Shown here: piece by piece, positions 1 to 64,000 of the stretch | How the letters are laid out: every line of letters starts with the position of its first letter | Position numbering within the stretch: the stretch's first letter is position 1 | Origin: a virus | Taxonomy: Duplodnaviria > Caudoviricetes | Reading direction: 5' to 3' (one strand) | IMG/VR virus record: IMGVR_UViG_3300050011_000061 | Location: 7,921 to 71,920 of that record | Length of the DNA stretch: 64,000 nt | Program-made: the position numbers and the translations under genes | Notes under the pieces: generated by a model | The model's input: only the letters and a program-made list of their open reading frames with translations | What the model was told of the DNA's origin: nothing | Databases searched by the model: none

Positions 1-284
1 TCATTGCGAACCTTGTCCGCGAACGTAGCCCAAGACCATTTCTGCTCAGGGGTTACATCCTTTTCATCGCCACCGACAAAGAACAGCGCGTGCGCCACGG
101 CATTGCCGAGCGTAAGTGGCTTGCAATGCGAGCAATCCTTGTCGCCTTCCGACTTGGTGAATTGATCGTCAATTGGCTTGCCTGCATCGTCATGCAGGAT
201 GGTTGTCATATCGACGGTGCGTGGCTTGTCCTGGGCATAAGCAGGCGAACATAACAATGACAGAGCGATGATTAGATATTTCAT
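1..284 (-). CDS. Small secreted protein, partial (runs off window edge)
   Basis: Read manually: MKYLIIALSLLCSPAYA-QDKPRTVDMT...DCSHCKP...; ATG at 284 overlaps the upstream TGA; signal-peptide-like N-terminus. Confidence 0.7.
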   Translation of the reverse strand, partial: MKYLIIALSLLCSPAYAQDKPRTVDMTTILHDDAGKPIDDQFTKSEGDKDCSHCKPLTLGNAVAHALFFVGGDEKDVTPEQKWSWATFADKVRN

Positions 285-457
285 TTTGAGCACCATTCTG
301 GGAATGAGACACCTTTTTCAAGCGAGAATACAGGTTTGCCGTTAATCTCAGCGCTAAGGCGCATGTTCAGTGCGCGCAATTCAGGAGATTGCTGTTGCGG
401 CGCTTGAGCTTGAGCGGCCCCACACATAAACAGAAAACAGAAAAGTAGACGTTTCAT
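281..457 (-). CDS. Small secreted protein (58 aa)
   Basis: Read manually: MKRLLFCFLFMCGAAQA-QAPQQQSPELRALN...; TAATG coupling with the upstream fibre gene. Confidence 0.65.
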   Translation of the reverse strand: MKRLLFCFLFMCGAAQAQAPQQQSPELRALNMRLSAEINGKPVFSLEKGVSFPEWCSK

Positions 458-2274
458 TAGCGCAGTGTCCTCTTCAATTGTTCGATTTCCGCCTGCTGTT
501 GCTGCACCGCCCGAACTAGCACAGGCACGACTCCGAGATAGTCAAACGTGTTCGGCCTGCCGCTTGCATCAACGCCCATCAAATCTGGAAGCACCGTCCC
601 ACCCTGTTCGGCCGTGAAGCCATAGAGCAAGTGATCTGGGTTTCCGTGATCGGCATTGAGATAGTAGCTGACCGGGCGAAGCTGCATGATCTGGTCTAGG
701 CCGGCGTTTAGTTCCGCAATGCTGTGCTTATAGCGCGCGGACGATGTGCCGAGACAGATACCGATGGTGCCGGAGCCTGAGTAAAGCGAGTGAGTAGTCG
801 TATCCTCACAAACCGTGGCATCGGTATGGGCAGTATCAGCAGTAATGGACGGCAACAGGACGGTTCCACCAGAAGTATCGACCGTCAAATAAACCGCCCC
901 GCCGCCTGCTTTTTGAACACGAAATGCCGAAGTGCTATCCGTTCCTGGTCGGAACAAATGTCCAACATTGCCTTTGCTAACGTATAATATTTCTATGTTT
1001 GTGTCGGAGCCAATAGCGTTAAGCGTCACAATTCCTGGCGTTCCCGTAACACCACCAGTCAGCCCAAATTGGTCGGCGCAGGTGCCACCGCAATCCTGCA
1101 CAACCGCGGAAACACCATTCGTAACCGTACCTAAACTAAGCGTTCCGGTGCCTGCACTCTCAATCAATAGAGCACGCGAAGCATCTACACCAGTTCCTTG
1201 AATTGTAGCTGCGACTCCAGTAGTTGTTGAAACAACTTTAATGCCGTTGTGAGTAGCATCCGCGCCGATAGAATTAGCAAATATGTTAAAACTGCCGTCA
1301 ATCTTTCCATTCGATCCCGGCCCAAGTAAAATGTTATTTGTGATTGTAGAATAATTGCTAAGGTCAAACCCAGACCCGATAGTTCCGCAGTTTCCAGTAT
1401 TGGCGTGCGGATAACAGGCAAAAATTTTGCCGGTTGATTTAAGAGAGTGATACCCGGCGAATGATCCATCCAATAAAAGATAGTCCCACCCCGTTGCACC
1501 AGTTGCATTGTTTGCTGAATAGGCAACTCCAAATTGATTTGGAGACACAGTAGATGAGCCATCTTGGACAATTTGCATTCCAATCATTTGATCGGCACTT
1601 GCTCCGGTTCGCAAACTCATATCTATTTCAAGGCCAACTCCTTGGCTCCAATCAGTTGCACCGGATAAAAATCGAACATATGGATTAAGTCCGAACAAGG
1701 AGCCTGCGCCGTTTCCGGTACCCGATGTTCCTCCCACATTTACGCTGGCCTGAGCGGTCAATCCTATTGTCGAATATTGTGAATTGGTGTCGGAAGGAAC
1801 CGCATTGAGATTTAAATCAAATTGAGCAAGCGAGCGGCCACCTTTCATCCCAGTGCCGCCATAGTTTCCTGAAAAATAAAACGTGTAAAGAGACACGCCC
1901 GATCCGCTGGCATCAACCGTGTCTGAGTTCATAAGAAACAAATTCAGCGAACATCGGCCAGAGTTACACGCCCCTGTCGCCGTATCCGTCGATGTTATTC
2001 CGCGCATGCCCGCACTTGAGGATGCGCCTGCGCCGTAGTTAATAGTTGAACTTAGATTTAACCCTGTAGGAAGAGAGACATACCCCGGCGACGACGCCAG
2101 CGCCGAACTATCCTGTATCTGCGTCGTGCCAAGGCCAACGATTACGTCGCCAGCGGTGACAGTGCCGGGCAACGGATTGGTTCCACCGGAACCTGGCGGG
2201 AGAGGCCCAATCGTCTGCGCGTGCAGAGACGTGGCGAACAACAGGCCGAAGATAAGTGCTAAGATTTTTTTCAT
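457..2274 (-). CDS. Fibre/spike-like protein with N-terminal signal peptide and C-terminal peptidase S74 intramolecular chaperone
   Basis: G/S/T-rich body; C-terminus TSSARYKHSI...LRPVSY...YGFTAE...LVRAVQQQQAEIEQLK is S74-like; N-terminus MKKILALIFGLLFATSLHA-Q. Confidence 0.8.
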   Translation of the reverse strand: MKKILALIFGLLFATSLHAQTIGPLPPGSGGTNPLPGTVTAGDVIVGLGTTQIQDSSALASSPGYVSLPTGLNLSSTINYGAGASSSAGMRGITSTDTATGACNSGRCSLNLFLMNSDTVDASGSGVSLYTFYFSGNYGGTGMKGGRSLAQFDLNLNAVPSDTNSQYSTIGLTAQASVNVGGTSGTGNGAGSLFGLNPYVRFLSGATDWSQGVGLEIDMSLRTGASADQMIGMQIVQDGSSTVSPNQFGVAYSANNATGATGWDYLLLDGSFAGYHSLKSTGKIFACYPHANTGNCGTIGSGFDLSNYSTITNNILLGPGSNGKIDGSFNIFANSIGADATHNGIKVVSTTTGVAATIQGTGVDASRALLIESAGTGTLSLGTVTNGVSAVVQDCGGTCADQFGLTGGVTGTPGIVTLNAIGSDTNIEILYVSKGNVGHLFRPGTDSTSAFRVQKAGGGAVYLTVDTSGGTVLLPSITADTAHTDATVCEDTTTHSLYSGSGTIGICLGTSSARYKHSIAELNAGLDQIMQLRPVSYYLNADHGNPDHLLYGFTAEQGGTVLPDLMGVDASGRPNTFDYLGVVPVLVRAVQQQQAEIEQLKRTLR

Positions 2275-2275
2275 G

Positions 2276-2731
2276 TCACTGGCTCGTCACAATGTAGCCG
2301 TCACCAGAGGTACCGGTGATGTCAACGGCATCTGTTAAAACGATTGTTCCGGCAGTACAGGAAATTGTTTGGCCGGGGTTGATCTGGAAAGCATTAGAGG
2401 TTGTGGCGCTACCAATGGTGCCAAAGTAAATGTACTGCACATGCGCTCCGGTGTTTTGCAGCAAACAGCCTTTGCGCGTGCTTGATGAGGCGAGAGCTGC
2501 CTGGAACGTATTGGTGACGGAGATCGTTGAATTGGTTGTAGTTGTCGTGGCGCCAGAAGTGGTGCTCGCATTGATACACAGCTTTCCGTTAGTATCAATA
2601 TACAAGTCACCGCTGAAGCCCGTCACCGCCGTTATCGATGAGCAGGATGACACTACAACGACAGCATTAGCCGGCAGCGGCACTAGCAACCAGGCACAAG
2701 CTAGTACGATAGCAGTAATTATCTTTTTCAT
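2276..2731 (-). CDS. Secreted beta-rich protein, possibly structural
   Basis: Likely start MKKIITAIVLACAWLLVPLPANA at 2731; T/S-rich with four Cys in the mature part. Confidence 0.7.
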   Translation of the reverse strand: MKKIITAIVLACAWLLVPLPANAVVVVSSCSSITAVTGFSGDLYIDTNGKLCINASTTSGATTTTTNSTISVTNTFQAALASSSTRKGCLLQNTGAHVQYIYFGTIGSATTSNAFQINPGQTISCTAGTIVLTDAVDITGTSGDGYIVTSQ

Positions 2732-2747
2732 TGCCACATTTTCCTCA

Positions 2748-2948
2748 TCATGCATGAGCCCAGAAGTGCATAGACAGAACACCAACCAGCACGCCGAACC
2801 AGAACGGGATGATTGGCCACTGGCGCGTCCACTTGCGGATGTGATCGGATAGTGTGCCCGCTGTGCCGTTGCGATAATAGCTGACCGCTTCCAGCGCGCC
2901 GAGGCTTACGATGAAGCAACCGATCCAGATCAGCCAGATCACAGTCAC
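2748..2948 (-). CDS. Small membrane protein (2 TM)
   Basis: Two hydrophobic segments; GTGA overlap with the upstream gene. Confidence 0.6.
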   Translation of the reverse strand: MTVIWLIWIGCFIVSLGALEAVSYYRNGTAGTLSDHIRKWTRQWPIIPFWFGVLVGVLSMHFWAHA

Positions 2949-3391
2949 GGTATTGAAACAAGCGCCGCGGCTGTGACTAGCGCCGTGATCTGATCTGCCG
3001 TTAAGCCTATAGCCTCACCGAGCGCGAGTAGCGTCGTCGAGTTGGCTGGAATTACATTGGTGCCGTGCGCGAAGAACGCCGACACCGCCGAATTGTTGAG
3101 CGCAGCAACCGCAGCTTGTGCCGCGGTCCACTGCGTCGGTGTCATAACCGACTGCAACTGCCAGAGCTGACAACTTGGAATCGGCGCGGGTGGTGCCACA
3201 TAAGCAGCAATTGCGCCAAAGTCGCCAGCAACTGCTCTGCTAAAAATTTCAGCGCCATGTGCTTCATAATCTGTAGCAGTTGCTGTAAACGGTATAGTCC
3301 CTAATGTATCAAACGTTACTTGGCAATTGATCATAGTATGCGCAGCATCAGCCCATTGGCAATCAGCGACCGTTGTGTATGCCAGTGTCAT
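2945..3391 (-). CDS. Tail-fibre assembly/chaperone-like protein
   Basis: CQVTFDTLGTIPFTA...D.E.HG.EIF..A.AGDFG.IA.Y pattern typical of fibre-assembly proteins; directly follows a fibre gene. Confidence 0.65.
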   Translation of the reverse strand: MTLAYTTVADCQWADAAHTMINCQVTFDTLGTIPFTATATDYEAHGAEIFSRAVAGDFGAIAAYVAPPAPIPSCQLWQLQSVMTPTQWTAAQAAVAALNNSAVSAFFAHGTNVIPANSTTLLALGEAIGLTADQITALVTAAALVSIP

Positions 3392-3403
3392 TTGTTTTTC
3401 CGT

Positions 3404-4639
3404 TTAAGCTATTCTAACAAAAAGACCTATATAATATTGGGGAACTTGGTTTCCAGTAATATTTCTCCAAGTGCCACTTTGTGGGGTGCCAGCGCCATTT
3501 ACAGTGGTGGTAGCCAAATTAAAGTTGCACAAATTTAATGCTGATCCAGCTACCGTTGCCTCATCAGAAACGAAGCTAACACCACTTAACAGCACCGGAC
3601 CGGACCATCCAACTGGCATAGTACCGTTCGTCGGTATCGGCGCGTAAGCAGCCAAGGCTGCCGCAGCAGCTCTTGACGTGTCGGTAGGATGGATGTGATC
3701 GATGCGGGCGCCGTGGGTTGAGGTCCCAGCCGATGCTGTACCATCAACTACCGGCGTCTCAGTAGCGGCAAGCTGGGCGAGGACGAACTGCGCGGTAGCA
3801 ATCGCCGTCGAGTTAGTGTCACGCGCCACCGTTGTGGTAGTCGGCGTGCCGCTGAACGCCGGCCCCGCCAACAGCGCATAAGCTGACAAGTCGGGGGTCG
3901 GGGCATCATCCCAAGTACCGCGCGCCGTTAAATACTTCGGGTCGGTGCCGTCACCTGCGGCCGGTGCCGGTACCAAACCCCTGACGCCGACTGCGGTCCC
4001 GGATGCCCCCACCATGTCCGGCACCGCGGACGTGATGGTACTGATAGGTATGGCCGTGGGCGACGCCGCCCCAGTGCCGTTGTTGCCGACCAACGTGCTG
4101 CCGGCTTGAACCGCCAGGTTGCTTAGCGCGATGCCAGTGACGGTCGTATAGGTTGGCGAAACACGGTGCCAAGTATTGTCGGAGCCACCGCTGTAGACAA
4201 TCCAATCGCCGACGCTCCAGGTGGAGACGCCAGAAACTGTAGCAGTGCCGGCGACGTTGCAGATGTAGAAATTGCCGCTGATACCGCTGCCAGAGGCAAG
4301 ATGTGGCGAGTTAGTACTACCATTCCAAACACCGAGATAACTCAAACCGCCAAGCACCGACGATGGCAGCTCAGCGGTTGGAATACGCCCGGTGGCGTCA
4401 AGCGTCGCCACGCCATTGGAGGTGCCCAGCAGCCGATCGAAGTAGGCAGTGGTCGCCAACAACGCCGAGTTACTATTTTGCGCCGGCGTCGGTGCCGTCG
4501 GCAGTCCGGTAAAATTAGGAGAGTTTAGTGGGGCTGCGCCAGCTAGAGAAGCTGCCGCGGCTGCCGCCTCGTTGGCCGCGATGACGCATTGGGCCAGCAA
4601 CGACTCACACTGCCGAATAATCTGGGACGTGGTCGTCAT
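3404..4639 (-). CDS. Fibre-like structural protein
   Basis: Two APLNSPNFTG.PTAPT...NS..LATTAY/FV repeats typical of phage fibres; C-terminal GTWR...LFVRIA fibre tip motif. Confidence 0.75.
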   Translation of the reverse strand: MTTTSQIIRQCESLLAQCVIAANEAAAAAASLAGAAPLNSPNFTGLPTAPTPAQNSNSALLATTAYFDRLLGTSNGVATLDATGRIPTAELPSSVLGGLSYLGVWNGSTNSPHLASGSGISGNFYICNVAGTATVSGVSTWSVGDWIVYSGGSDNTWHRVSPTYTTVTGIALSNLAVQAGSTLVGNNGTGAASPTAIPISTITSAVPDMVGASGTAVGVRGLVPAPAAGDGTDPKYLTARGTWDDAPTPDLSAYALLAGPAFSGTPTTTTVARDTNSTAIATAQFVLAQLAATETPVVDGTASAGTSTHGARIDHIHPTDTSRAAAAALAAYAPIPTNGTMPVGWSGPVLLSGVSFVSDEATVAGSALNLCNFNLATTTVNGAGTPQSGTWRNITGNQVPQYYIGLFVRIA

Positions 4640-5148
4640 TCTTTTACCTTGACGCTGCCAGGGTAGACCTCATCACGCGGGGTAACATGGATGCGTCGTA
4701 GCATGATCAGCAACTTGTCCTTGCCAACTGATATCTGATGGCCCAAGTCATAATCGCGCATGGCATAGATCTTTGGGTCTTTCTTCCGCAGCCGCTTCTT
4801 GAACGGTATCGGCGCGCCGATGGTAAGAGCGCGAAGCCTAACCGAGCTGAACGAACAGTTGGTAGCACCAGCAACCTTGGACAGCCCTATTTCGCCGCGA
4901 GCACACTTGCGGATAAGTTCGTCGTCCTGCTCGGTGAAATATAGCCGACGACGACGCTGCGGAAACACCAACCCTATGCGCTTGGCATGGTAGGCGATGG
5001 TGGTCTTGGCCGCTTCAAGTCGGTAACAAGTCTCAGTGACCGTAAGGCCGTCGACTGCACACTGTATCAACTCGGGGTCGGTGAACTTACGCAGCTTTGA
5101 GTGTGATAGCACTTGTGCCAAGTGACGGCGTTCAGAGAAGATGGTCAC
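4636..5148 (-). CDS. Hypothetical basic protein with possible tandem HTH/Myb-like repeats
   Basis: FTDPELIQ.../FTEQDDELIRK... repeats; overlapping start/stop codons with both neighbours. Confidence 0.55.
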   Translation of the reverse strand: MTIFSERRHLAQVLSHSKLRKFTDPELIQCAVDGLTVTETCYRLEAAKTTIAYHAKRIGLVFPQRRRRLYFTEQDDELIRKCARGEIGLSKVAGATNCSFSSVRLRALTIGAPIPFKKRLRKKDPKIYAMRDYDLGHQISVGKDKLLIMLRRIHVTPRDEVYPGSVKVKE

Positions 5149-5963
5149 ATGTCAAGTCCCGGTATGACCGAACGCGACACGCAACGGCAGTTTATCAATT
5201 CGCCAGGCAGGATAAATTTCCCCTCATCGGGGTCATACCAGCCTTCAGATATTTTATACCGCTTACCGTTGTTCTTGACGTGACTTGGCCTCGGCGTCTT
5301 GCCACCGTGCGAATGCATCCAAATAGCTTCGGTAATCTTCATTTCTTTTTGTCTGGCACGCTGCATGGCAGCAGTCGCCAAGTTGTTCTGGCTACGCGCT
5401 ATAAGCGCGGCCCGCCGCTTAGTGACGCCTAATTGTTCTCGAAGCTCTTTAGCCAGTCCGCCAATATCGCGACCGGTCTGGACCGACCGCATCACCATGC
5501 CCTCAACTTGACTGAGGTATGTAGCTGGGATGCTCTTGATCAGTGCGACGTTCTGATGAATAGTGGCGTCGATGATGTCGCGCATTGCCGGCGTCATGGT
5601 AAAGCCCACCGCAAAGCCGCCCTTCCTCAAGGCCGATAAGAGAGCCGCATCGCTGCGCTGGCTGACGTCCTGCGCAAAGTAATGGGCCAGCTCAGTGGCG
5701 GCTTGGTCGAAGTTGTACATCCACTGACGCACCAGCTGCTGGACGGCGGCCTGTAGCTCGCTGGCAGGCGTTGCGTCTTGGGCCAATTCAGGTCGCAGTC
5801 GTTTGTACTGCTGCTCGATCCAGTGCTGGACTGAGACGCCCATCTTCTCAATCAGCTCAACCAGCCGACGCCGGTAGGCTACCTCGAGGCCAATATTAGG
5901 GCGCACGGGGCGTAGCACCTTGTCAGTGCGATCGCGATCCTTGCGGTAGATGTAAGGGGCCAT
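5145..5963 (-). CDS. Head morphogenesis protein (SPP1 gp7 / Mu F family)
   Basis: RAALIARSQ..., W.HS.G...PRPSH, PGELINCRC motifs; position downstream of portal; likely start ATG 5963. Confidence 0.9.
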   Translation of the reverse strand: MAPYIYRKDRDRTDKVLRPVRPNIGLEVAYRRRLVELIEKMGVSVQHWIEQQYKRLRPELAQDATPASELQAAVQQLVRQWMYNFDQAATELAHYFAQDVSQRSDAALLSALRKGGFAVGFTMTPAMRDIIDATIHQNVALIKSIPATYLSQVEGMVMRSVQTGRDIGGLAKELREQLGVTKRRAALIARSQNNLATAAMQRARQKEMKITEAIWMHSHGGKTPRPSHVKNNGKRYKISEGWYDPDEGKFILPGELINCRCVSRSVIPGLDM

Positions 5964-6154
5964 TAGGACGCCAGCAGACAAGCTATTGCACTGATCACGA
6001 TTATTGCAGCGAGAGACAACAAGCCATTATTATTGCGAATGACCCAAGGCACCGGTGGCAACATATCGTGGTACTCACGTCTCCTGGTGATCCTTACGAA
6101 CAGGACCCCTTCGGCGGCAAGCGCGTCTCTTAGATGAACAGTGGTAAGGCTCAT
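5963..6154 (-). CDS. Small membrane protein
   Basis: C-terminal hydrophobic helix; TAATG coupling to the head morphogenesis gene. Confidence 0.5.
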   Translation of the reverse strand: MSLTTVHLRDALAAEGVLFVRITRRREYHDMLPPVPWVIRNNNGLLSLAAIIVISAIACLLAS

Positions 6155-6326
6155 ATCAACCCATCGTCACTCTAAGCACCACCATCGACAGCACAATCAT
6201 TACCACCAGCAAACTACCGTAGCCAATAATCTGTGCCATGAAACCCGTCCCGGCGCTCGACTGCACTCGTCTTCACTACGGCTGACCTGTGGTTGAGGAG
6301 TCGTCGAAGGCGCCGGGAGGTAACAA

Positions 6327-6512
6327 TCATAACTGGATCAAGGCGAAGAGCACGACTGCAGCTATAATGGCAACAACGAACACGACGGCAAAGCCTGCCC
6401 AATATAAGTAGTCCCGCCGGCTTGGCCTAGCTACTTTGGCGTTCGGGTATAGATGAGCGGTTGACACCTTCTTGACGCGAAGCTGGATCAAGCGCGGATG
6501 CTCGTCTGCCAT
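6327..6512 (-). CDS. Small membrane protein
   Basis: C-terminal TM helix; TGATG coupling to the portal stop. Confidence 0.55.
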   Translation of the reverse strand: MADEHPRLIQLRVKKVSTAHLYPNAKVARPSRRDYLYWAGFAVVFVVAIIAAVVLFALIQL

Positions 6513-8215
6513 CAGTCTTTACCCGCCTTCTGTGATGCCGGTCCCTCGCCCTTCTTGGTGGTGCCCCTCAAGCTTATATTCTGCCCCTTCAAAGGCTCAC
6601 CGGTAGCCGGGTCAACCTCCGGCGCAGGCGGCTCCGGCATGTCTTCCACATCCAAGCTGGCATACGGCGCGTCAACGTCAGCCGCGATGCGTTGCCGCAC
6701 TTCCTCAGACGCCAGCGCCCCTACGCCGTTCACAAGGATGTCGTCAGTCTCGGCATCCATCTTGCGGATAGTTGCCTCCTGCAGTGCGTCGATCGACCAC
6801 AGCTCCTCGAACCTGATAGTGATGGCCGGGTCAACCTCGCCCCACAGACTGAGCTGGCAGAAGTCAATAACGCGCGACAAGCCAGGGCGGAAGAACTGCT
6901 CCTGGAACGCATGGATAGTGTCGTAGAAGGCGCGAATCTCGCCCTCGCTCGAAGCGTTCAAGCCGGCCGGGCTAACGCCCAACAGCTTAACCAACGGAAT
7001 ACGCGACACCGAAGCCATGTGCTCCTGGCTCTGCGCCTGCAGTGAGTCCAAGGTACTCAATGGCGTCGTAACGTTCTTAAAGTCCTCGGTGTCCTTGTTA
7101 AGCGCGAAGATGCCACGGTTGTCACGCAGCGAGTTAAACATATCGAGCCGGTTGAACATGGCATCGCCGGTCGTGCTGCCCGCATCCGAGCCATCGAGCG
7201 CCGCATTGCTGGAACTAATCATCGCGCTCATGTCCGTCATCAGCACCATCACCGAGAAGCTGTGGATCAGGTCGTTGACCGACTGGCGCGTGGTCAACCA
7301 GTTGTCGACGTAGGGCTTGGCAATTTGGCTGCGTGATAGGCCGCCGAAGGCGTAAGCCGGCTTTAAGATGTCCGGCACCTTGTTGCCGACGAACGTCAGC
7401 AGCCGCGAGGCGTGGATCTCCTTGGACATGCAGAACCAGACTTCTGGATTGTACCAGTCCGGTCGCAGCGGGTCGTTGGAGTTGTAGCGCTGAGGGTAAC
7501 ACCAGATCGGCTCGATCACGGCCAGGCGCTGCAGCGGGTTCTTTGGGTTGACCTTCATCTTGCTGCGGTCGTTGCGACCGTCGCCAAGGTCCTGGGCCAA
7601 CTCGTCCCGATCGTCAGTGTCGCCGGTGTCGAGGTACAAATGCGTGCGACCGAAGAAGCCGTCCTGTTCCGCCAGTTGGTAGAACACATCGCGCACATTG
7701 AGCCGGTCGAGATAATCTTCCAGCTCCTTAATCTTATCGGTCTTGTCCTCGGCCTCCTCGTCGCCCTCGGACGCCTCGAGCTTGATCCACTTGCGGGTCA
7801 TCTCGGTGGCAATCACCGAACTGATAACGCGGTATTCGGGGCGCTGGCTGAGTTCGGACAGATAGGCGTAACCGAGGAACGTTAAGCCCTCCGACCACAT
7901 GCCGGAGATGGTGGCTTGCGCCGCCCAAGTCAGCGCGCCGGACATCGCCTCGTCCATCGCCAGGCTGTGACCGGCAGGCACAACACCTGGCGGCGGTTGG
8001 TACGGCTCAAACGGATTGATGCGCGGCTTGCTGTCCAACTGGCGCGTCTTCTTCAGCGCCCTGGCGCGAGCAAGCGTGAAGTCATGAACCTTGAACGGCG
8101 GCTTGGTCGGCTTATTGGCCTCAACCACAGTGACCTTCTTCGGCACACGCTTACCGCGACGACGCTCCTGACGCACGGTCTCTTGGAGGATCTTCTTGAG
8201 CTTAGAGCGTTTCAT
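6512..8215 (-). CDS. Portal protein (DUF1073-type)
   Basis: FLGYAYLSELSQRPEYR, IHASRLL, IPLVKLLGVSPAGLNASSEGEIRAFYD motifs; lies between terminase and head morphogenesis gene; probable start ATG 8215. Confidence 0.9.
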   Translation of the reverse strand: MKRSKLKKILQETVRQERRRGKRVPKKVTVVEANKPTKPPFKVHDFTLARARALKKTRQLDSKPRINPFEPYQPPPGVVPAGHSLAMDEAMSGALTWAAQATISGMWSEGLTFLGYAYLSELSQRPEYRVISSVIATEMTRKWIKLEASEGDEEAEDKTDKIKELEDYLDRLNVRDVFYQLAEQDGFFGRTHLYLDTGDTDDRDELAQDLGDGRNDRSKMKVNPKNPLQRLAVIEPIWCYPQRYNSNDPLRPDWYNPEVWFCMSKEIHASRLLTFVGNKVPDILKPAYAFGGLSRSQIAKPYVDNWLTTRQSVNDLIHSFSVMVLMTDMSAMISSSNAALDGSDAGSTTGDAMFNRLDMFNSLRDNRGIFALNKDTEDFKNVTTPLSTLDSLQAQSQEHMASVSRIPLVKLLGVSPAGLNASSEGEIRAFYDTIHAFQEQFFRPGLSRVIDFCQLSLWGEVDPAITIRFEELWSIDALQEATIRKMDAETDDILVNGVGALASEEVRQRIAADVDAPYASLDVEDMPEPPAPEVDPATGEPLKGQNISLRGTTKKGEGPASQKAGKD

Positions 8216-8364
8216 TTTGATCCACGCAGGCCGAGGACAACTCGGCAACCCGACATCTTTTTCCTCGACAGCCGGGGTCCTGTGACCAGAGCGGGCAACT
8301 TAATCCCGTTGTAGTCCGAGGTGGTGACCGTCCCACTAAAGGGTTTCTGCGTAGAACTCTTCAC

Positions 8365-9750
8365 TTAAAACCGCGTCCTACCGCGCATCGGCATCGAGGC
8401 GCGTTGTAGCATGCCGGCGGAGATGACCATGGGCGCGCGCACATGGCCACGATGCATCACGGCCAACGCCAGCGAACACACACAGTCGTCGTGGAAACCT
8501 TCGGGAGCCGTATACCTTACGCCGGTCCTCGTATACTCGTACTCAAAGTCATCAAGTTCATTTCGAATTACCCCATCAGGGAAACTTATGCTGCCACTCT
8601 GGATGGCCACCGCCAAGCCTTCCATCAGTTGCTGCTTGGAGCCGGAGGTAAACTTGTAACCTTGGAACGAGGAACCTGGCACCTTCTCCAGCATGCCGGC
8701 CCTGTCCTCGTAATTCTGCGGCGGGGCACCCGAGCGCTTCTGCAGCATCTCCACCACCGGATCACCAAGACCAGTACTGTCCACCAGTGCCGGCGTGCCG
8801 CCGGTTACTTTCTTGATGCGCTCAATGGCCTCGGGCCATGGCATCTGGAAGCGTTCAATACGGCACACCGCGCCGCTTCCATCAAGCGCCGTACCAACGG
8901 TCCAGTCGACGCTCTTGCCCAAATCCCAACCCCAGACTTTGGGGGCACCGGCCGACATTGGCTTGACGCAGGCTGCTATCGCCGCCAGGCCAAATGGATT
9001 GCCACCGTCGTCGGATGGCTCTGCCAGATACAATTCACGAAAGACTTGTTCCGGTAGATCGCGTTTAGCTTCCGCAATTTCTTGGTCGGCAAGGACACCG
9101 GCAGCAACTGCGTCGGAGGCAACAATCTTGAAGTGAGCCATCCCCGGCTCACCGCTCTCCGCCTTGCGCGCCAAAGCATAGAACCAATTCTTGCGCCCTT
9201 TGACATTCCCAATAAAGCGAACAGGGCCACGAGTGGCAGTAATAGTAGAGCGGATCGCATGCCAGCTCTCCTCGCGCATACGGGAGGCTTCGTCGAGCAC
9301 TGCGGCGTAGACGTCTTCACCATATAGATTATCAGGCTTCTCGGCGCTCTTGAACCAAATCACCGTGCCGGAAACATTTATCCGAAGAATCAAATCACCA
9401 TCGTTGGAATGAAACGTGCCCTCGGGATAGGCGCGCTTCATACGGGTGTAGGCAATGTTGGCCTGAACGTAGACCGGCGCCACCCACCAATAGTTCTGCC
9501 CAGCTTTGCCGAACAGCGCCTGCTCAAACAACCATGCGATGCAGCCAACAGTCTTGCCGGTTTTGGTGGCGGCCTCAATTAAGCTGAAGCGCGCCAGCGC
9601 GCCGGAAGGATCGCGCGGGTAAAATATGGCATGCTCTTGCTTCGGATAAAGCCAGGGCCGCTCGTAGGTGACATCAACGACGTCGCCATCAGCCGGTACG
9701 CTTGACGAAGGGGACGACGTCTCCTCGGTAGGCTGCTCGTTCAGCGTCAT
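8365..9750 (-). CDS. terL: Terminase large subunit
   Basis: Walker A-like ATKTGKT, Walker B AVLDEA, nuclease WDLG and HDDCV motifs. Confidence 0.93.
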   Translation of the reverse strand: MTLNEQPTEETSSPSSSVPADGDVVDVTYERPWLYPKQEHAIFYPRDPSGALARFSLIEAATKTGKTVGCIAWLFEQALFGKAGQNYWWVAPVYVQANIAYTRMKRAYPEGTFHSNDGDLILRINVSGTVIWFKSAEKPDNLYGEDVYAAVLDEASRMREESWHAIRSTITATRGPVRFIGNVKGRKNWFYALARKAESGEPGMAHFKIVASDAVAAGVLADQEIAEAKRDLPEQVFRELYLAEPSDDGGNPFGLAAIAACVKPMSAGAPKVWGWDLGKSVDWTVGTALDGSGAVCRIERFQMPWPEAIERIKKVTGGTPALVDSTGLGDPVVEMLQKRSGAPPQNYEDRAGMLEKVPGSSFQGYKFTSGSKQQLMEGLAVAIQSGSISFPDGVIRNELDDFEYEYTRTGVRYTAPEGFHDDCVCSLALAVMHRGHVRAPMVISAGMLQRASMPMRGRTRF

Positions 9751-10165
9751 CGGAGGCCGACTTCAATTCCATCTTGATGTGCGTGGTGGTAGAGTTCTTA
9801 GTAACAGTGATTGCTTGCAGCCGCGGGTTAGTGTACGGCGCAACATCGCGAGCGCAGTCCTGAGACTTCTCACGTGCGGCGATATAGTAGGCAGAAACCT
9901 TATTGAAATCCTTCAAGGCGTCTTCAAGCTCCTGCGCCTTCTCTGCCGGAAGCGAGTTGAGTTTTGCAATCAACGCTTCATGCTGCTCGCCCAGCTTGTC
10001 GGCCTTGTCCTTCCAAAACAGCATGTTGTCGACCATCACCGACAAACCGTCAAAGCCTTGACGCACCAATTCGTTGGCGAGGCTACGCGTGAGCTTGGTT
10101 GCAGCGCCTTTGGGCCGCCCGCCCTTCTTGCCGTTCTCTCTGGATACTTCTGCTGGAATTGGCAC
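9689..10165 (-). CDS. terS: Terminase small subunit
   Basis: N-terminal RENGKKGGRPKG; C-terminal A.DVAPY.NPRL; immediately upstream of terL. Confidence 0.75.
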   Translation of the reverse strand: MPIPAEVSRENGKKGGRPKGAATKLTRSLANELVRQGFDGLSVMVDNMLFWKDKADKLGEQHEALIAKLNSLPAEKAQELEDALKDFNKVSAYYIAAREKSQDCARDVAPYTNPRLQAITVTKNSTTTHIKMELKSASDDAERAAYRGDVVPFVKRTG

Positions 10166-10260
10166 GGTTAAAACCTGACTAAACTATTGATCCCATTGCC
10201 GCAGCATCGGCAGACAAGCTTGCGCTTTCCTGCTCCCCGGTCGACAACACTCATGCAGGC

Positions 10261-10734
10261 CTAAGCCGCGACGAGGTCGCCTATCTCAAACTTAATCGAG
10301 CGCTTGGCGCCAAGAATGCTGAACAACGCAGCCTCCCGCTCGCCGGGCAGCTCGCCGATGTAACTTCCAATTTTATCTGATAACGGCCCGGTGGCCGGGC
10401 GTACTTGCTGGCCGGGTTGAAACCTCGGCGCCTTGAGCTGGATGAGAACCCCGTCCTTGTCGCAGCGGGCCTTCAACCTAATGATCTCGCCTTCGTGCGC
10501 CGGCCCTATCACGTCGGCCACCCCCCGCATGTCGAAGATAACTTCCCAACCGGGGGATAACTTGATGGGCAAATAATTGAACAGCAATGGATCGAGCCGG
10601 TGGACGCGCTTGCCGCGATGCCTGACCGTGCGTCTAACGCGCGGGAAGAAGTATTCGAACTGGGCTTTAAGAAGTTGTTCAATGACGTCTTCCTGTTGAT
10701 GCCAGAACGTAACCGCGCAGGCCCAGCCGTGCAA
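10261..10734 (-). CDS. NusG/RfaH-family transcription antitermination factor (NGN + KOW)
   Basis: W...T...Q, FFPR...PLLFNYL, RGVADVI, KOW-like FQPGQQVR..TGPL; probable TTG start 10734 after an AAGGGG SD. Confidence 0.85.
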   Translation of the reverse strand: MHGWACAVTFWHQQEDVIEQLLKAQFEYFFPRVRRTVRHRGKRVHRLDPLLFNYLPIKLSPGWEVIFDMRGVADVIGPAHEGEIIRLKARCDKDGVLIQLKAPRFQPGQQVRPATGPLSDKIGSYIGELPGEREAALFSILGAKRSIKFEIGDLVAA

Positions 10735-10764
10735 TTGAAAGCCCCTTCGGGTTGCTGGGGTCGG

Positions 10765-10794
10765 TTTATAATAGCACCGGCCGCAACAAAGCAA
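10765..10794 (-). promoter_or_regulatory. Candidate sigma70-type promoter for the antiterminator/late operon
   Basis: TTGCTT-N18-TATAAA on the minus strand; same -35 as other promoters in this genome. Confidence 0.5.
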
Positions 10795-10839
10795 GGGGGG
10801 AATTGCGAAGACCTACCCCTAGGTATGGGGGGTCGGCCA

Positions 10840-11105
10840 AAAACGTTTTAGGCATTTTAGGCATACCCCCCTTAAATATCCCCCCAAAAAGACCAGACAA
10901 TGTTATTGTCCCTAAAATACCTATAATGTATATATATATTATAATATATAAGGAAATACAAGCAGTTAAGCCCATTTTTATTGGCAAAACGTTTTAGGAG
11001 TCGCTATGCCTAAAACGATCGATTTAGGCAATGGGTTTTTGGATTTGCAGTACCTAAAACGTGGGAGGGGGAGCCGTTTACCTTGTACGTCTCCCTAAAA
11101 CGTCG
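10840..11105. repeat. Candidate replication origin: CCTAAAACG iterons plus AT-rich core
   Basis: CCTAAAACG at 11009, 11053, 11094 and inverted at 10844, 10990; TA-rich tract 10921-10952; abuts the primase 3' end. Confidence 0.65.
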
Positions 11106-11166
11106 GGCGGGGAAAAGCTATATATAGGGGGTAGTGGCAGGCTAAGGATTCGGGGATAAGGGGGCT

Positions 11167-13320
11167 TTAGCGATACCAAAACGTTGGCGGCCCCCCGCCT
11201 TCCGGTGTTTGGCGCTCGGCCTTTATGCTGCCGGCCACAATCAATTGCTCCAACGCTTCTTTTAAATCGCGCGACTTATATTTGTATTTAAGCGCCTGTA
11301 TCAGGTCGCTATGCCTAACCCGTTTAGAGCCATTGCTGAGCCGGCCGATGGTCCGCTTAATATCGTTGGCCATGGCTTGGTGCTCGCTATCGGCAATATA
11401 AAGCCCGGCGGAGACCACCAGCTTGTTGGCTGACCAGCGGGCAAATTCGCAGGCCCAGGTCATAACATCTATTTCAATGCAATCTGTGCCAAGCCCAACG
11501 GTAACAATAGTGGCCAACCGCATGGCAATCTCGGCGGTGCGGGCCATGAGGGAGCCAACATCCTCGTCCTGATCGTTTAGGTTTTGCAGCTCCTCGGCAA
11601 ACCGGTTCCAATGGGTATCGGCTACGTCGGAAATAGCCAGGCTAACGTAGGAGGGCGAGGATGCCGATAGTTTGTTCATGGCCCCGCCCAAGCGGCCGTA
11701 TATGGCCCGCAACCCATGCACAATGCCCTCCGGGGGCCGGGCCGGGTCCTGTTGGGGGGTTTGTTTGGCAGGGCGACCGGGGCTTTCAATAATAAGGAAG
11801 CGGTTGAGGATGCCGTTAACAATATCGGCACCCTCCAGGCTGGTGTAGAACTCGCCAGCGGTCGATGTGCCAAAGATGGACATGGCTGGGCTTTCAATCT
11901 TGCGCGCCGGGAGCTGCGCCCACTCAGGCGTAGTCATAGTAGTAAAGCTGTTGCCCCACGCCATACGCAGAACCGAGGACACCGCGCCCTCAAAGCCAGA
12001 GGCCCGCTTGTTGTTGACCCGCTTTAGGAAGGCACCGAACTCGTCCATGGCACAGACCGACAAGGGTTCCCTGACCAAGAAGTTGATAACCGCCGGCATG
12101 CTAATAAATTGGCTAGGGCCAACGTGGGAACCCATGCCGGAGGCTTGGAGAATAGTGCCTATTTGGGAGAGCGGGTGGTTTTTGCCCGCCCCGGTACGGG
12201 CTATGCCAATAACGTACAGGTGGGTGCCTGAGCGTGTAGGGCCGGCTATGTGGCGCCCGGCAGCGGTGCCTACGATGGTCAAGGCAGCACCCAAGGAAAG
12301 AGCAGGCTGCGGATACATGGCGGTGTCACATATCCATTTGGCAATGGCACCGACCAGGCCGGGGACCTGGAAAGAAGGTGTAGGTGCTTCCTTGGGGTTG
12401 GAGGTTGGGGCCGGGGGAGCCGCCGCAAGCTGCGGCAGGTCGATAACAACACCGCTGGGCAGAGAGTCGGAGGGACCTTTTGGGTGTCCTATACCGTCTT
12501 GTAGGGCGCGCGCTATAGTGCCCTTGGGGCCTAGCGCCTTGTCGTAGGGCTTAATGCCCCAGGAAGAGGCCGCCTGCCAAAGTCTGGTGCGGGTAGTTGT
12601 AAGGTCAAGGCATTCCCCGCCAACCAGTTGGCCGGCGCGGAACGCCAAGGCGTTGGCTTGGTTGTTGCGCTCGCCTTGTGGGGTGTTCTTAAGTTCCTCG
12701 AGGATTTCATTGAACGCGGCCTCGCCATAAGCCTTAAGCCGATCGTCGGGAAGAAGGGCTATGGGTTGGGGAGCGGACTGTTGATGGGGCGATAATAGTT
12801 CAAGCAACCATGGCGGTGGGTCTTGGGCGTTGGTAAGCAGACCATGCAGAACGTAAGCCTGCATGGTGTCGGTAAAGATAGAACCCGGCCCTATAACAAA
12901 GCCGCCCATGCCGCGCACGTCAATACCACACTCGTGCTTGGGCGGCAGCCTACCGCGGGCATTGTTGTGCTCCGTTGGGTTGCGGTAGAACAAATGCCGG
13001 CCGCCGGACGGTGTATCGCTATAAGGAACGTTGAGTGGGTCATTGAATTGTTCAGCATAATGGGTGAGCCAGGCTAGACCGTCCGCTGGCTTCTTGTCGC
13101 AGTCGATAACCAGCAGATTACACTTGGCCAAGTCAATACCGGGCACCGCATCAGGGTGCTTCTGCCATAACCTGCTTATCTTGTCGGGATCGGTGGTTGA
13201 GACCGAACGCCAATAGACGCCCTTGTGCGGGGATTTCTTTGAGCCGCCTTCTTCCTGGCAAGGAAAAACATAGTAGCCCTGGGCTGCTAGCTGTAGAGCC
13301 GTCTGACGGTTAATGGACAC
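11167..13320 (-). CDS. Bifunctional primase-polymerase (Prim-Pol) fused to a DUF3987-like helicase/ATPase
   Basis: VFPC...K.P, LLVIDCD, TPSGGRHLFY, IDVRG.GGFVIGPGS; C-terminal ARTGAGKN Walker A and MDEFG Walker B. Confidence 0.88.
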   Translation of the reverse strand: MSINRQTALQLAAQGYYVFPCQEEGGSKKSPHKGVYWRSVSTTDPDKISRLWQKHPDAVPGIDLAKCNLLVIDCDKKPADGLAWLTHYAEQFNDPLNVPYSDTPSGGRHLFYRNPTEHNNARGRLPPKHECGIDVRGMGGFVIGPGSIFTDTMQAYVLHGLLTNAQDPPPWLLELLSPHQQSAPQPIALLPDDRLKAYGEAAFNEILEELKNTPQGERNNQANALAFRAGQLVGGECLDLTTTRTRLWQAASSWGIKPYDKALGPKGTIARALQDGIGHPKGPSDSLPSGVVIDLPQLAAAPPAPTSNPKEAPTPSFQVPGLVGAIAKWICDTAMYPQPALSLGAALTIVGTAAGRHIAGPTRSGTHLYVIGIARTGAGKNHPLSQIGTILQASGMGSHVGPSQFISMPAVINFLVREPLSVCAMDEFGAFLKRVNNKRASGFEGAVSSVLRMAWGNSFTTMTTPEWAQLPARKIESPAMSIFGTSTAGEFYTSLEGADIVNGILNRFLIIESPGRPAKQTPQQDPARPPEGIVHGLRAIYGRLGGAMNKLSASSPSYVSLAISDVADTHWNRFAEELQNLNDQDEDVGSLMARTAEIAMRLATIVTVGLGTDCIEIDVMTWACEFARWSANKLVVSAGLYIADSEHQAMANDIKRTIGRLSNGSKRVRHSDLIQALKYKYKSRDLKEALEQLIVAGSIKAERQTPEGGGPPTFWYR

Positions 13321-13592
13321 GGGAGCGGGGCCTTCCTCACAAGGCTATGAAACGGTGCGCCGGGTAATCCTCGCAGTGTGAGGCTGCAAAGAAACCGAGC
13401 TTGGGGGGAACGGCTGTCCCCGGCGCGCGTTCGGGTAACTTATAGGCTTTACTTAGACGTCCTATCCCGGTTCCCCAAACATGGTTAATAAACTAGGTTA
13501 ACAAACGTGGTTAACTTTTAGGGGGTAGTTTGGTTTAAACAAGCCCCCTAGGACTAGGGTGGGTTGGGGCAAGTAAGGGCTAGGGTTGGGGG

Positions 13593-15197
13593 TCATTCGG
13601 CCGCTTCCTCTGTTATTTGTTCAAACCTTACGCCTACCACTCGAAAATATTTGCCATCGGGCTGCACGCAGATTTCTGTGGGTATCTTCAGCTCTTTAAT
13701 GCGCGAAAGGGCTTCTGAAACTGTTGCGGGGATCGGCCGCTGTCCAGTCTTAAGCCACCATTGCTCGGCGCGTGATCTCATTTGCCCTTGGTGCTGGAAG
13801 CCCAGCCATTCCTTGTGGGTGACAAAGCCGCAGGAGTATTCAACGCGAAGGGAATTGGGGGAGCCGGGCTTGGTGTGGACGTAATACTTGACCGCGTCGA
13901 CGTCGACCCATTGGGCTTTGCCTTTGGAGAGGATATTTGTGTTGGCATCGGCTACGGCTTCGTGCTTGGGCATTAGATCGCGCGGGAACAGATGTCCGCA
14001 GATAGGGCATTGCTGGGCAGCCAGCGCCAGGATGGTTTGGCACACAGGACAGGCCTTGGAGAGCGCTTCACCGTCGCCTTTGTTCTCGCCGGCCGACTTG
14101 GCCGTGATGGTATCGATAGGACCATGGCGTTCGGTATTGCGAGCGAAGTCGAGAACAAGGCAGTTATCCTTGCCGGGAGCGCGACGAAGCCCACGGCCTA
14201 CTTGCTGGACGAACAGGCCGGCACTGGCCGTTGGCCTCAAGAGGGCAATAAGATCGGTGCCGGGGTGGTTAAAGCCGGTGCCCAGCACACCTACGCTAGT
14301 GAGGCACCTGATATCCCCCTGCGAGAACTGTCTGATAAAACTATCACGCTCGGCCTTGGGGGTTTCACCGGTAACCGTCTCGCAGCTAACGCCTTCGGCG
14401 CGGATAGCATCGCGCATGTGGCCGGCATGTTCGACACCAGAACAGAATGCTAACCAGCTTTTTCTCCCGGCGCCTAGCTGGGCAATCTCCTTGGCCGCCG
14501 ACTTGGTGATCCAGTCCTTATCAACCGCCACCTCGAGCTGGCCGGGGATAAATTCACCACCGCGTTTTTGTACGCCGGAAATGTCAAACTGGGTAAGAGT
14601 AGCTTTGCTAAGTAGGGGAGACAAATAGCCCTGTTCAATAAGGTCGGTCACCTTGGCTTCATAGACCACCTTGTCAAATAAGCGGCCTTTGCCGTAGTCG
14701 AGGCGGCCTGAGTCAAGGCGAAATGCTGTCGCCGTTGTACCTACCATTCGCATATCTGGGGTCTGGGCACGCAAAGCATTAATAAAGGCCCCGTACATGG
14801 TGGCCTGGTTGCGGCTGATGAGGTGGGCCTCGTCGATAAGAAGGATATCAAACCCACCTAACAGAGGAACCTTGTTGTAGACCGACTGGATGCCGACCAA
14901 CATGATTTGATGATGGCGATCGCGACGCCCGATGCCAGCGCTGTAGATACCGGCCGGGGCCTCCGGCCAAAGGGCAATGAGTTCTTTGTAGTTCTGGCTA
15001 ATAAGTTCACGGACATGCGTGGCAATGGCAATGCGTAAGCTGGGGTAGCGGGCAAGAATCTCCTTGCAGATAGAAGCAAGGATCAATGACTTGCCAGAGC
15101 CGGTCGGCAACACAATGAGGCCATTGACACCGCCCTTGAGCCAATAGGTGTAAAGGGCATCAAGCGCTTGGCGTTGATAGGGGCGGGGATAGAGCAT
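13593..15197 (-). CDS. SF2 DEAH helicase (RadD/YejH-like) with zinc ribbon
   Basis: LPTGSGKS, DEAH, TAT, QQVGRGLR, CPVC..CPIC. Confidence 0.92.
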   Translation of the reverse strand: MLYPRPYQRQALDALYTYWLKGGVNGLIVLPTGSGKSLILASICKEILARYPSLRIAIATHVRELISQNYKELIALWPEAPAGIYSAGIGRRDRHHQIMLVGIQSVYNKVPLLGGFDILLIDEAHLISRNQATMYGAFINALRAQTPDMRMVGTTATAFRLDSGRLDYGKGRLFDKVVYEAKVTDLIEQGYLSPLLSKATLTQFDISGVQKRGGEFIPGQLEVAVDKDWITKSAAKEIAQLGAGRKSWLAFCSGVEHAGHMRDAIRAEGVSCETVTGETPKAERDSFIRQFSQGDIRCLTSVGVLGTGFNHPGTDLIALLRPTASAGLFVQQVGRGLRRAPGKDNCLVLDFARNTERHGPIDTITAKSAGENKGDGEALSKACPVCQTILALAAQQCPICGHLFPRDLMPKHEAVADANTNILSKGKAQWVDVDAVKYYVHTKPGSPNSLRVEYSCGFVTHKEWLGFQHQGQMRSRAEQWWLKTGQRPIPATVSEALSRIKELKIPTEICVQPDGKYFRVVGVRFEQITEEAAE

Positions 15198-15204
15198 TGA
15201 CTAG

Positions 15205-15447
15205 TTACTTAGATGTTTTCTTCGGCGGCCAGTTGCCTTCGTCTTTCGCCCGTTGCTTGGCCTGGTCCACCATGTCGGAGTACTTGTCCCGGTAGCGTCC
15301 ATAAGCAGAGTCAGCAGTTCGATCGTAAGCGCGGGCTTCCTCAGCGCAATACTCGGCGTAAGTATAACTGGGGTGCTTGTTGCACCAACGGGTCATGCGT
15401 TCTTCAATTAGCTCTTCGTGGGCTTCGATGAATAGTTCTTTGGTCAT
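15205..15447 (-). CDS. Hypothetical protein
   Basis: ORF from ATG 15447 with TAATG coupling. Confidence 0.6.
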   Translation of the reverse strand: MTKELFIEAHEELIEERMTRWCNKHPSYTYAEYCAEEARAYDRTADSAYGRYRDKYSDMVDQAKQRAKDEGNWPPKKTSK

Positions 15448-15782
15448 TAGAATACCCCTACAAATTGACCGTGGCATTCATACGAACAAAATACGTAGTT
15501 GCTTTCATAGTCTCCGTCTTCCTCTTTTATCTGTTTTCCGCAATTTGAACATTCAACAATACCGTCAAATTCAACATACGCGCCACGGCCTTGCGACGGG
15601 AATTGATATTTGGTGGGGTCAACGATTGTGCCGTCTGGTTGTTTGCACCACCAGTGCGCTTGTTCACCCCACTGCAAGCAAAAGTAATGCCCTCGAACTA
15701 ACGTCAATGTCGGGTCGGCAGCAACTAACGCTTCCGACATTTCTTTGCACTTTCCGCGATACTTGGCGTAGTCGTCGCTCAT
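15447..15782 (-). CDS. Cys-rich hypothetical protein (possible Cys-His-Asp fold plus C-terminal Zn finger)
   Basis: GKC..., HWWC, IVDPT..QF, CSNCG...FCS..C; CACAGGAG SD. Confidence 0.65.
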   Translation of the reverse strand: MSDDYAKYRGKCKEMSEALVAADPTLTLVRGHYFCLQWGEQAHWWCKQPDGTIVDPTKYQFPSQGRGAYVEFDGIVECSNCGKQIKEEDGDYESNYVFCSYECHGQFVGVF

Positions 15783-16735
15783 TTGGGCTCTCCTGTGTTG
15801 ACCCACTCCGACCCGTCAGCCATCTTATACTTAACCCACCTATCGTTTTCCGAAGCGTCGATCTGCTCGCCCGGCACTAACGACGGCAAAAACAGATGAG
15901 ACCCGCACCCAACTTGCTGCGCCTTGTAATCCAGCTCCACATCCTTCAAAGCGCACCTGACCACCGCGCCGTCTAAAAACTCTGCACTAATGCAGGTCCG
16001 GCAATTCTTCCGCGCCCATTCACCTTCGTGGCATTGCGGCCTTGAGGCGCACCAGCCACAAGGGAATGCCGCTTTGGCTGTAGGGTCTTCAAACAATTTA
16101 GAGGGAGCCGCATCGGCCCTAACAATGCGGTCGACCTTGGTTTCCAGCCTAACCGCCAGCGCATGGTCATACTCCACCCGTTCGGCGTAGCGCTCGTCGG
16201 TGTCCTTATTCACGGCGTAGTACAGGCAGCGTGTCAGACTTTGCGCGTGCATGTAAAGTTGGCATTGGGCGTAGTGGTCTGGCTTGGCGAGCTGGAGTTT
16301 CTTCTTCACAAGGTCCTTGAAGCTTTTGCTATTGTGCGACTTGGTTTCAACCACATGCAAGGTCTTGGCTGCTTCCGGTAAACCTAGAACTTGGCCGTCC
16401 AGCTTGCCGCGGAGCCATGAGTGGGCCAAAGCAACCTTGAACTGCTGACCGGTGGCCGGGTCAAGCCGTTCGACTTGGCAACCTATGGCCTCAAGGTCAT
16501 CCAATAGACGTTCTTCCCAATAGCGCCCAGTGGCGAAGATGCTTTCCTTTTTGCCTGGGTTGTCTTCCTGGCGCGGTGGGCTTGCCCAACGAAAGGCATA
16601 CCACAGCTTCCGCTCGCACTCGTCCGCCACCATCGACATACCAATACCAAGGCTGTCGCCGTGGTGGGCGTTCTTTTCGTAGGCGCTGTAGACGGCCAGG
16701 ACGGTGTGGCTGATGGGTTCGGGGAGTTCGGTCAT
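15779..16735 (-). CDS. Cas4-like PD-(D/E)XK exonuclease
   Basis: S...DECERKLWY, GKLDG, VETKS, YAQCQLYM, CGWC..C. Confidence 0.85.
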   Translation of the reverse strand: MTELPEPISHTVLAVYSAYEKNAHHGDSLGIGMSMVADECERKLWYAFRWASPPRQEDNPGKKESIFATGRYWEERLLDDLEAIGCQVERLDPATGQQFKVALAHSWLRGKLDGQVLGLPEAAKTLHVVETKSHNSKSFKDLVKKKLQLAKPDHYAQCQLYMHAQSLTRCLYYAVNKDTDERYAERVEYDHALAVRLETKVDRIVRADAAPSKLFEDPTAKAAFPCGWCASRPQCHEGEWARKNCRTCISAEFLDGAVVRCALKDVELDYKAQQVGCGSHLFLPSLVPGEQIDASENDRWVKYKMADGSEWVNTGEPK

Positions 16736-16833
16736 TTAATCTTCCCTAGAGGGCCGCACCGCGGGCAAACCCGGCGGCGGGTTTTCTTGTTTTTAGGCAC
16801 CTTGCGGCGCCCGCATTTTGGACAGGCTGACAT
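16732..16833 (-). CDS. Zinc-ribbon microprotein (33 aa)
   Basis: Read manually: MSACPKCGRRKVPKNKKTRRRVCPRCGPLGKIK; ATGA overlap with the nuclease start. Confidence 0.55.
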   Translation of the reverse strand: MSACPKCGRRKVPKNKKTRRRVCPRCGPLGKIK

Positions 16834-16995
16834 TTTGTTTGCCTTGCTGCATCGAGCGTAGGGCGTTCGTCCTAATCCTCACCGCCCTACGCTACCAACA
16901 GTTCTTCCTTGTATGCTTCCTGCGAGCGCATGCGAGCAGGATTTGGCTGCCACTCCTATGAGGGTAAGGACACTAGGGCACAGCCGCCAAACACG

Positions 16996-17427
16996 TCAGG
17001 CGGCCGACTTTGGTTCGGTCGACACACCATTCTTGTAGATAGGCAACGCCCGGATGGCGTCAGCATCTTCCGGGTTGACCATATTGGCCATAAGGTCACG
17101 CCGCATTTTGTTGAACTCGGCCTGCTTGACCTTTTCGACGGCATCGGTTTCGTTGGTTACGATTTCTTTGTGTTCCGTCAAGTCAATTTTGGAAACCATC
17201 CACTTCACTTTCAGATCGTTGTCTTGGATATCGACGCTGGCGTTGGGGTCGATCACCTTGACAACCGTGAAGTTGTGGCGAGTACCGGATTCCACAACAA
17301 CCAAATCATCCTTCTTGAGCGTCTGATCGAAAGTCTTGAAATACTCGGCCTTGTGGCCGTCTTCGTAGATGGCGGTGAAGGCACGGATATCCTTATTGAT
17401 AAGGAACACTGTAGTTGAGCGGTTCAT
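16996..17427 (-). CDS. Hypothetical protein
   Basis: ORF with ACAGGAG SD in the replication operon. Confidence 0.7.
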   Translation of the reverse strand: MNRSTTVFLINKDIRAFTAIYEDGHKAEYFKTFDQTLKKDDLVVVESGTRHNFTVVKVIDPNASVDIQDNDLKVKWMVSKIDLTEHKEIVTNETDAVEKVKQAEFNKMRRDLMANMVNPEDADAIRALPIYKNGVSTEPKSAA

Positions 17428-17555
17428 CTTGAACTCCTGTTAAAGTTTTGTTTCTCTTTTTGGCCTCCCCCGGCTCTTCAGGGTAGGTGGGGGTGGGGGA
17501 AAAGAGCCGGGGTTGCCAAGGACGCGGGGCGCATTACCAACCCGCGTCAAGCTGG

Positions 17556-18137
17556 CTAGGTGTGAAACGGAGGATCGATTTCCTCAGGCTGCTGGGCCGA
17601 AGCTTGCTGCGGCTTGGGCTGATTCCAAGGCTTGCCGCCGGCCGCGGGCTTGCCCTGGGCCGTAGCTTGCTGGGGTGGCCTGCCTTGCTGTGCCGCCGGC
17701 CTCTGAGCCTGCGTTGGCGCCGCACCAGGCGCCCCTTTGCCGACCGTATAGCGGACGGTATTCTGCGGGCCGTATTGGCCGGTCTTGTCCTGCCGGATAC
17801 CAATGCGGCAAATAAACGGCTTGAACTGAAGTTCATCGGTATCACGCAGTTGCGCCACACCGATGGCCAAGCAAAGGTCGGCCAGCGCCCGCTGGGCAAT
17901 CCGCTGGGCGTCGGGATTATCATTGCGAATGTTGAGGCGGTCCCAGACGCGGCGATTGGCAAACGGACCTTCCAACACTTCAAGTGTCAGAACGAGCATC
18001 TGGCCGGTGCCGGACTTGGTGTCCTCAATCTTGCTTTCGATGATTTGCACCTTGTACTGCCCAATCGGGAGCGGTTCAAAGTTGCGATCATCTTCCGGCA
18101 CATCGGCCGGTGCGAAGGTTTCTGGAAGTGCGACCAT
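17556..18137 (-). CDS. DUF669-family ssDNA-binding protein
   Basis: FEPLP.G.Y..., G.ML.L.LEVLEG....RRVWDRLN, acidic C-terminal tail EEIDPPF. Confidence 0.85.
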   Translation of the reverse strand: MVALPETFAPADVPEDDRNFEPLPIGQYKVQIIESKIEDTKSGTGQMLVLTLEVLEGPFANRRVWDRLNIRNDNPDAQRIAQRALADLCLAIGVAQLRDTDELQFKPFICRIGIRQDKTGQYGPQNTVRYTVGKGAPGAAPTQAQRPAAQQGRPPQQATAQGKPAAGGKPWNQPKPQQASAQQPEEIDPPFHT

Positions 18138-18161
18138 AGGAGTTGCTTTCTATAAGAGGGG

Positions 18162-18962
18162 TTACGCGGCCTTGGTGACGGCGGCTGTGGGCTTTTTGCT
18201 GTTCGGGAAGAATGGCTCCATGACTTTGTACCCTTCGCCCTTTTTGTATTCCAGCTTGTCCGGCATGCCGTAGCGGTTCTTGGCTACATAGGCTGGCCGC
18301 GGCGTACAATGTATCCAGCGGTTGCCACCACCAGCGGCCCTTACGCGAGTGCCAGGGCCGGCCTTGGCCTTGGGGTCATTCTGCAACAGGCTGACGTCCT
18401 GGTTCAGCAGGAAGATGGCGTCAACTTCATCTTGCATAATGCCGACCGCACGCTTGTGCAAGCGGATGTCGTAACGCGAGTAGCTAGCGGTCATAGGATC
18501 GTTGACATTCTCGATGGTTGAGTGGGCAATATAAACAATGCCCATATTCTTGTCGCGGCGCAGGGCATTCATTCCCTCGAGGATGTCCCGCCACGCGCCG
18601 TCGGCGCTGACGTAGCCTTTGCCGTAGCCGGGCGCCTCGATATTCAACCAGCTATTGTCGGCGCAGACCTTGGCCCAAACCAACGGTTCCAGCTTGTCCA
18701 GGCTGTCGAGCACAACGGTTCTACCTTTGTGGTCCTCGGTGTAGAGCGCAGCAATCGATTCCATGACCTCTTCGTAAGTGGTCAGGCGGCCGAAGCTGGA
18801 AAGCACCAGGTCGGACGGCGTGCCGTCTTCAATCTGCAAGAAGATTGGGTCGGGAAACTCCGATGCCAATGTAGTCTTGCCGATACCCGGCGGCCCATAA
18901 ATGAGCGCACGCGGCGGCTGGGTAGCCTTGACCTGCCGAAGGTCTTTAATACTGATAGCCAT
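18162..18962 (-). CDS. AAA_24 / Sak4-like ATPase (recombinase)
   Basis: YGPPGIGKTT, VVLDSLD, GYGKGY, IAH, AKNRY. Confidence 0.88.
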   Translation of the reverse strand: MAISIKDLRQVKATQPPRALIYGPPGIGKTTLASEFPDPIFLQIEDGTPSDLVLSSFGRLTTYEEVMESIAALYTEDHKGRTVVLDSLDKLEPLVWAKVCADNSWLNIEAPGYGKGYVSADGAWRDILEGMNALRRDKNMGIVYIAHSTIENVNDPMTASYSRYDIRLHKRAVGIMQDEVDAIFLLNQDVSLLQNDPKAKAGPGTRVRAAGGGNRWIHCTPRPAYVAKNRYGMPDKLEYKKGEGYKVMEPFFPNSKKPTAAVTKAA

Positions 18963-19040
18963 TAGACTTCTCCTTTGATGGACCGCTGCCTTGTGAAGTA
19001 CGGGAGAGGCTGAGTGGCAGCCGGGAGAACCATCTTGGGG

Positions 19041-19436
19041 CTATGCCCCTGCTCGGGCCTCACTGGTTCGAATGGATATGTTTGGCCTAAACGCCTCAAT
19101 GTCGGTTAATATCGTGATGGCCTCATTAAGCCCGTAGGCCACATGGTATATACCGCCAGCGCGTTCCAGGTTCTCTTGGAACTGCTCTTGTGCTTTGCTT
19201 AGATGTCCTGATTCGGTTTTGAGTTCCAAGCCGTGAAACAAATGATCAATGATAAACATAAGATCGGCAGCACCGGCGCGTACTCCTTGCTGTTTTAGCC
19301 GCTGGGCAGTCTTGGGGTTGCGTTGCTCGCCGTTCGGGCAGGCGAACCAAATGATGTCGTAGCGCCCATAGGCGTTCAAAAGTTTGCAGACATGAGTCTG
19401 CAAAGTGCCCTCAGACATTGTGGCGCGTTTGGCCAT
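19041..19436 (-). CDS. VRR-NUC domain nuclease
   Basis: PNG..R...A.RLK.QGVRAGAADL, ELK...G.LS..Q. Confidence 0.85.
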   Translation of the reverse strand: MAKRATMSEGTLQTHVCKLLNAYGRYDIIWFACPNGEQRNPKTAQRLKQQGVRAGAADLMFIIDHLFHGLELKTESGHLSKAQEQFQENLERAGGIYHVAYGLNEAITILTDIEAFRPNISIRTSEARAGA

Positions 19437-19442
19437 TGCCCC

Positions 19443-19562
19443 CTACCAGCCGCGCAGCCGTTCCCAGTACGCAATCCAATCCGATCGCGCGATGCGGTTG
19501 GGGCGTTTGATAACGACGCCCTCGACGGTCACCTGATCCATATCGACTTCAATGTTTGGCAT
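19443..19562 (-). CDS. Small hypothetical protein (39 aa)
   Basis: Read manually: MPNIEVDMDQVTVEGVVIKRPNRIARSDWIAYWERLRGW; CACAGGAG SD. Confidence 0.6.
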   Translation of the reverse strand: MPNIEVDMDQVTVEGVVIKRPNRIARSDWIAYWERLRGW

Positions 19563-19568
19563 TTAGGT

Positions 19569-19614
19569 CTCCTGTGTTGCTGGCAAGCCTATTTTAACGT
19601 GGGGTAGAAAGCAA
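19569..19614 (-). promoter_or_regulatory. Sigma70-type promoter plus CACAGGAG leader
   Basis: TTGCTT-N17-TAGGCT, then CACAGGAG. Confidence 0.6.
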
Positions 19615-19618
19615 GCCC

Positions 19619-21616
19619 CTATATATTGGGGGCGTCTGCTTTCCACCCCATATTCTCCAGCATCTCCTTGGCTCTTTTTATATACCTTTCATAGTCGATA
19701 TCTTCTGGCAACTCCAAGGGCAAATCCATTAGCGGCCACGCGCCTTCGGTATCGGCAACAATTCTGTTCGACGTAATGTAGTTGATTGTCTGCGTCCGCC
19801 CTTTCACATAGACCCAGCGAACCACCTTGCCCAAATAGTCGCCTTCGTAATGCGCACCCCCTGTTACGTTCTTGATGGCCACGAACCTTGTTACGTCGTT
19901 ACATTCCAGAATTGTTTCCTCTAAAGGTATGCCCTTGGTCAAAAACAACTCAACCGCCTCGACGCAAATTTGGCAGGTAGGATTCTTTTGGAAGCGCCAA
20001 TAGGCGTCTTTTGCACTCACCCCGCGCCAAGGGTCATAATAGATATTCTTGGCTTTCACTTTTCCGTCCATCGCAATAGCCAAGTAAGCATTCACATCCC
20101 GCGCGTGATACGATCGATATTGCGTGGCTTCGGTTACAAAGCCGGTCGCTGCTTCCCACGCCTTAATCGTAACTTGCATCTTTCTTCTTAAGGCAACAGG
20201 ACATTTGATTAGTACACCGTCGGTATTGGCGCTAACTACACTTGCCCCCATAGCTTCCAAGTTTTCAATCAACATCAACAAATAAAGCTGGCCGCCTAAC
20301 AAAATTTGAATGATAACTTCAGGCGCATAGAAAATTGAGTGCGGCGAGCCGGTCTTGCCAAAGGTACCGTTCACAAGCACCTTTTTTGATTCGGATTGGG
20401 CCAGCCGCTTGGCCTTCTTGTCCTCAAGGCGGCTGTCGACCAAGCCTTTATAAATCGTTAGAAAGTCAGCGCCTAAATGCTTAGGCGTAAGCTTGCAGTT
20501 GAGAATGATGGCCGGGTAGTAGCTGGCAACATCCGCGTCCCATAGCTCGAAAGTATCGTCGGCTATCAGGCTTGTTGTCTCCTCCGAGCTATGCAAGCCC
20601 CCGATACCCATACGGTAGACTGAGCCGCCGATCTCAATTCTTAAGTCCTCAATCTCTTTCGGCCTTTCCAGGTAACCGTCGGCGCCAATCTTAAATTCGG
20701 CTTTTTCAACTGTGGTCAATACCGAATGCATATACTCGGTCTGAAACTTAAGGTTCTCTGGCGGTACAAAATAGTGAACTTTTCCTACCTGCACCTTCGG
20801 CCGACCGGGGTAGCGGCCTTTTATTCTTTTCAACTCACTTCCTATTACCGCTTCGGCAATTTGTGCGTCGGATTTGCTCATTAAGTCTTGCTTGTATTCT
20901 TTGGACAAAGAAGTGCGCAGGGCAAGCTGCTCCTGTAGCCCATTATAAACAAATTCTGTGTTGTCTAGATCGTTGATGCAGTAGTCCGTCGTGATAGGAA
21001 TTTGCCAATCTTCCAAGCTTTGTTCGGCAGCCCACGGTACGTCCTGAATCCTTTTAGCGTGTAGCCTGCCGCCGTATAACTTTAATGAGCCATGGCCGGG
21101 GCAAACTTCGATGAGGTCGATGTGCTTTAAATGAGGAATTGTGAAGGAGTACTTTTGCGCGGCTTGCTTGAAATAAAGGCCCTTGATAAGATCGTTGGAG
21201 AGGAGCTTGAGATTTTGAGTTGTGGCGCCGGTAAGCGCATAGGCAAGTAGAGGCAGGTCATACTTTAAGCTGTTGAAGCCGACTAGGGTGTAGCTTTGTA
21301 GGAGCCAGGAGAGCTTGTCAGCGTCAAGCGGATGGGTGAAAGTTAAAACGTGGGAAGAAAGAAGGTGCTTAAAGGCAGCTAGAAAAAAGTTTGAAAAGCA
21401 TTCGGTGTCAAAAATAAGAATATCGCCAGCATTGGCGGCAAGTTCTTCATCGGTAAACGGCGTGAAGGGGATAGGTGAGCGGGGCTGGTAGGGTTTGAGG
21501 ACGACGGGCTCGCGTGGTACAGGCGGTGCCTTGGGGGCTTTAGCCTCGCCCGGTACATACCGCTTGGCCACCTCAGGTCCCGGCCAAAAACCGCTATCGC
21601 CCCCAAGTCCGCTCAC
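19619..21616 (-). CDS. Family B DNA polymerase (NTDG-type) with 3'-5' exonuclease
   Basis: FDTEC and GFNSLKYD exonuclease motifs; DVASYYP (A), K...NGTFGK (B), SANTDG (C). Confidence 0.9.
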   Translation of the reverse strand: MSGLGGDSGFWPGPEVAKRYVPGEAKAPKAPPVPREPVVLKPYQPRSPIPFTPFTDEELAANAGDILIFDTECFSNFFLAAFKHLLSSHVLTFTHPLDADKLSWLLQSYTLVGFNSLKYDLPLLAYALTGATTQNLKLLSNDLIKGLYFKQAAQKYSFTIPHLKHIDLIEVCPGHGSLKLYGGRLHAKRIQDVPWAAEQSLEDWQIPITTDYCINDLDNTEFVYNGLQEQLALRTSLSKEYKQDLMSKSDAQIAEAVIGSELKRIKGRYPGRPKVQVGKVHYFVPPENLKFQTEYMHSVLTTVEKAEFKIGADGYLERPKEIEDLRIEIGGSVYRMGIGGLHSSEETTSLIADDTFELWDADVASYYPAIILNCKLTPKHLGADFLTIYKGLVDSRLEDKKAKRLAQSESKKVLVNGTFGKTGSPHSIFYAPEVIIQILLGGQLYLLMLIENLEAMGASVVSANTDGVLIKCPVALRRKMQVTIKAWEAATGFVTEATQYRSYHARDVNAYLAIAMDGKVKAKNIYYDPWRGVSAKDAYWRFQKNPTCQICVEAVELFLTKGIPLEETILECNDVTRFVAIKNVTGGAHYEGDYLGKVVRWVYVKGRTQTINYITSNRIVADTEGAWPLMDLPLELPEDIDYERYIKRAKEMLENMGWKADAPNI

Positions 21617-22581
21617 ATGCGCCGCCCTACAATGTAGCCAGCCACTGTGGGGCCTTTAAAGGGGGCGGGGGCGGGCCAGGTAGCCGGTGCCCATCTGTCT
21701 GCGGCCTGTAACGCCGATAAAAGGAAACGCGCGCCCCAAATGCTTGAACCTTCCTTAGGCACCTCGCATTCGATACCATCTTCGACAACGCCTCTATCAA
21801 ATTTTGCTTCAAGGCGGTCAGCGTAAACAGTCACCGTATCTTCCGCTAGTTCAGACACGCGGCCCAAGGCTTCCTTAAATTCGTCTGTCACAACTTGCTT
21901 GGACTTAACCTTCCAAGCCGCCTTAACCATCGCAGCGGCCTTTTCAGGAAAGCTGCCTATAACAAGCTGCGTGCGGCACCATGCACCGTTAGCCCAACGA
22001 AATGCAATGTAGTTATCATCGCCAACCCAATCGGTAAGACCATCTAAACGGGCAAGCAAAAAATCCACCATTTCTACAGGCAACAAAGCTTTAACGGTAT
22101 CGGCAAGCCCTTCACATTCAGCCCCAGCTATTGTCATGTTGTTTGTAGCATAGGCCCAACCATCATCTAGAGCTACACACCGCCCCCATGCCGGTTGCTC
22201 GTTTTCGGAAACAAACGGACGCAAGGCTGTTAATAGGGTAGTGAGGCCTTCAGGCAAAGGCTGCCATGCAGCGTTAGCAACGCCTGGGTAGGACCACTCG
22301 GTTAGCGGTAAGGTTTGAATGGTGCCTGAAAAGCGACCGCATTTGAGTTTGACAGTAGCTTCCTCGACTTCGATAGTCGGGTCTGAGGGCATCCTCTTGA
22401 GCACTTTTTCAAACGCCTCACCGGGCACAAAAAATTTGCCGCCCCAAGACCACGGCGCGCAGGCCGTAAGGTGGCCATTAGTAGCCGAGATCGTATCGCC
22501 GTTGACTTTGTAGTAAGTCATTCCTGCCGACAATTCCTTGCCAGCTATAGCCGCGTTAAGCCAAGCTATGATAGCTTTCAT
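21613..22581 (-). CDS. DNA polymerase III beta-clamp homologue
   Basis: Repeated ATNGH / ATNN strands resembling DnaN ATDGH; three-domain length; GTGA overlap with the polymerase. Confidence 0.65.
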   Translation of the reverse strand: MKAIIAWLNAAIAGKELSAGMTYYKVNGDTISATNGHLTACAPWSWGGKFFVPGEAFEKVLKRMPSDPTIEVEEATVKLKCGRFSGTIQTLPLTEWSYPGVANAAWQPLPEGLTTLLTALRPFVSENEQPAWGRCVALDDGWAYATNNMTIAGAECEGLADTVKALLPVEMVDFLLARLDGLTDWVGDDNYIAFRWANGAWCRTQLVIGSFPEKAAAMVKAAWKVKSKQVVTDEFKEALGRVSELAEDTVTVYADRLEAKFDRGVVEDGIECEVPKEGSSIWGARFLLSALQAADRWAPATWPAPAPFKGPTVAGYIVGRRM

Positions 22582-22871
22582 GCCGCAGCCTGTGAAAGTT
22601 GAAGATACCTGAGCCAGTATTTTTCGGCTAACATTGTAAAGCGCCCCGACGCGGTAACGGCGTAAATGGTAGCCCGCGCGCCGGGCATTGTTTTGTCTTG
22701 CCGTACCGACCCAACTGTTCTTACAGCAGTTTCAAACGTGTCGGCATCTGTGGAATCGTGTTGACCTTGACCGTAGAACCTATGGACGCGGAAATAAGCG
22801 GCGTTTAAGAAAACGCGCTCTTCCCATTGATCGACGGTGCCGCTAAAGTCGTGTTCTGATGGGTGTGTCAT
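22578..22871 (-). CDS. Hypothetical protein
   Basis: CACAGGAGG SD; ATGA overlap downstream. Confidence 0.7.
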   Translation of the reverse strand: MTHPSEHDFSGTVDQWEERVFLNAAYFRVHRFYGQGQHDSTDADTFETAVRTVGSVRQDKTMPGARATIYAVTASGRFTMLAEKYWLRYLQLSQAAA

Positions 22872-22876
22872 AAAGC

Positions 22877-22919
22877 CTCCTGTGTGGCTCTAATCTAACC
22901 TTACCTAAGCCAAAAGCAA
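22877..22919 (-). promoter_or_regulatory. Sigma70-type promoter plus CACAGGAG leader
   Basis: TTGCTT-N16-TAGATT, then CACAGGAGG. Confidence 0.6.
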
Positions 22920-22922
22920 GCC

Positions 22923-24071
22923 CTATTTATCATCTTCTTTACAAGCATCTGCGGCCTTTTTGGGGTCGCCTTTTACGAAAATATAGACATTTTGATGGGT
23001 CTTTCCAAGCTTGCGCCCAGCCTCAAACTGGCGGGTAATGCGGATAGGCAGCGATCCGATTGCGGTTATTAAAATTGCTTCATTGTAAAGTTTAAGCCCG
23101 GCTTGAACAAAGGCGTTGATTGTATCGCCAGGGAAATTGTAATAGCAGCCATCCTTGCCGCGCACATCACCCACCACAATGGCCGCGAAGCGGTTGGGCT
23201 TTAATTTGGCGCAGGCGGCTTTGATGATTTCGCTGTAAACGGTTTGAAATTCCTTATAACCCAAATTAGATAAATCTTTCGGATCGTCCGAATAGACTTC
23301 AAGATCGGCGTATGGCGGGCAGGTAAAAACAAAGTCAACAGGTTCGGTGACCAAAGAAGCAACATTACGGCTGTCGTCATTGTGCCAAATAGGTGGCGGC
23401 GTATCGGTACAAATTTGTTCGGCCTGTATGCGGTTAGCCTTCACTTGTGGGCTTGAAAGGTCAATGCCTATATATTTGTGCCCAAGTTTTGAGGCGACAA
23501 TGCCACGCACTGAGCCGCCAGCAAACGGGTCTAGCACTACACCTTGCAGCGGGCAAAACCAGCGGTAAGCAAGTTCACAAATGATGGGGTCGAAGATGGA
23601 GGTCCCCGACGTTTGCGTTTCTTCTCTCGTACCTTCTTTAACCCTGTAGTGATCAAAGTTGGCGGCAGCGCCGGTCCAAGTTAACCCGGACGGCGCTGCC
23701 GCTTTTTGTTTCATAATTTCCGTTAATCTATTTTGCGCTTTTTGGCTAAACAAAACAGCATCGCCTCCTTCTAAATTCTCGCCACGTCCCAACTCCGACT
23801 TAATCCCCAACTCCAGCCACGCCCGCTTGCGGTCCTGCCACCAACCTTCGCGAGCATTCAAAACAGTAAACGGCGGAAGCAAAAACTTTTCACCCAACGT
23901 GCTCGAATGCTTGCCTTCCGACAGCTCTTCAAACAACCCCACATGCGGGCTAAATTTGGTCATTTTACGCCCCCCCCTTAGTATTCTTTGGGAGACGTCA
24001 TCTAATTGGCTTGGGTCCCGATTTCCTTTTACCCAAGTCAAATTACCAGGTTTTTTGACATCATCAGACAT
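22923..24071 (-). CDS. DNA amino-methyltransferase (N6-A/N4-C type)
   Basis: LDPFAGGS SAM-binding motif; catalytic CPPY; SIFDP..CEL.YRWF pattern of phage methylases. Confidence 0.88.
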   Translation of the reverse strand: MSDDVKKPGNLTWVKGNRDPSQLDDVSQRILRGGRKMTKFSPHVGLFEELSEGKHSSTLGEKFLLPPFTVLNAREGWWQDRKRAWLELGIKSELGRGENLEGGDAVLFSQKAQNRLTEIMKQKAAAPSGLTWTGAAANFDHYRVKEGTREETQTSGTSIFDPIICELAYRWFCPLQGVVLDPFAGGSVRGIVASKLGHKYIGIDLSSPQVKANRIQAEQICTDTPPPIWHNDDSRNVASLVTEPVDFVFTCPPYADLEVYSDDPKDLSNLGYKEFQTVYSEIIKAACAKLKPNRFAAIVVGDVRGKDGCYYNFPGDTINAFVQAGLKLYNEAILITAIGSLPIRITRQFEAGRKLGKTHQNVYIFVKGDPKKAADACKEDDK

Positions 24072-24609
24072 GACGCTTTGCCTCGTCGTTGTCTTTAAGT
24101 CTCTGATAATTATCCAAAAACATATCCATTATAAGATCGTTACCGCCATTGTCAAAATGTTCCACTAACATTTCGGCTCCAACTACCCCAAACAAAAGCG
24201 AAAGCGACGAAAAGAATGCCTTGTAAGCCGGTTCCTTTGCCGCTTTCCCTCGATAGCACGGCAGCATCTTATAACGGTTGCGAACAATTAAAGTATCTCT
24301 CCCGTTCAATGTAAACGGTGAAGCAATGCAGCCAAACGGCTTGTCGGGGGTAAAATGCAGGCCGCACAGCCCATCCTTTTTGAACGGACAACCCCTACAT
24401 CCTTCACGAGGTTGCAAAAAACCCTCAATCACAATACCGCCCCTACCTTCCACCCTCGCTTGCTCACTAGGATGCACCGTAACCATGCAGCCGGTAGGGC
24501 GCGAAGGGGCGTCGCAACAATTGCCCTTGCAGCCCGCCGCTATGCACAGCGGGCCGCATTGGGTAAACATCAAGCGGCAAGAAGCCGCACTTACCTTGAC
24601 GTTAGGCAC
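24064..24609 (-). CDS. YkgJ-like cysteine-cluster (Fe-S/Zn) protein
   Basis: C...C...C..CC...CPF....C.LH...KP.GC...PF; probable GTG start 24609 overlapping the upstream stop. Confidence 0.7.
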   Translation of the reverse strand: MPNVKVSAASCRLMFTQCGPLCIAAGCKGNCCDAPSRPTGCMVTVHPSEQARVEGRGGIVIEGFLQPREGCRGCPFKKDGLCGLHFTPDKPFGCIASPFTLNGRDTLIVRNRYKMLPCYRGKAAKEPAYKAFFSSLSLLFGVVGAEMLVEHFDNGGNDLIMDMFLDNYQRLKDNDEAKRHV

Positions 24610-25447
24610 CGTAATAGCGCGTGATGCCGGCGGCCGACTTTTCCTTGGTGACCTTGAGGCCGAACTTCTTGCCCCAAGTTGCCACGCCGCAAGTCTGCCA
24701 GCCGGTGGCCTTGACGGCTTCATCGGTAGTGCATCCGCTCTTGCGGGTGAGCATATTGTAAAGCATTTCCTGCTTGCTACCGGCGCGCAAACCGCCGGCA
24801 CCGGGCGCCTTCTTGGTTGTGGTTTTCTTCGCCTTCGGCGTCTTCTTCACCTTCGTTTTACGCTTGGCCATACCGGCCTCCTCTGTTTCGGCGGCGGGGT
24901 TTTCTTCAGCAACAACCGGCTCGCCGTCGGCAGGTGCTTGGGGGACAGTCTTGAACGGTTCGGCATCGCAAGGGGCAACAACCCCTTCGGCAACCGACCA
25001 CGCCAGCACAACTTCGCTGAGCGTATTGATCAGTAAGACATTGACGATCTTCGAACCACCGCGCTTGACCGCAGATGTAACCTTAGCGTCGATTTCCTCT
25101 TGCGCAGCGGTATCGTTGATCGAAGTCATCCCACGCATAACCGGATGACCTAACTTGTCCAAAGGCTTTATCACATATTTTGACATCGCTTGCTCCTGTG
25201 TGTGGACGGGGTTTGTAGCGGAACCATAGAATGAGTTCAAGCCCTTTGATTGCCTGAGCGCATCTATTTTTAATTTCTTCTGTTGCTCCCTGAGTTGTCT
25301 ATCTTGTTCCAAGCGAGGATCAAGGAAGCTTGGACTGTTCTTTGGCGGGTTGGCTTCCCAAAGGGCGTGGCGCTCCTGAGCGGTCATAATAAACGCTGAC
25401 GGCAGGCCGTCGTCGAGCATCATTTGCTGGGCGCGGTGGAGTTTCAT
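24602..25447 (-). CDS. DUF3489-like protein (C-terminal wHTH), possible internal start at 25186
   Basis: RAGSKQ....ML.R..G.T..E...ATGWQ; Lys-rich linker; GGAGG SD at 25447 and CACAGGAG SD at 25186. Confidence 0.7.
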   Translation of the reverse strand: MKLHRAQQMMLDDGLPSAFIMTAQERHALWEANPPKNSPSFLDPRLEQDRQLREQQKKLKIDALRQSKGLNSFYGSATNPVHTQEQAMSKYVIKPLDKLGHPVMRGMTSINDTAAQEEIDAKVTSAVKRGGSKIVNVLLINTLSEVVLAWSVAEGVVAPCDAEPFKTVPQAPADGEPVVAEENPAAETEEAGMAKRKTKVKKTPKAKKTTTKKAPGAGGLRAGSKQEMLYNMLTRKSGCTTDEAVKATGWQTCGVATWGKKFGLKVTKEKSAAGITRYYGA

Positions 25448-25508
25448 TTCAGCCTCCAATAATGCACCGCTACCCCGCCGAACAGGCAGATGGCTATGAT
25501 GGCAATGG

Positions 25509-25811
25509 TCACGACGCGATCTCCTTCGCCCCTAAACCACCTTGCTTGACCCACGCCTCATATTTTTCCTCGCTGCCCCAGCAGTTAGATGGGGCAAAGT
25601 TGTAGAGGAAGTCGACGTAGTCGCGAACGAGATAGACATTGGTGGAATCCGCGGCCAAAAAAGTCCCTTTAAGATCGTTGCGGAGGAGGTTCGATAGAAA
25701 ACTCCCCGGCTCGATGCCATTTTCAATATAGCGCCTCAAACCACCGACCATGTAGTCGGGGATCAGGTCCCAGTTAGCTTTACTGGCGGTGTAGGATGGC
25801 AGGTCGATCAT
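25509..25811 (-). CDS. Phage hypothetical protein
   Basis: GLRRYIENGI.PGSFL..LL.NDL...AP..CWGS; CACAGGAGG SD. Confidence 0.75.
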   Translation of the reverse strand: MIDLPSYTASKANWDLIPDYMVGGLRRYIENGIEPGSFLSNLLRNDLKGTFLAADSTNVYLVRDYVDFLYNFAPSNCWGSEEKYEAWVKQGGLGAKEIAS

Positions 25812-25822
25812 TGTGTCCTCCT

Positions 25823-25868
25823 GTGAACTTCGTGCTGGGCCGCGCTACTGGCCCAGAGGCGAAGGTCA
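25823..25868 (-). repeat. Intergenic stem/internal-loop/stem element, copy A
   Basis: TGA CCTTCG CCT CTGGGCC-loop-GGCCCAG CA CGAAG TTCAC, between stop codon and SD. Confidence 0.65.
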
Positions 25869-26183
25869 GCTATATTTTCGTGAACCGGTTAGAATATGAT
25901 TGGCAAAACATTCCGCAGCTGCTCGGCTCATGCTTACGGATATTGTACGGCTTTGCAATCGTCCGCTTTCGCCTTTGGTTGTTTCTTCCAGCCGAACAGA
26001 AACCCAATCCTCGCCATTTTGAATCTGAAGCTCGGCTTGACTGTCAACTGTACCAGAAACCTTATTCCACGGAGTGTGTTTTGAGTCTCTTAGAGTAAGG
26101 GCTATGCCGTCTTCAACTTGTGCAAGGCCAACATCATGCGGGCGATGCGGCCCAATTATCTTTTGTGAAGGTTGCATTTTCAT
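25866..26183 (-). CDS. Hypothetical early protein
   Basis: AAGGAG SD 7 nt upstream. Confidence 0.65.
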   Translation of the reverse strand: MKMQPSQKIIGPHRPHDVGLAQVEDGIALTLRDSKHTPWNKVSGTVDSQAELQIQNGEDWVSVRLEETTKGESGRLQSRTISVSMSRAAAECFANHILTGSRKYS

Positions 26184-26202
26184 CTTTCATCTCCTTGTGG
26201 TA

Positions 26203-26251
26203 GTGAGCTTCGTGCTGGCCCCCGCAGCGGAGGACCAGAGGCGAAGGTCAC
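26203..26251 (-). repeat. Intergenic stem/internal-loop/stem element, copy B
   Basis: TGA CCTTCG CCT CTGGTCCTCCG-loop-CGGGGGCCAG CA CGAAG CTCAC; same frame as copy A with a different but pairing upper stem. Confidence 0.65.
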
Positions 26252-26475
26252 GAGGCTTCGTCAATAATGCGCTGGGCACGGAATTGTGCCTGCTTCAACG
26301 ACGAAAAATTACCGTTACGTTTTGACGGATCATCGCCAACCTTTTCGCGCATTGAGAAAGTGCCGTCCTCAGCCTTGATGATAGAAAAGCTGTGACCTAA
26401 TCCTCCGGCTTGCCACAAGCCGTCGTCGATTTGGTTCCAAACCAGCCTAGTTAGTCCGTGTTGGTGAATGGCCAT
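26248..26475 (-). CDS. Hypothetical early protein
   Basis: CACAGGAGG SD; first gene of the leftward unit. Confidence 0.7.
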   Translation of the reverse strand: MAIHQHGLTRLVWNQIDDGLWQAGGLGHSFSIIKAEDGTFSMREKVGDDPSKRNGNFSSLKQAQFRAQRIIDEAS

Positions 26476-26481
26476 TGTATC

Positions 26482-26529
26482 CTCCTGTGTAAGTGATTAG
26501 GATAATAACCACTTCCATCAAAATATCAA
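26482..26529 (-). promoter_or_regulatory. Leftward early promoter
   Basis: TTGATA-N16-TATTAT, then CACAGGAGG. Confidence 0.6.
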
Positions 26530-26728
26530 GAACTATTTTCAGCTAAAAATATCCCCTGTTTATAAGGGTTTCTTGCATCCCCCACCCCGTGGCCCCCGCG
26601 CCGGGCATTATGTCGACTTCGGTCCCCACAGGAGTAGAGGGAACGACGGCAAGGCCGCTCTACCTACTTCACGGAACGCTTATGCGCGGCGTCCCAGGAC
26701 GAAACCGAACCACGTTAGGCACATATAG

Positions 26729-26772
26729 TTGCTTTTTTAAGTTTTGTAAACTAAGGTGCTAAGGCACAGGAG
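26729..26772 (+). promoter_or_regulatory. Rightward early promoter
   Basis: TTGCTT-N17-TAAGGT, then CACAGGAG. Confidence 0.6.
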
Positions 26773-26775
26773 AAC

Positions 26776-27249
26776 TTGATGGCAATCGTTCATCCAGCCT
26801 TTGATACAAAAAGTAAAATGTGGTTTGTAGACGGCGTTGAAGCGCCAACCCTCGCTGCGCTCCGCAAGCTATTGCCCCGGCGTACCAAGATAGAAGGCTA
26901 CTGGCCTAACGGGTTTATATTTAGACGCGTCCTCTCCAACCAGCCGACACGCGCCATAACAAAAGAGCCGTTCAGCCTTGTTCATATTAAAAAGCCCAAA
27001 CCTAGCCGTGCTTATACGCCCCACAAAACAAAGCCAAAGCTGTATGATCACAACGCCGTGCTCGGACTCTGGATGGAAGGCTTAAGCGGCCCGGAAATAG
27101 GGGTAAGGCTTGGCTTGCCACTTAGCACAACGGCTGGAGGTATTGTGGCCAGGTGCCGAGAACAAGGCGACCCGCGCGCATTGCCCCGTTCGACCAACGG
27201 CTCAAAGATAGCGGCGGCTTACGCGAGGAAGCGCGAGATGTTGAAATGA
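26776..27249 (+). CDS. Hypothetical protein with C-terminal HTH (GcrA-like helix pattern)
   Basis: LWMEGLSGPEIGVRLG...GIVAR. Confidence 0.65.
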   Translation: MMAIVHPAFDTKSKMWFVDGVEAPTLAALRKLLPRRTKIEGYWPNGFIFRRVLSNQPTRAITKEPFSLVHIKKPKPSRAYTPHKTKPKLYDHNAVLGLWMEGLSGPEIGVRLGLPLSTTAGGIVARCREQGDPRALPRSTNGSKIAAAYARKREMLK

Positions 27250-27494
27250 AAACAAAAATTCATTTAGAACTTGATATGCTTGATTGGCGCGTTCCAAAAG
27301 AGGGGACTAAATCAGCGAAAATATACCAACTTATGCGCAATGGAGTAAGACCCAAAGAAATATCAAAACGATTAAATACAACTCGTAACTCAGTTAAAGT
27401 TACGATGTGGCAAATTCGTCATCCCAAAGAAGCAAACATCAGGCAGAGGCTATCACCATATTATAAGCGGAAATTTAAATGCGCCAGCACTTAA
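27246..27494 (+). CDS. Small HTH protein
   Basis: IYQLMRNGVRPKEISKRLNTTRNSVKV; ATGA overlap; lower GC. Confidence 0.6.
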   Translation: MKTKIHLELDMLDWRVPKEGTKSAKIYQLMRNGVRPKEISKRLNTTRNSVKVTMWQIRHPKEANIRQRLSPYYKRKFKCAST

Positions 27495-27784
27495 CCAACC
27501 GCCGCCCGGCGCAAACCTTAAACTTTGAGGTCGACGGCCAACGATACGTTGCCACGGTCAGCCTGTTCGACGACGGCCGACTTGGTGAATTATTTATTAA
27601 CAGCGGTGGTAAACTTGGCTCAACTTCCGACGTCAACGCGGCCGACGGTGCTTTGGCTATTTCGCTGGCTCTTCAATACGGCTGCCCCGCCGAGGTTCTG
27701 CAAAGGGCAATGAAACGCAATACCGATGGTACCGCGCAAGGCCCGTTAGGCGCGGCGTTGGATGCCGTGCTCAAGGGGACTTGA
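27479..27784 (+). CDS. Stand-alone TSCPD-like domain (class II RNR C-terminal fragment family)
   Basis: R..L.NRR....F, DGRLGELFI...K.GS, AISLALQYG.P. Confidence 0.75.
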   Translation: MRQHLTNRRPAQTLNFEVDGQRYVATVSLFDDGRLGELFINSGGKLGSTSDVNAADGALAISLALQYGCPAEVLQRAMKRNTDGTAQGPLGAALDAVLKGT

Positions 27785-27825
27785 TTTTCTGCTATAAAGG
27801 GTTTAGGGATGAAGGTACACAGGAG
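27781..27825 (+). promoter_or_regulatory. Candidate promoter plus CACAGGAG leader
   Basis: TTGATT-N17-TAGGGA, then CACAGGAGG. Confidence 0.45.
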
Positions 27826-27830
27826 GCTTA

Positions 27831-28007
27831 ATGATGTTCACAGACCAACAAGTATTAACCGCCCTCCGCGCGTGGTGGAACCTAGAACCAGGCGAACCAA
27901 TGCCGTGGGAGACAGGCCGCGACATAACCAGCTTTCAAGAATCGTCAATGCGCGACATGCGGGCCGCGCTTGAAGCCGTGGCCAAAACCACAGGAGCCAC
28001 CTCATGA
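27831..28007 (+). CDS. Small hypothetical protein (58 aa)
   Basis: Read manually: MMFTDQQVLTALRAWW...MRAALEAVAK; strong SD; ATGA overlap. Confidence 0.6.
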   Translation: MMFTDQQVLTALRAWWNLEPGEPMPWETGRDITSFQESSMRDMRAALEAVAKTTGATS

Positions 28008-28204
28008 ACATCTTCCACTTCCGCTGCTTGAACGGCGATATCATTACCGTCGAGGCGGCCGACGAACGAGCCGCCCGATCGTGGGCTATGGAACGGCGCT
28101 GGGGGCCGCCGCAGCTTAACCAGACTTGGGCCTGTGCCGAATGGCAGGGGCTTGGGCTGCGGCTGGTGGACGAGCAGGGCATGCCAATACTAGAGGCAAT
28201 GTGA
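28004..28204 (+). CDS. Small hypothetical protein
   Basis: CACAGGAG SD; coupled ORF. Confidence 0.6.
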   Translation: MNIFHFRCLNGDIITVEAADERAARSWAMERRWGPPQLNQTWACAEWQGLGLRLVDEQGMPILEAM

Positions 28205-28307
28205 TGACAGTTATGCAAGCATTCTTACTTGGCATAATGGTGGTGCTAACACCGTCATTGATCTGCGTGGCGTGGCTGTTTTTGACGGCAGCGGCATCGG
28301 ACAATTT

Positions 28308-28472
28308 ATGACCGACTTCAGCCTCAACGAGTATATGCACCTTAAGACCTTCGAGGAGCGCAAGGCGTATTGCCTGGCGCATCAAAATAAACACCAACCG
28401 TTGCCAGTTGACGACCTAGACTGGGACTACGAAAAGCAGAACAGCTACACCAATGCCGAGTTGGGGGAGTGA
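28308..28472 (+). CDS. Small hypothetical protein
   Basis: MTDFSLNEY...; ATGA overlap with an upstream small TM ORF. Confidence 0.5.
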   Translation: MTDFSLNEYMHLKTFEERKAYCLAHQNKHQPLPVDDLDWDYEKQNSYTNAELGE

Positions 28473-28473
28473 A

Positions 28474-28659
28474 ATGAAGATTATCTATTCTGACAATATC
28501 CCAACCGATATGTCTAGCGAGAGCCTATGGCTCGATGACGTTCCGGCGGATGTTGGCAAGCGTATCTGCGAAAAGCTGAACGAACGCCTTGGTGATTATC
28601 AGGGGCCATACTACCGCGTAGTGGACGACACCCACAAACTGTACGTTTGGAAACCATGA
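28474..28659 (+). CDS. Small hypothetical protein
   Basis: MKIIYSDN...YYRVVDD...LYVWKP; GGGGAG SD. Confidence 0.6.
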   Translation: MKIIYSDNIPTDMSSESLWLDDVPADVGKRICEKLNERLGDYQGPYYRVVDDTHKLYVWKP

Positions 28660-28892
28660 CCATGCTAGGCTCCAACCCAGATGCTGCCGAGGTCCACCGC
28701 TGGCGTTACGAGCGTGCCTGCCGGGAATACGCGGCAGGCGGCAGCGAAGCGGTCTTGAAAGCTAGCCTCAAGTGCGCCGGCTACTACGGCACGCGGTTAG
28801 CCGAAGAGCTGCGGTATCAGGTGGGATTGCGGGAGGGTGGGACGAAGAAAGTTGTGAGGTTCACCAGCGGTTTGGCCGCGAGGAGTTGGTGA
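28656..28892 (+). CDS. Small hypothetical protein
   Basis: ATGA-coupled ORF. Confidence 0.55.
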   Translation: MTMLGSNPDAAEVHRWRYERACREYAAGGSEAVLKASLKCAGYYGTRLAEELRYQVGLREGGTKKVVRFTSGLAARSW

Positions 28893-28893
28893 G

Positions 28894-29046
28894 ATGATTG
28901 CACGGCCAATATGTCCTAGGTGCGGAAGCGCTATGAAGACGTCTAAACAAGTCAATAAGAATAACGGGTATGCCAGAACTCGTTTTAGGTGCAAGCGCAG
29001 CTCATGTCATTACGCCACAACCAATAAAACTAAGGTGCTGAGATAA
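28894..29046 (+). CDS. Zinc-ribbon microprotein (50 aa)
   Basis: Read manually: MIARPICPRCGSAM...RFRCKRSSCHY...; AGGAG SD; TAATG coupling to the radical SAM gene. Confidence 0.6.
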   Translation: MIARPICPRCGSAMKTSKQVNKNNGYARTRFRCKRSSCHYATTNKTKVLR

Positions 29047-30566
29047 TGATCGACGTAGTCCTGATCCACCCCAACGGCGTCCACGGCATCTACGGCCAGC
29101 TCGGCGACACGCTTGTCAGCCGTGAGCAGCCGTTGTGGCCCCGTCTTATTGCAGGCTACCTGCTCGACCACGGCGTCGACGTCAAGATCATCGACGCCGA
29201 GTGCGAGGGGTTGAGCCCGAAGCGGGTTGCCGATTTAGTGGCCGGTTACGCACCCAAGCTGGCTTGCATTGTGGTGTCGGGCCATCAGCCCAGTGCTTCA
29301 ACGCAGGCCATGCCGGGGGCGAGGGAGGTGGCGTCCGCCATTCTGTCTTTAAACGCGCCTCATCCATTTATTCCTGAACGACCCATGGTCATTATGATGG
29401 GCAATCATCCGTCGGCGCTGCCCGTCCAGACCATACTCGAGGAGCCGGTCGACTATGTGATTGATGGTGAAGGACCGCTGACCATCATGGGGCTGTTGAA
29501 CGGCGACCCAGTGGACAAGATACCTGGACTGGTATGGTGCAGTACAGAAGCTCTAGAAGCTGGTCGTGCCAAAACCCTGGATGATGTTGTTAAGCAAAAC
29601 CCCCGCGCCCCGCTGCTCGACATCAACAAGGACCTGCATGGCCGCGCCTGGCACCTGCTGCCGGCGCCGTCAAAGTACCGCTCGCATAACTGGCAGCGGT
29701 TCGACGACCAATCAAAGCGGAGCCCCTACGCAGCCATCTGCACCTCACTTGGGTGCGCGTTCACTTGTAGTTTCTGTATGATCAACGTCTTCCAGCACAC
29801 CAATCGCTACCGCATGCGCGACCCGCAGGCGGTGGTCGACGAGATGGTGATGCTCAACCGCGACCACGGTGTCGAAACCTTCAAGTTCGTCGATGAACTG
29901 TTCGTCTTGAACCGCCGCCACACCATGGCGATCTGCGATCGGCTGATCCTGTTAGGGCTGGGCGCCAAGATCAACTCGTGGTGCTACTGCCGTCCTGACT
30001 ACAAGTTTGAAAACGGTGAGCTCGAGATGTTCCGCGCCGCTGGCTTCAAGTGGTTCGCCTTGGGCATCGAGTCCGGCAGCGCCGAAGTACGCGACGGTGC
30101 CGATAAGAGCATGTCGTCCGAGCAGATCAAGGCGGTGGTCCATAAAATCGAGGCGGCCGGCATCCACATCGGCGCTAATTACATTTTTGGCTTGCCGGGC
30201 GAGACGCATCATACCATGGAGGCAACCCTTGCGCTGGCCCAAGAACTCAACACCGCGTGGGCGAACTTCTACCCAACGCAAGCCTTCCCCGGATCGCAGC
30301 TATACGACGACGCGGTTGCCGCCGGCTGGAAGCCGCCGCCGTGGGAGGCCTTCAGCATGCACAATGAGCACACCATCCCTTACGTCACCGGAGACTTATC
30401 GCCCGCCGTCGTTCTCCGCGCTCGCGATCAGGCGTTCCAAGCGTACTTTTCTAGCCCCCGCTACCTTGATTCAATTGCTCAGCGGTTTGGGCAAGGGGCG
30501 CGGGTCCACGTCAGAGCAATGACGTCGTATAAGTTGAAGAGAAATTTGTTGGAGGGAGGGAGATGA
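29046..30566 (+). CDS. Cobalamin-binding radical SAM enzyme (class B methyltransferase-like)
   Basis: CAFTCSFC motif; N-terminal B12-binding-like region (GNHPSALP, DYVIDGEG); GIESG, YIFGLPGET. Confidence 0.9.
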   Translation: MIDVVLIHPNGVHGIYGQLGDTLVSREQPLWPRLIAGYLLDHGVDVKIIDAECEGLSPKRVADLVAGYAPKLACIVVSGHQPSASTQAMPGAREVASAILSLNAPHPFIPERPMVIMMGNHPSALPVQTILEEPVDYVIDGEGPLTIMGLLNGDPVDKIPGLVWCSTEALEAGRAKTLDDVVKQNPRAPLLDINKDLHGRAWHLLPAPSKYRSHNWQRFDDQSKRSPYAAICTSLGCAFTCSFCMINVFQHTNRYRMRDPQAVVDEMVMLNRDHGVETFKFVDELFVLNRRHTMAICDRLILLGLGAKINSWCYCRPDYKFENGELEMFRAAGFKWFALGIESGSAEVRDGADKSMSSEQIKAVVHKIEAAGIHIGANYIFGLPGETHHTMEATLALAQELNTAWANFYPTQAFPGSQLYDDAVAAGWKPPPWEAFSMHNEHTIPYVTGDLSPAVVLRARDQAFQAYFSSPRYLDSIAQRFGQGARVHVRAMTSYKLKRNLLEGGR

Positions 30567-30745
30567 TCTTTCGGTTGCAAGGTTTCTTAGGTCTGCTGAC
30601 GCTATTATTCATCGGTATGAAGCTGGCGCATCACATCGACTGGTCGTGGTGGTACGTGCTGGCCCCGGCTTGGGTGTTGCCGTTTATTGTCTTGGTCGCA
30701 TTTGGTGTTTTGTACGCAGTTGCCGGAGCTAGTGGAAAGTCATGA
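30563..30745 (+). CDS. Small membrane protein (IDWSWWYVLAP family)
   Basis: LLFIGMKL...IDWSWWYVLAP.W motif, common in phages; ATGA overlaps on both sides. Confidence 0.7.
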   Translation: MIFRLQGFLGLLTLLFIGMKLAHHIDWSWWYVLAPAWVLPFIVLVAFGVLYAVAGASGKS

Positions 30746-32580
30746 TCAAACTCGCCGACTACGTCGTCAACACGCTTGCCGCCCACGGCATCGACCGAGC
30801 CTTCCTGGTGTACGGCTCGGCCAACGGCGACTTGGTCGACGCCTTCACGCGCACCAACGCCATCAGCTACGTCGCCACCATGACCGAGCAGGCCGCGGGC
30901 TTTGCCGCCGAGGGCTACGCCAAGGTCAAGGGTGTGCCGGGGTTGGCCATGGCTACCTCCGGCCCCGGCGGTATGAACTTGGTCACCTGCGCCGGCAATG
31001 CGTTTTATGATTCCGTTCCCGTCATCTTCATCACTGGGCAGATCAAGACGCGTTTCCTGCGGCCCGACCCTTCCTTAAGGCAGATAGGTTTTCAAGAAGC
31101 CGACATGGTGGCGCTGTTTACGCCCGTGACCAAGTCCGCCGTCATGGTGGCCAACCCCAACCGCATCCGCTACGAGCTTGAGAAGGCGCTATTCTTGTGC
31201 AGTCACGGCCGCCCCGGACCTGTTTTATTGGATCTGCCGATTGACGTTCAGCAAGCCATGATCGACCCAGATGCGCTGGAAGGCTTCGACCTGCGCGCCG
31301 CTGAGAACCGCGAGCTGCTCAATGCCTCCGTGTCGCTGGCCGAAGTCGATCGCGACGTCGCCGACTTCGTGATCGACCTCGAGCAGAGCGAGCGGCCGGT
31401 GCTGCTAATCGGCGGCGGCGTTCGTTCGGCGGGGGCGGTCGACCGTTTCCGCGAGGTGGCCGCACTGCTTCAGATCCCGTGCTACCCCACTTGGAACGCG
31501 CTCGACGTCGTTACTTCCGACCTGCCGTGGTACGGCGGCCGCATTGGTACCTACGGCGGCGCCGGCCGCAACTTCGGCCTCCAAAATTCAGATCTTTTAT
31601 TAGCGGTCGGCTCGCGCATATCAGGGAGGATAACAGGCGGGGCACCGGAGACCTGGGCGCGAGGCGCTAAGAAGTACCTAGTCGACATCGACTCGGCGTT
31701 GACGAGGCGCGAGCTGCAACAGGTGCCGTTTGACGTAAGTACGCGGGCCGACGTGCGGCTATACCTAGCGCGGTTGTCGTGTGCGTTGGAGGGCTACCGG
31801 CCGCGCCACGCCGACTGGCTCGATAAGTGCCTCGGTTGGCGCAGGCAGTACCCGGCGCGGCCAGCCAAGAAGGTAAGGGCTGGCTGCGACTTCTATACCT
31901 TCGTCGAAACGCTATCCGAAAAGTGCGGTCCAGAAACAATTCTGGTCGGCGACTGCGGCGGCAACATTGTGGTGCTGTCGCATGCCTTCGAGACCAAGCG
32001 CGGCCAGCGCTTCATTACCAACAATGGCAACAGCCCGATGGGCTTCTCGTTTGCCGGCGCACTGGGAGCCTGGTTCGCCGACCCGACCAAGACTATCATC
32101 TGCGTCATCGGCGATGGCGGCTTTAATATGAACCTCCAGGAGATCCAGACGCTGATCAATTACGGCGCGGTGGTCAAGACCATCATCCTTGATAATCGCA
32201 TCTACGGCATCACCAAGGCGTTCCAGGAGACTAACTTCGAGGGTCGCGCCGAGGCCTGCGGGCCGAAGGGCTATAACCCGCCGGACTTCGAGAAGATCGC
32301 CAAGGCATACGGCATGGATGTGATCCGCATCGGCGGGCAGCACTCGGGTGCGTTGAAAGATATGGGCGCGGCGATCAACGTCCTGCTAGCGCATCCCAAG
32401 TCGATGATCTGCATCGTCGAGTGCTGGGACTACCACACCTACGAGCCGAGAATCGTCGGTTGGAAGACGCCGCTAGAGGACATGTACCCGTATTTGCCGC
32501 GCGCCGAGTTTCGCAAGAACATGACCATCGAGCCGGTCGAAGGTTGGTTAGAGCCGACCATGCCAAATGTGGTGGGGTAG
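30742..32580 (+). CDS. Thiamine-diphosphate enzyme, acetolactate-synthase-like (YerE-type candidate)
   Basis: EQAAGFAAEGY, TSGPG, GFQE.D, GRPGPV.LDLP.D, GDGG...N ThDP motif. Confidence 0.9.
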   Translation: MIKLADYVVNTLAAHGIDRAFLVYGSANGDLVDAFTRTNAISYVATMTEQAAGFAAEGYAKVKGVPGLAMATSGPGGMNLVTCAGNAFYDSVPVIFITGQIKTRFLRPDPSLRQIGFQEADMVALFTPVTKSAVMVANPNRIRYELEKALFLCSHGRPGPVLLDLPIDVQQAMIDPDALEGFDLRAAENRELLNASVSLAEVDRDVADFVIDLEQSERPVLLIGGGVRSAGAVDRFREVAALLQIPCYPTWNALDVVTSDLPWYGGRIGTYGGAGRNFGLQNSDLLLAVGSRISGRITGGAPETWARGAKKYLVDIDSALTRRELQQVPFDVSTRADVRLYLARLSCALEGYRPRHADWLDKCLGWRRQYPARPAKKVRAGCDFYTFVETLSEKCGPETILVGDCGGNIVVLSHAFETKRGQRFITNNGNSPMGFSFAGALGAWFADPTKTIICVIGDGGFNMNLQEIQTLINYGAVVKTIILDNRIYGITKAFQETNFEGRAEACGPKGYNPPDFEKIAKAYGMDVIRIGGQHSGALKDMGAAINVLLAHPKSMICIVECWDYHTYEPRIVGWKTPLEDMYPYLPRAEFRKNMTIEPVEGWLEPTMPNVVG

Positions 32581-32589
32581 GAGGTCTCC

Positions 32590-32967
32590 ATGAGCGTCTA
32601 CCTAAGAAATCTTCTGATCATCGCGGTGACAGTCTTGGTCGCCTTGACGGGCATGTTCCTGACGGCAGGTCCCGTGGTTCCCGTGACGGCACAAGTCTCT
32701 GCAATGTCGCAAGGCGAAAGATTTTTGATATCGCAGAAGTTTGAGAGAGAACTTCAAACGTGCCTACTAACTCAAGGCCGAAGCGGCTCTTATTCCTCGC
32801 ATGACGAGGATCTCGAATCCACTTTCATGTTGTTTGCCAGCGCCTGCCGGCCAGCGTGGAAGGTGTGGTGCTGGGACCACCCGGAGTGGCCCGAGACCGG
32901 ACGGGATAGCTGCATGATACGCGCAGCGTTCATGGCCCAAGATGCGCTTAGGCAAGTAGGGAAGTAA
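32590..32967 (+). CDS. Membrane-anchored/exported Cys-containing protein
   Basis: Hydrophobic N-terminus; GGAGG SD. Confidence 0.65.
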   Translation: MSVYLRNLLIIAVTVLVALTGMFLTAGPVVPVTAQVSAMSQGERFLISQKFERELQTCLLTQGRSGSYSSHDEDLESTFMLFASACRPAWKVWCWDHPEWPETGRDSCMIRAAFMAQDALRQVGK

Positions 32968-32968
32968 A

Positions 32969-34099
32969 ATGACCGCTTACAAATATCCCACGGCATTCAA
33001 GCACTGGTCGCATGAGGAGTACGACGCCATCAAACGCGTCGTGGCCTCCGACTGGCTGACCATGGGGTCGGAGACCGAGGCATTCGAGATCGAGCTGGCC
33101 GCCTACAACCAACGTAAGCACGCTATCTGCTGCAACTCGGGGTCGAGTGCCAACCTGCTGGCGGTGGCTGCGATGTATCTTGTCGGCAACGGTGGTTGGC
33201 GTCCGTACTCTTGCCTAGTGCCGGCGCTGGCGTGGGCGACTACTTACGCGCCGTTGGTACAGCATAACATCGACATGCAATTGCTCGACTGTGACGACAC
33301 CTGGAACGCCTGCAATTCTAATCTCTCGGCCACGGTGGAACCATACAACTTGTACGTCGCCTGTTCGATACTGGGAAACCCGTCGCAAAAACTGATCGAC
33401 GCCGACAATGGTTTAGAGCGGGAAAAGTTTTTCTTCCTCAACGACAATTGCGAAGCTTTCGGCGCCGAAATCGACGGCCGCCCCACCGGCGCCTACGGCG
33501 ACATGGCCACGCTTTCCTTCTTCCACTCACATCAACTCTCGGCAATAGAGGGCGGCTGCGTACTGACCGACGACGACGAGCTGGCGCGGCTGTGCCGCAT
33601 CCTGCGCGACCACGGTGCTACACGGTCGGTTGAGAAAGCTAAGAAATTCGAAGACGAATATAATTTCGTTCTTTTTGGCTACAACCTTCGCCCAGCCGAG
33701 ATCAACATGGCGGTTGGCCGCGAACAGCTAAAGAAGATGGCGCTGTTCCGCACCGCGCGGCGACAGAACTGGTACCAGTTCAAGAAGCTGACCGAGGGGC
33801 TGCCGATAACAATGCCGCGGGAGAACGGGTTGATAAATCCGTTCGGGATACACTGGACCATGAACAACGAGAAGCAACGCGCCCCCTTGGTCCAGGCGTT
33901 CCGGGCCGCTGGCGTCGACTGCCGGCTACCCACCGGGGGCAGCTTTCATTTGCACGAGTACGGCAAGCCCTGGGCCGACCAGCTAACACCAAACGCCGAC
34001 CGCATCCACCGCGCTGGCTTGTTCATTGGAAATGCGCCCTACCCCATCCCTGAGCTAATCGAACTGGCGGTCGGCGTCATTGAGGAGGTACTGGAATGA
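32969..34099 (+). CDS. DegT/DnrJ-fold PLP enzyme, ColD-like NDP-4-keto-6-deoxysugar 3-dehydratase
   Basis: NSGSSANLLA, DNCE..G, SFFHSHQLSAIEGG (His at the Schiff-base Lys position), GYNLRP. Confidence 0.85.
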   Translation: MTAYKYPTAFKHWSHEEYDAIKRVVASDWLTMGSETEAFEIELAAYNQRKHAICCNSGSSANLLAVAAMYLVGNGGWRPYSCLVPALAWATTYAPLVQHNIDMQLLDCDDTWNACNSNLSATVEPYNLYVACSILGNPSQKLIDADNGLEREKFFFLNDNCEAFGAEIDGRPTGAYGDMATLSFFHSHQLSAIEGGCVLTDDDELARLCRILRDHGATRSVEKAKKFEDEYNFVLFGYNLRPAEINMAVGREQLKKMALFRTARRQNWYQFKKLTEGLPITMPRENGLINPFGIHWTMNNEKQRAPLVQAFRAAGVDCRLPTGGSFHLHEYGKPWADQLTPNADRIHRAGLFIGNAPYPIPELIELAVGVIEEVLE

Positions 34100-34305
34100 T
34101 TGAATTTTGGTGTATTACAGAAACTAAAACCAACTATATTGGAGTAGCGTCTAGCCTTGAAGGCGTAATGTACATTTTTGCTAATGCAGATCCGGCTATG
34201 GTTCAATTGGTTTTGTGCGTTGACGTTCCAAGATGTATGTACGTTTCGTCTGTATATGAAGCACAGCAGTTTTTTAAGAATCAACAGCTGGAAGGTGGGT
34301 CATGA
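34096..34305 (+). CDS. Small hypothetical protein (low GC)
   Basis: ATGA overlaps on both sides. Confidence 0.55.
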   Translation: MIEFWCITETKTNYIGVASSLEGVMYIFANADPAMVQLVLCVDVPRCMYVSSVYEAQQFFKNQQLEGGS

Positions 34306-34424
34306 AAAACGCAGAGCGACTTATCTACTTCGTCAACCACTGCGTGGTGATCGTTGTTATGCTTGCGGTGGCTACCCTGGTCTTCGGCTTTCACATTGGC
34401 CATGTCGGATGGTGGTTCAGATGA
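34302..34424 (+). CDS. Small membrane protein (40 aa)
   Basis: Read manually: MKNAERLIYFVNHCVVIVVMLAVATLVFGFHIGHVGWWFR; ATGA overlaps. Confidence 0.5.
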   Translation: MKNAERLIYFVNHCVVIVVMLAVATLVFGFHIGHVGWWFR

Positions 34425-34621
34425 GCCCATTTCACATTCACAAGTACGAGACGATGCTAGAGATGGACGACTTCCATCTGACGTGCCGCTGCGGCGACGA
34501 GTGCTCGTCCATAGCAGCCGCTCTTGGTATGACCGAGAGGTCCAAGGAGATGGTGGCCAACCGCATCGCCTGGCTGGCATTAGCGATGACTGCCATCGGG
34601 CTGGTATGGGTGGTGGCATGA
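34421..34621 (+). CDS. Small membrane protein
   Basis: MSPFHIHKY...CRCG...C-terminal TM helix; ATGA overlap with the epimerase. Confidence 0.55.
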   Translation: MSPFHIHKYETMLEMDDFHLTCRCGDECSSIAAALGMTERSKEMVANRIAWLALAMTAIGLVWVVA

Positions 34622-35550
34622 ATATATTAGTGATCGGCGGCGCCGGCTATATTGGCAGCATCCTAGTCGAGCACCTGCTCGGCCAGGGCTGCCACAAGGT
34701 TGTTGTGCTAGATAATTTTATGTACGGGCAAAATTCGTTAGCTCACCTGTGCCACAACCCCAATCTGGAGATTGTACGGGGAGATGCAAGATCGGAAGAC
34801 ACTCTGATGCCGCTAGTTCTTCGCGCTGACGCCGTGATTCCGCTGGCTGCCATCGTAGGTGCGCCGGCCTGCGATGCTGACTATGCGGCGGCTTATTCGA
34901 CAAATTACGGCGCCGTCAGAACGTTGTGCAATTTGATGGGAGACTCTCAACTCCTCGTCATTCCAGTAACGAACAGTGGTTACGGCGTCGGCACCGACGG
35001 CGAGTGTACCGAAGAGTCGCCGCTCAGTCCCATCAGCCTCTACGGCCGCCTCAAGGTGCAGGCTGAAAAGGTCGCCATGTTCCGCGCCAACTCCATCTCC
35101 CTTCGTCTCGCCACCGTATTCGGCATGTCGCCGAGAATAAGGTTGGATCTCCTTGTTAATGACTTCGTCTACCGCGCCGTGCGCGACCGCTTTATCGTGC
35201 TGTTTGAGGAGCATTTCCGGCGCAACTACGTCCACGTCCGCGACGTGGCGGACGCCTTCACGCACGCATTGACTAAGTTCGACGTCATGAGGGGCCAGGT
35301 CTACAACGTCGGCCTCAGCTCGGCCAACATTAGCAAGCGCGAGCTGGTCGTCAAGATAAAGCAGCACGTGCCGGGTTTGTTCTTTGTCGGCGCCGACGTG
35401 GGGGAAGACCCGGACAAGCGCGACTACGTGGTCAGCAACGCCAAGATTGAGGCTACCGGCTGGCGAGCAACGCGGTCGCTGGATCAGGGGATTGAGGAGC
35501 TGGTCAAGGGGTATCAGATGCTACGAGATGGAAAATACAGGAACGCATAG
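34618..35550 (+). CDS. NAD-dependent epimerase/dehydratase/reductase (extended SDR)
   Basis: True start MNILVIGGAGYIG at 34618; YGRLK catalytic motif; RLATVFG, RNYVHVRD. Confidence 0.9.
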   Translation: MNILVIGGAGYIGSILVEHLLGQGCHKVVVLDNFMYGQNSLAHLCHNPNLEIVRGDARSEDTLMPLVLRADAVIPLAAIVGAPACDADYAAAYSTNYGAVRTLCNLMGDSQLLVIPVTNSGYGVGTDGECTEESPLSPISLYGRLKVQAEKVAMFRANSISLRLATVFGMSPRIRLDLLVNDFVYRAVRDRFIVLFEEHFRRNYVHVRDVADAFTHALTKFDVMRGQVYNVGLSSANISKRELVVKIKQHVPGLFFVGADVGEDPDKRDYVVSNAKIEATGWRATRSLDQGIEELVKGYQMLRDGKYRNA

Positions 35551-35560
35551 GAGAACGAAA

Positions 35561-35899
35561 ATGGTATTTCACGTTGGGCAGAAGGTGGTGTGTGTGGATG
35601 CGGATGATACCTCAGCGCATGGGCGCAAGGAACTTAGCGAGGGATCGGTTTACACCGTGAGATGGGTTGGACAGAATGACAGAAAGCACCCTGCGCGGCC
35701 AGAATTAAGCAACACGGTTGGCGTGCGTCTTATTGAAATCCCAATCCGATCGCATGGCGATAATCCATTTAGCGCGCTGCGCTTCCGCCCTCTTGTCTCC
35801 AAATCCACCGAAACCGGCATGGCAATCCTGCGCGAAATTCTTGATCGCGAGAACGTCGACGACAAAGTCTCTGACGTCATTGAGATTGTATTTAAATGA
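35561..35899 (+). CDS. Phage hypothetical protein (F.VGQKVVCVD family)
   Basis: MVFHVGQKVVCVD...G.VYTVR...RFRPLV; AGGAG SD. Confidence 0.7.
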   Translation: MVFHVGQKVVCVDADDTSAHGRKELSEGSVYTVRWVGQNDRKHPARPELSNTVGVRLIEIPIRSHGDNPFSALRFRPLVSKSTETGMAILREILDRENVDDKVSDVIEIVFK

Positions 35900-36888
35900 T
35901 CATCTCCAAGACCCCATTCCGCATCTCGCTTTTCGGAGGTGGCTCCGACTATCCCGCTCACTTCAAGGAGCATGGTGGCGCGGTGCTGGGCTTTGCCATC
36001 GATAAGTACTGCTGGATCACAGTACGTCGACTGCCTCCCTTTTTCTCACACAAATCCAGGATCGCCTACACTAAGATTGAACTGGTCAAGGACAACGCCG
36101 ATATCGTTCACCCATCAGTCAAGGCTGTTCTCCAAACTCTCGACGCTAAGCAGGGGCTGGAGATCCACCACGACGCCGACATCCCGGCCAAGTCTGGCAT
36201 GGGATCGTCCTCGGCCTTTACGGTAGGGCTGCTCCACGCCATGGCCGCGCTCAACGGGGCCATGATCACCAAGCGGGAGCTGGCCGACCGGGCCATCCAC
36301 GTCGAGCAGGAAGTCATCAGGGAGAACGTCGGCTGCCAGGACCAGATCTGGGCGGCCTACGGCGGCCTCAACAAGATCGAGTTCTACCCAGACCGCGCCT
36401 ACTCGGTGCAGCCAGTCATTCTAAAGGAAGAGCGGCGCAAGGAGTTCGAGGCGTCGCTGGCGTTGTACTTCACCGGTTTCTCGCGCATCGCCAGTGAGGT
36501 GGCGGGTGCCCAGATAGCGCGTGCCAAGGTCAATGCCGGTCGCTTGCTGGTTATGCAGAAGATGGTAGACGACGGTCTTGGGCTACTGGCATCCGACGCA
36601 CCGCTGAGCTACTTAGGAGAGATGCTGCACCACTCGTGGATGTTCAAGCGCGAATTGGCGCCCAACATATCTGATGCAAAGATAGACGAGATCTACCAGA
36701 CCGGTCTGGCCGCGGGGGCCTGGGGCGGCAAGCTGCTGGGGGCCGGAGCTGGCGGCTTCATGCTGTTCATGGTGGGGCCAGGCGAGCGGGCTAAATTACG
36801 CGAGGCTATGCGTGGCTTAATTGAGGTAGGCGTGCGGATCGACGATGATGGTTCTAAAATAGTACTGTATCAACCGAATGGGTTGTGA
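35896..36888 (+). CDS. GHMP kinase, HddA-like (D-glycero-D-manno-heptose 7-phosphate kinase family)
   Basis: TPFRISLFGGGSD, PAKSGMGSSSA, G.QDQ, GGKLLGAGAGG. Confidence 0.88.
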   Translation: MIISKTPFRISLFGGGSDYPAHFKEHGGAVLGFAIDKYCWITVRRLPPFFSHKSRIAYTKIELVKDNADIVHPSVKAVLQTLDAKQGLEIHHDADIPAKSGMGSSSAFTVGLLHAMAALNGAMITKRELADRAIHVEQEVIRENVGCQDQIWAAYGGLNKIEFYPDRAYSVQPVILKEERRKEFEASLALYFTGFSRIASEVAGAQIARAKVNAGRLLVMQKMVDDGLGLLASDAPLSYLGEMLHHSWMFKRELAPNISDAKIDEIYQTGLAAGAWGGKLLGAGAGGFMLFMVGPGERAKLREAMRGLIEVGVRIDDDGSKIVLYQPNGL

Positions 36889-37118
36889 ACAGCGTTAAAG
36901 TGAGCTACGATATCTACGGAATAGGGAACATGACCCGCGACGAGCAGCACGCCGTTTGGATAGTTTTATCGAAGCAAATCGATGCGCTTCGTCCGCGAGT
37001 TAATGCTGCTTATGACGTTTGGAATAAATCCTGCACTGAACTTGATAAGCTGGAACGCGAACGAAGCAGACTTTGGCGTGAATGGGTCGATGAATTCAGC
37101 GAAAGTATTGCTCAGTAA
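36885..37118 (+). CDS. Hypothetical protein
   Basis: Coupled ORF ending in the first array site. Confidence 0.6.
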   Translation: MNSVKVSYDIYGIGNMTRDEQHAVWIVLSKQIDALRPRVNAAYDVWNKSCTELDKLERERSRLWREWVDEFSESIAQ

Positions 37119-37139
37119 CGGGACATTAGGGAGGCTGAC

Positions 37140-37328
37140 TTGGGAAGCGTTTGGGACGATACGCTTTGGTATCACCAACAAGAGCGGGAACGGTGGAGCA
37201 AGGAACGAGAGAAGTTGCGGGGCGCCCTAAAGGCTATTGATAAGCTGGCCGTGTCTCACCAAAAGGGCGCAATCGGAGAAGCTCAAAAAATAGCTCGCGC
37301 TGGGTTAAGGGAAACAGAACCCCAGTAA
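37140..37328 (+). CDS. Array gene, hypothetical
   Basis: TTG start after the site SD; stop in the next site. Confidence 0.65.
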   Translation: MGSVWDDTLWYHQQERERWSKEREKLRGALKAIDKLAVSHQKGAIGEAQKIARAGLRETEPQ

Positions 37329-37349
37329 TACGGAAACATGGAGGCTGAC

Positions 37350-37535
37350 TTGGCAAAAAAGAAAAAACCATCGACGCTATACATACCCGTCAAAGATTAC
37401 GGCGATGAATGGATCAACCGGCTCGCTGCGGTTTGTGTGCTTCTAGGAAAAATGAGCGGTGATGAACGGGTAGCCTGTCTTGGATTTCTACAAGGCAAAT
37501 ATAACGCCGACTGGCCGCGCGATGCTGAATATTAG
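37350..37535 (+). CDS. Array gene, hypothetical
   Basis: TTG start after GGAGG of the site. Confidence 0.6.
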   Translation: MAKKKKPSTLYIPVKDYGDEWINRLAAVCVLLGKMSGDERVACLGFLQGKYNADWPRDAEY

Positions 37536-37572
37536 AAGCGAACCACTGAATTGACAGAATATGGAGGTTGAC

Positions 37573-37854
37573 TTGAGCAAAATTTATCTCGTTCAAGGAA
37601 ATTGCGGCGAATATAGCGATTACCGAGAATGGGTCATCTGCGCCTATCGTGATGAAGCGATGGCTAAGGATCATGCAGTCCGTGCAAAACAGTGGCTTCA
37701 GCAGAATGTCACTAACGACACGCCTTATGACGAGCGCGATGAAATGAAAAATCCTTACGATTGTGCCGAGGACTATAGTTATGGGGCCGACCCTCAAACT
37801 AGTTGGACCGCCTACGGTGTCGAAATAAGGAAGTCTCTGCCGAAAGAAAAATGA
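37573..37854 (+). CDS. Array gene, hypothetical (IYLV.G..GEYSD family)
   Basis: TTG start after GGAGG; KIYLVQGNCGEYSD...W...AY..E..A. Confidence 0.7.
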   Translation: MSKIYLVQGNCGEYSDYREWVICAYRDEAMAKDHAVRAKQWLQQNVTNDTPYDERDEMKNPYDCAEDYSYGADPQTSWTAYGVEIRKSLPKEK

Positions 37855-37886
37855 ACCCCGGTAACGACTGAACATGGAGGTTAAAA

Positions 37887-38072
37887 ATGGCATTAATCCT
37901 AGGCGGCATAGTTGCCATCGGGACCGTTGTGGTTCTGGTTCTTATCATCGGAGCCGACATGATGAGCGATAATCCATCGGCGTCAATTTCGCCAGTTCCA
38001 ACTGCTGTCATAGGCTTTGGTCTTGCCGCAATTTTAATAGCAAGCCACTGGGGTCCTCATATTGGGTGGTGA
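37887..38072 (+). CDS. Array gene, 2-TM membrane protein
   Basis: Two hydrophobic helices. Confidence 0.65.
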   Translation: MALILGGIVAIGTVVVLVLIIGADMMSDNPSASISPVPTAVIGFGLAAILIASHWGPHIGW

Positions 38073-38103
38073 GCCACCATAACGTCGCGATAGGGATGCT
38101 GAG

Positions 38104-38385
38104 ATGAAACTAGACGAAGCCCACAAGAAGGTTCTTGCTGCGCTAACTGAAAGCTACAGCAGTTACGAGGACTTTTGTTTTGTGGGGTTTGCCACCGTCT
38201 GCGAAAGGACAGGTCTAGACCGAAAACAGGTACGCCGATCCTGCCGATTTTTGAAGCGCAAGGGATTGGCCACGTTTGGGCAAGGATTATGGACAGAGGC
38301 CGGTGAACCGGCTGGTAGTGGGTATGCGGCGACGAAAGACGGCGCTGCATTAGTAGAGGCGGAAACTGGAATGCAGCATTTATGA
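38104..38385 (+). CDS. Array gene, winged-helix-like protein
   Basis: F..V.ERTGLDRKQVRRSCR.LKRKGLA....GL. Confidence 0.65.
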   Translation: MKLDEAHKKVLAALTESYSSYEDFCFVGFATVCERTGLDRKQVRRSCRFLKRKGLATFGQGLWTEAGEPAGSGYAATKDGAALVEAETGMQHL

Positions 38386-38504
38386 CAGAAGGCACGATGG
38401 TCAATTCTGCTATGGGCGAGTGGGGACTGCACAACCTTCGCATATTGGTGTTTGCGATGGCGCCGCAGATCGCGTTTTGGGGACATGAAATTTAGGAGAG
38501 TGGT

Positions 38505-38840
38505 ATGGTCAAAGAAGCCAAAATGACAGCAACGGAACACACGCTGCCACCGCTCAACATATCGACGCCAGAGGCGGCGAGGAAGTCGGCTGCCAATCTT
38601 TGGAGTTGGAGAGACGGTGTTCGCGTTTACAATCGCGTTCTTTCCACCGCAGAAATAGTCGCAATCTATAATCAAGGCTATGAACTATATCACACAGAAA
38701 TAACAGACGACCTGAATCATCAACTTGATCGGGTATATCTGGATTTACTCGCCTTCACCTCACCCAACGCCCATGAAAGCGCAGCACTCCGCGAAGCCGC
38801 GCTGGCAGACATAGAAAAGTTGAAGGAAATGCTGGCATGA
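38505..38840 (+). CDS. Array gene, hypothetical with LamG-like fragment
   Basis: DGVRVYNRVLSTAEIVAIYNQG. Confidence 0.6.
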   Translation: MVKEAKMTATEHTLPPLNISTPEAARKSAANLWSWRDGVRVYNRVLSTAEIVAIYNQGYELYHTEITDDLNHQLDRVYLDLLAFTSPNAHESAALREAALADIEKLKEMLA

Positions 38841-39070
38841 CTTGGCAACCGATTGAGACGGCACCGAAGGATGGCAGCCTGATAGTATTGGCAGATTATT
38901 CCGGCTTCCGCGAACGCGGTAAAGATGGAATGTGGATTGCTACTGGGTGCTGGCTGGCCCCGGAAAGTGATCTTGAGAAAGGACGATGGTGGGATCGGAT
39001 AGAATATCTTTACACACCCACTCACTGGATGCCTCTACCAGAACCGCCAATGCTCAGTGAACCACCATAA
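38837..39070 (+). CDS. DUF551-like protein
   Basis: WQPIETAPKDG...PTHWMPLPEPP. Confidence 0.8.
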   Translation: MTWQPIETAPKDGSLIVLADYSGFRERGKDGMWIATGCWLAPESDLEKGRWWDRIEYLYTPTHWMPLPEPPMLSEPP

Positions 39071-39132
39071 CCAAATACAAGCGACGTAGCGTTGATTTCA
39101 TTGGGTTTGGGGTGGCGTAGATAGGAGCGACC

Positions 39133-39336
39133 ATGCTTCATCGCGGGCTGCATGTCTGGTCACTCAAGCGCTACTGCGTGACAGTCATGGACTGTTGGAC
39201 GCCGCTGCGACTGTTCTGGACAAGGGATGCGGCAATCCGCTGGCGCGATAAGATCGGTAAGGCTGCCAACGCCTACAGATGGCATAGTAACATTAAGACC
39301 TGGATTGAAATGTCCCGCGATTGGGACGAACAATAA
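39133..39336 (+). CDS. Array gene, hypothetical
   Basis: AGGAG SD; Trp-rich ORF. Confidence 0.55.
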   Translation: MLHRGLHVWSLKRYCVTVMDCWTPLRLFWTRDAAIRWRDKIGKAANAYRWHSNIKTWIEMSRDWDEQ

Positions 39337-39376
39337 TGAATCGACGCTCAGTAACCAGTGGTTATGGAGGTTGATT

Positions 39377-39493
39377 ATGCAACGGATGAAACGATGGTTT
39401 TATTGGCGCGTAATTTGGCTGAATGACCGAACCAATGGCCGGTATTCTCGCCTTCAATCGAGACTTTGGGTAGCCGGCTGGGGCGACTACTAA
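39377..39493 (+). CDS. Array gene, small hypothetical (38 aa)
   Basis: ATG after the site SD. Confidence 0.5.
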   Translation: MQRMKRWFYWRVIWLNDRTNGRYSRLQSRLWVAGWGDY

Positions 39494-39497
39494 TCAA

Positions 39498-39716
39498 GTG
39501 ACACCCATAGAGGAGAGGACAGGGAACGTGACCCAATTTGACCCGGACTGTGACCACATAGGCGATCTGATCGAGAGCATCCCGCCGCCGACCGAGCAGC
39601 AAATCAAAGTAGGGATGCTCGCCATTGATTATTACTACGACGGCAAAAAGGACCCTGACTTTGAAGGATCGGTAGCCTCGGTCTATCGAGCCATGAAGGC
39701 GCTAGAGCCAAAATGA
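39498..39716 (+). CDS. Array gene, hypothetical
   Basis: C-terminal V.SVYRAM.AL motif frequent in small phage proteins. Confidence 0.55.
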   Translation: MTPIEERTGNVTQFDPDCDHIGDLIESIPPPTEQQIKVGMLAIDYYYDGKKDPDFEGSVASVYRAMKALEPK

Positions 39717-39799
39717 ACCACTATGATGGCTAGACACCGAGCATTATTACATGGTGGCAAAAGCTAATGTCGATTTTTTCGACCGATTAGGAGGTTGAC

Positions 39800-40024
39800 T
39801 TGTTTCTGAAAATTCTATTCGGCATCAACATTGTCCTAGCTTGGATAATTTCGCATGGGGGCGCGTTCGCGGACGGATGCAAACCAATGTGGAGATGGCC
39901 GCGACCTGCTGGCGCGCCGGAATGGGATACAGACTTTAATGGACGCTGGCGGATGTACTTTACTTGGATTGCGACGATCATGGACGTGACGATAGCGGCG
40001 TTGCTGATACGCCACTTTGTATGA
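39800..40024 (+). CDS. Array gene, 2-TM membrane protein
   Basis: TTG start after AGGAGGTTGAC. Confidence 0.6.
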   Translation: MFLKILFGINIVLAWIISHGGAFADGCKPMWRWPRPAGAPEWDTDFNGRWRMYFTWIATIMDVTIAALLIRHFV

Positions 40025-40147
40025 ACATCGCAATGCAGCGGGTATTCGGAAGTTATGGCTGTGAAGGGGTCGCACCCCGGACGCAAGACCCATAGAGGGT
40101 GCAGCCGCCAGAATGAAGCCGGATAAGCAGCGGATAGGGAGACTTAA

Positions 40148-40360
40148 ATGAGCGAATGGCAGCCGATTGAGACAGCGCCTAAAGATGGAACCGTCGTTAG
40201 GCTTTATATTCCCGGCCATCCCGAGTTAGAGGGCATGACAGGGCGGTGGGATATGTTTTATAAAGATTGGGCAGCTCATCCTATGCCGATGACGCTTGGT
40301 AAAGAGAAGTCAGTACCAGATCCAATTTATTGGATGCCATTACCAGAGCCGCCAAAGTAA
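40148..40360 (+). CDS. DUF551-like protein (second paralogue)
   Basis: WQPIETAPKDG...P.YWMPLPEPP. Confidence 0.8.
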   Translation: MSEWQPIETAPKDGTVVRLYIPGHPELEGMTGRWDMFYKDWAAHPMPMTLGKEKSVPDPIYWMPLPEPPK

Positions 40361-40391
40361 CCCGCCATATCATCACAACTAGGAGGTTAAC

Positions 40392-40553
40392 TTGCAGGAG
40401 GAGACACTAACTACGGTGAGAGGAGAACTAGATCGCTTGCAATCTTGCGCGCGGATAATTGCTGCCAAACTATCGAAGCGCGCTGAGGCTTCTCCGCCGG
40501 CCACCCGTGAATTTCTCCGTCAACTCGCCAACGAATTGCTAGAATCGCTTTAA
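40392..40553 (+). CDS. Array gene, small helical protein (53 aa)
   Basis: Read manually: TTG start after AGGAGGTTAAC; MQEETLTTVRGELDRLQ... Confidence 0.5.
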   Translation: MQEETLTTVRGELDRLQSCARIIAAKLSKRAEASPPATREFLRQLANELLESL

Positions 40554-40607
40554 GCCGAGCGATTCTAGCAAAATGACCCACATAATTACCTGAATATGGA
40601 GGCTGCC

Positions 40608-40904
40608 GTGGAACTAGATCGAGAAGTAGAAGTTGTGGCGGATGCCCTAATGCGCGGCATGTTTGCACCTCACGAGCTTCCGCTGGATCACGATCTGGAA
40701 CAGAAATATAGAAAGCTTGCCGTCGCGGCTATAGAGGCGCTTCGCAGTTTAGAGGAAACCGCCGACGAGATCGAGCGGCTGCGGGCGGCGCTCCTGCTGG
40801 CTAAGGTTGCGCTTTACAATCCGTTTGAACCAAACAATCAATCAAATACCTACAAGCACATAGAGGCGGCGCTCGGTAATGATCAGATAGGGATGGAGGA
40901 TTGA
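40608..40904 (+). CDS. Array gene, hypothetical
   Basis: GTG start after the site SD; ADEIERLRAAL motif. Confidence 0.6.
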   Translation: MELDREVEVVADALMRGMFAPHELPLDHDLEQKYRKLAVAAIEALRSLEETADEIERLRAALLLAKVALYNPFEPNNQSNTYKHIEAALGNDQIGMED

Positions 40905-40905
40905 A

Positions 40906-41283
40906 ATGGCCGAATGGGATTTTCCAAAATACCGCGAACGTCCGACGCGATATAATCGTCATGAAGTAGTTCTTGTTGATGCCGAGAAGTATGATTCCGG
41001 ATTCCCGCAAGATGAGAACGCGCACGATTTTATCAAATGGTTAAATGATTTGATCGAGGAGGCCCCTGTTGAGTTTAGGGATTCAGTTTACATCGCATTA
41101 GATAGCGCAAGCGGCTATGAGGGCTCTCACTATGCCACTGTGAAGGTCGCTTATTTCAGGCCTGAGACTGATGAGGAATTGGGAGCAAGGATAGCTGAAT
41201 ATGAGCGTGTCAAGGCGGCAAAGGACGCTTATGACCGAGCTGAATTTCATCGCTTACAGCATAAGTTCAGCGAACATCAGTAA
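40906..41283 (+). CDS. Array gene, hypothetical
   Basis: GGAGG SD; Y.RPETDEE...E..RL..KF; stop lies in the last site. Confidence 0.7.
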   Translation: MAEWDFPKYRERPTRYNRHEVVLVDAEKYDSGFPQDENAHDFIKWLNDLIEEAPVEFRDSVYIALDSASGYEGSHYATVKVAYFRPETDEELGARIAEYERVKAAKDAYDRAEFHRLQHKFSEHQ

Positions 41284-41336
41284 TAAGCGAATATGGAGGC
41301 TGACAATGACAATGCTCATCCGTCGACTAAGAAAAC

Positions 41337-41367
41337 AAAAAAGCCCCAGCTCTTTCAAGCCGGGGCC
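41337..41367 (-). terminator. Rho-independent terminator of the leftward late operon
   Basis: Minus strand GCCCCGGCTT-GAA-AGAGCTGGGGC followed by TTTTTT, at the convergence point. Confidence 0.6.
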
Positions 41368-41440
41368 AAGTCGTCAGGGAGGTGCCCGCCGGGTGAGTAA
41401 AGCCCGACGTGCAGGTGGAAGGGCAACGGTGCCCTAATTT

Positions 41441-41932
41441 CTATCCATGAGGGTTAACAACGTGGAAGCCGCGTAAGCTGACTACGTGTATCCTTGTTCG
41501 GCCGTGCCCGCTGTTGGGGTCGTAGGCCAACACCTCGCCGTCGCCCAGCACTTCCTCAATGGCGAACACGTGCCCCCAGCGCCATGCGGCCATGCCGCGA
41601 GCTGGTGCCGCCGGAGGGAAGCGCCGCCAGTTGGCAGCTAGGTTCAGCTCCGGGATTATACGTCCGAAGATATGTAGCGAGGTGCCACAGCCGCAGAAGG
41701 CGTGCGGGCAGCCACGCGGCCTACCGCCGACGATAGATTCAACGGCACGCTCGATGTGCCTAACGGTTTCTCTCACAATCCTGGTAGGTGCGCGGTAGGT
41801 AGCCCGATCGTTACAGCCATATTGATTGCAAGTTATTGTTGCCTGACTGAGGTGATGTTTTGCTTCTGCCGGGCTGGCCAGAAGAACTGCGATGACAGTA
41901 GCGGCGAGTGCCGCCGTGATCTTAAACTTCAC
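41441..41932 (-). CDS. Secreted CHAP/NlpC-like Cys-His protein
   Basis: Signal peptide; FCGC...LA.NW...PA.GM.A....GHV...D.NSG. Confidence 0.65.
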   Translation of the reverse strand: MKFKITAALAATVIAVLLASPAEAKHHLSQATITCNQYGCNDRATYRAPTRIVRETVRHIERAVESIVGGRPRGCPHAFCGCGTSLHIFGRIIPELNLAANWRRFPPAAPARGMAAWRWGHVFAIEEVLGDGEVLAYDPNSGHGRTRIHVVSLRGFHVVNPHG

Positions 41933-42097
41933 GGTAGTCTCCTTCGTTGATTTCAGGGCAAGTTCTCTGTCCCGCCTCCTAGGGGGATTGTACTAATGAA
42001 GCTGGCAGCAATTCCAGATGCCGGCATAATAAAGCCCGATCGCGCTCACCAGAACGATGAGCGCGATCAAGAGCATTGCGCCTTGGTTGGAGAACAT

Positions 42098-42277
42098 TTA
42101 GGCGTGAACTACTGGCCCAAACACCTGCCAGCCGAGCAGACTGAACAGAACGAACTCAATCACGCCGCCGCCTGCGAAGCGCATGGCCATCGGACCGCCG
42201 ACGCCGCCGAAGTTGATGCCGAGCCACACAAGAACGCAGACGACCCAGATAACCCAAAATAACAAACCACGGGACAT
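42098..42277 (-). CDS. Small 2-TM membrane protein (59 aa)
   Basis: Read manually: MSRGLLFWVIWVVCVLVWLG...FVLFSLLGWQVFGPVVHA; AAGGAGG SD. Confidence 0.65.
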   Translation of the reverse strand: MSRGLLFWVIWVVCVLVWLGINFGGVGGPMAMRFAGGGVIEFVLFSLLGWQVFGPVVHA

Positions 42278-42328
42278 AGTAGCCTCCTTGTTGTTAGAAC
42301 CTTCTAAGCGAGGAAGAATAACGCCAGA

Positions 42329-42685
42329 CTACGGAGTAGGAGCCGGCGGGGCGACAGGTGGCGCCGGGGGCGGGGGCGTCAGCGCAGCCGCGGCAGCGGT
42401 CATTGCCTGGGTGGCTGCGGTTACCTTGGCGTCGGCAGCATCAATGGCCGGGTCCGGGCTCGCCGCTTGGGCAGCGGCGAGCGCCGCTGTGATTTCCGCA
42501 ACGCCGGCAGCGATGAGTGCCGCGACGTCGGCAGTGTACTTGTCGATCTGTGTTTGGGTAGCCATTTGGAATTTCTCCTGATTGTTTATGATAGGGGCGA
42601 GCATGTGGTATAATTCGACAACCGCAGGGCTTGCCCCGTCCAGCGGATTGGCTTTGTGATGATGCTCGTAGCCGAATAGTTGCAT
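42329..42685 (-). CDS. Ala-rich helical hypothetical protein
   Basis: ORF in the lysis region; Pro-rich tail. Confidence 0.6.
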   Translation of the reverse strand: MQLFGYEHHHKANPLDGASPAVVELYHMLAPIINNQEKFQMATQTQIDKYTADVAALIAAGVAEITAALAAAQAASPDPAIDAADAKVTAATQAMTAAAAALTPPPPAPPVAPPAPTP

Positions 42686-42690
42686 GGGGC

Positions 42691-42963
42691 TTATTTCATT
42701 GGAAGGTGATACATTAGCGCAACTATGACGGATACAATAAAGCTTCCAACCATACCGGCAGCGGCCCCCCACATGCTTGCCTTCAACTTGAGCGTTAAGA
42801 CATCGGCCTCGAGCCTAGAGATAGCTTTCCTTTGATCGCGATCTCGCGACTCCAGCTTGGTATCTAGATTGATAATAGTCTGATTCAATCGTACCAACTC
42901 AGCAAGCACGAGCCGCCGGTACTCCGGCCAGCTCTCCATCTGACCTTCCGAAATATCACTCAT
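42691..42963 (-). CDS. Coiled-coil protein with C-terminal TM (holin/XhlA-like)
   Basis: W.EYRRLVLAEL.RL...LKLKASMWG plus TM helix. Confidence 0.6.
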   Translation of the reverse strand: MSDISEGQMESWPEYRRLVLAELVRLNQTIINLDTKLESRDRDQRKAISRLEADVLTLKLKASMWGAAAGMVGSFIVSVIVALMYHLPMK

Positions 42964-43498
42964 CGATTTGTTTCTCTCTGACTACTGCCAAAATGAAGGT
43001 GGAGTTTAAGACCAAGATAGTGGTCAGGCTTATGTCGAGAGAAACTTCAGATTTGTCTTTGCGAACGCCACGTATATCTAACCCTGTTCCCATCTTGCGG
43101 GAGATCGGGTTCTCTGAAAACTTATTAACGTGTAGTGTGTGCGTAGCCTGGCAATCTTGCGGCACCAAAGTATTTAGTTGCTGACCGTCTAGTTCTCGTC
43201 TGGAATAGCCAAAGAGTCGCTCGGTTTCCTTGTTAATCAGTCTAATAGTCATGCTTGTGTCAATGAGCAAAATGCCGTCCGGCATCTCGTCGAGAACGTG
43301 AATCGATAATTCAGGGTCTGATAGACTTTCTGAGATTTCTCGGATGCGCTTAATGTTGAATTCGCTATTTGTTTCTAACTGCTTCGCCTTCTCCAGAACC
43401 AGGAGCGCCGCTTCTCTCGCTTCCTCTAGCCGACTAGCTGCTTCAACCGCGACATCAACTATTGTCTGAGCAGCAATTTTGTCAGTTCCTAAACTCAT
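42956..43498 (-). CDS. Stand-alone PAS-domain protein (FixL-like)
   Basis: MPDGILLID..., N.ETERLFGYS..EL.GQ.LN.LVP...H, G.RKD.SE...DISL. Confidence 0.85.
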   Translation of the reverse strand: MSLGTDKIAAQTIVDVAVEAASRLEEAREAALLVLEKAKQLETNSEFNIKRIREISESLSDPELSIHVLDEMPDGILLIDTSMTIRLINKETERLFGYSRRELDGQQLNTLVPQDCQATHTLHVNKFSENPISRKMGTGLDIRGVRKDKSEVSLDISLTTILVLNSTFILAVVREKQIDE

Positions 43499-43555
43499 TG
43501 TTTAAATACCTCCTGAACCTTCATCGTATCGGACCGCCAATCCAAGGCGTCGAGA

Positions 43556-43969
43556 TCATTTGCTGAGCTTCTCATTGAATAACGATTTGTCCTTCTCATC
43601 AAGAGTCTTCAATTCACTCTTAACGCGATCAACGCGCGATTGAACCAATGCTCGATACTGCGGAAGATGTTTAGCTTGCTCGCTCTGCAACTCAAGTTCC
43701 CGCTTAGGAACCTCGTCAAGCAGCCGCTGACGCTTCTCGGAGTTCTGGTTTAGTTGGACCTCGATGATACGTTCAAGCAACGGCTGGTGCATGTCGTCAC
43801 GAACGTAACCGCGGCTCGCATACCACCACGGCTCAATAATTGGAGCAGCCTTTGCCACGCCGACTACTGCGCCAGTAATGGCGGCAATCAAGCCACAAAT
43901 TGTGACTGTTTTGCGACGCCAAGTACTCCACGCGATCCCAACAATCCCACCAATAACGGTTGGTGTCAT
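43556..43969 (-). CDS. Membrane-anchored coiled-coil protein
   Basis: N-terminal TM segments and C-terminal coiled coil. Confidence 0.6.
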   Translation of the reverse strand: MTPTVIGGIVGIAWSTWRRKTVTICGLIAAITGAVVGVAKAAPIIEPWWYASRGYVRDDMHQPLLERIIEVQLNQNSEKRQRLLDEVPKRELELQSEQAKHLPQYRALVQSRVDRVKSELKTLDEKDKSLFNEKLSK

Positions 43970-43972
43970 AGT

Positions 43973-44653
43973 TTATCCTCGCAGTAGTTCAAAACGACCA
44001 TCCCAGTGCTCGACAACTGCCGTACAGTGATAGATCCAATCCCCCGCGTTGATGTAGATTGCTCCACCCCGCACTACAGTTTCTATCTTGGGGAAGTGCA
44101 CATGACCGCACACAACACCGTAAAAGCCCCGCGCACGAGCATAATCAATCATACCCTGCTCAAACTTAAGTTCATGCCGCTTAAGAATATATCTGAGGTA
44201 TTTTCGAAGCAATTCCCAAAGGTTCTTTTTGATTACTTTTTCTACCGCAGTTAAAATGTGGAGCAACGTCCAGGACTTAAATCTGTCAATCTGATCGCCA
44301 TGCGTGACAAGCAAAACTTTACCATCAACCATTGTATGCGAAACACATCTGGCAATCTGTAGGTTGTTATAGTCCCCTACATAATTAAGAAATATTCTGT
44401 CGTGGTTACCTGGGATGTAGAATATTTCTGTACCAGTTTGTAGTTTATTCGATAATTCTTTAATCACATTGCAATGAGCCGCAGGCCAGCTGAGATGATT
44501 GTTGGCCTCAATAATATCCCCGACAAGGTAGATACGTTCTGCATTGTGAGTAGCCAGAAAGTTACTTAGCCTACCAGCTTCGCAATGGGGCGAACCAAGG
44601 TGAAAATCAGATATAAATATAGAACGAAACCTAGTTTGATGCACGAATATCAT
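43973..44653 (-). CDS. Calcineurin-like metallophosphoesterase (LpxH / UDP-2,3-diacylglucosamine diphosphatase-like)
   Basis: ISDFHLG, LVGDII, PGNHD, HGD, CGHVH, YIN.GDW. Confidence 0.85.
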   Translation of the reverse strand: MIFVHQTRFRSIFISDFHLGSPHCEAGRLSNFLATHNAERIYLVGDIIEANNHLSWPAAHCNVIKELSNKLQTGTEIFYIPGNHDRIFLNYVGDYNNLQIARCVSHTMVDGKVLLVTHGDQIDRFKSWTLLHILTAVEKVIKKNLWELLRKYLRYILKRHELKFEQGMIDYARARGFYGVVCGHVHFPKIETVVRGGAIYINAGDWIYHCTAVVEHWDGRFELLRG

Positions 44654-45335
44654 TGTGGTTCTCGCTCCACGGCTTACCGAGCAAATGGACCGAGAAGTAA
44701 TTGGCGATATACCTCACGCCGGTGGCAATGAGACCTTCGGCCTGCACGCGCCGTGGCGAGGATTGTATCCACATCGCAGGAACAAATTTGATTTTTCCGA
44801 TCTTGGCAAGGCGCACGGCTATATCGGTGTCGTCGCCGTAGAACGTGATCGACGTGTCGAAGCCGCCAATTTGTTTGAAGGCTGCACGCCGCATTACGAA
44901 ATTTCCACCTTGGATCATTGGCAAGAATTTGTGAGCCACACGAGCAAAAACATAAAAGACTTCCGTAACAACCCGTTTATAAAAAGATAGACCTTCATAA
45001 TAAAGTGGTCCGCTACACGCCACAACCCCGCGGTCATACATTGTATCTTGCACCGCTTGAATCCAACCCGAAGGTAAAACATTGTCAGCATCCACATGGG
45101 CAACGAGGTCATAACGCGCCGCAAGCTGGCCTGCGTTACGCGCTAACGTCAACCCCTTAAGCGGCTCCAAGATAACGCGAGCGCCTGCGCGGGCAGCAAC
45201 CTTCGCTGTGGCGTCTGTGCTGCCATTGTCCACAACGATAATCTCAAAGGGAACAGAAACTTCTCGTTTAATAGAACTAATGCAGCCCTCTATCAGGGCC
45301 TCTTCGTTATAGGCAGGAATTACAAAGCTGATCAT
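44631..45335 (-). CDS. Glycosyltransferase family 2
   Basis: IPAYNEE, VVDNGSTD, ARN.G, DAD, GGFD...GDD.D. Confidence 0.9.
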   Translation of the reverse strand: MISFVIPAYNEEALIEGCISSIKREVSVPFEIIVVDNGSTDATAKVAARAGARVILEPLKGLTLARNAGQLAARYDLVAHVDADNVLPSGWIQAVQDTMYDRGVVACSGPLYYEGLSFYKRVVTEVFYVFARVAHKFLPMIQGGNFVMRRAAFKQIGGFDTSITFYGDDTDIAVRLAKIGKIKFVPAMWIQSSPRRVQAEGLIATGVRYIANYFSVHLLGKPWSENHNDIRASN

Positions 45336-45353
45336 TGAAAGCACCTAATAAAG

Positions 45354-45385
45354 TGACCCCTCACCTAACTAAGGATGAGGGGTCA
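45354..45385 (-). terminator. Hairpin / probable terminator
   Basis: Perfect 10-bp stem TGACCCCTCA/TGAGGGGTCA, followed by CTTTATT on the minus strand. Confidence 0.5.
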
Positions 45386-45391
45386 GTCGGC

Positions 45392-45703
45392 CTACTGTAC
45401 GAAACGCCCGTGAACCGGCACGCCGTTAACATTCGGTGCCGCGCCGCCGAGCCTGCCGCCCTTCGCCGTCACGGCGGAGCAGATAGCTTGAGCGATGGTC
45501 GACACCGTAGCCACGGCTGGGTTACCAGCGGCGATGATGTTGGCAACAGTTGCGGCCGTCGGCAAGAAGCCACAGGCTGCCACGGCGGCGGCCTGAACGT
45601 CGGCCGCCGTGATGGGTGCGCCAGTGAACGGGTTGGAAATAACGCCGCAACCACCGACCAACAACGTGCCGACCAGCGGCAAGACTCGTAGAAAATTCTT
45701 CAT
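45392..45703 (-). CDS. Lipoprotein (possible spanin component)
   Basis: Lipobox LVGGC; located in the lysis module. Confidence 0.65.
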   Translation of the reverse strand: MKNFLRVLPLVGTLLVGGCGVISNPFTGAPITAADVQAAAVAACGFLPTAATVANIIAAGNPAVATVSTIAQAICSAVTAKGGRLGGAAPNVNGVPVHGRFVQ

Positions 45704-45716
45704 CTGATTGTCTCCG

Positions 45717-45920
45717 TTAAATGATCGATTTCGAGTTATCGTAAGCCACCAGCGCCGCCATCACAGCGACGGCGACGGTGTTGCACTCTTGGTCGGTGAC
45801 GCGGCTCCCAACGTCAAAGCCGTCGTAGGTGAACCCGCTGACGGCTTGTTTTACTGCCGCCTGGGCAGCCGCCACCCGTTCTAGGTCTACCGTAGTGCCT
45901 TGTATCGTAGTATCAGTCAT
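45717..45920 (-). CDS. Small hypothetical protein
   Basis: ORF with AAAGGA SD. Confidence 0.55.
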   Translation of the reverse strand: MTDTTIQGTTVDLERVAAAQAAVKQAVSGFTYDGFDVGSRVTDQECNTVAVAVMAALVAYDNSKSII

Positions 45921-45933
45921 GGAAAAATTCCTT

Positions 45934-46701
45934 TCAGGTTGTTACTGTAACTAAGTCACGCCGGAGCTGATCCGAGTTGAACCCCTCCGGCGACAGGTCG
46001 TTCTTCAGCGGGTCAAGCGATATGTAGGCTAGTCCTTCGTCGCAGTAGGCGTTCATAAACGGAGGTTCCACGGCCTGAAGACGATTCCACGTCACCACAA
46101 GTAAATTGCCATCGCTGTTTCGTCCAATGCAGGGAACGTAGTGACCTCCGACTATTTTGGCGCCGGGGATAACGCTCCACGGCACGCCAGCATCAAACTG
46201 CTTTTCAGCGCTGTCCGGTAACTGAAGACCGACGCCTGTCGCCGAGAACAAGTAAGTGGCGAGAATAAATTGATCAACATCTCCAGGCCGCAGCGCCACG
46301 TAGGCGTCGATCTTATGTCGCGCGCCGCTGGCGTCGGAGATCCCCACATTGCGCCTGTAGGACGCCGTTGCCTGCATATCACCACCTTGATCGGTGGCTG
46401 GGTTAGCAGGGTCAAATCCGGTGGCTGCAGAGTAATCAGCCAGCACCACTGCGTCGTTGAAGGCGACCGGCTCCCCGGTTCCAGAGCGATGCGTCCACAC
46501 CATGTGCTCGTGAGCGGCGCCAGCAAAGAGACAATCGGAGTGCCGGTCGTTAGCCAGCATCCCCCAATTTAACCCGATGCCGATGCCGTAATGGCCGAAC
46601 TTTGCCGGTGGCGTCGGCAGCGCCTCGGCATTGAAGAACGCCCCGAACTTAAGGCTGACCGCGTCCGGTCGCGCTGGTAATTTGCCGAGCTTGTAGTTCA
46701 T
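45934..46701 (-). CDS. Papain-like (Cys-His) peptidase-fold protein
   Basis: W.ML.ND..SDC..A...H and GGHYV...G....VVTW. Confidence 0.65.
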   Translation of the reverse strand: MNYKLGKLPARPDAVSLKFGAFFNAEALPTPPAKFGHYGIGIGLNWGMLANDRHSDCLFAGAAHEHMVWTHRSGTGEPVAFNDAVVLADYSAATGFDPANPATDQGGDMQATASYRRNVGISDASGARHKIDAYVALRPGDVDQFILATYLFSATGVGLQLPDSAEKQFDAGVPWSVIPGAKIVGGHYVPCIGRNSDGNLLVVTWNRLQAVEPPFMNAYCDEGLAYISLDPLKNDLSPEGFNSDQLRRDLVTVTT

Positions 46702-47339
46702 ATTTTTTCACCTAGTTCAGGTCCGAGTGCAAAATAACATCGTTGCAGTCCGTAGATCGCTTCAGTAAAGGTTTCTGTGACGGTTACTAAGCCGCGAAGC
46801 TCCGTTGGGTCTGCTACGAGATCTTTAATGACCGCCTCGATGCCGCCCATACCATCTTGCGCAGCTTTCACGATGTCCTGGTCGTAGGCATCTGAAATGC
46901 CCTGAATAACTGCCCAGGATATGCCACGCTTCTCGGCAAAAGCTGCGACGGCGTATGCTCCCATATCGACAGTGGAAACAGGATATTTAGCAGCAAGGGA
47001 AGCTTTCGTTACAGCAGTTGCAGCAACTTCGGTGGAACTGGAGAACCCTCGTCTGATCTTGATCTCTGGGAATACGTCAACAATACGTTGCAACCAATCA
47101 GCATCAGCCTTGTGCTGTGCACCGTCTGGCGTAAATACAGTTTGTACAGCGACCACGTCGCCAACTTTGACGTCTGAGGTAAGCGCGCCCGCTGTTCCCC
47201 AACTGATGATTGCCTCGCAATCGGATGGAATTAGCCCATCCATGTCGTTGATGGCTGCAAGACCAGTCAATACCTGCACCACCCACTGGTCAGTAATAGT
47301 ATTGGCCTCTTCGCGCAGACCAGTGAGAGCAGCTATCAT
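46698..47339 (-). CDS. Purine/MTA nucleoside phosphorylase-fold protein (HpnG-like)
   Basis: True start MIAALTGL.EE; IISWGTAGAL...K.GDVV; VDMG...A......I.W..I..ISD. Confidence 0.75.
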   Translation of the reverse strand: MIAALTGLREEANTITDQWVVQVLTGLAAINDMDGLIPSDCEAIISWGTAGALTSDVKVGDVVAVQTVFTPDGAQHKADADWLQRIVDVFPEIKIRRGFSSSTEVAATAVTKASLAAKYPVSTVDMGAYAVAAFAEKRGISWAVIQGISDAYDQDIVKAAQDGMGGIEAVIKDLVADPTELRGLVTVTETFTEAIYGLQRCYFALGPELGEKI

Positions 47340-47716
47340 GTTCTCGGCACTGTTACCGGTGCAGCGGCAATCGCCGCTGTGATGGCTGGCGTGGTCATCA
47401 TCACCTTCGACATCGCGGGGTCCCTCGAAGCGGCAAGTACACCGTTTGACGCCGTCGGTGCGACAACAACGCCGAGGATTTGATCTTTCGGCATTGCATT
47501 CACCGCAGCCACCTTGGCTGCGTTGGTGTGAGCAAACATACCCCAGACGAACGACGCGGCAGGAGGAATGACGGCAAAGCCTGTGAGCAGCCAAGTCGAG
47601 AGGTCATTAACTTGATCCGCAGACATGCCGCGAGCCACCAGTAGCGCGCCGAGGGGGCCGCCGACAGACAGAAGCCAGCGGATGAACATCATTATTTGGT
47701 CGTTGTTCGGGATCAT
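47336..47716 (-). CDS. Holin-like membrane protein
   Basis: Two TM helices; follows the endolysins; start ATG 47716. Confidence 0.6.
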   Translation of the reverse strand: MIPNNDQIMMFIRWLLSVGGPLGALLVARGMSADQVNDLSTWLLTGFAVIPPAASFVWGMFAHTNAAKVAAVNAMPKDQILGVVVAPTASNGVLAASRDPAMSKVMMTTPAITAAIAAAPVTVPRT

Positions 47717-47727
47717 ATGGTAGCTCC

Positions 47728-48324
47728 TTAATGAACTCTTGCAAATTGATAGTGCATTGCGTCGACGCTTGTCGAACTCCAATCTCCGCCCCAGGCCGCT
47801 CCTGCTTCTTTGAACTTGACTGTTATTAGCGAACTGTCTTGGAACAAGTGATTCATCGAGTGCTGCTCGTTATCAGCACAGTCGAAATCTAGTGCGGCAC
47901 CGTACCCGTGCATACTGCGCATCGTGCCGCCGCGAATTGGCCGTTGATTGTACGATCCAGAGAACAGGTTGTACCGTAGCGTTTCGATGGCCGACTGCGA
48001 CTTGCCAGTAGCGTCCCAAATTGCTCCTAGTACCTGCGTCAGACTGACAGCGCATTTCTTGTGGATGCGGATCTGCGTAACGACTATGCCATCCATGCTA
48101 AGCACCCATGGGCAGGCAACGTCGACCAAATTTGCGGATTCCCAGGCGGCCCACTCGCCGGGCGCACTGCCGGGGTTGCCGTAGAAGGCGTCACAGTCGG
48201 CCTGCAGCGGCCACGTCTGGGGCACAATAATCGACAACGGAGCCGAGGCAACGGCCGGGGGCGGTGGAACAATTTCCGCATCAAACAGCTCAACGATCTT
48301 GGCCTTGAGAGTTGCGAGGGTCAT
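47728..48324 (-). CDS. Endolysin, M15-family Zn peptidase
   Basis: YN.R..RG....SMH.YG.A.D, WGG.W...DAMH.Q. Confidence 0.88.
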   Translation of the reverse strand: MTLATLKAKIVELFDAEIVPPPPAVASAPLSIIVPQTWPLQADCDAFYGNPGSAPGEWAAWESANLVDVACPWVLSMDGIVVTQIRIHKKCAVSLTQVLGAIWDATGKSQSAIETLRYNLFSGSYNQRPIRGGTMRSMHGYGAALDFDCADNEQHSMNHLFQDSSLITVKFKEAGAAWGGDWSSTSVDAMHYQFARVH

Positions 48325-48330
48325 GTCTGT

Positions 48331-48858
48331 CTACGTCCCCATCATTGCCGGCAAACGGCCTCTGACTTTTAGAACCCTGTTGGTCCACCCCCTGCCGTAT
48401 TTGCTCCACCCGTCGGCCTCGAGCATACGCTTCCAGGTTAACCACGCTGCGTCGAGTTGCAGGACTAGAACCGCCGGCGTCGCGACGTTGACGGCCGCCA
48501 GCGTCTGGGCGTCCATCGCCCCAGTCGTCGGCCACATAGCAACACACATCTGCAAGGCCTCGATCGACCCGGTGATGCCGAGAGTTACCGCGCAGTCGAG
48601 CATGCGGTAGTCGACGCCGGATGGAAGCTCGTTGAAGTGGATCGGGACGGCGAAGCGAGTGGAAAATATCGCGTTGGCATCATCTTGCGTCAGGGCGCCG
48701 ACGTCGTCGACCGTGCATACCTTGCCGCGCACCTCCGACAAGTCCGTCAGCGTCACTCCCCACTTGCTGGCACCACCAGGCTCGTCGGGGCTGACGTTGA
48801 GTTCCGGTCCCTCGTCGCCAGTGATGTAGGTTAGGGACTGCGCTAGATTACTTTGCAT
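48331..48858 (-). CDS. Endolysin, glycoside hydrolase family 108 with PG-binding tail
   Basis: EG......D.PGG...WGVT, LPSGVD...D.AV..G, YGRGW.NRV; start ATG 48858. Confidence 0.85.
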   Translation of the reverse strand: MQSNLAQSLTYITGDEGPELNVSPDEPGGASKWGVTLTDLSEVRGKVCTVDDVGALTQDDANAIFSTRFAVPIHFNELPSGVDYRMLDCAVTLGITGSIEALQMCVAMWPTTGAMDAQTLAAVNVATPAVLVLQLDAAWLTWKRMLEADGWSKYGRGWTNRVLKVRGRLPAMMGT

Positions 48859-49217
48859 CAATGATAAGTCCAATTAGTCCCGTTACACCACACTAGCTGG
48901 TTCGACGAGCCTGTCGTGCTGACGGTCGCGTTGTAGCTAGGCGAGGCAACGCCGTTGGTGACATAGGCAAGCTCGCCTGCCAGCGTGGCCACGCAGGTTG
49001 GCAGCGAGGCTATGAGTGAGGGGGCGATGCCCAACAAGCCCTGCATGTTGTCACCACCCTTGTTGAGCGCGGTATAACCAGGGTAATCCCATTTTCCGGC
49101 AAAGTATTGCATCCATTGAGCCGCACTCGGCACGAAGCCCTGATAGAGGTTCGGTGCCGACTGTGCCAGTGCGGCAGCAGGGTAAAGTAATAAGAGGGCG
49201 AGTAGCAGCTTTTTCAT
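48858..49217 (-). CDS. Secreted small structural-like protein with xGTNW-type C-terminal domain
   Basis: MKKLLLALLLLYPAAALA-Q; C-terminal IASLPTC...YVTNG...VWCNGTNW. Confidence 0.7.
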   Translation of the reverse strand: MKKLLLALLLLYPAAALAQSAPNLYQGFVPSAAQWMQYFAGKWDYPGYTALNKGGDNMQGLLGIAPSLIASLPTCVATLAGELAYVTNGVASPSYNATVSTTGSSNQLVWCNGTNWTYH

Positions 49218-49224
49218 GGCTTCC

Positions 49225-50655
49225 TCAGTATGCAATAATATACATCATGTTGATGTTCACCGGGCGCGTCTCCGGGCCGCTGAGTGTGATGGTGCCGGTT
49301 AAGGAAGTGATGTAAACGCCGCCTGGACCGAAGAAATAGATACCGTTCTGGCTATTCGTCGAAGGAAGGGTCACCACCTGTGGTGAACCACCCAATGGGT
49401 ACTGCGGCGGGTTGATCGTGACGCTGTTGTTCGGAAGAGTATCGCCCGTGAAGCCATAATTCGTTTGGCCGTAGACATCAAACTCGGCTACATCCTGGCC
49501 AAGAAGAAAATTTGCCGTGCCCCCAGGCCAAGTATGAGAGCCTGCAAGGTTTGAAAATGCCGGCCAATTCACCTGCGGATTTGCAATGCTGACCGATGAT
49601 GAATACGGACCGTTTGCTTGGGCTTCCCAGGTACCTACATGATCGCCGGTGGTGCCGTCGCCGCGGTTGGTGCGAGTTGAAGCGCTGGGGTCAAGTCCGC
49701 GTCCGTGGTCCCAGCCGCGCGCGAAGGCGCCACGCAGGTCCGGCACCTTGAAAGTATTAATGCCGTCGCCGCCGTAGGTCGCTTTGATGACGTTGAACAG
49801 GTTTGGATAGGCAGAGATGTTTTTGGTCGAACCATCACACTCCAGGAAACCCGGCAGCGGGATTTCCACCGGGCACAAGATGATGCCGCCGGTCGGCACG
49901 CCGCCAGCCGCTCCTCCACCGCCGCCCGATGCCGGCTTACCGGGGGTAGTAACCTGAAACACAGTCGGGCTGGTTAAGTAGCCTTCGCACATCTGGCCGG
50001 CTCGCGAGAACTGGCCGATGACGATGGAAGAGCCGTCGGTATTGATCATCGTTACGGCGCCGAGACCATTAATATTGATGGTCGGCGTCGTGATGGTGTT
50101 GGCGTTGGCGATCAGGAAGCGAATCGGCGAGCCGACAATCGAGGGCAGCGATGCCGGCACCGGCGACAACGTGACAGCGACGTGGTTCACTGCACCGGAA
50201 TCGACCGCTGCATAATTACCGGCCTGTTGCTGGATCAAAATATCAGGGAAAATGGACCAACCAGCGCCGCCAGTATCGGGGTCGGTAGCGTTGTTGTCGG
50301 CTGTGGAAATCCAGTAGTGACCTGGCGGGGTTGATTGCAGGAAGGCCCCGCTGGGATAGCCGCCGATCGCTGTTGAGAAGGCGACGTCGTAAGCCACTGG
50401 AGCCCCGCCGGCCGCCACCCACACCAGCCAGGACGTTATCTCGTTCAATAGGCCGTTGAAGTCGGCACCCCACGGCGGGTCACCGCCGGCCGCAAGCTGC
50501 GTGAAGGTAAGCGGCGGGAAGCCATCGGTGAGCGAGGCGCGACCGGCACCAATGCCGATCTGCGACGGTACCGGGATCGGCTTCGTGATGTAGGCGCCGG
50601 TCGCGCTGTTGGCGAACGGAATGGAAAACTTTGTTGGAATATTACTGGAGATCAT
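49225..50655 (-). CDS. Tail fibre protein with collar domain
   Basis: N-terminal ASLTDGFPPLT...AGG.PP.G.DFNG.L; collar GFLECDG...Y..LF..I...YG.DG..TF.VPDLRG.F.RG.D.GRG.D; ETRP.N. Confidence 0.9.
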   Translation of the reverse strand: MISSNIPTKFSIPFANSATGAYITKPIPVPSQIGIGAGRASLTDGFPPLTFTQLAAGGDPPWGADFNGLLNEITSWLVWVAAGGAPVAYDVAFSTAIGGYPSGAFLQSTPPGHYWISTADNNATDPDTGGAGWSIFPDILIQQQAGNYAAVDSGAVNHVAVTLSPVPASLPSIVGSPIRFLIANANTITTPTININGLGAVTMINTDGSSIVIGQFSRAGQMCEGYLTSPTVFQVTTPGKPASGGGGGAAGGVPTGGIILCPVEIPLPGFLECDGSTKNISAYPNLFNVIKATYGGDGINTFKVPDLRGAFARGWDHGRGLDPSASTRTNRGDGTTGDHVGTWEAQANGPYSSSVSIANPQVNWPAFSNLAGSHTWPGGTANFLLGQDVAEFDVYGQTNYGFTGDTLPNNSVTINPPQYPLGGSPQVVTLPSTNSQNGIYFFGPGGVYITSLTGTITLSGPETRPVNINMMYIIAY

Positions 50656-50668
50656 GGCTAGTTGTTTC

Positions 50669-51334
50669 TCACAGCTGGACTATGTTGTAGGATACGCCGG
50701 TCGGTTTAGGGAACACGCCGGAGTTAGTTAGGATAGCTGCCTGTACCGGCGACAATTTGAACTCGAAGACGTAGCTCATAGTCATGTCGAGGTTGTCGAC
50801 CACGTAACCCTTACCGCTAGAGCCGAACAGCGTGATCAGCAGACGGTTGATGGACTTGATTGAACCATCACAGATGTTGCTGAAGGCCTTGGCCAGTATC
50901 AGGACTCGAAAGCCTGGGTCAGACAGCAGGTAGTTCTCTGTCGTCTGCTGGCCGGAGTAGAACGGCCCGAGGCCGCCGGTGCCAAACGGCTGGTAGTCGA
51001 TTCCCTCGTCGAAACCGAAATAGGGCGGCCCGACACCGATCTTGAGTACGCGGTTGACTGCCACGATGCGACCCCAGACGTCGAGGCCATAACCCTGCGC
51101 AGTGTCGACGTTCCAGATCAAGTCGAAGAACTGCTCAAGGTTGGCGGTCTGATCGACGCAGTCGTCGAAGTTCTCAATCAACTGCATCAGAATTGGACTA
51201 TTGGCATACTGACTGATGACTGTGCGCCACCAATCAAACGGCTTGATGGCGCCGATCGAACTCGCGCCGATGGCGAACGTACCGATAGCATTCGCCCCCG
51301 GCAGGTTACTCGGTGGGTAGGCGGGGCCGGACAT
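50669..51334 (-). CDS. Baseplate wedge protein (DUF2612)
   Basis: TVISQYANSP, WNVDTA.G.GLD.WGRIV, P.P.GV. Confidence 0.85.
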   Translation of the reverse strand: MSGPAYPPSNLPGANAIGTFAIGASSIGAIKPFDWWRTVISQYANSPILMQLIENFDDCVDQTANLEQFFDLIWNVDTAQGYGLDVWGRIVAVNRVLKIGVGPPYFGFDEGIDYQPFGTGGLGPFYSGQQTTENYLLSDPGFRVLILAKAFSNICDGSIKSINRLLITLFGSSGKGYVVDNLDMTMSYVFEFKLSPVQAAILTNSGVFPKPTGVSYNIVQL

Positions 51335-51561
51335 TAAGGTTTCTTCGCTTCTGTCTTGTCCTGCGCCTTCTTCAACGCCTCGTTCTCGGCCATAAGTGCC
51401 GCGATCCGCGCGTTGGCCTTGTCGAGTTCGATAGCCAGCGCAGCTTTGATATTGGCATCATTCGCTATGAGTTGCCGAACCATTGTCTGCGGCGCTAGCT
51501 GTTGGGCATTTGCTGCTGTAGCCACCGCGAGGCCGAGTGCGATAGTAAGTGCTCGGATCAT
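51334..51561 (-). CDS. Small secreted coiled-coil protein
   Basis: MIRALTIALGLAVATAANA-QQ. Confidence 0.65.
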   Translation of the reverse strand: MIRALTIALGLAVATAANAQQLAPQTMVRQLIANDANIKAALAIELDKANARIAALMAENEALKKAQDKTEAKKP

Positions 51562-51584
51562 TTTGGTTTTCCTGCGTTCGCTGC

Positions 51585-51938
51585 TTACTTTGGAAGCGGC
51601 TGCTGGAGCTTCACCACAAAACCAGAGATAAAATCATCTTCTGTCTTCTGCTTGGCTGCTGCGGCCACGCCGCTTGCCTGCCATTGCGTTCGCACCGCAT
51701 CACAAGTTTGCCAACGCGGCACGCCATTAGAATCCGGCGCCGTATCATATTGCGCGCGCCAGCCATTCTTCGGTTGTATCCCAATTACAGTATGAAGATA
51801 TTGGTGGCAAATCTGCATCGCTTTGCCGATGTCGGTGTTTTGATCGTAGGTCTCGCTCTCACTTGCGATCCACACCTGCTGCGCCACCGCAGCGAATGGC
51901 AACACGGCAATGACGAGGCCTACAATAATGCGTCTCAT
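51585..51938 (-). CDS. Small secreted protein
   Basis: MRRIIVGLVIAVLPFAAVA-QQ; one Cys pair; ATGA overlap. Confidence 0.7.
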   Translation of the reverse strand: MRRIIVGLVIAVLPFAAVAQQVWIASESETYDQNTDIGKAMQICHQYLHTVIGIQPKNGWRAQYDTAPDSNGVPRWQTCDAVRTQWQASGVAAAAKQKTEDDFISGFVVKLQQPLPK

Positions 51939-53158
51939 TGTGTTTTTACCTTCTGTTTCAGAGCGACGATTTCTGTTTGCATTTCCTGCATGGCCTTAGT
52001 GAGCTTCCAGATTTCCGGAACGGCAACCTCGTAATAGCCGCTGTCATCCTTTCGCACCATTTCAGGATGAACTTTGAGCATCTGTTGCGCAATCGTGCTA
52101 GTCCCTGCTATACCGTTTTTCTTCCAGACATAATCCCGAATTGGAAAACTCATCAGATACGACAATTCACTTTTGGCTTTGTGAATGTCCTTTTTCAACC
52201 TCTCATCCGATGAACAGGCAAAGCCTGGGGCTCCACTTGTGTTTGCGTAAATGTTACAAGTTCCATAAGCATCCGCGATTTGGATCATTCCATTCCCGGA
52301 ATGTACTGTTGACGAAGTTCCGATGGAGAATTTACCATCAACATTAAGCGTCGCCACAGTGCCGTACCGATTGAAGAAATTCAGCAGATGCGCCGAGGTG
52401 TTCGTGGAAACGTCGTTTATAAAGAAAACATCCCCTTGCGTTTCCTGATTGATAGCTAAACCCGGCTGGTCAGTGCCGTTCCACGTTCCATTAGTATAAG
52501 CGCCAATGTTAAGTTGAATGGCCTGGCCAGGATAGGTGACATCCTGATCAAAGGAACCCGCGTTGGTAAATAATTCACTGATCGGACAATAGGCAGGATT
52601 GCCAAAAGCACCGCTGTCGACGTTGTAACAGGCGCCGTCCATCGTAAACATGTTCTTGATTTCAATCGGGCCTGTTCCTGTGATAAGCGTGCCGGTGCCA
52701 GGTGTGCAGCCGGTATAGGTTGAGCAAACGCTAATGCCCGAAGTTGTCCAATCCTCACCCTGAAAATACATGCCGGTATAAATGTGGTTGGCCGAAGTGC
52801 GGGCTGTCCACGCCGCGTCGCCAAGATAAAGAAAGCATCCGGCAGGCATAAAGAAATGTCTAAAGCCGGCGTCATAAGCATTCCATACCGCAGCGGCAAC
52901 ATTCGTTGAGACCGGCGCCGCTGGGTTGCAGGAAAGCGACGCAAACTGCCGAAGATCAGCATAACCTTTTGCCGTTAGGGACGAAAAAGTACCAGCCGCG
53001 GGGGCTGTACCGCCGATAGCAGGAGGCGAGGCAAAGACTGCACTAATGCCGGTCAAATTTCTTAAATCAGGTTTTGTCGTTACCGGCTGTGCAATAGTAG
53101 ATGTCGCCGCAAAAGAAAAAGCAATGATTCCTATTAAGACTGTAACAATTCGATTCAT
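51935..53158 (-). CDS. Tailspike-like protein with signal peptide and C-terminal S74 chaperone
   Basis: MNRIVTVLIGIIAFSFAATSTIA-Q; beta-helix cap-like DLRQF...FFMPAG; SSDERLKKDI...IAQ....HPEMV...LTKAMQE. Confidence 0.8.
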   Translation of the reverse strand: MNRIVTVLIGIIAFSFAATSTIAQPVTTKPDLRNLTGISAVFASPPAIGGTAPAAGTFSSLTAKGYADLRQFASLSCNPAAPVSTNVAAAVWNAYDAGFRHFFMPAGCFLYLGDAAWTARTSANHIYTGMYFQGEDWTTSGISVCSTYTGCTPGTGTLITGTGPIEIKNMFTMDGACYNVDSGAFGNPAYCPISELFTNAGSFDQDVTYPGQAIQLNIGAYTNGTWNGTDQPGLAINQETQGDVFFINDVSTNTSAHLLNFFNRYGTVATLNVDGKFSIGTSSTVHSGNGMIQIADAYGTCNIYANTSGAPGFACSSDERLKKDIHKAKSELSYLMSFPIRDYVWKKNGIAGTSTIAQQMLKVHPEMVRKDDSGYYEVAVPEIWKLTKAMQEMQTEIVALKQKVKTQ

Positions 53159-53170
53159 CTAGCTTCTCCA

Positions 53171-53881
53171 CTACCCAATCTTCCAGTAAGTGCCGTCACA
53201 GACCACAGGTACGGCGTTCACGCCGCCGCCAACTGCGATTGCCAAAAAGGTGGTTGAGTTTGCATCCGTGACAAACGCCCGCACCCCCGCCAAACCCGAA
53301 GCCGCAGGCAACGTGGCAACAGTAAAGACGTTGTTGCCAACAAGCCCGCATTGCGCTTCTACGACCTGAACATTCCATGGGATTGCCGCAGAAAACGTAA
53401 TCACCGCCCCCGCAAGTGACCAGGTATCGTGCGACTGAACTATGCCATCGAACGCTATGAGAAGGGACGCTGCTGAATCTGGGGTCGTTGAAAGTGTGAG
53501 GCTAGTAGTAGTGCCGGGTGTGAAATCACCTGGGGAGACAAAGTCTTGAGCGTAAGCAATTCCGCTACCTCCGCCACCGCCTCCGGAAAACTGCGCACTG
53601 CTGCAATTGACTGTGGTGTTTATCGAAGCGTTGATTGGCGAAGACCCGAGGCTGGAACGCTGCACCGTCCGCGTGAAAGTCTTAGTCGCGACTGTGTAGA
53701 CGCCAATGCCTCGTTCCCACGCCGCGCCATCGGCCAAGAAATATCGGATAATCTGTCCATCGACGACGCCAGCACTCTCCAGTGTTGGAAACGGCGGAAT
53801 GGCAACGCCGACCGTCACAGGTCCAGTGCCGGGGGCCGAAGCTACTGTCATTTGCGCTAATTGAGATAAGAGGGCGTACAT
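53171..53881 (-). CDS. Virion structural/fibre-like protein
   Basis: WERGIG.YT...TRTV; DG..Q...W...G..ITF; C-terminal TVATLP.A...G.RAFVTD...V.CDGT.W. Confidence 0.7.
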   Translation of the reverse strand: MYALLSQLAQMTVASAPGTGPVTVGVAIPPFPTLESAGVVDGQIIRYFLADGAAWERGIGVYTVATKTFTRTVQRSSLGSSPINASINTTVNCSSAQFSGGGGGGSGIAYAQDFVSPGDFTPGTTTSLTLSTTPDSAASLLIAFDGIVQSHDTWSLAGAVITFSAAIPWNVQVVEAQCGLVGNNVFTVATLPAASGLAGVRAFVTDANSTTFLAIAVGGGVNAVPVVCDGTYWKIG

Positions 53882-53883
53882 GG

Positions 53884-55320
53884 CTAGGACGTGTTAACCA
53901 CGATATCGAGAGCCGACACTGTCGGTACCTGATTGATCTGTACCGCAACCGAGTTCTGGTTGGCGGTCGCTGTAGCCATCGCCATCGACGGCACGATTTG
54001 CGTAATGCTCACCGTATAGGTGCCGGTGCCGCCGGTCGAACCGGATACCTGCCCGACAATCTGGGTACCGATAGCCACGCTGCTGCCGCCAGCGCTGCCG
54101 GATAAGAATTGATTATTGGCGATGGTCGCTGCGGTGCAACTGGTCACCGTCAGCGTAAGACCGCTGATACTGCCGACGATGGAAGCAGCCGGCGTGTTGG
54201 CCGAACCGATGTCAATGGCAACGATCTGCGCCCACGGGCCTAATGCTGCCACCGAAGCGTAGAACCTGGAGGCGTAGATGATCGAACCGATGCGAGCGCG
54301 CTGGCCGCCGTCCTCGCCAGCGAAGGCGGCGATGATGGCACTTTGTATTTGAGTCGCCGCATTTGACGGCACCAGCACGCCGTTGACGATGTTTACTGAG
54401 AATAAGACGTCGAGCGGGTCTGGCGTCTCAAACGATACTGGGTAGGCTGGGTATGGTGGGTCGTAGCCGGATTGGTTGTCGTATACCGTGACCGTGGTGT
54501 TGCCGTTGTAACCACAGCCGGGGGCCTTCTTCTGCCACAGCGCTTGCGCTATATCGGCCGCCAACCCACCGGCCGCCGACACGTAGATCGAACGAGCTGC
54601 GATAGTGACGCCGGTAACGATGATAGGGGAGCCTGTGGCGTTCTCCGTCACGTAGGCGTCAACTACGTTTGGCACCGACAGTACCGCACCCAACACCGAC
54701 GGCAGGAAACCTAGTGAGTTGTGCGCCACCGACTGGAAGCGGCGATTCTCGAAGTCGGCGCGGTTCTCCACGTCGTTGCCGATGACGCCATCCGAGGCGT
54801 TGGTGATGGAATCCCAACCCAGCACGGTTTGGTAGATGGTCGTCAGACTGTTTGCGGGACAAGAGATACTGCCCTGCACGTTGCAGGCAAACGATATATC
54901 GACCGTACCATTGACGCCAATAATGCCGTCGGCGGTACTAGTGTAGGTATTGCCGTCAGCGGCTTGCGCCAGCGAACCTACTGGGATCAGCGTTCCCGTC
55001 AACCCTGAGCAAGTTGCCAGCACCACAGTGGACGACGAAGGTATTCGCTCAATGAAGTAGATGCGAGCGATGCCGTCCTGGTAGCGGCCGGTGGCGTAGG
55101 CCGGATCAACAGAATTGGCCATCATCGCGAAAGTGTCCATAGCGTTGCCAGTAACGGCAGCCATCGACGAAGCCAGCTGACCCTGCGGCGTATTGAGTGC
55201 TGTATTCAGATTGCCACCGAAAGCAGCGTTGATGTCGGCCTGAAAGCCGGCGAGTATCTGCGACTCTAGAGGGGCAATGAACCCTCGTGGGCCGAAGGTC
55301 GGTGGCGGCACGTTCGTCAT
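53884..55320 (-). CDS. Baseplate J-like wedge protein
   Basis: TPQGQLASS, DP..A.GR.QD.I.RIY...R, G.D.E.R..FE.RR. Confidence 0.9.
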   Translation of the reverse strand: MTNVPPPTFGPRGFIAPLESQILAGFQADINAAFGGNLNTALNTPQGQLASSMAAVTGNAMDTFAMMANSVDPAYATGRYQDGIARIYFIERIPSSSTVVLATCSGLTGTLIPVGSLAQAADGNTYTSTADGIIGVNGTVDISFACNVQGSISCPANSLTTIYQTVLGWDSITNASDGVIGNDVENRADFENRRFQSVAHNSLGFLPSVLGAVLSVPNVVDAYVTENATGSPIIVTGVTIAARSIYVSAAGGLAADIAQALWQKKAPGCGYNGNTTVTVYDNQSGYDPPYPAYPVSFETPDPLDVLFSVNIVNGVLVPSNAATQIQSAIIAAFAGEDGGQRARIGSIIYASRFYASVAALGPWAQIVAIDIGSANTPAASIVGSISGLTLTVTSCTAATIANNQFLSGSAGGSSVAIGTQIVGQVSGSTGGTGTYTVSITQIVPSMAMATATANQNSVAVQINQVPTVSALDIVVNTS

Positions 55321-55321
55321 G

Positions 55322-55672
55322 CTAGAAGCCTGCCGCTGAGATTTGGCCAGCCGAGTTTGTTATTTGCACCTGACCTGTGACCTTTCGATTAACGAACGAA
55401 TTTATATAGCAGACCGCCGTGGTAGTGCCTGGAACAAGGAGCGCCATTGTCATGAAGTAGGACTTCATCAGCGCCAGCGACGGCGTGAATCCCAGTACGC
55501 TACTCCAGTATGGGATGCCAAGATTGATGTTGTAATAGCACTCGCCCTGGAAGGTCTTGATGGCGCTGGCCGCGTCCTGCGCCTGCGAGTACGGTTCGCT
55601 GGCCATGGCGATGTTCCTGTCGGAATCTATCGTCAGATCCCAACCGGCGGTATCGAGGAGAAAGGTTTGCAT
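55322..55672 (-). CDS. Baseplate wedge subunit (gp25/W-like)
   Basis: WDL..D...NIA...AQD.A.AI..F.GE..Y....GIPY. Confidence 0.8.
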   Translation of the reverse strand: MQTFLLDTAGWDLTIDSDRNIAMASEPYSQAQDAASAIKTFQGECYYNINLGIPYWSSVLGFTPSLALMKSYFMTMALLVPGTTTAVCYINSFVNRKVTGQVQITNSAGQISAAGF

Positions 55673-56379
55673 TACTTCATAAACACTTTTGTTGCCGCCG
55701 CTTCCTGCGTTAGCGCATCGCCATCAGTATCAACGGTACCAACCATGCCAGCTTTCAAGCTGGCATCCGGACCGCCGAGGTAAGAAGTCCCGTTGACAAT
55801 AAACTGAGTGGCCGTGAGCGTCGCTTTATTCTTTTCGAGAAGAAACGAAGTGGTGCCCTCGTCTGGACTCATGTTTATGCTGCCGTCATCCTTAAATTGA
55901 ATATAACTCTTCGGCTTACCGCCGAGGAAGCAGCCAAAGAACATACCGTCAGCCATGTCGTGCTGGCGAAACGATCCCGGCGGGGCCTGGGCGTCGCTTA
56001 CTTTCTTCGTGCCGTCCCATCCAGAGTTGTTCTTGACGGCAGTACTTATATCCCTGTCCGCAAACACGGCCACACCGATATCGCCGACCTTCGGATCAAG
56101 GATAACCGCCTTGTCAGCACCGCCCTGCATACGGAAGTATGGCAGGTTGTGCATCTCACTGTGCGGATGCACGTTGCCTAGAGCGTCCTGCATTTTCACC
56201 AGTGGCGAGACGCTAACGGTGCCGACCGGGGCAACCTGTCCGGTCGTCGACACCTTGGTCACTTGAACGAGCGTTGCCTTTGCCGTGCGATTCAGCCCGC
56301 GGTCTTGCAGAAACTGATGCGTATTGAAGTCGGCAGCCGGCGACTCCATGAACTCGGTACTGGGATGTTCGTCGGCCAT
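55672..56379 (-). CDS. Baseplate central spike (Gp138-like OB domain)
   Basis: V.PL, LPYFR.QGG....I.DP.VGDIG...FADRDIS, R.HD..DG. Confidence 0.85.
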   Translation of the reverse strand: MADEHPSTEFMESPAADFNTHQFLQDRGLNRTAKATLVQVTKVSTTGQVAPVGTVSVSPLVKMQDALGNVHPHSEMHNLPYFRMQGGADKAVILDPKVGDIGVAVFADRDISTAVKNNSGWDGTKKVSDAQAPPGSFRQHDMADGMFFGCFLGGKPKSYIQFKDDGSINMSPDEGTTSFLLEKNKATLTATQFIVNGTSYLGGPDASLKAGMVGTVDTDGDALTQEAAATKVFMK

Positions 56380-56380
56380 G

Positions 56381-57226
56381 TCAGTTACCTATCGGCGTGC
56401 CATACAATAGGGCAAACCAACGACCGTTCGGCATCTGGGAGTCGAGTTCGAGGTCTATCTTCGTCACCTTCCACAATCCGTTGGCCTGCGTAATATCGCT
56501 CTGAACCGTGAACTGGGAGGCGTAAGCTATGGCCTTGTTGAACAGCGTTCGCACCACTATGCCACCAGGCACCGCCATGGGGTAGCCCACCATGCCAGTC
56601 TGCGGCGATATCACCGTCTGGCCGGCTGACGTTCGGCTGCCCTGCTGCGGCCAGATGGCACACACACCATTCTCCAGTATCCAGCCGATGCGCGTCGCCC
56701 TGGCAAGCTGCTGCATCTGGGTGTAAGGCGGCCCCCACATGTACGGGTTGGAGATCATCGACGTGACGCCGTTATTCTCCGGCTTGGCCTCTAACTTCTG
56801 CGCTATGGCAGCATGAACGTCAGAGACCTTAGTAGGCCCGGAGAAACTGGTCGGGTCCTTCGGGTTGACCTTCTCCCAGCCGCCTACATTAGCGTCAACG
56901 CGGAACGACACTTCCGGCATGCTCTGCATGTCAGGCCAAGCCTGCATGATAGTGCCGTTAAACACGACAGACATACCGTTCTGGGCATCACCAGCTTGGA
57001 TCTGCACCAAGTTCTTACCGCGCGTTAGCGGTCGCCATGGCACCGTCGTCAGGGCGTTCATGTGCGAAAGTGTCATGCCGAATATGTTGGCAGTGGCCGT
57101 GATCCAGTGTGCTCCTGCCACGGTAATATTGGTTATGACTCTTAGACCGGACAACGTAACGCCACCACCACCGGCACCACCACCCATGGCGAACGTCACG
57201 GTGATGACGCGTTCGACGAAGGCCAT
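56381..57226 (-). CDS. Baseplate hub protein
   Basis: AGD.....VF.G.I, ISP.TGM.GYP, NG.W........L....P.G.W. Confidence 0.8.
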   Translation of the reverse strand: MAFVERVITVTFAMGGGAGGGGVTLSGLRVITNITVAGAHWITATANIFGMTLSHMNALTTVPWRPLTRGKNLVQIQAGDAQNGMSVVFNGTIMQAWPDMQSMPEVSFRVDANVGGWEKVNPKDPTSFSGPTKVSDVHAAIAQKLEAKPENNGVTSMISNPYMWGPPYTQMQQLARATRIGWILENGVCAIWPQQGSRTSAGQTVISPQTGMVGYPMAVPGGIVVRTLFNKAIAYASQFTVQSDITQANGLWKVTKIDLELDSQMPNGRWFALLYGTPIGN

Positions 57227-57235
57227 GCTTGATAG

Positions 57236-57853
57236 CTACTGCTGCACGTAGGTCATATTACCGGCAACATAGACGGACGAACCGAGCGCCATACAGACTT
57301 CGCCTCCGACGCCAGTGACAGCTACGGTTCCCAACCCGTTGCCGTAGGTCAAATTGCTATTTGCAAGAGTCATCGAGTGGCCAACTGTCGTTCCGCCAAT
57401 TAGTCCAGCAGTGCCGGTGCCGCAATTGGTGCCAGTACCAGTGTTGAAAGTGATAGTTGTTCCATTAGATACAATCAAAACCGAACAGATATAAATTTGA
57501 GTAGAACCAGATGCGGCGATAAGTTGCGTGAGGGCCGTTGTGTTGCTATCGATAGATAGGTTTGTCTTGGCCGCTGACATGCAGGGGTCAGATGAAGCAA
57601 CGACACTGAGTTGGTGCGAGCTATTAACCGTCGCGCAATTCGCTGCCGACGAATAGTCGCATATCACGTTCATAGCGACGTAGTTTCCAGACCCGTCCGT
57701 CACTACGGCATACGTGCGCGCTACACCGTTCCCGTCCTTGACCGTGATGGTGCCACTCGCGGCAATGGCAGCACTGACAGCCGCCAATGTTAACAATATG
57801 GCTATAGTGCCTTTCCAGTACCTAATCATGAAGTCAAATCCTCTGCGTGTCAT
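57236..57853 (-). CDS. Secreted Cys-paired beta-rich protein inserted in the baseplate module
   Basis: ...YWKGTIAILLTLAAVSAAIA-A; six Cys; T/G-rich. Confidence 0.7.
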   Translation of the reverse strand: MTRRGFDFMIRYWKGTIAILLTLAAVSAAIAASGTITVKDGNGVARTYAVVTDGSGNYVAMNVICDYSSAANCATVNSSHQLSVVASSDPCMSAAKTNLSIDSNTTALTQLIAASGSTQIYICSVLIVSNGTTITFNTGTGTNCGTGTAGLIGGTTVGHSMTLANSNLTYGNGLGTVAVTGVGGEVCMALGSSVYVAGNMTYVQQ

Positions 57854-58293
57854 GGGAACATCCCAATATATTGGCTGTTTGCCGGATCAGAGAAGTCTAA
57901 CGATGGGGTGGCGATTGGGGGAACAGGCACGATAGAGGAAGGAATAAATGGCGGAAGAGCTGATGCGCTGGCCACGTAGGCCTTCTGCGCAATGGCGACC
58001 TCTGCCGGGGTAAGATAGACCAGCACAAAGCGAGAGCCGAGGCCGACGTAATTTGGATCGTCATTACCCTGAGTGTCGATGAAGCCAATGTCGCCCAAGA
58101 ACCCAAGGTAAGTGTCCCTGACGATGAAATTGCGGTCTTCAGCAAGCACACCGCCGATGATGAGACCAGTGTCGACGTACAGGTCTACGAACACACCATA
58201 GAACTTCTGATAGATGTTGATATGACAGGTCTGCTGGTTTAGAACCGTCGTCAAGGTCTGCGCGTAGTTTGCCGTGATGGGAATAGTCAGCAT
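57850..58293 (-). CDS. Baseplate plug-like protein
   Basis: IP......Q.....L..Q.C.I...Q, YLGF.GD..F.D.QG..DP.Y.GLG.RF.L.Y. Confidence 0.75.
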   Translation of the reverse strand: MLTIPITANYAQTLTTVLNQQTCHINIYQKFYGVFVDLYVDTGLIIGGVLAEDRNFIVRDTYLGFLGDIGFIDTQGNDDPNYVGLGSRFVLVYLTPAEVAIAQKAYVASASALPPFIPSSIVPVPPIATPSLDFSDPANSQYIGMFP

Positions 58294-59057
58294 TAGGAGC
58301 CAGCTCCGCCTGGGAAGCTGCCATAAAAGTCTTCTGCAGTACCAGCGCTCGGCACGGCAGGGGTGACTCCGTTGTTGTTCAAATTGGCACCAGATGGGTC
58401 CAGCGGGGCTACGACGTCAGTTGCCGCCGGTGGCGTGACCCCGTCGGTAGCTACTCCGCTGCTCGAACTGTTTGCGCTGCTCGTCCCAGCTGTGGTGGAC
58501 GAATCCTCGCTGACAGTGACGCGGACCTCCTCCAACCACATTTCCACCGTAATGATGCCGAGACCATTGGTGGCCGTTCTACGATATTCGTAGTGTTTGA
58601 CGTTCACCGACTGGTAGACAACTTCCGGCGTAACCACGTCGTAGAACTGAAGCGTTCCGGCTATAGCCGCTACCGATGCCAATAATTCGGCACGATTTGA
58701 CTCAGTACCTCCGGCGGCAAACTTAACGCGAGCCTCGAACGGCGTGTAAACCTTATTGTAGCTCTCAAAGCCGCCCCGCTCGACCGGATAATCAGATATG
58801 TTCCAGGTCTGACGGTAGTCGATCTCCAAGAAGGAGTCGAACACCACCACAGGACTGCCACCTTGATAGACGCCCCATTGCGGTCCCACACCAAAACTAA
58901 GAGCGTCAACTACATCGCCAGTCATCAGCGTCGGAAACAATATCGATACGCCGCCGAACAGTACGGGAACGCCGGGAATACTTTGCGTTGCTGCTGCTCC
59001 GCCCTCAGCAAGGCTGCCGGTGACGTTGATTTCCGGTAGCTGAATCTGATCAGCCAT
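58293..59057 (-). CDS. Dit-like baseplate/tube initiator protein
   Basis: WG.Y, ISDYPVE.G.F.SYNKV..P, VVTPE..Y; follows the tape measure gene. Confidence 0.8.
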   Translation of the reverse strand: MADQIQLPEINVTGSLAEGGAAATQSIPGVPVLFGGVSILFPTLMTGDVVDALSFGVGPQWGVYQGGSPVVVFDSFLEIDYRQTWNISDYPVERGGFESYNKVYTPFEARVKFAAGGTESNRAELLASVAAIAGTLQFYDVVTPEVVYQSVNVKHYEYRRTATNGLGIITVEMWLEEVRVTVSEDSSTTAGTSSANSSSSGVATDGVTPPAATDVVAPLDPSGANLNNNGVTPAVPSAGTAEDFYGSFPGGAGS

Positions 59058-60915
59058 AGCCAGTATCTGCTGCAACTGCCGAGAAGCGGTTTGCTATGAA
59101 CGGCTGAATATTGTCCGCCACGTCTTTCATGTCACGTACGCCGTGGAAGTTCATGTTGCCGATGCTCAACGACGATTGCTTGTTGTTGGTGGTGGACGAC
59201 GATGACGGCGACAAGAAACTTGGCATGTGCCGGCCTAGCCAATGGCCCCAGCCCTCCTCGGCGGGGGCAGCGGGAACGACGGCGTTGCTACCGGTAGCGG
59301 GAGCAGCCTGAGCAGGAGCGACTGGGGCGAGATTATTCTTCGGGGCGTGTTCGTAAGCGAACCACTCGTATTTGCCGCCCATATAGTCGTCGGGAACGTG
59401 GCCACCGCCTAAGACATTGTAGGGGTCATGATTCTTGTTGACTGGATACCAATAACCAGCCATGCGTTTTCGTTGAATGTCATGCATAGCAACCATGTTG
59501 CCAGGCTCATTCGAAGAATTGCCCGTAGCACCTTCGGATAAATTCGACGTCTTCAGTTTGGGCCAAACATTCGTATAAAACCATTGCCTCTCTTTCTCAT
59601 TCATAGTGCCAATGCCGGGATAATAACCGCCGTAAAGAGTACTTAAAATTGATTGCTTTTTAACCATTGCTCTGTTCAGAGCAGTTTCGCCCTGCATGAT
59701 AGCAGCGTCTTCGTGGCCAGGACCTAGACCAACTTCAGATTTAATCATACCTCCGAGAGCTTCGGCGAAAGCTGGATCATTTATACCCGGTAATTTTGAG
59801 CGATCTACAACACTACCATTACCAGTGCTGGGAATTGCTCCACCACCAGCCGGAGCTACCGCGTTGCTGCCGCCTTTTGGCGCCGCGGCGAGGTTCGGGT
59901 CTGGAGGACTGCTAACCGCAAGGCCCGCGCCACCCAATAATCCGACGCCCGCGCCGATACGCGCACCGATGCCGGCACCTATGGCCATGCCGCCTGGGAC
60001 GGGGCTGAAGAATCCAATGATACCGCCGATGGCCGCGCCTAAAGACGTCCCGATCAGCAGGCCGCCAATCTCTTCGAGAAGGTGTTTGAACGCCTCCATA
60101 TGGTCGTTAACGCCGCCCATAGTCTTCACGAGCCAACCCAGCGGTCCATCGAGGTCCTTAGCAATAGAGTTACCGAGCTTAGTGAGGATCGGGACGAACT
60201 CGTTCCAGGCACTCAGCAGCCTCGTGGAAGATTCGATCTGGGCGTTCGTTGTTGCATGGAGCTTCTCGGCGTCCTCAAAGAATTCCTTGAGCTTCTTGTC
60301 CGACCGATCGATCATATAGATTAGGTCGCCGTTCAATCCAATGGCGGCCAGGTTAGCATTGACCTCGTCGAGCGGCCGGCCGCCGGCAATTTGCTTCTGC
60401 GCCGCTGACGCGATACCGCGCAGCATAGTAGTGGGGTCGTTCGACCACACCACATTCGGGTTGACACCGAGCCTTGCCAACGGGTCGAAGAGTGCAGAAT
60501 CCTGCCCCTGCTTGGCAGCACCAGCCCGCATGTTCAGCGTATTGAGGGCGGACGTCATCGATTGCGGATTGATATTAGCCCGCCGCGCGGCCTCCGTATA
60601 TTGAGCGATCTTATCCGGCATCAGGCCGAGCGTCGTCGCCAACTGGCCGACCGCAACATTGGTGGCGTTAGTTTGCTGGATGAAGCTACTGATGCCGGTA
60701 ACGGTCAAGTAGCCGGCAGTCATCTCACCGATGGCCCTGGTGACCTTGGTGAAGCCGTCCTCTACGGTCTTGACTGACTTGACCGCATCTTTACTATGCT
60801 TATCAATGCCCTCGACAAGCTTCTTATACTCAGCAACCGTGACGTGGCCGCCCTCGACAAACTTCGTCGGGTCGAGGCCAAGTTCGACGATGAGCTGATC
60901 GATGATAGTTGCCAT
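59050..60915 (-). CDS. Tape measure protein with possible C-terminal muralytic domain
   Basis: MATIID.L.VELGLD start; helical A/G-rich body; position after the chaperones. Confidence 0.85.
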   Translation of the reverse strand: MATIIDQLIVELGLDPTKFVEGGHVTVAEYKKLVEGIDKHSKDAVKSVKTVEDGFTKVTRAIGEMTAGYLTVTGISSFIQQTNATNVAVGQLATTLGLMPDKIAQYTEAARRANINPQSMTSALNTLNMRAGAAKQGQDSALFDPLARLGVNPNVVWSNDPTTMLRGIASAAQKQIAGGRPLDEVNANLAAIGLNGDLIYMIDRSDKKLKEFFEDAEKLHATTNAQIESSTRLLSAWNEFVPILTKLGNSIAKDLDGPLGWLVKTMGGVNDHMEAFKHLLEEIGGLLIGTSLGAAIGGIIGFFSPVPGGMAIGAGIGARIGAGVGLLGGAGLAVSSPPDPNLAAAPKGGSNAVAPAGGGAIPSTGNGSVVDRSKLPGINDPAFAEALGGMIKSEVGLGPGHEDAAIMQGETALNRAMVKKQSILSTLYGGYYPGIGTMNEKERQWFYTNVWPKLKTSNLSEGATGNSSNEPGNMVAMHDIQRKRMAGYWYPVNKNHDPYNVLGGGHVPDDYMGGKYEWFAYEHAPKNNLAPVAPAQAAPATGSNAVVPAAPAEEGWGHWLGRHMPSFLSPSSSSTTNNKQSSLSIGNMNFHGVRDMKDVADNIQPFIANRFSAVAADTGYG

Positions 60916-61154
60916 TATTGCTGCTGCTTTTCGTAAAACTTCCGGTACGCGCGTTTGTTGTGATTATTGGTGGCGATGATCTCGAGGAACACGTAGGCGT
61001 CCTCAACCGAATAGACGGTGTCCAGCTCGTGGAGGGTGGCTAGTTCGCTGGAGATCACGACGGCCAGAACGTTGGGCACGTTCTCGTATTGGGCTAAGTC
61101 GGCTGGTCGATCGCCGGAGTCGGGGTCAAGCTTTGGCGCACTCCGGCGAAAGAA
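60915..61154 (-). CDS. Tail assembly chaperone, -1 frameshift extension (gpT-like)
   Basis: -1 frame open from the slippery site to TAA at 60915-60917; encodes LATLHELDTVYSVEDAY..LEI. Confidence 0.75.
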   Translation of the reverse strand, partial: FFRRSAPKLDPDSGDRPADLAQYENVPNVLAVVISSELATLHELDTVYSVEDAYVFLEIIATNNHNKRAYRKFYEKQQQ

Positions 61155-61534
61155 AAACCCGTGTGAAGTTCAAACACCTCCGAGCGAAGGTGAAGACGGG
61201 TTGATACTTCCTCGATGTCCTCTTCCATCAAAGGCATCGCTGTCTCAGGGTGAGCCTTGTCGCGCACGATACGCACGCACGAAAACATCTCATCCATCAA
61301 CTCGGTTGCTTCGTAGAACGGTATGGTGCCGAGCGCCTTGAGGCCGACAACGGCAATACCAGCCATGCCTGCACCGCTCACGTTCTCCGGCATATCGACG
61401 CCGGCACGCGCCAACGCCTGAAACGCCCGAAACGCCCAGCGCTCAGCCTGCGATGCCGGCATCTCAGTGATCAAGAATAGCTTGCCATTGTCACGGCCTT
61501 CGGCGTCGATAGTGACGTGTTTTGTTTTTCTCAT
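61094..61534 (-). CDS. Tail assembly chaperone (gpG-like)
   Basis: GRD.GK.F.ITEMPA.QAE.WA.RA...DIEEV.T...LR.EV..LH.GF; between tube and tape measure genes. Confidence 0.85.
   Translation of the reverse strand: MRKTKHVTIDAEGRDNGKLFLITEMPASQAERWAFRAFQALARAGVDMPENVSGAGMAGIAVVGLKALGTIPFYEATELMDEMFSCVRIVRDKAHPETAMPLMEEDIEEVSTRLHLRSEVFELHTGFSFAGVRQSLTPTPAIDQPT
61154..61160 (-). other. Programmed -1 frameshift slippery heptamer G GGT TTT
   Basis: X XXY YYZ pattern in the chaperone reading frame. Confidence 0.75.
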
Positions 61535-61557
61535 TTAACCTCCTCCGTTTCTAATTA

Positions 61558-61989
61558 TCAGATTGGCGCCGAGCTGACAGATTGCCACAGCATGCCATAA
61601 CGTCGGGGCCGAAGCGTCTTGGCGGCATCCGGAAACGGCGGAAACGACGTTAAGAAGCCAGTAGTGAGAACCCATTTCTTACTGATGCTTGGCAACAAAA
61701 GAATCCCGCTGGCCTCATAGACCTCGCTGTTAGTTTGCTGAAGTTGGAACCACTGATCAAACAAGTCGTTCGATGTCGAGTCGGCTTGTAGCGCTATGTT
61801 CCAAGTTACTGGAACGTGAACGTAACCGCCGGACAACTTACCATCGAGACCCATAAGGGTTTCAGCGGAGGCCAGCGGCCCAGTAGTATAGATATCATCA
61901 GCAGAAAAGCCCTGCAGTTGAAACGGTGCCGTGAAGATGGTGCTTACGGATAGGGTCAGTACGGCATTGGCGGAAGTGATTGTGGGCAT
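61558..61989 (-). CDS. Tail tube protein
   Basis: TITSANA, LQGFS.DD, MG.DG.LS.G, LQADS.S; follows the sheath gene. Confidence 0.8.
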   Translation of the reverse strand: MPTITSANAVLTLSVSTIFTAPFQLQGFSADDIYTTGPLASAETLMGLDGKLSGGYVHVPVTWNIALQADSTSNDLFDQWFQLQQTNSEVYEASGILLLPSISKKWVLTTGFLTSFPPFPDAAKTLRPRRYGMLWQSVSSAPI

Positions 61990-62004
61990 AGTTTAGGCGC
62001 TCCT

Positions 62005-63513
62005 TTACATAAGCTCGATTGAAGCGAGGGATATTTTTTGTACCGACTGACCATCAAGATACCAGAACGTGCAGGGCGGTGAGCCACGGGCTTGGCGCAC
62101 CTGCGGCGAAGCATCCAACACCTGCAAGTACCAGCCACGCTGATTAAGCGTGTTGCTGATGGTAACGCCTGCTGCATTGTTAACCTCGGCGGCCTGCGCC
62201 ATGGATAGCGTAACGCCAGCGCGGAATGCACCAAAGTTGAAACCCTGATTGATGGGGTCGAGACAAGCGGCCTCGATTAGCGAGTAGCCCGCCGCGTTGT
62301 AGGGAATCGACTTGGCGTTGACCAACAATTCCATCAAAGCCAACTGGAACTGATTGTTGAGCCAAATCTGATCAATGTAACTATCAAACCATTGGAACGG
62401 CCCTGACACCGAACCAGGATAGAAGAAGATGAACCCCTGATTGGCGGTAGCGTAGGCACCATAAAAATTGTAGCCGTTGGCAATCAAGTTATCGCCAGTA
62501 GTCTGATCAGTGACCGGGGCGGATAGCCCAGCTTGCGAACGGAAAGCGAATGTAACGCGACCATTATGTTCGCTAAAATCTATCGATGCGGCCGAACCAC
62601 AGATAAACGCCGCCAGCGTGGCATCGGTGGCAGAGATAAGACATGTACCAGAGTATTCATTGAGCGTCAGCAGATAGCCGAGCGAGGAAGTTGCCGGCAC
62701 CACGGTCTTTGGCGTAGCGTCGGAATCCCAGCAGACATAGCCGTAGCGATCGTTCTGGAGACTGTTCCATGTCGCAAACGCCAGCTTGTTGGTGTTGCCG
62801 GAGACGTCCGGATCGAACGCCGTCATGAAGGTGGCCCAATCTTGAGTCGCCTGCGTAAGGGCCGTCATAAATGGGCCAGGGGTTGCCGCCACGGCGCCCT
62901 GGGATGTTACCGCTCCCGATGCTGCCGTTAGCATTATTGCCGTAGCAAGATTATTAGTAGCAGCATAACTTATAGTCGCCCCGGAACCAGTAGCCGTGGT
63001 GGTAATGACGAAGGCGCCAGCGATGCTGTCGTAGGAGGTGGTGAACGGCAGCGCACCTGAGCCGAAACCGGCCTGGATGACATTGGCAGCGGCTGAGAAC
63101 GAGCCGACGGTGCCGAAGGAGACCGCCGCGGCGGTGTAGCCCGAACCGTTCACAGTGACGGTCAGCGCCCCGACTGTGAGAGCATTGAGCTGGGCAATCG
63201 TCAGCGTGTCAATCGGGCCACCGCGCAGGTAGCCAGCCACCGAAGCCGTGGGGTACTGCGCAAAGTACACGCGTGCCGGCTTGATATTGGAATTATCGAA
63301 GCCGTTGAAGTAAATCATGCTCAGCGCCTCCTCAGTGGAGGACGGACCGAAGTAGTTGCTGACGTCAACCTGGTTGCTGAATGGCTGCACCGCGCCGATG
63401 GGCACGCGGGAGTTAGTCGTCAGGATGACGCCGATGATGTCGAGCGCGCGACCGCCCGCGCTGAGGACGGCTGGATTGACTTGAACGATCGCAGAAGCCG
63501 GAATTGTGGTCAT
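62005..63513 (-). CDS. Contractile tail sheath protein (DUF3383)
   Basis: IPAS.IV.V.P.VL.AGG, YFG..S.E, NGYNFYG.YAT, IPYN..G, WY.DG.SVQ. Confidence 0.9.
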   Translation of the reverse strand: MTTIPASAIVQVNPAVLSAGGRALDIIGVILTTNSRVPIGAVQPFSNQVDVSNYFGPSSTEEALSMIYFNGFDNSNIKPARVYFAQYPTASVAGYLRGGPIDTLTIAQLNALTVGALTVTVNGSGYTAAAVSFGTVGSFSAAANVIQAGFGSGALPFTTSYDSIAGAFVITTTATGSGATISYAATNNLATAIMLTAASGAVTSQGAVAATPGPFMTALTQATQDWATFMTAFDPDVSGNTNKLAFATWNSLQNDRYGYVCWDSDATPKTVVPATSSLGYLLTLNEYSGTCLISATDATLAAFICGSAASIDFSEHNGRVTFAFRSQAGLSAPVTDQTTGDNLIANGYNFYGAYATANQGFIFFYPGSVSGPFQWFDSYIDQIWLNNQFQLALMELLVNAKSIPYNAAGYSLIEAACLDPINQGFNFGAFRAGVTLSMAQAAEVNNAAGVTISNTLNQRGWYLQVLDASPQVRQARGSPPCTFWYLDGQSVQKISLASIELM

Positions 63514-63527
63514 TGGCTAGTTTCTCC

Positions 63528-64000
63528 TCATGCGGGGAACTCGATGTCGGCGGGCACCCGCTCGACGGTGATGGAGTCAAAGAATTGCTGCGGGATATCA
63601 TTGACGGTGGTGTTCACCTGGAAGCAGGCTTCCACGATCCACCGCTCTTCGATCTGCTGGTTCTCGTTTTGAAACGTGATCTGCTTTGGATCGTTGGCAT
63701 ACAGTGGCACTACACCAACGTTGAGAACCTTGAAGGCTTGGCAAGCAAAATCATCGCGCAGCATCGTACTCACAATCTGCGCGTTATCTCCGCCATTCGG
63801 CCCGTGAACATCCAACTGAATCGTAAGCTCAGTTGGCGCCAGCGCGTTGAGCACGCCAGCTGCCAGCACGCCGCCGCCGACCGAACCGCTGGGCGCCACG
63901 CTGTAGACCCCCGTGCCGCCGACGGAGCCAGACACCTGCGACTGCACCGAGAACACCACTCCGGTGCCGCCGACCGCACTAAACACAACGGAGCCTACTT
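63528..64000 (-). CDS. Neck/tail terminator-like protein, partial (start outside window)
   Basis: IQLDVHGP...DNA......LRD, PLYA.DP.Q..F.N...Q.E.RW; upstream of the sheath gene. Confidence 0.7.
   Translation of the reverse strand, partial: VGSVVFSAVGGTGVVFSVQSQVSGSVGGTGVYSVAPSGSVGGGVLAAGVLNALAPTELTIQLDVHGPNGGDNAQIVSTMLRDDFACQAFKVLNVGVVPLYANDPKQITFQNENQQIEERWIVEACFQVNTTVNDIPQQFFDSITVERVPADIEFPA

What the first reader, a model, noticed from the sequence alone, without database searches (positions are those of the whole stretch)
37107..41302. Candidate integron-like phage gene-cassette array delimited by 12+7+12 recombination-type sites
Seen: most junctions in this 4.2-kb run of small genes carry a same-orientation 31-bp element. 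Examples: 37317 GAACCCCAGTAA-tacggaa-ACATGGAGGCTG; 37853 GAACCCCGGTAA-cgactga-ACATGGAGGTTA; 38071 GAGCCACCATAA-cgtcgcg-ATAGGGATGCTG; 39343 GACGCTCAGTAA-ccagtgg-TTATGGAGGTTG; 41272 GAACATCAGTAA-taagcga-ATATGGAGGCTG. There are 11 good copies and about 4 degenerate ones. The arms are inverted repeats: the reverse complement of GAACCACCATAA is TTATGGTGGTTC, versus the right arm TTATGGAGGTTG. The spacer is 7 bp and variable. The left arm often supplies the upstream stop codon and the right arm supplies the downstream SD, so each unit behaves like a portable promoterless cassette. Established: inverted arms around a 6-8 bp spacer are the architecture of tyrosine-recombinase sites (dif CATAA-N6-TTATG; integron attI1 TAA-N7-TTR; loxP). 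Inference: this is a cassette acquisition or shuffling platform for accessory, possibly anti-defence, genes, served by a recombinase encoded elsewhere or by the host. No recombinase is visible in the window. An alternative is an array of repressor operators covering the SDs.
Basis: partly seen in the sequence, partly recalled or inferred. Interest (0 to 1): 0.88.

Follow-up and report, generated by a model that had tools for sequence, protein, structure and literature searches.

The report
Conserved gene-junction motif in phage ORFan array
A run of about 18 tiny genes in an uncultured peat phage is punctuated by a repeated stop-box/start-box junction sequence that also occurs between entirely different genes in other phages, so it probably acts as a shared expression signal and swap point for genes, not as an integron-type recombination site.

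Summary
The repeat is real, but looser than described. Of 18 junctions between 36885 and 41400 (+ strand), 8 carry both arms 6-7 nt apart. One has both arms in another register. kin>g1 is degenerate. Two are left arms alone and two are right arms alone. The right arm is an extended ribosome-binding region, (A/T)YATGGAGGYTGAC plus TTG or ATG. The left arm, TGAACC[A/C]C..TAA or GCTCAGTAA, is conserved as DNA in different reading frames. The motif occurs nowhere else in the complete 71.9-kb phage genome.

The integron or Xer reading is not supported:
- no tyrosine or serine recombinase in the genome;
- no attC or dif core in the array;
- spacers unlike between copies;
- arms only 5.3 of 12 complementary;
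- variant breakpoints spread over about 35 nt.

SD-hiding RNA hairpins are not supported either.

Three junction blocks of 30-41 bp are 90-92% identical in another phage contig (G206). None of its 22 array ORFs matches any of the 17 ORFs compared here. A close relative in a permafrost run keeps the flanks but has a mosaic array whose matching pieces are mostly junction elements.

Best reading: a start/stop-associated junction element that also serves as a homology linker for gene swapping. It resembles SAS, PeSL and boundary sequences. I rate it a new variant of a known kind, of moderate interest.

The parts
36885..41400 (+). Array of about 18 small ORFs (g1-g18, 30-125 aa). It lies at the distal end of the + strand operon, after a GHMP kinase gene (35896-36888), and ends at convergent terminators.
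   Evidence: ORF lists and curated junction table. 12 of the 15 proteins scanned have no PHROG family; g9 and g14 are DUF551-like paralogues. There is no excess of promoter-like sites (15 found against 9.8 +/- 4.1 in shuffles).
36886..36933 (+). kin>g1 junction, degenerate. The left box TGAACAGCGTTAA overlaps the kinase stop; a long spacer follows; the right box is AATAGGGAACATG.
   Evidence: The stretch 36898-36927 is 90% identical to a junction in G206.
37106..37142 (+). g1>g2 junction: TATTGCTCAGTAA / cgggaca / TTAGGGAGGCTGAC + TTG.
   Evidence: The leave-one-out left-arm score is not significant for this copy (p = 0.15).
37316..37352 (+). g2>g3 junction: AGAACCCCAGTAA / tacggaa / ACATGGAGGCTGAC + TTG.
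   Evidence: The stretch 37323-37358 is 92% identical to G206 although the genes on both sides differ.
37539..37575 (+). g3>g4 junction: CGAACCACTGAAT / tgacaga / ATATGGAGGTTGAC + TTG.
   Evidence: The piece 37552-37576 follows the g9 homologue in the relative found in run X4 (tables 5 and 5c).
37852..37889 (+). g4>g5 junction: TGAACCCCGGTAA / cgactga / ACATGGAGGTTAAA + ATG. The stop codon of g4 is the TGA at the 5' end of the box.
38070..38106 (+). g5>g6 junction, variant: TGAGCCACCATAA / cgtcgc / GATAGGGATGCTGA + ATG.
   Evidence: The piece 38080-38107 is kept in the X4 relative behind a different upstream gene and a different left box (tables 5 and 7).
39058..39070 (+). Orphan left box TGAACCACCATAA at the end of g9. 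No right box lies within 50 nt.
   Evidence: Best genome-wide left-arm PWM score, 17.2; junction table.
39342..39379 (+). g10>g11 junction: CGACGCTCAGTAA / ccagtgg / TTATGGAGGTTGAT + ATG. This is the only copy with a strong hairpin.
   Evidence: RNA fold -16.4 kcal/mol, z = -3.4.
39714..39726 (+). Orphan left box TGAACCACTATGA at the end of g12.
39786..39802 (+). Right box alone before g13: ATTAGGAGGTTGAC + TTG. Position 39790 is a recurrent module boundary in metagenome variants.
   Evidence: Pieces start at 39790 in runs X4, X5 and X6, and pieces end at 40030 in X4 and X6 (tables 5 and 8).
40357..40394 (+). g14>g15 junction: GTAACCCGCCATA / tcatcaca / ACTAGGAGGTTAAC + TTG.
   Evidence: The stretch 40355-40395 is 90% identical in G206 between different genes. 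The piece 40356-40377 is joined to a different right box and gene in the X4 relative.
40574..40610 (+). g15>g16 junction: TGACCCACATAAT / tacctga / ATATGGAGGCTGCC + GTG. The left box is wholly intergenic.
40886..40908 (+). g16>g17 junction, right box only, degenerate: AGATAGGGATGGAGGATTGAA + ATG.
41271..41308 (+). g17>g18 junction: CGAACATCAGTAA / taagcga / ATATGGAGGCTGAC + ATG. It is followed only by a doubtful 30-35 aa ORF and then the terminators.
18162..18962 (-). Sak4-like AAA_24 protein, a candidate annealing/recombination protein of the phage.
   Evidence: PF13479 match, E 6.7e-40, at G000 26190-26834 on the - strand.
15779..16735 (-). Cas4-domain (RecE-like) exonuclease, a candidate partner of the recombination module.
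   Evidence: phrog_1990, E 9.9e-84.

Best explanation
The element is a lineage-specific, one-orientation gene-junction element. It has a 13-nt 'stop box' (TGAACC[A/C]C..TAA or GCTCAGTAA), a 6-8 nt free spacer, and a 14-17 nt 'start box' (A/T-rich dinucleotides, GGAGG, YTGAC, then TTG or ATG). It punctuates a hyperplastic array of ORFan genes.

Proposed working:
- The start box is the translation-initiation region of the downstream gene.
- The stop box closes the upstream frame; it carries stops in two frames.
- The same 30-45 bp blocks sit between unrelated genes, both within this genome and in other phages. They therefore serve as portable homology at which genes are replaced, lost or reordered.
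- The recombination is general or relaxed-homology, by the phage's own Sak4-like protein and Cas4-type exonuclease or by host enzymes. No site-specific recombinase is involved.

In effect it works like PeSLs or 'boundary sequences', combined with a start-associated sequence.

Shown: the element exists, is confined to the array and has bipartite conservation; junction blocks are conserved across phages while the flanking genes differ; module boundaries in metagenome variants lie at the elements; Tyr and Ser recombinases are absent.

Inferred: the translational role, and the recombination mechanism with its enzymes.
For: - Enrichment and confinement to the array.
- The left box is used in different frames or lies wholly intergenic, so it is a DNA/RNA-level unit.
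- Bipartite conservation: 0.59 / 0.37 / 0.63 against flanks of 0.35-0.37.
- Leave-one-out left-arm PWM: 10 of 11 hand-picked sites at p < 0.01.
- The start box contains the only strong SD before each ORF, with 5-6 nt to the start codon.
- In the G206 orthologue of the g2>g3 junction, identity runs from the spacer to +9 of the ORF. This is about the stretch a ribosome covers at initiation (the footprint size is recalled knowledge); the alignment is.
- G206 shares three junction blocks: 30 nt at 90%, 36 nt at 92% and 41 nt at 90%.
- Yet 0 of its 22 array ORFs match any of the 17 array ORFs compared here (best E 0.04). Only 4 small proteins are shared genome-wide.
- Run X4 holds a relative with flanks 89% (35871-36920) and 98% (41337-41833) identical. 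Its array matches only in pieces, most of which are junction elements and some of which lie in a new order: the g9 homologue is followed by the g3>g4 start box, and the g14>g15 stop box by a different start box and gene (tables 5, 5c, 7, 8).
- The g13 module boundaries 39790 and 40030 recur: 39790 in X4, X5 and X6; 40030 in X4 and X6.
- A homologous-recombination module is present.
- Literature analogues: SAS/ESAS (PMC3203893, passages read), PeSL (PMC2839356 and PMC4122927, abstracts read), boundary sequences (PMC3029335, passages read).
Against: - No experiment or RNA data exist; no RNA run was listed.
- The translational role is inferred from position only.
- The conserved YTGAC and the stop box are not explained by pairing with the 16S 3' end. 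That tail sequence is recalled, not taken from a tool.
- TTG starts are not significantly enriched: 5 of 15 in the array against 5 of 39 elsewhere, p = 0.12.
- Breakpoints at gene boundaries are also expected from illegitimate recombination followed by selection for intact genes. The comparative pattern therefore does not prove that the elements drive recombination.
- Only two comparison genomes were available, and one is known only through short aligned pieces of contigs at 80% or more likeness, several with sides under 30 nt.
- No gene is seen shared next to a shared junction between G000 and G206, so no single exchange event is caught in the act.
Confidence: 0.55

Rival explanations
1. The elements are binding sites for a phage- or host-encoded regulator, either DNA-binding (stoperator or ESAS type) or RNA-binding (translational repressor or activator), that co-regulates the array. 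Gene turnover at the junctions is then incidental.
For: - Two conserved boxes lie at a fixed 6-8 nt distance with a free spacer.
- Orientation is strictly one way, and the sites are confined to one operon.
- The consensus arms resemble an inverted repeat: reverse complements of the right arms at 39366 and 37563 score 11.4 and 9.4 on the left-arm PWM.
- Complementarity within copies is 5.3 of 12 against a null of 2.9.
- Conserved positions flanking the SD have no obvious rRNA pairing. The SAS authors argued the same for their motif and proposed a factor (PMC3203893, passages read).
- A weak HTH protein, g6, lies inside the array (PF13730, E 1.5e-4, below the cut-off).
- 90% conservation of junction blocks between otherwise dissimilar phages would fit a shared factor.
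Against: - No candidate binding protein is identified.
- Only 4 small proteins are shared between the two phages that share junctions.
- The two left-box classes (GAACCNC and GCTCAGTAA) differ in sequence.
- Several junctions carry only one box.
Confidence: 0.2
2. The left box is an anti-SD that pairs with the SD of the next gene. The downstream gene is then translated only when a ribosome finishing the upstream gene opens the hairpin (translational coupling).
For: - The left box is C-rich (CCNCC) and the right box is GGAGG.
- Folds of several copies pair AACC/GGUU and CC/GG around a 7-9 nt loop.
- The g10>g11 copy folds strongly: -16.4 kcal/mol, z = -3.4.
- Stop codons lie inside or next to the left box.
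Against: - 10 of 11 folds are no better than dinucleotide shuffles (z from -1.9 to +1.0).
- The probability that the SD pairs with upstream sequence is not above shuffles (Stouffer z = 0.2).
- It is also not above other genes of the genome: 0.35 in the array against 0.43 elsewhere, Mann-Whitney p = 0.27.
- The middle position opposite the A of GGAGG is A, C or G in the window copies, never T.
- Orphan boxes exist.
Confidence: 0.08
3. One reading: core-type sites of a tyrosine recombinase (integron-, Xer- or Cre-like), supplied by the host or another element, which insert, excise and shuffle cassettes by site-specific recombination.
For: - The geometry is 12-13 + 7 + 12-14, with weak dyad symmetry.
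- The genes sit in one orientation without their own promoters.
- Gene content differs between relatives at the junctions.
Against: - No PF00589 or PF00239 in the complete G000 genome, and no PF00589 in G206.
- No dif inner core in the genome, and no attC core pair in the array.
- Spacers are unlike between copies (0.37). Crossover between different copies would therefore fail for classical tyrosine recombinases (recalled knowledge).
- No single copy has both the CATAA and the TTATG halves.
- Breakpoints in the X4 relative and G206 fall in the left box, at either spacer edge, just before the SD, or inside the ORF start. They are not at one position.
- The composite pattern was found in only 1 other IMG/VR contig, a single hit in a 71% GC locus.
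Confidence: 0.05
4. There is no element. The pattern is just stop codons next to strong Shine-Dalgarno sequences in tightly packed genes.
For: The highest-information positions are GGAGG and TAA. Some copies are weak: the g1>g2 left arm has p = 0.15.
Against: - GAACC[AC]C is enriched about tenfold; 0 of 1000 shuffles reach the observed count.
- The left-box TAA is not the stop in 6 of 10 boxes.
- The distance TAA-N11-GGAGG is fixed in 5 copies, found only in the array.
- YTGAC is conserved after the SD.
- 30-41 bp blocks recur in G206 at 90-92% identity.
- Searches of 50,697 GenBank phages gave only chance matches of 27 nt or less.
Confidence: 0.03

Closest known systems
PeSLs (promoter-early stem-loops) of T4-type phages (Arbiol et al. 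2010, PMC2839356; Comeau et al. 2014, PMC4122927; abstracts read)
   Same: Both are short composite regulatory motifs repeated between small non-essential ORFan genes in hyperplastic regions. Insertions, deletions and replacements between relatives map to them. The proposed mechanism is homologous recombination between copies, with no dedicated recombinase.
   Different: A PeSL is a sigma-70 promoter plus a terminator stem-loop. This element has no promoter-like excess and no significant stem-loop in 10 of 11 copies. It is a stop box plus a ribosome-binding or start box inside a polycistronic unit. Mini-circles are not tested here. The phage is not T4-like: it is about 72 kb, and its DNA polymerase is under 45% identical to any GenBank phage.
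Start-associated sequences (SAS) and extended SAS (ESAS) of Cluster K mycobacteriophages (Pope et al. 2011, PMC3203893; passages of section 15 read)
   Same: Both are asymmetric motifs containing the SD, a few nt upstream of start codons, sometimes overlapping the upstream stop. They lie in one orientation, are confined to the non-structural part of the genome, and are conserved in front of genes of different families across related phages. Conserved positions have no rRNA pairing. An upstream second motif is separated by a variable spacer. RNA hairpins are not supported. Function is unknown.
   Different: The consensus differs. The SAS consensus GGGATAGGAGCCC is quoted in the paper. Only the minor class here (GATAGGAGC before g10, ATAGGAGCC in G206) shares 9 of its 13 letters. 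ESAS has two 17-bp inverted repeats upstream of the SAS, whereas here a single 13-nt box pairs weakly with the start box itself. The host lineage differs (probably Alphaproteobacteria). TTG starts are common here, whereas ATG dominates at SAS.
Short conserved boundary sequences of lambdoid phages (modular theory; cited as refs 21 and 22 in PMC3029335, passages read; the original HK620 paper was not seen)
   Same: Short conserved sequences at gene boundaries, proposed to allow homologous recombination between otherwise unrelated modules.
   Different: There they are rare and found at few mosaic joints. Here a single motif family marks most junctions of one array and includes the translation signals.
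Integron attC/attI cassette arrays and Xer (dif) sites
   Same: A one-orientation array of small promoterless genes, each followed by an imperfectly symmetric site, with variable gene content between relatives.
   Different: There is no integrase. The site is 31-38 bp, not 57-141 bp. There is no RYYYAAC/GTTRRRY or CATAA/TTATG core, no fixed crossover point, and the spacers are not shared. The attC and dif definitions are recalled knowledge.
Stoperators of mycobacteriophage L5 (Cluster A), as described in PMC3203893 and PMC3029335 (passages read)
   Same: Many copies of a 13-bp asymmetric site in one orientation, in short intergenic gaps of an operon.
   Different: Stoperators are single boxes bound by the prophage repressor and act on transcription. 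This phage has no identified repressor or integrase, and its element is bipartite and includes the SD.

Membership tests
Integron (IntI + attI/attC cassette array) | A tyrosine recombinase (IntI) encoded next to the array | tested here: not met
   PF00589: 0 matches at E <= 0.1 in the complete 71,920-bp genome, with 14 of 14 control genomes positive. G206 also has 0 matches.
Integron (IntI + attI/attC cassette array) | attC sites: imperfect palindromes of about 57-141 bp with R'' RYYYAAC and R' GTTRRRY cores (definition recalled) | tested here: not met
   Regex scan: 0 such pairs in the array on either strand. The elements are 31-38 bp.
Integron (IntI + attI/attC cassette array) | Cassette boundaries at one fixed position in the site | tested here: not met
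   Breakpoints against the X4 relative and G206 fall in the left box (38080, 40030, 40356), at the left box/spacer edge (37552, g2>g3), just 5' of the SD (39790, 40377), or inside the ORF start. The end positions of alignments are approximate.
Integron (IntI + attI/attC cassette array) | Promoterless cassettes in one orientation | tested here: met
   All ORFs are on the + strand. Promoter-like sites number 15 against 9.8 +/- 4.1 in shuffles over 26000-42500.
Xer/dif-type or Cre/FLP-type core site | Two inverted 11-13 bp arms with a conserved inner core (dif: CATAA-N6-TTATG; recalled) | tested here: not met
   0 matches to CATAA-N6-8-TTATG in the genome. Arms are 5.3 of 12 complementary within copies.
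Xer/dif-type or Cre/FLP-type core site | Identical central (overlap) region in sites that recombine with each other (recalled) | tested here: not met
   Spacer pairwise identity is 0.37, equal to the flank background of 0.35-0.37.
PeSL (T4-type phages) | A strong sigma-70-like early promoter in the motif | tested here: not met
   No promoter-like site coincides with the elements and there is no excess.
PeSL (T4-type phages) | A stem-loop that terminates transcription | tested here: not met
   10 of 11 junction folds are not better than shuffles. The terminator-like hits of the scan lie elsewhere, except a weak one at 39779-39798.
PeSL (T4-type phages) | The motif lies between ORFan genes of a hyperplastic region, and indels or replacements between relatives map to it | tested here: met
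   Only two comparison genomes were available.
PeSL (T4-type phages) | Recombination between copies yields mini-circles | not testable with these tools
   The laid runs are contigs, not reads. No circle junction can be seen.
SAS/ESAS (Cluster K mycobacteriophages) | An asymmetric motif containing the SD, 3-8 nt before start codons, in one orientation, in the non-structural region only | tested here: met
SAS/ESAS (Cluster K mycobacteriophages) | Consensus 5'-GGGATAGGAGCCC (quoted in PMC3203893) | tested here: not met
   The main class is (A/T)YATGGAGGYTGAC. Only the minor class shares GATAGGAGC or ATAGGAGCC.
SAS/ESAS (Cluster K mycobacteriophages) | Conserved across related phages in front of genes of different families | tested here: met
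   G206 and the X4 relative carry the same blocks before different genes.
Stoperator (L5-type repressor sites) | Bound by a phage repressor that blocks transcription elongation | not testable with these tools
   No repressor is identified. g6 has only a sub-threshold HTH hit.

The most novel reading that the evidence does not exclude
The stop-box/start-box blocks are the fixed scaffold of a junction-guided gene-exchange system shared by otherwise unrelated phages of peat Alphaproteobacteria. An as yet unknown factor that is neither a tyrosine nor a serine recombinase would recognise or preferentially anneal the blocks; candidates are the Sak4-like/Cas4-exonuclease module or a small shared protein. 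ORFan genes would then be swapped as cassettes between phage lineages. In effect this would be an 'integron without an integrase', whose sites double as the translation signals of the cargo.
Probability: 0.12. Interest if true: 0.8.

Novelty: new variant of a known kind. Interest (0 to 1): 0.5.

Why it matters
Phage genomes hold large numbers of small fast-turnover genes, and how these are gained and lost without wrecking expression is poorly understood outside T4-like phages (PeSLs). In this uncultured myovirus-like phage, the conserved unit between two dissimilar phages is the 30-45 bp junction carrying the stop and start signals, not the genes.

If such junctions generally act both as plug-in expression adaptors and as homology for exchange, two things would follow. 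They would explain how ORFan arrays stay expressed while their content turns over. They would also give a sequence handle for finding exchangeable accessory-gene arrays in metagenomic phages. The parallel with the still unexplained SAS/ESAS motifs suggests this class of element may be widespread and under-described.

Tried and rejected
1. SD-sequestering hairpins. Folds of 11 junctions, SD pairing against shuffled upstream sequence and against non-array genes gave no support.

2. Coding explanation for the right box. The ATG inside AYATGGAGG is in frame with the TTG/GTG start in g3, g4 and g16, and one database gene call starts there (P0124). Three facts reject the idea: g2, g13 and g15 lack that ATG; in g5, g11 and g18 it is out of frame; and it has no SD of its own.

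3. Coding explanation for the left box (Glu-Pro-Pro/Gln-stop, as at DUF551 C-termini). It fits g2, g9 and g17. It fails for the copies that use the TGA or are intergenic.

4. Promoter reading. There is no excess of sigma-70-like sites and none at the elements.

5. Host translation signal. The 12-mer ATGGAGGYTGAC was absent from 5 alphaproteobacterial MAGs. In 201 genomes of one family, 78 had any hit, at most 4 per genome and never clustered. The host is not known, so this is only a sample.

6. Array DNA in 121 genomes of that family. Two genomes gave 32-35 nt hits, both in the g16 coding region, and 119 gave none.

7. Known RNA families in 36000-42000. Nothing matched at the elements.

8. Search for relatives.
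- The GHMP kinase route gave 80 metagenome loci and 39 genome loci, all at about 43-71% identity and without the motif.
- The DNA polymerase gave 2 IMG/VR loci at about 52%.
- The g13 protein gave 1 locus, L169, at 70%, with a different junction motif.
- The protein at 41441-41932 gave 15 loci sharing essentially only that gene; one or two extra weak matches occurred in 3 of them.
- P0131, a g9-like protein, gave L231, which lacks the motif.
- Array DNA against GenBank phages gave no match.
- The composite pattern in IMG/VR gave 1 hit, in a 71% GC locus.
- The 15-mer right box gave 80 listed loci (83 stretches reported), each with a single exact match. A PWM rescan of all 307 stored loci singled out L087 (G206) with 3 strong hits. 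L136 has one hit, followed directly by a stop codon, and was judged chance.
- The 21-mer from the g14>g15 junction found only G206.

9. Exact cluster look-up of g1-g10. Clusters hold only near-identical copies plus P0131. Nothing lies on the 72,249-bp contig that carries the 95%-identical kinase P0001. That contig could not be fetched.

10. RNA evidence. No RNA holder was listed, so nothing can be said on expression.

11. TTG start enrichment is not significant.

12. The sRNA-like element next to the array has no counterpart in G206.

13. Earlier scan notes. Nothing on look-alike stretches. Notes on other parts of this genome did not bear on the element.

14. Supplementary files of the SAS paper (Figs S3, S4) were not opened. 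They may hold further site alignments relevant to the comparison.

Full report
CONTEXT. The window is part of an IMG/VR virus record of 71,920 bp. CheckV rates it 100% complete, and a script found a 127-bp exact repeat at the two ends. The record encodes a portal, large terminase, tail sheath, tape measure, DNA polymerase, primase and helicase. No GenBank phage has a DNA polymerase more than 45% identical, and the array DNA has no GenBank phage match. Near-identical DNA is held by peat and permafrost metagenome runs.

The finding lies at the distal end of a + strand unit. That unit carries sugar-modification genes and ends with a GHMP kinase (35896-36888). The kinase is about 60% identical to proteins that sources name as Xanthobacteraceae, and up to 71% identical to one alphaproteobacterial MAG. 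After the kinase come about 18 small ORFs (g1-g18, 36885-41400), followed by convergent terminators. Of the 15 array proteins scanned, 12 have no PHROG family. g9 and g14 are DUF551-like paralogues, g17 has a weak hit, and g6 has a sub-threshold HTH hit.

OBSERVATION. The five quoted examples are exact. Anchoring on the SD shows a start box, (A/T)YAT-GGAGG-YTGAC followed by TTG or ATG, at 37130, 37340, 37563, 37876, 39366, 39790, 40382, 40598 and 41295. Variants occur at 38093 and 40895. Only 36 GGAGG-plus-start sites exist in the whole genome; 10 of them lie in these 4.5 kb and share this context.

A stop box lies 6-8 nt upstream in 8 junctions: TGAACC[A/C]C..TAA, or GCTCAGTAA in two copies. 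Two further stop boxes stand alone, at 39058 and 39714.

Enrichment is clear.
- GAACC[AC]C occurs 5 times against 0.46 expected; 0 of 1000 shuffles reach 5.
- GGAGGYT[GA]A occurs 8 times against 0.11 expected.
- All five forward-strand TAA-N11-GGAGG hits of the genome are in the array.
- A whole-element PWM finds strong hits nowhere else in the genome. The PWM was trained on these copies.

The stop box is not merely a stop codon. Its terminal TAA is the stop in 4 cases, its initial TGA in 3, and in 3 cases the box is wholly intergenic. Conservation is bipartite: 0.59 in the left box, 0.37 in the spacer and 0.63 in the right box, against 0.35-0.37 in the flanks.

THE INVERTED REPEAT. Within copies the arms are 5.3 of 12 complementary, against 2.9 for random left arms. 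The consensus arms do resemble each other in reverse complement: two right arms score 11.4 and 9.4 on the left-arm PWM. As RNA, 10 of 11 junctions fold no better than shuffles, and only g10>g11 is strong. The SD is not more often paired with upstream sequence than in shuffles (Stouffer z = 0.2) or than at other genes (0.35 against 0.43). An SD-hiding hairpin is thus unsupported.

SITE-SPECIFIC RECOMBINATION. The evidence is against it.
- No tyrosine or serine recombinase domain is found in the complete genome; the controls were positive.
- No dif-type core is found in the genome and no attC-type core pair in the array.
- Spacers are unlike between copies. By recalled knowledge of Cre, FLP, lambda Int and Xer, this blocks exchange between such sites.
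- The composite pattern is found in one other IMG/VR contig only, as a single hit in a 71% GC locus.

COMPARATIVE EVIDENCE. Three sources bear on gene turnover.

(a) Run X4 (contigs) holds this phage at depth of about 30-50. It also holds a much more abundant relative, at depth of about 590-780. The relative's flanks are 89% identical (35871-36920, 114 other letters) and 98% identical (41337-41833, 10 other letters). Its array aligns only in pieces: 38080-38107, 38545-38587, 38819-39048, 37552-37576, 39512-39532, 39790-40030 and 40356-40377 (tables 5, 5c, 7, 8). Read against the window, the pieces are as follows:
- 38080-38107, 37552-37576 and 40356-40377 lie in junction elements;
- 39512-39532 is the ribosome-binding region of g12;
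- 39790-40030 is g13 with its start box;
- 38819-39048 is g9;
- 38545-38587 is inside g8.

The order differs from the window. The g9 homologue is followed by 17 other letters and then by the spacer and start box of the g3>g4 junction. The g14>g15 stop box is followed by a different start box (of the GGGATGCTGAC type) and a different gene. The g5>g6 spacer and start box follow a different gene that has its own GAACC-type stop box.

The g13 module is bounded at 39790 and 40030 in X4. The same left end is seen in X5, and both ends in X6.

Caveats: several sides are shorter than 30 nt, likeness was set to 80%, and the letters between most joints are not known.

(b) A PWM rescan of all 307 stored loci singled out L087. 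It belongs to IMG/VR contig G206 (39,794 bp), whose ends overlap by about 130 bp. G206 has its own array of about 22 small ORFs upstream of a convergent homologue of the gene at 41441-41932 (67% over 111 aa). It shares only 4 small proteins with this phage. None of its 22 array ORFs matches any of the 17 array ORFs compared here (g1-g17; best blastp E 0.04). Yet three junction blocks match:
- 36898-36927: 30 nt, 90%;
- 37323-37358: 36 nt, 92%;
- 40355-40395: 41 nt, 90%.

The edges of identity are sharp and lie at the gene boundaries. In the g2>g3 block, identity runs from the spacer to +9 of the ORF. G206 has no PF00589 domain.

The same blocks give only chance matches of 27 nt or less in 50,697 GenBank phage records. 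They are not found in 121 genomes of the candidate host family.

(c) Exact cluster look-ups show no homologue at 90% or above of g1 or g4-g10 on the contig that carries the 95%-identical kinase.

INTERPRETATION. The junction blocks are better conserved than the genes they separate, both within this lineage and in a dissimilar phage. Module boundaries in natural variants lie in or at the edge of the blocks, but at scattered positions. The start box occupies exactly the ribosome-binding region. The phage carries a Sak4-like protein and a Cas4-type exonuclease; Sak4 is described as a single-strand annealing protein in PMC5928155 (title and abstract start seen in a search listing).

The most economical model is a start/stop-associated junction element that provides portable expression signals and, being repeated, provides homology for modular exchange. 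It is a functional analogue of three known things: PeSLs (PMC2839356, PMC4122927), the 'short conserved boundary sequences' of the modular theory (PMC3029335), and the SAS/ESAS motifs of Cluster K mycobacteriophages (PMC3203893), whose function is also unknown.

Selection for intact genes after illegitimate recombination would also place breakpoints at gene boundaries. A causal role of the elements in recombination is therefore inferred, not shown. A regulator-binding role remains a serious rival.

VERDICT. The feature is real, the integron reading is not supported, and the element is a new variant of a known kind. Confidence in the best explanation is 0.55 and interest is 0.5.

Noticed in passing
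window 41328-41431 (- strand): An sRNA-like element lies between the array and the convergent gene 41441-41932: a hairpin, a single-stranded CACCUCCCUGA (anti-SD-like seed), then a terminator with a U-tail. Its Rfam matches are below the gathering score: mmgR/suhB RF00519 at 33.2 bits (GA 41) and SorX RF02784 at 30.7 bits (GA 46.6). It could be a 3'UTR-derived sRNA able to pair with strong GGGAGG SDs such as that of g2. No counterpart was found in G206.
   Followed up: partly
L182 (IMG/VR contig of 125,536 bp), reverse complement of the locus, positions 492-8275: A different repeated junction element occurs in 8 + strand copies, plus 2 on the other strand. It is a hairpin with a conserved TTCGCAG loop and stems that differ between copies while keeping pairing, then about 9 nt, then AAGGAGACC, then 4-7 nt and ATG. 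This is another phage with a stereotyped gene-junction motif.
   Followed up: no
L169 (IMG/VR contig of 11,883 bp), positions 200-900: A g13 homologue (70% aa) is followed by a g5-like membrane protein. Three junctions there share another motif, TAGGAGTGCRGCG(A/G)TG or TAGGATAGCGGCGATG. Related gene pairs thus occur with a different junction sequence.
   Followed up: partly
window 38837-39070 and 40148-40360: g9 and g14 are DUF551-like paralogues. Their C-terminal Pro-Glu-Pro-Pro codons read GAACCGCC or GAGCCGCC, close to the stop-box core GAACCNCC. The stop box may have begun as the 3' end of such a gene.
   Followed up: partly
window 37338, 37561, 40596: The ATG inside the start box is in frame with the TTG/GTG start of g3, g4 and g16. 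At least one database gene call starts there (P0124, MEVDLSK...). Automatic annotation of these genes is probably 4 codons too long.
   Followed up: yes
G206 (L311/L312), contig ends: The two ends of this 39,794-bp 'linear, 76% complete' IMG/VR contig overlap by about 130 bp with one mismatch, inside its ORFan array. The record is probably a circular or terminally redundant assembly, and more complete than rated.
   Followed up: partly
L173 (IMG/VR contig of 103,399 bp), reverse complement, positions 2500-2850: A tandem array of about 12 copies of a 24-bp unit (GAACTCTAGCGTCGTAGCCTGGGG-like).
   Followed up: no
window 15205-15477 (- strand): A 90-aa ORF between the helicase and the Cas4-type exonuclease is one of only four proteins shared with G206 (50% over 70 aa), where its homologue sits at the head of the ORFan array. 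It has no known family. It is a candidate for a factor linked to the arrays.
   Followed up: no
run X4, places 38842 and 42319: The abundant relative has a 12-nt in-frame insertion (a repeat of the preceding TGGCAACCGAT-type codons) at the start of its g9 homologue. It also has a 28-nt insertion with a GC-rich hairpin near 42319.
   Followed up: no
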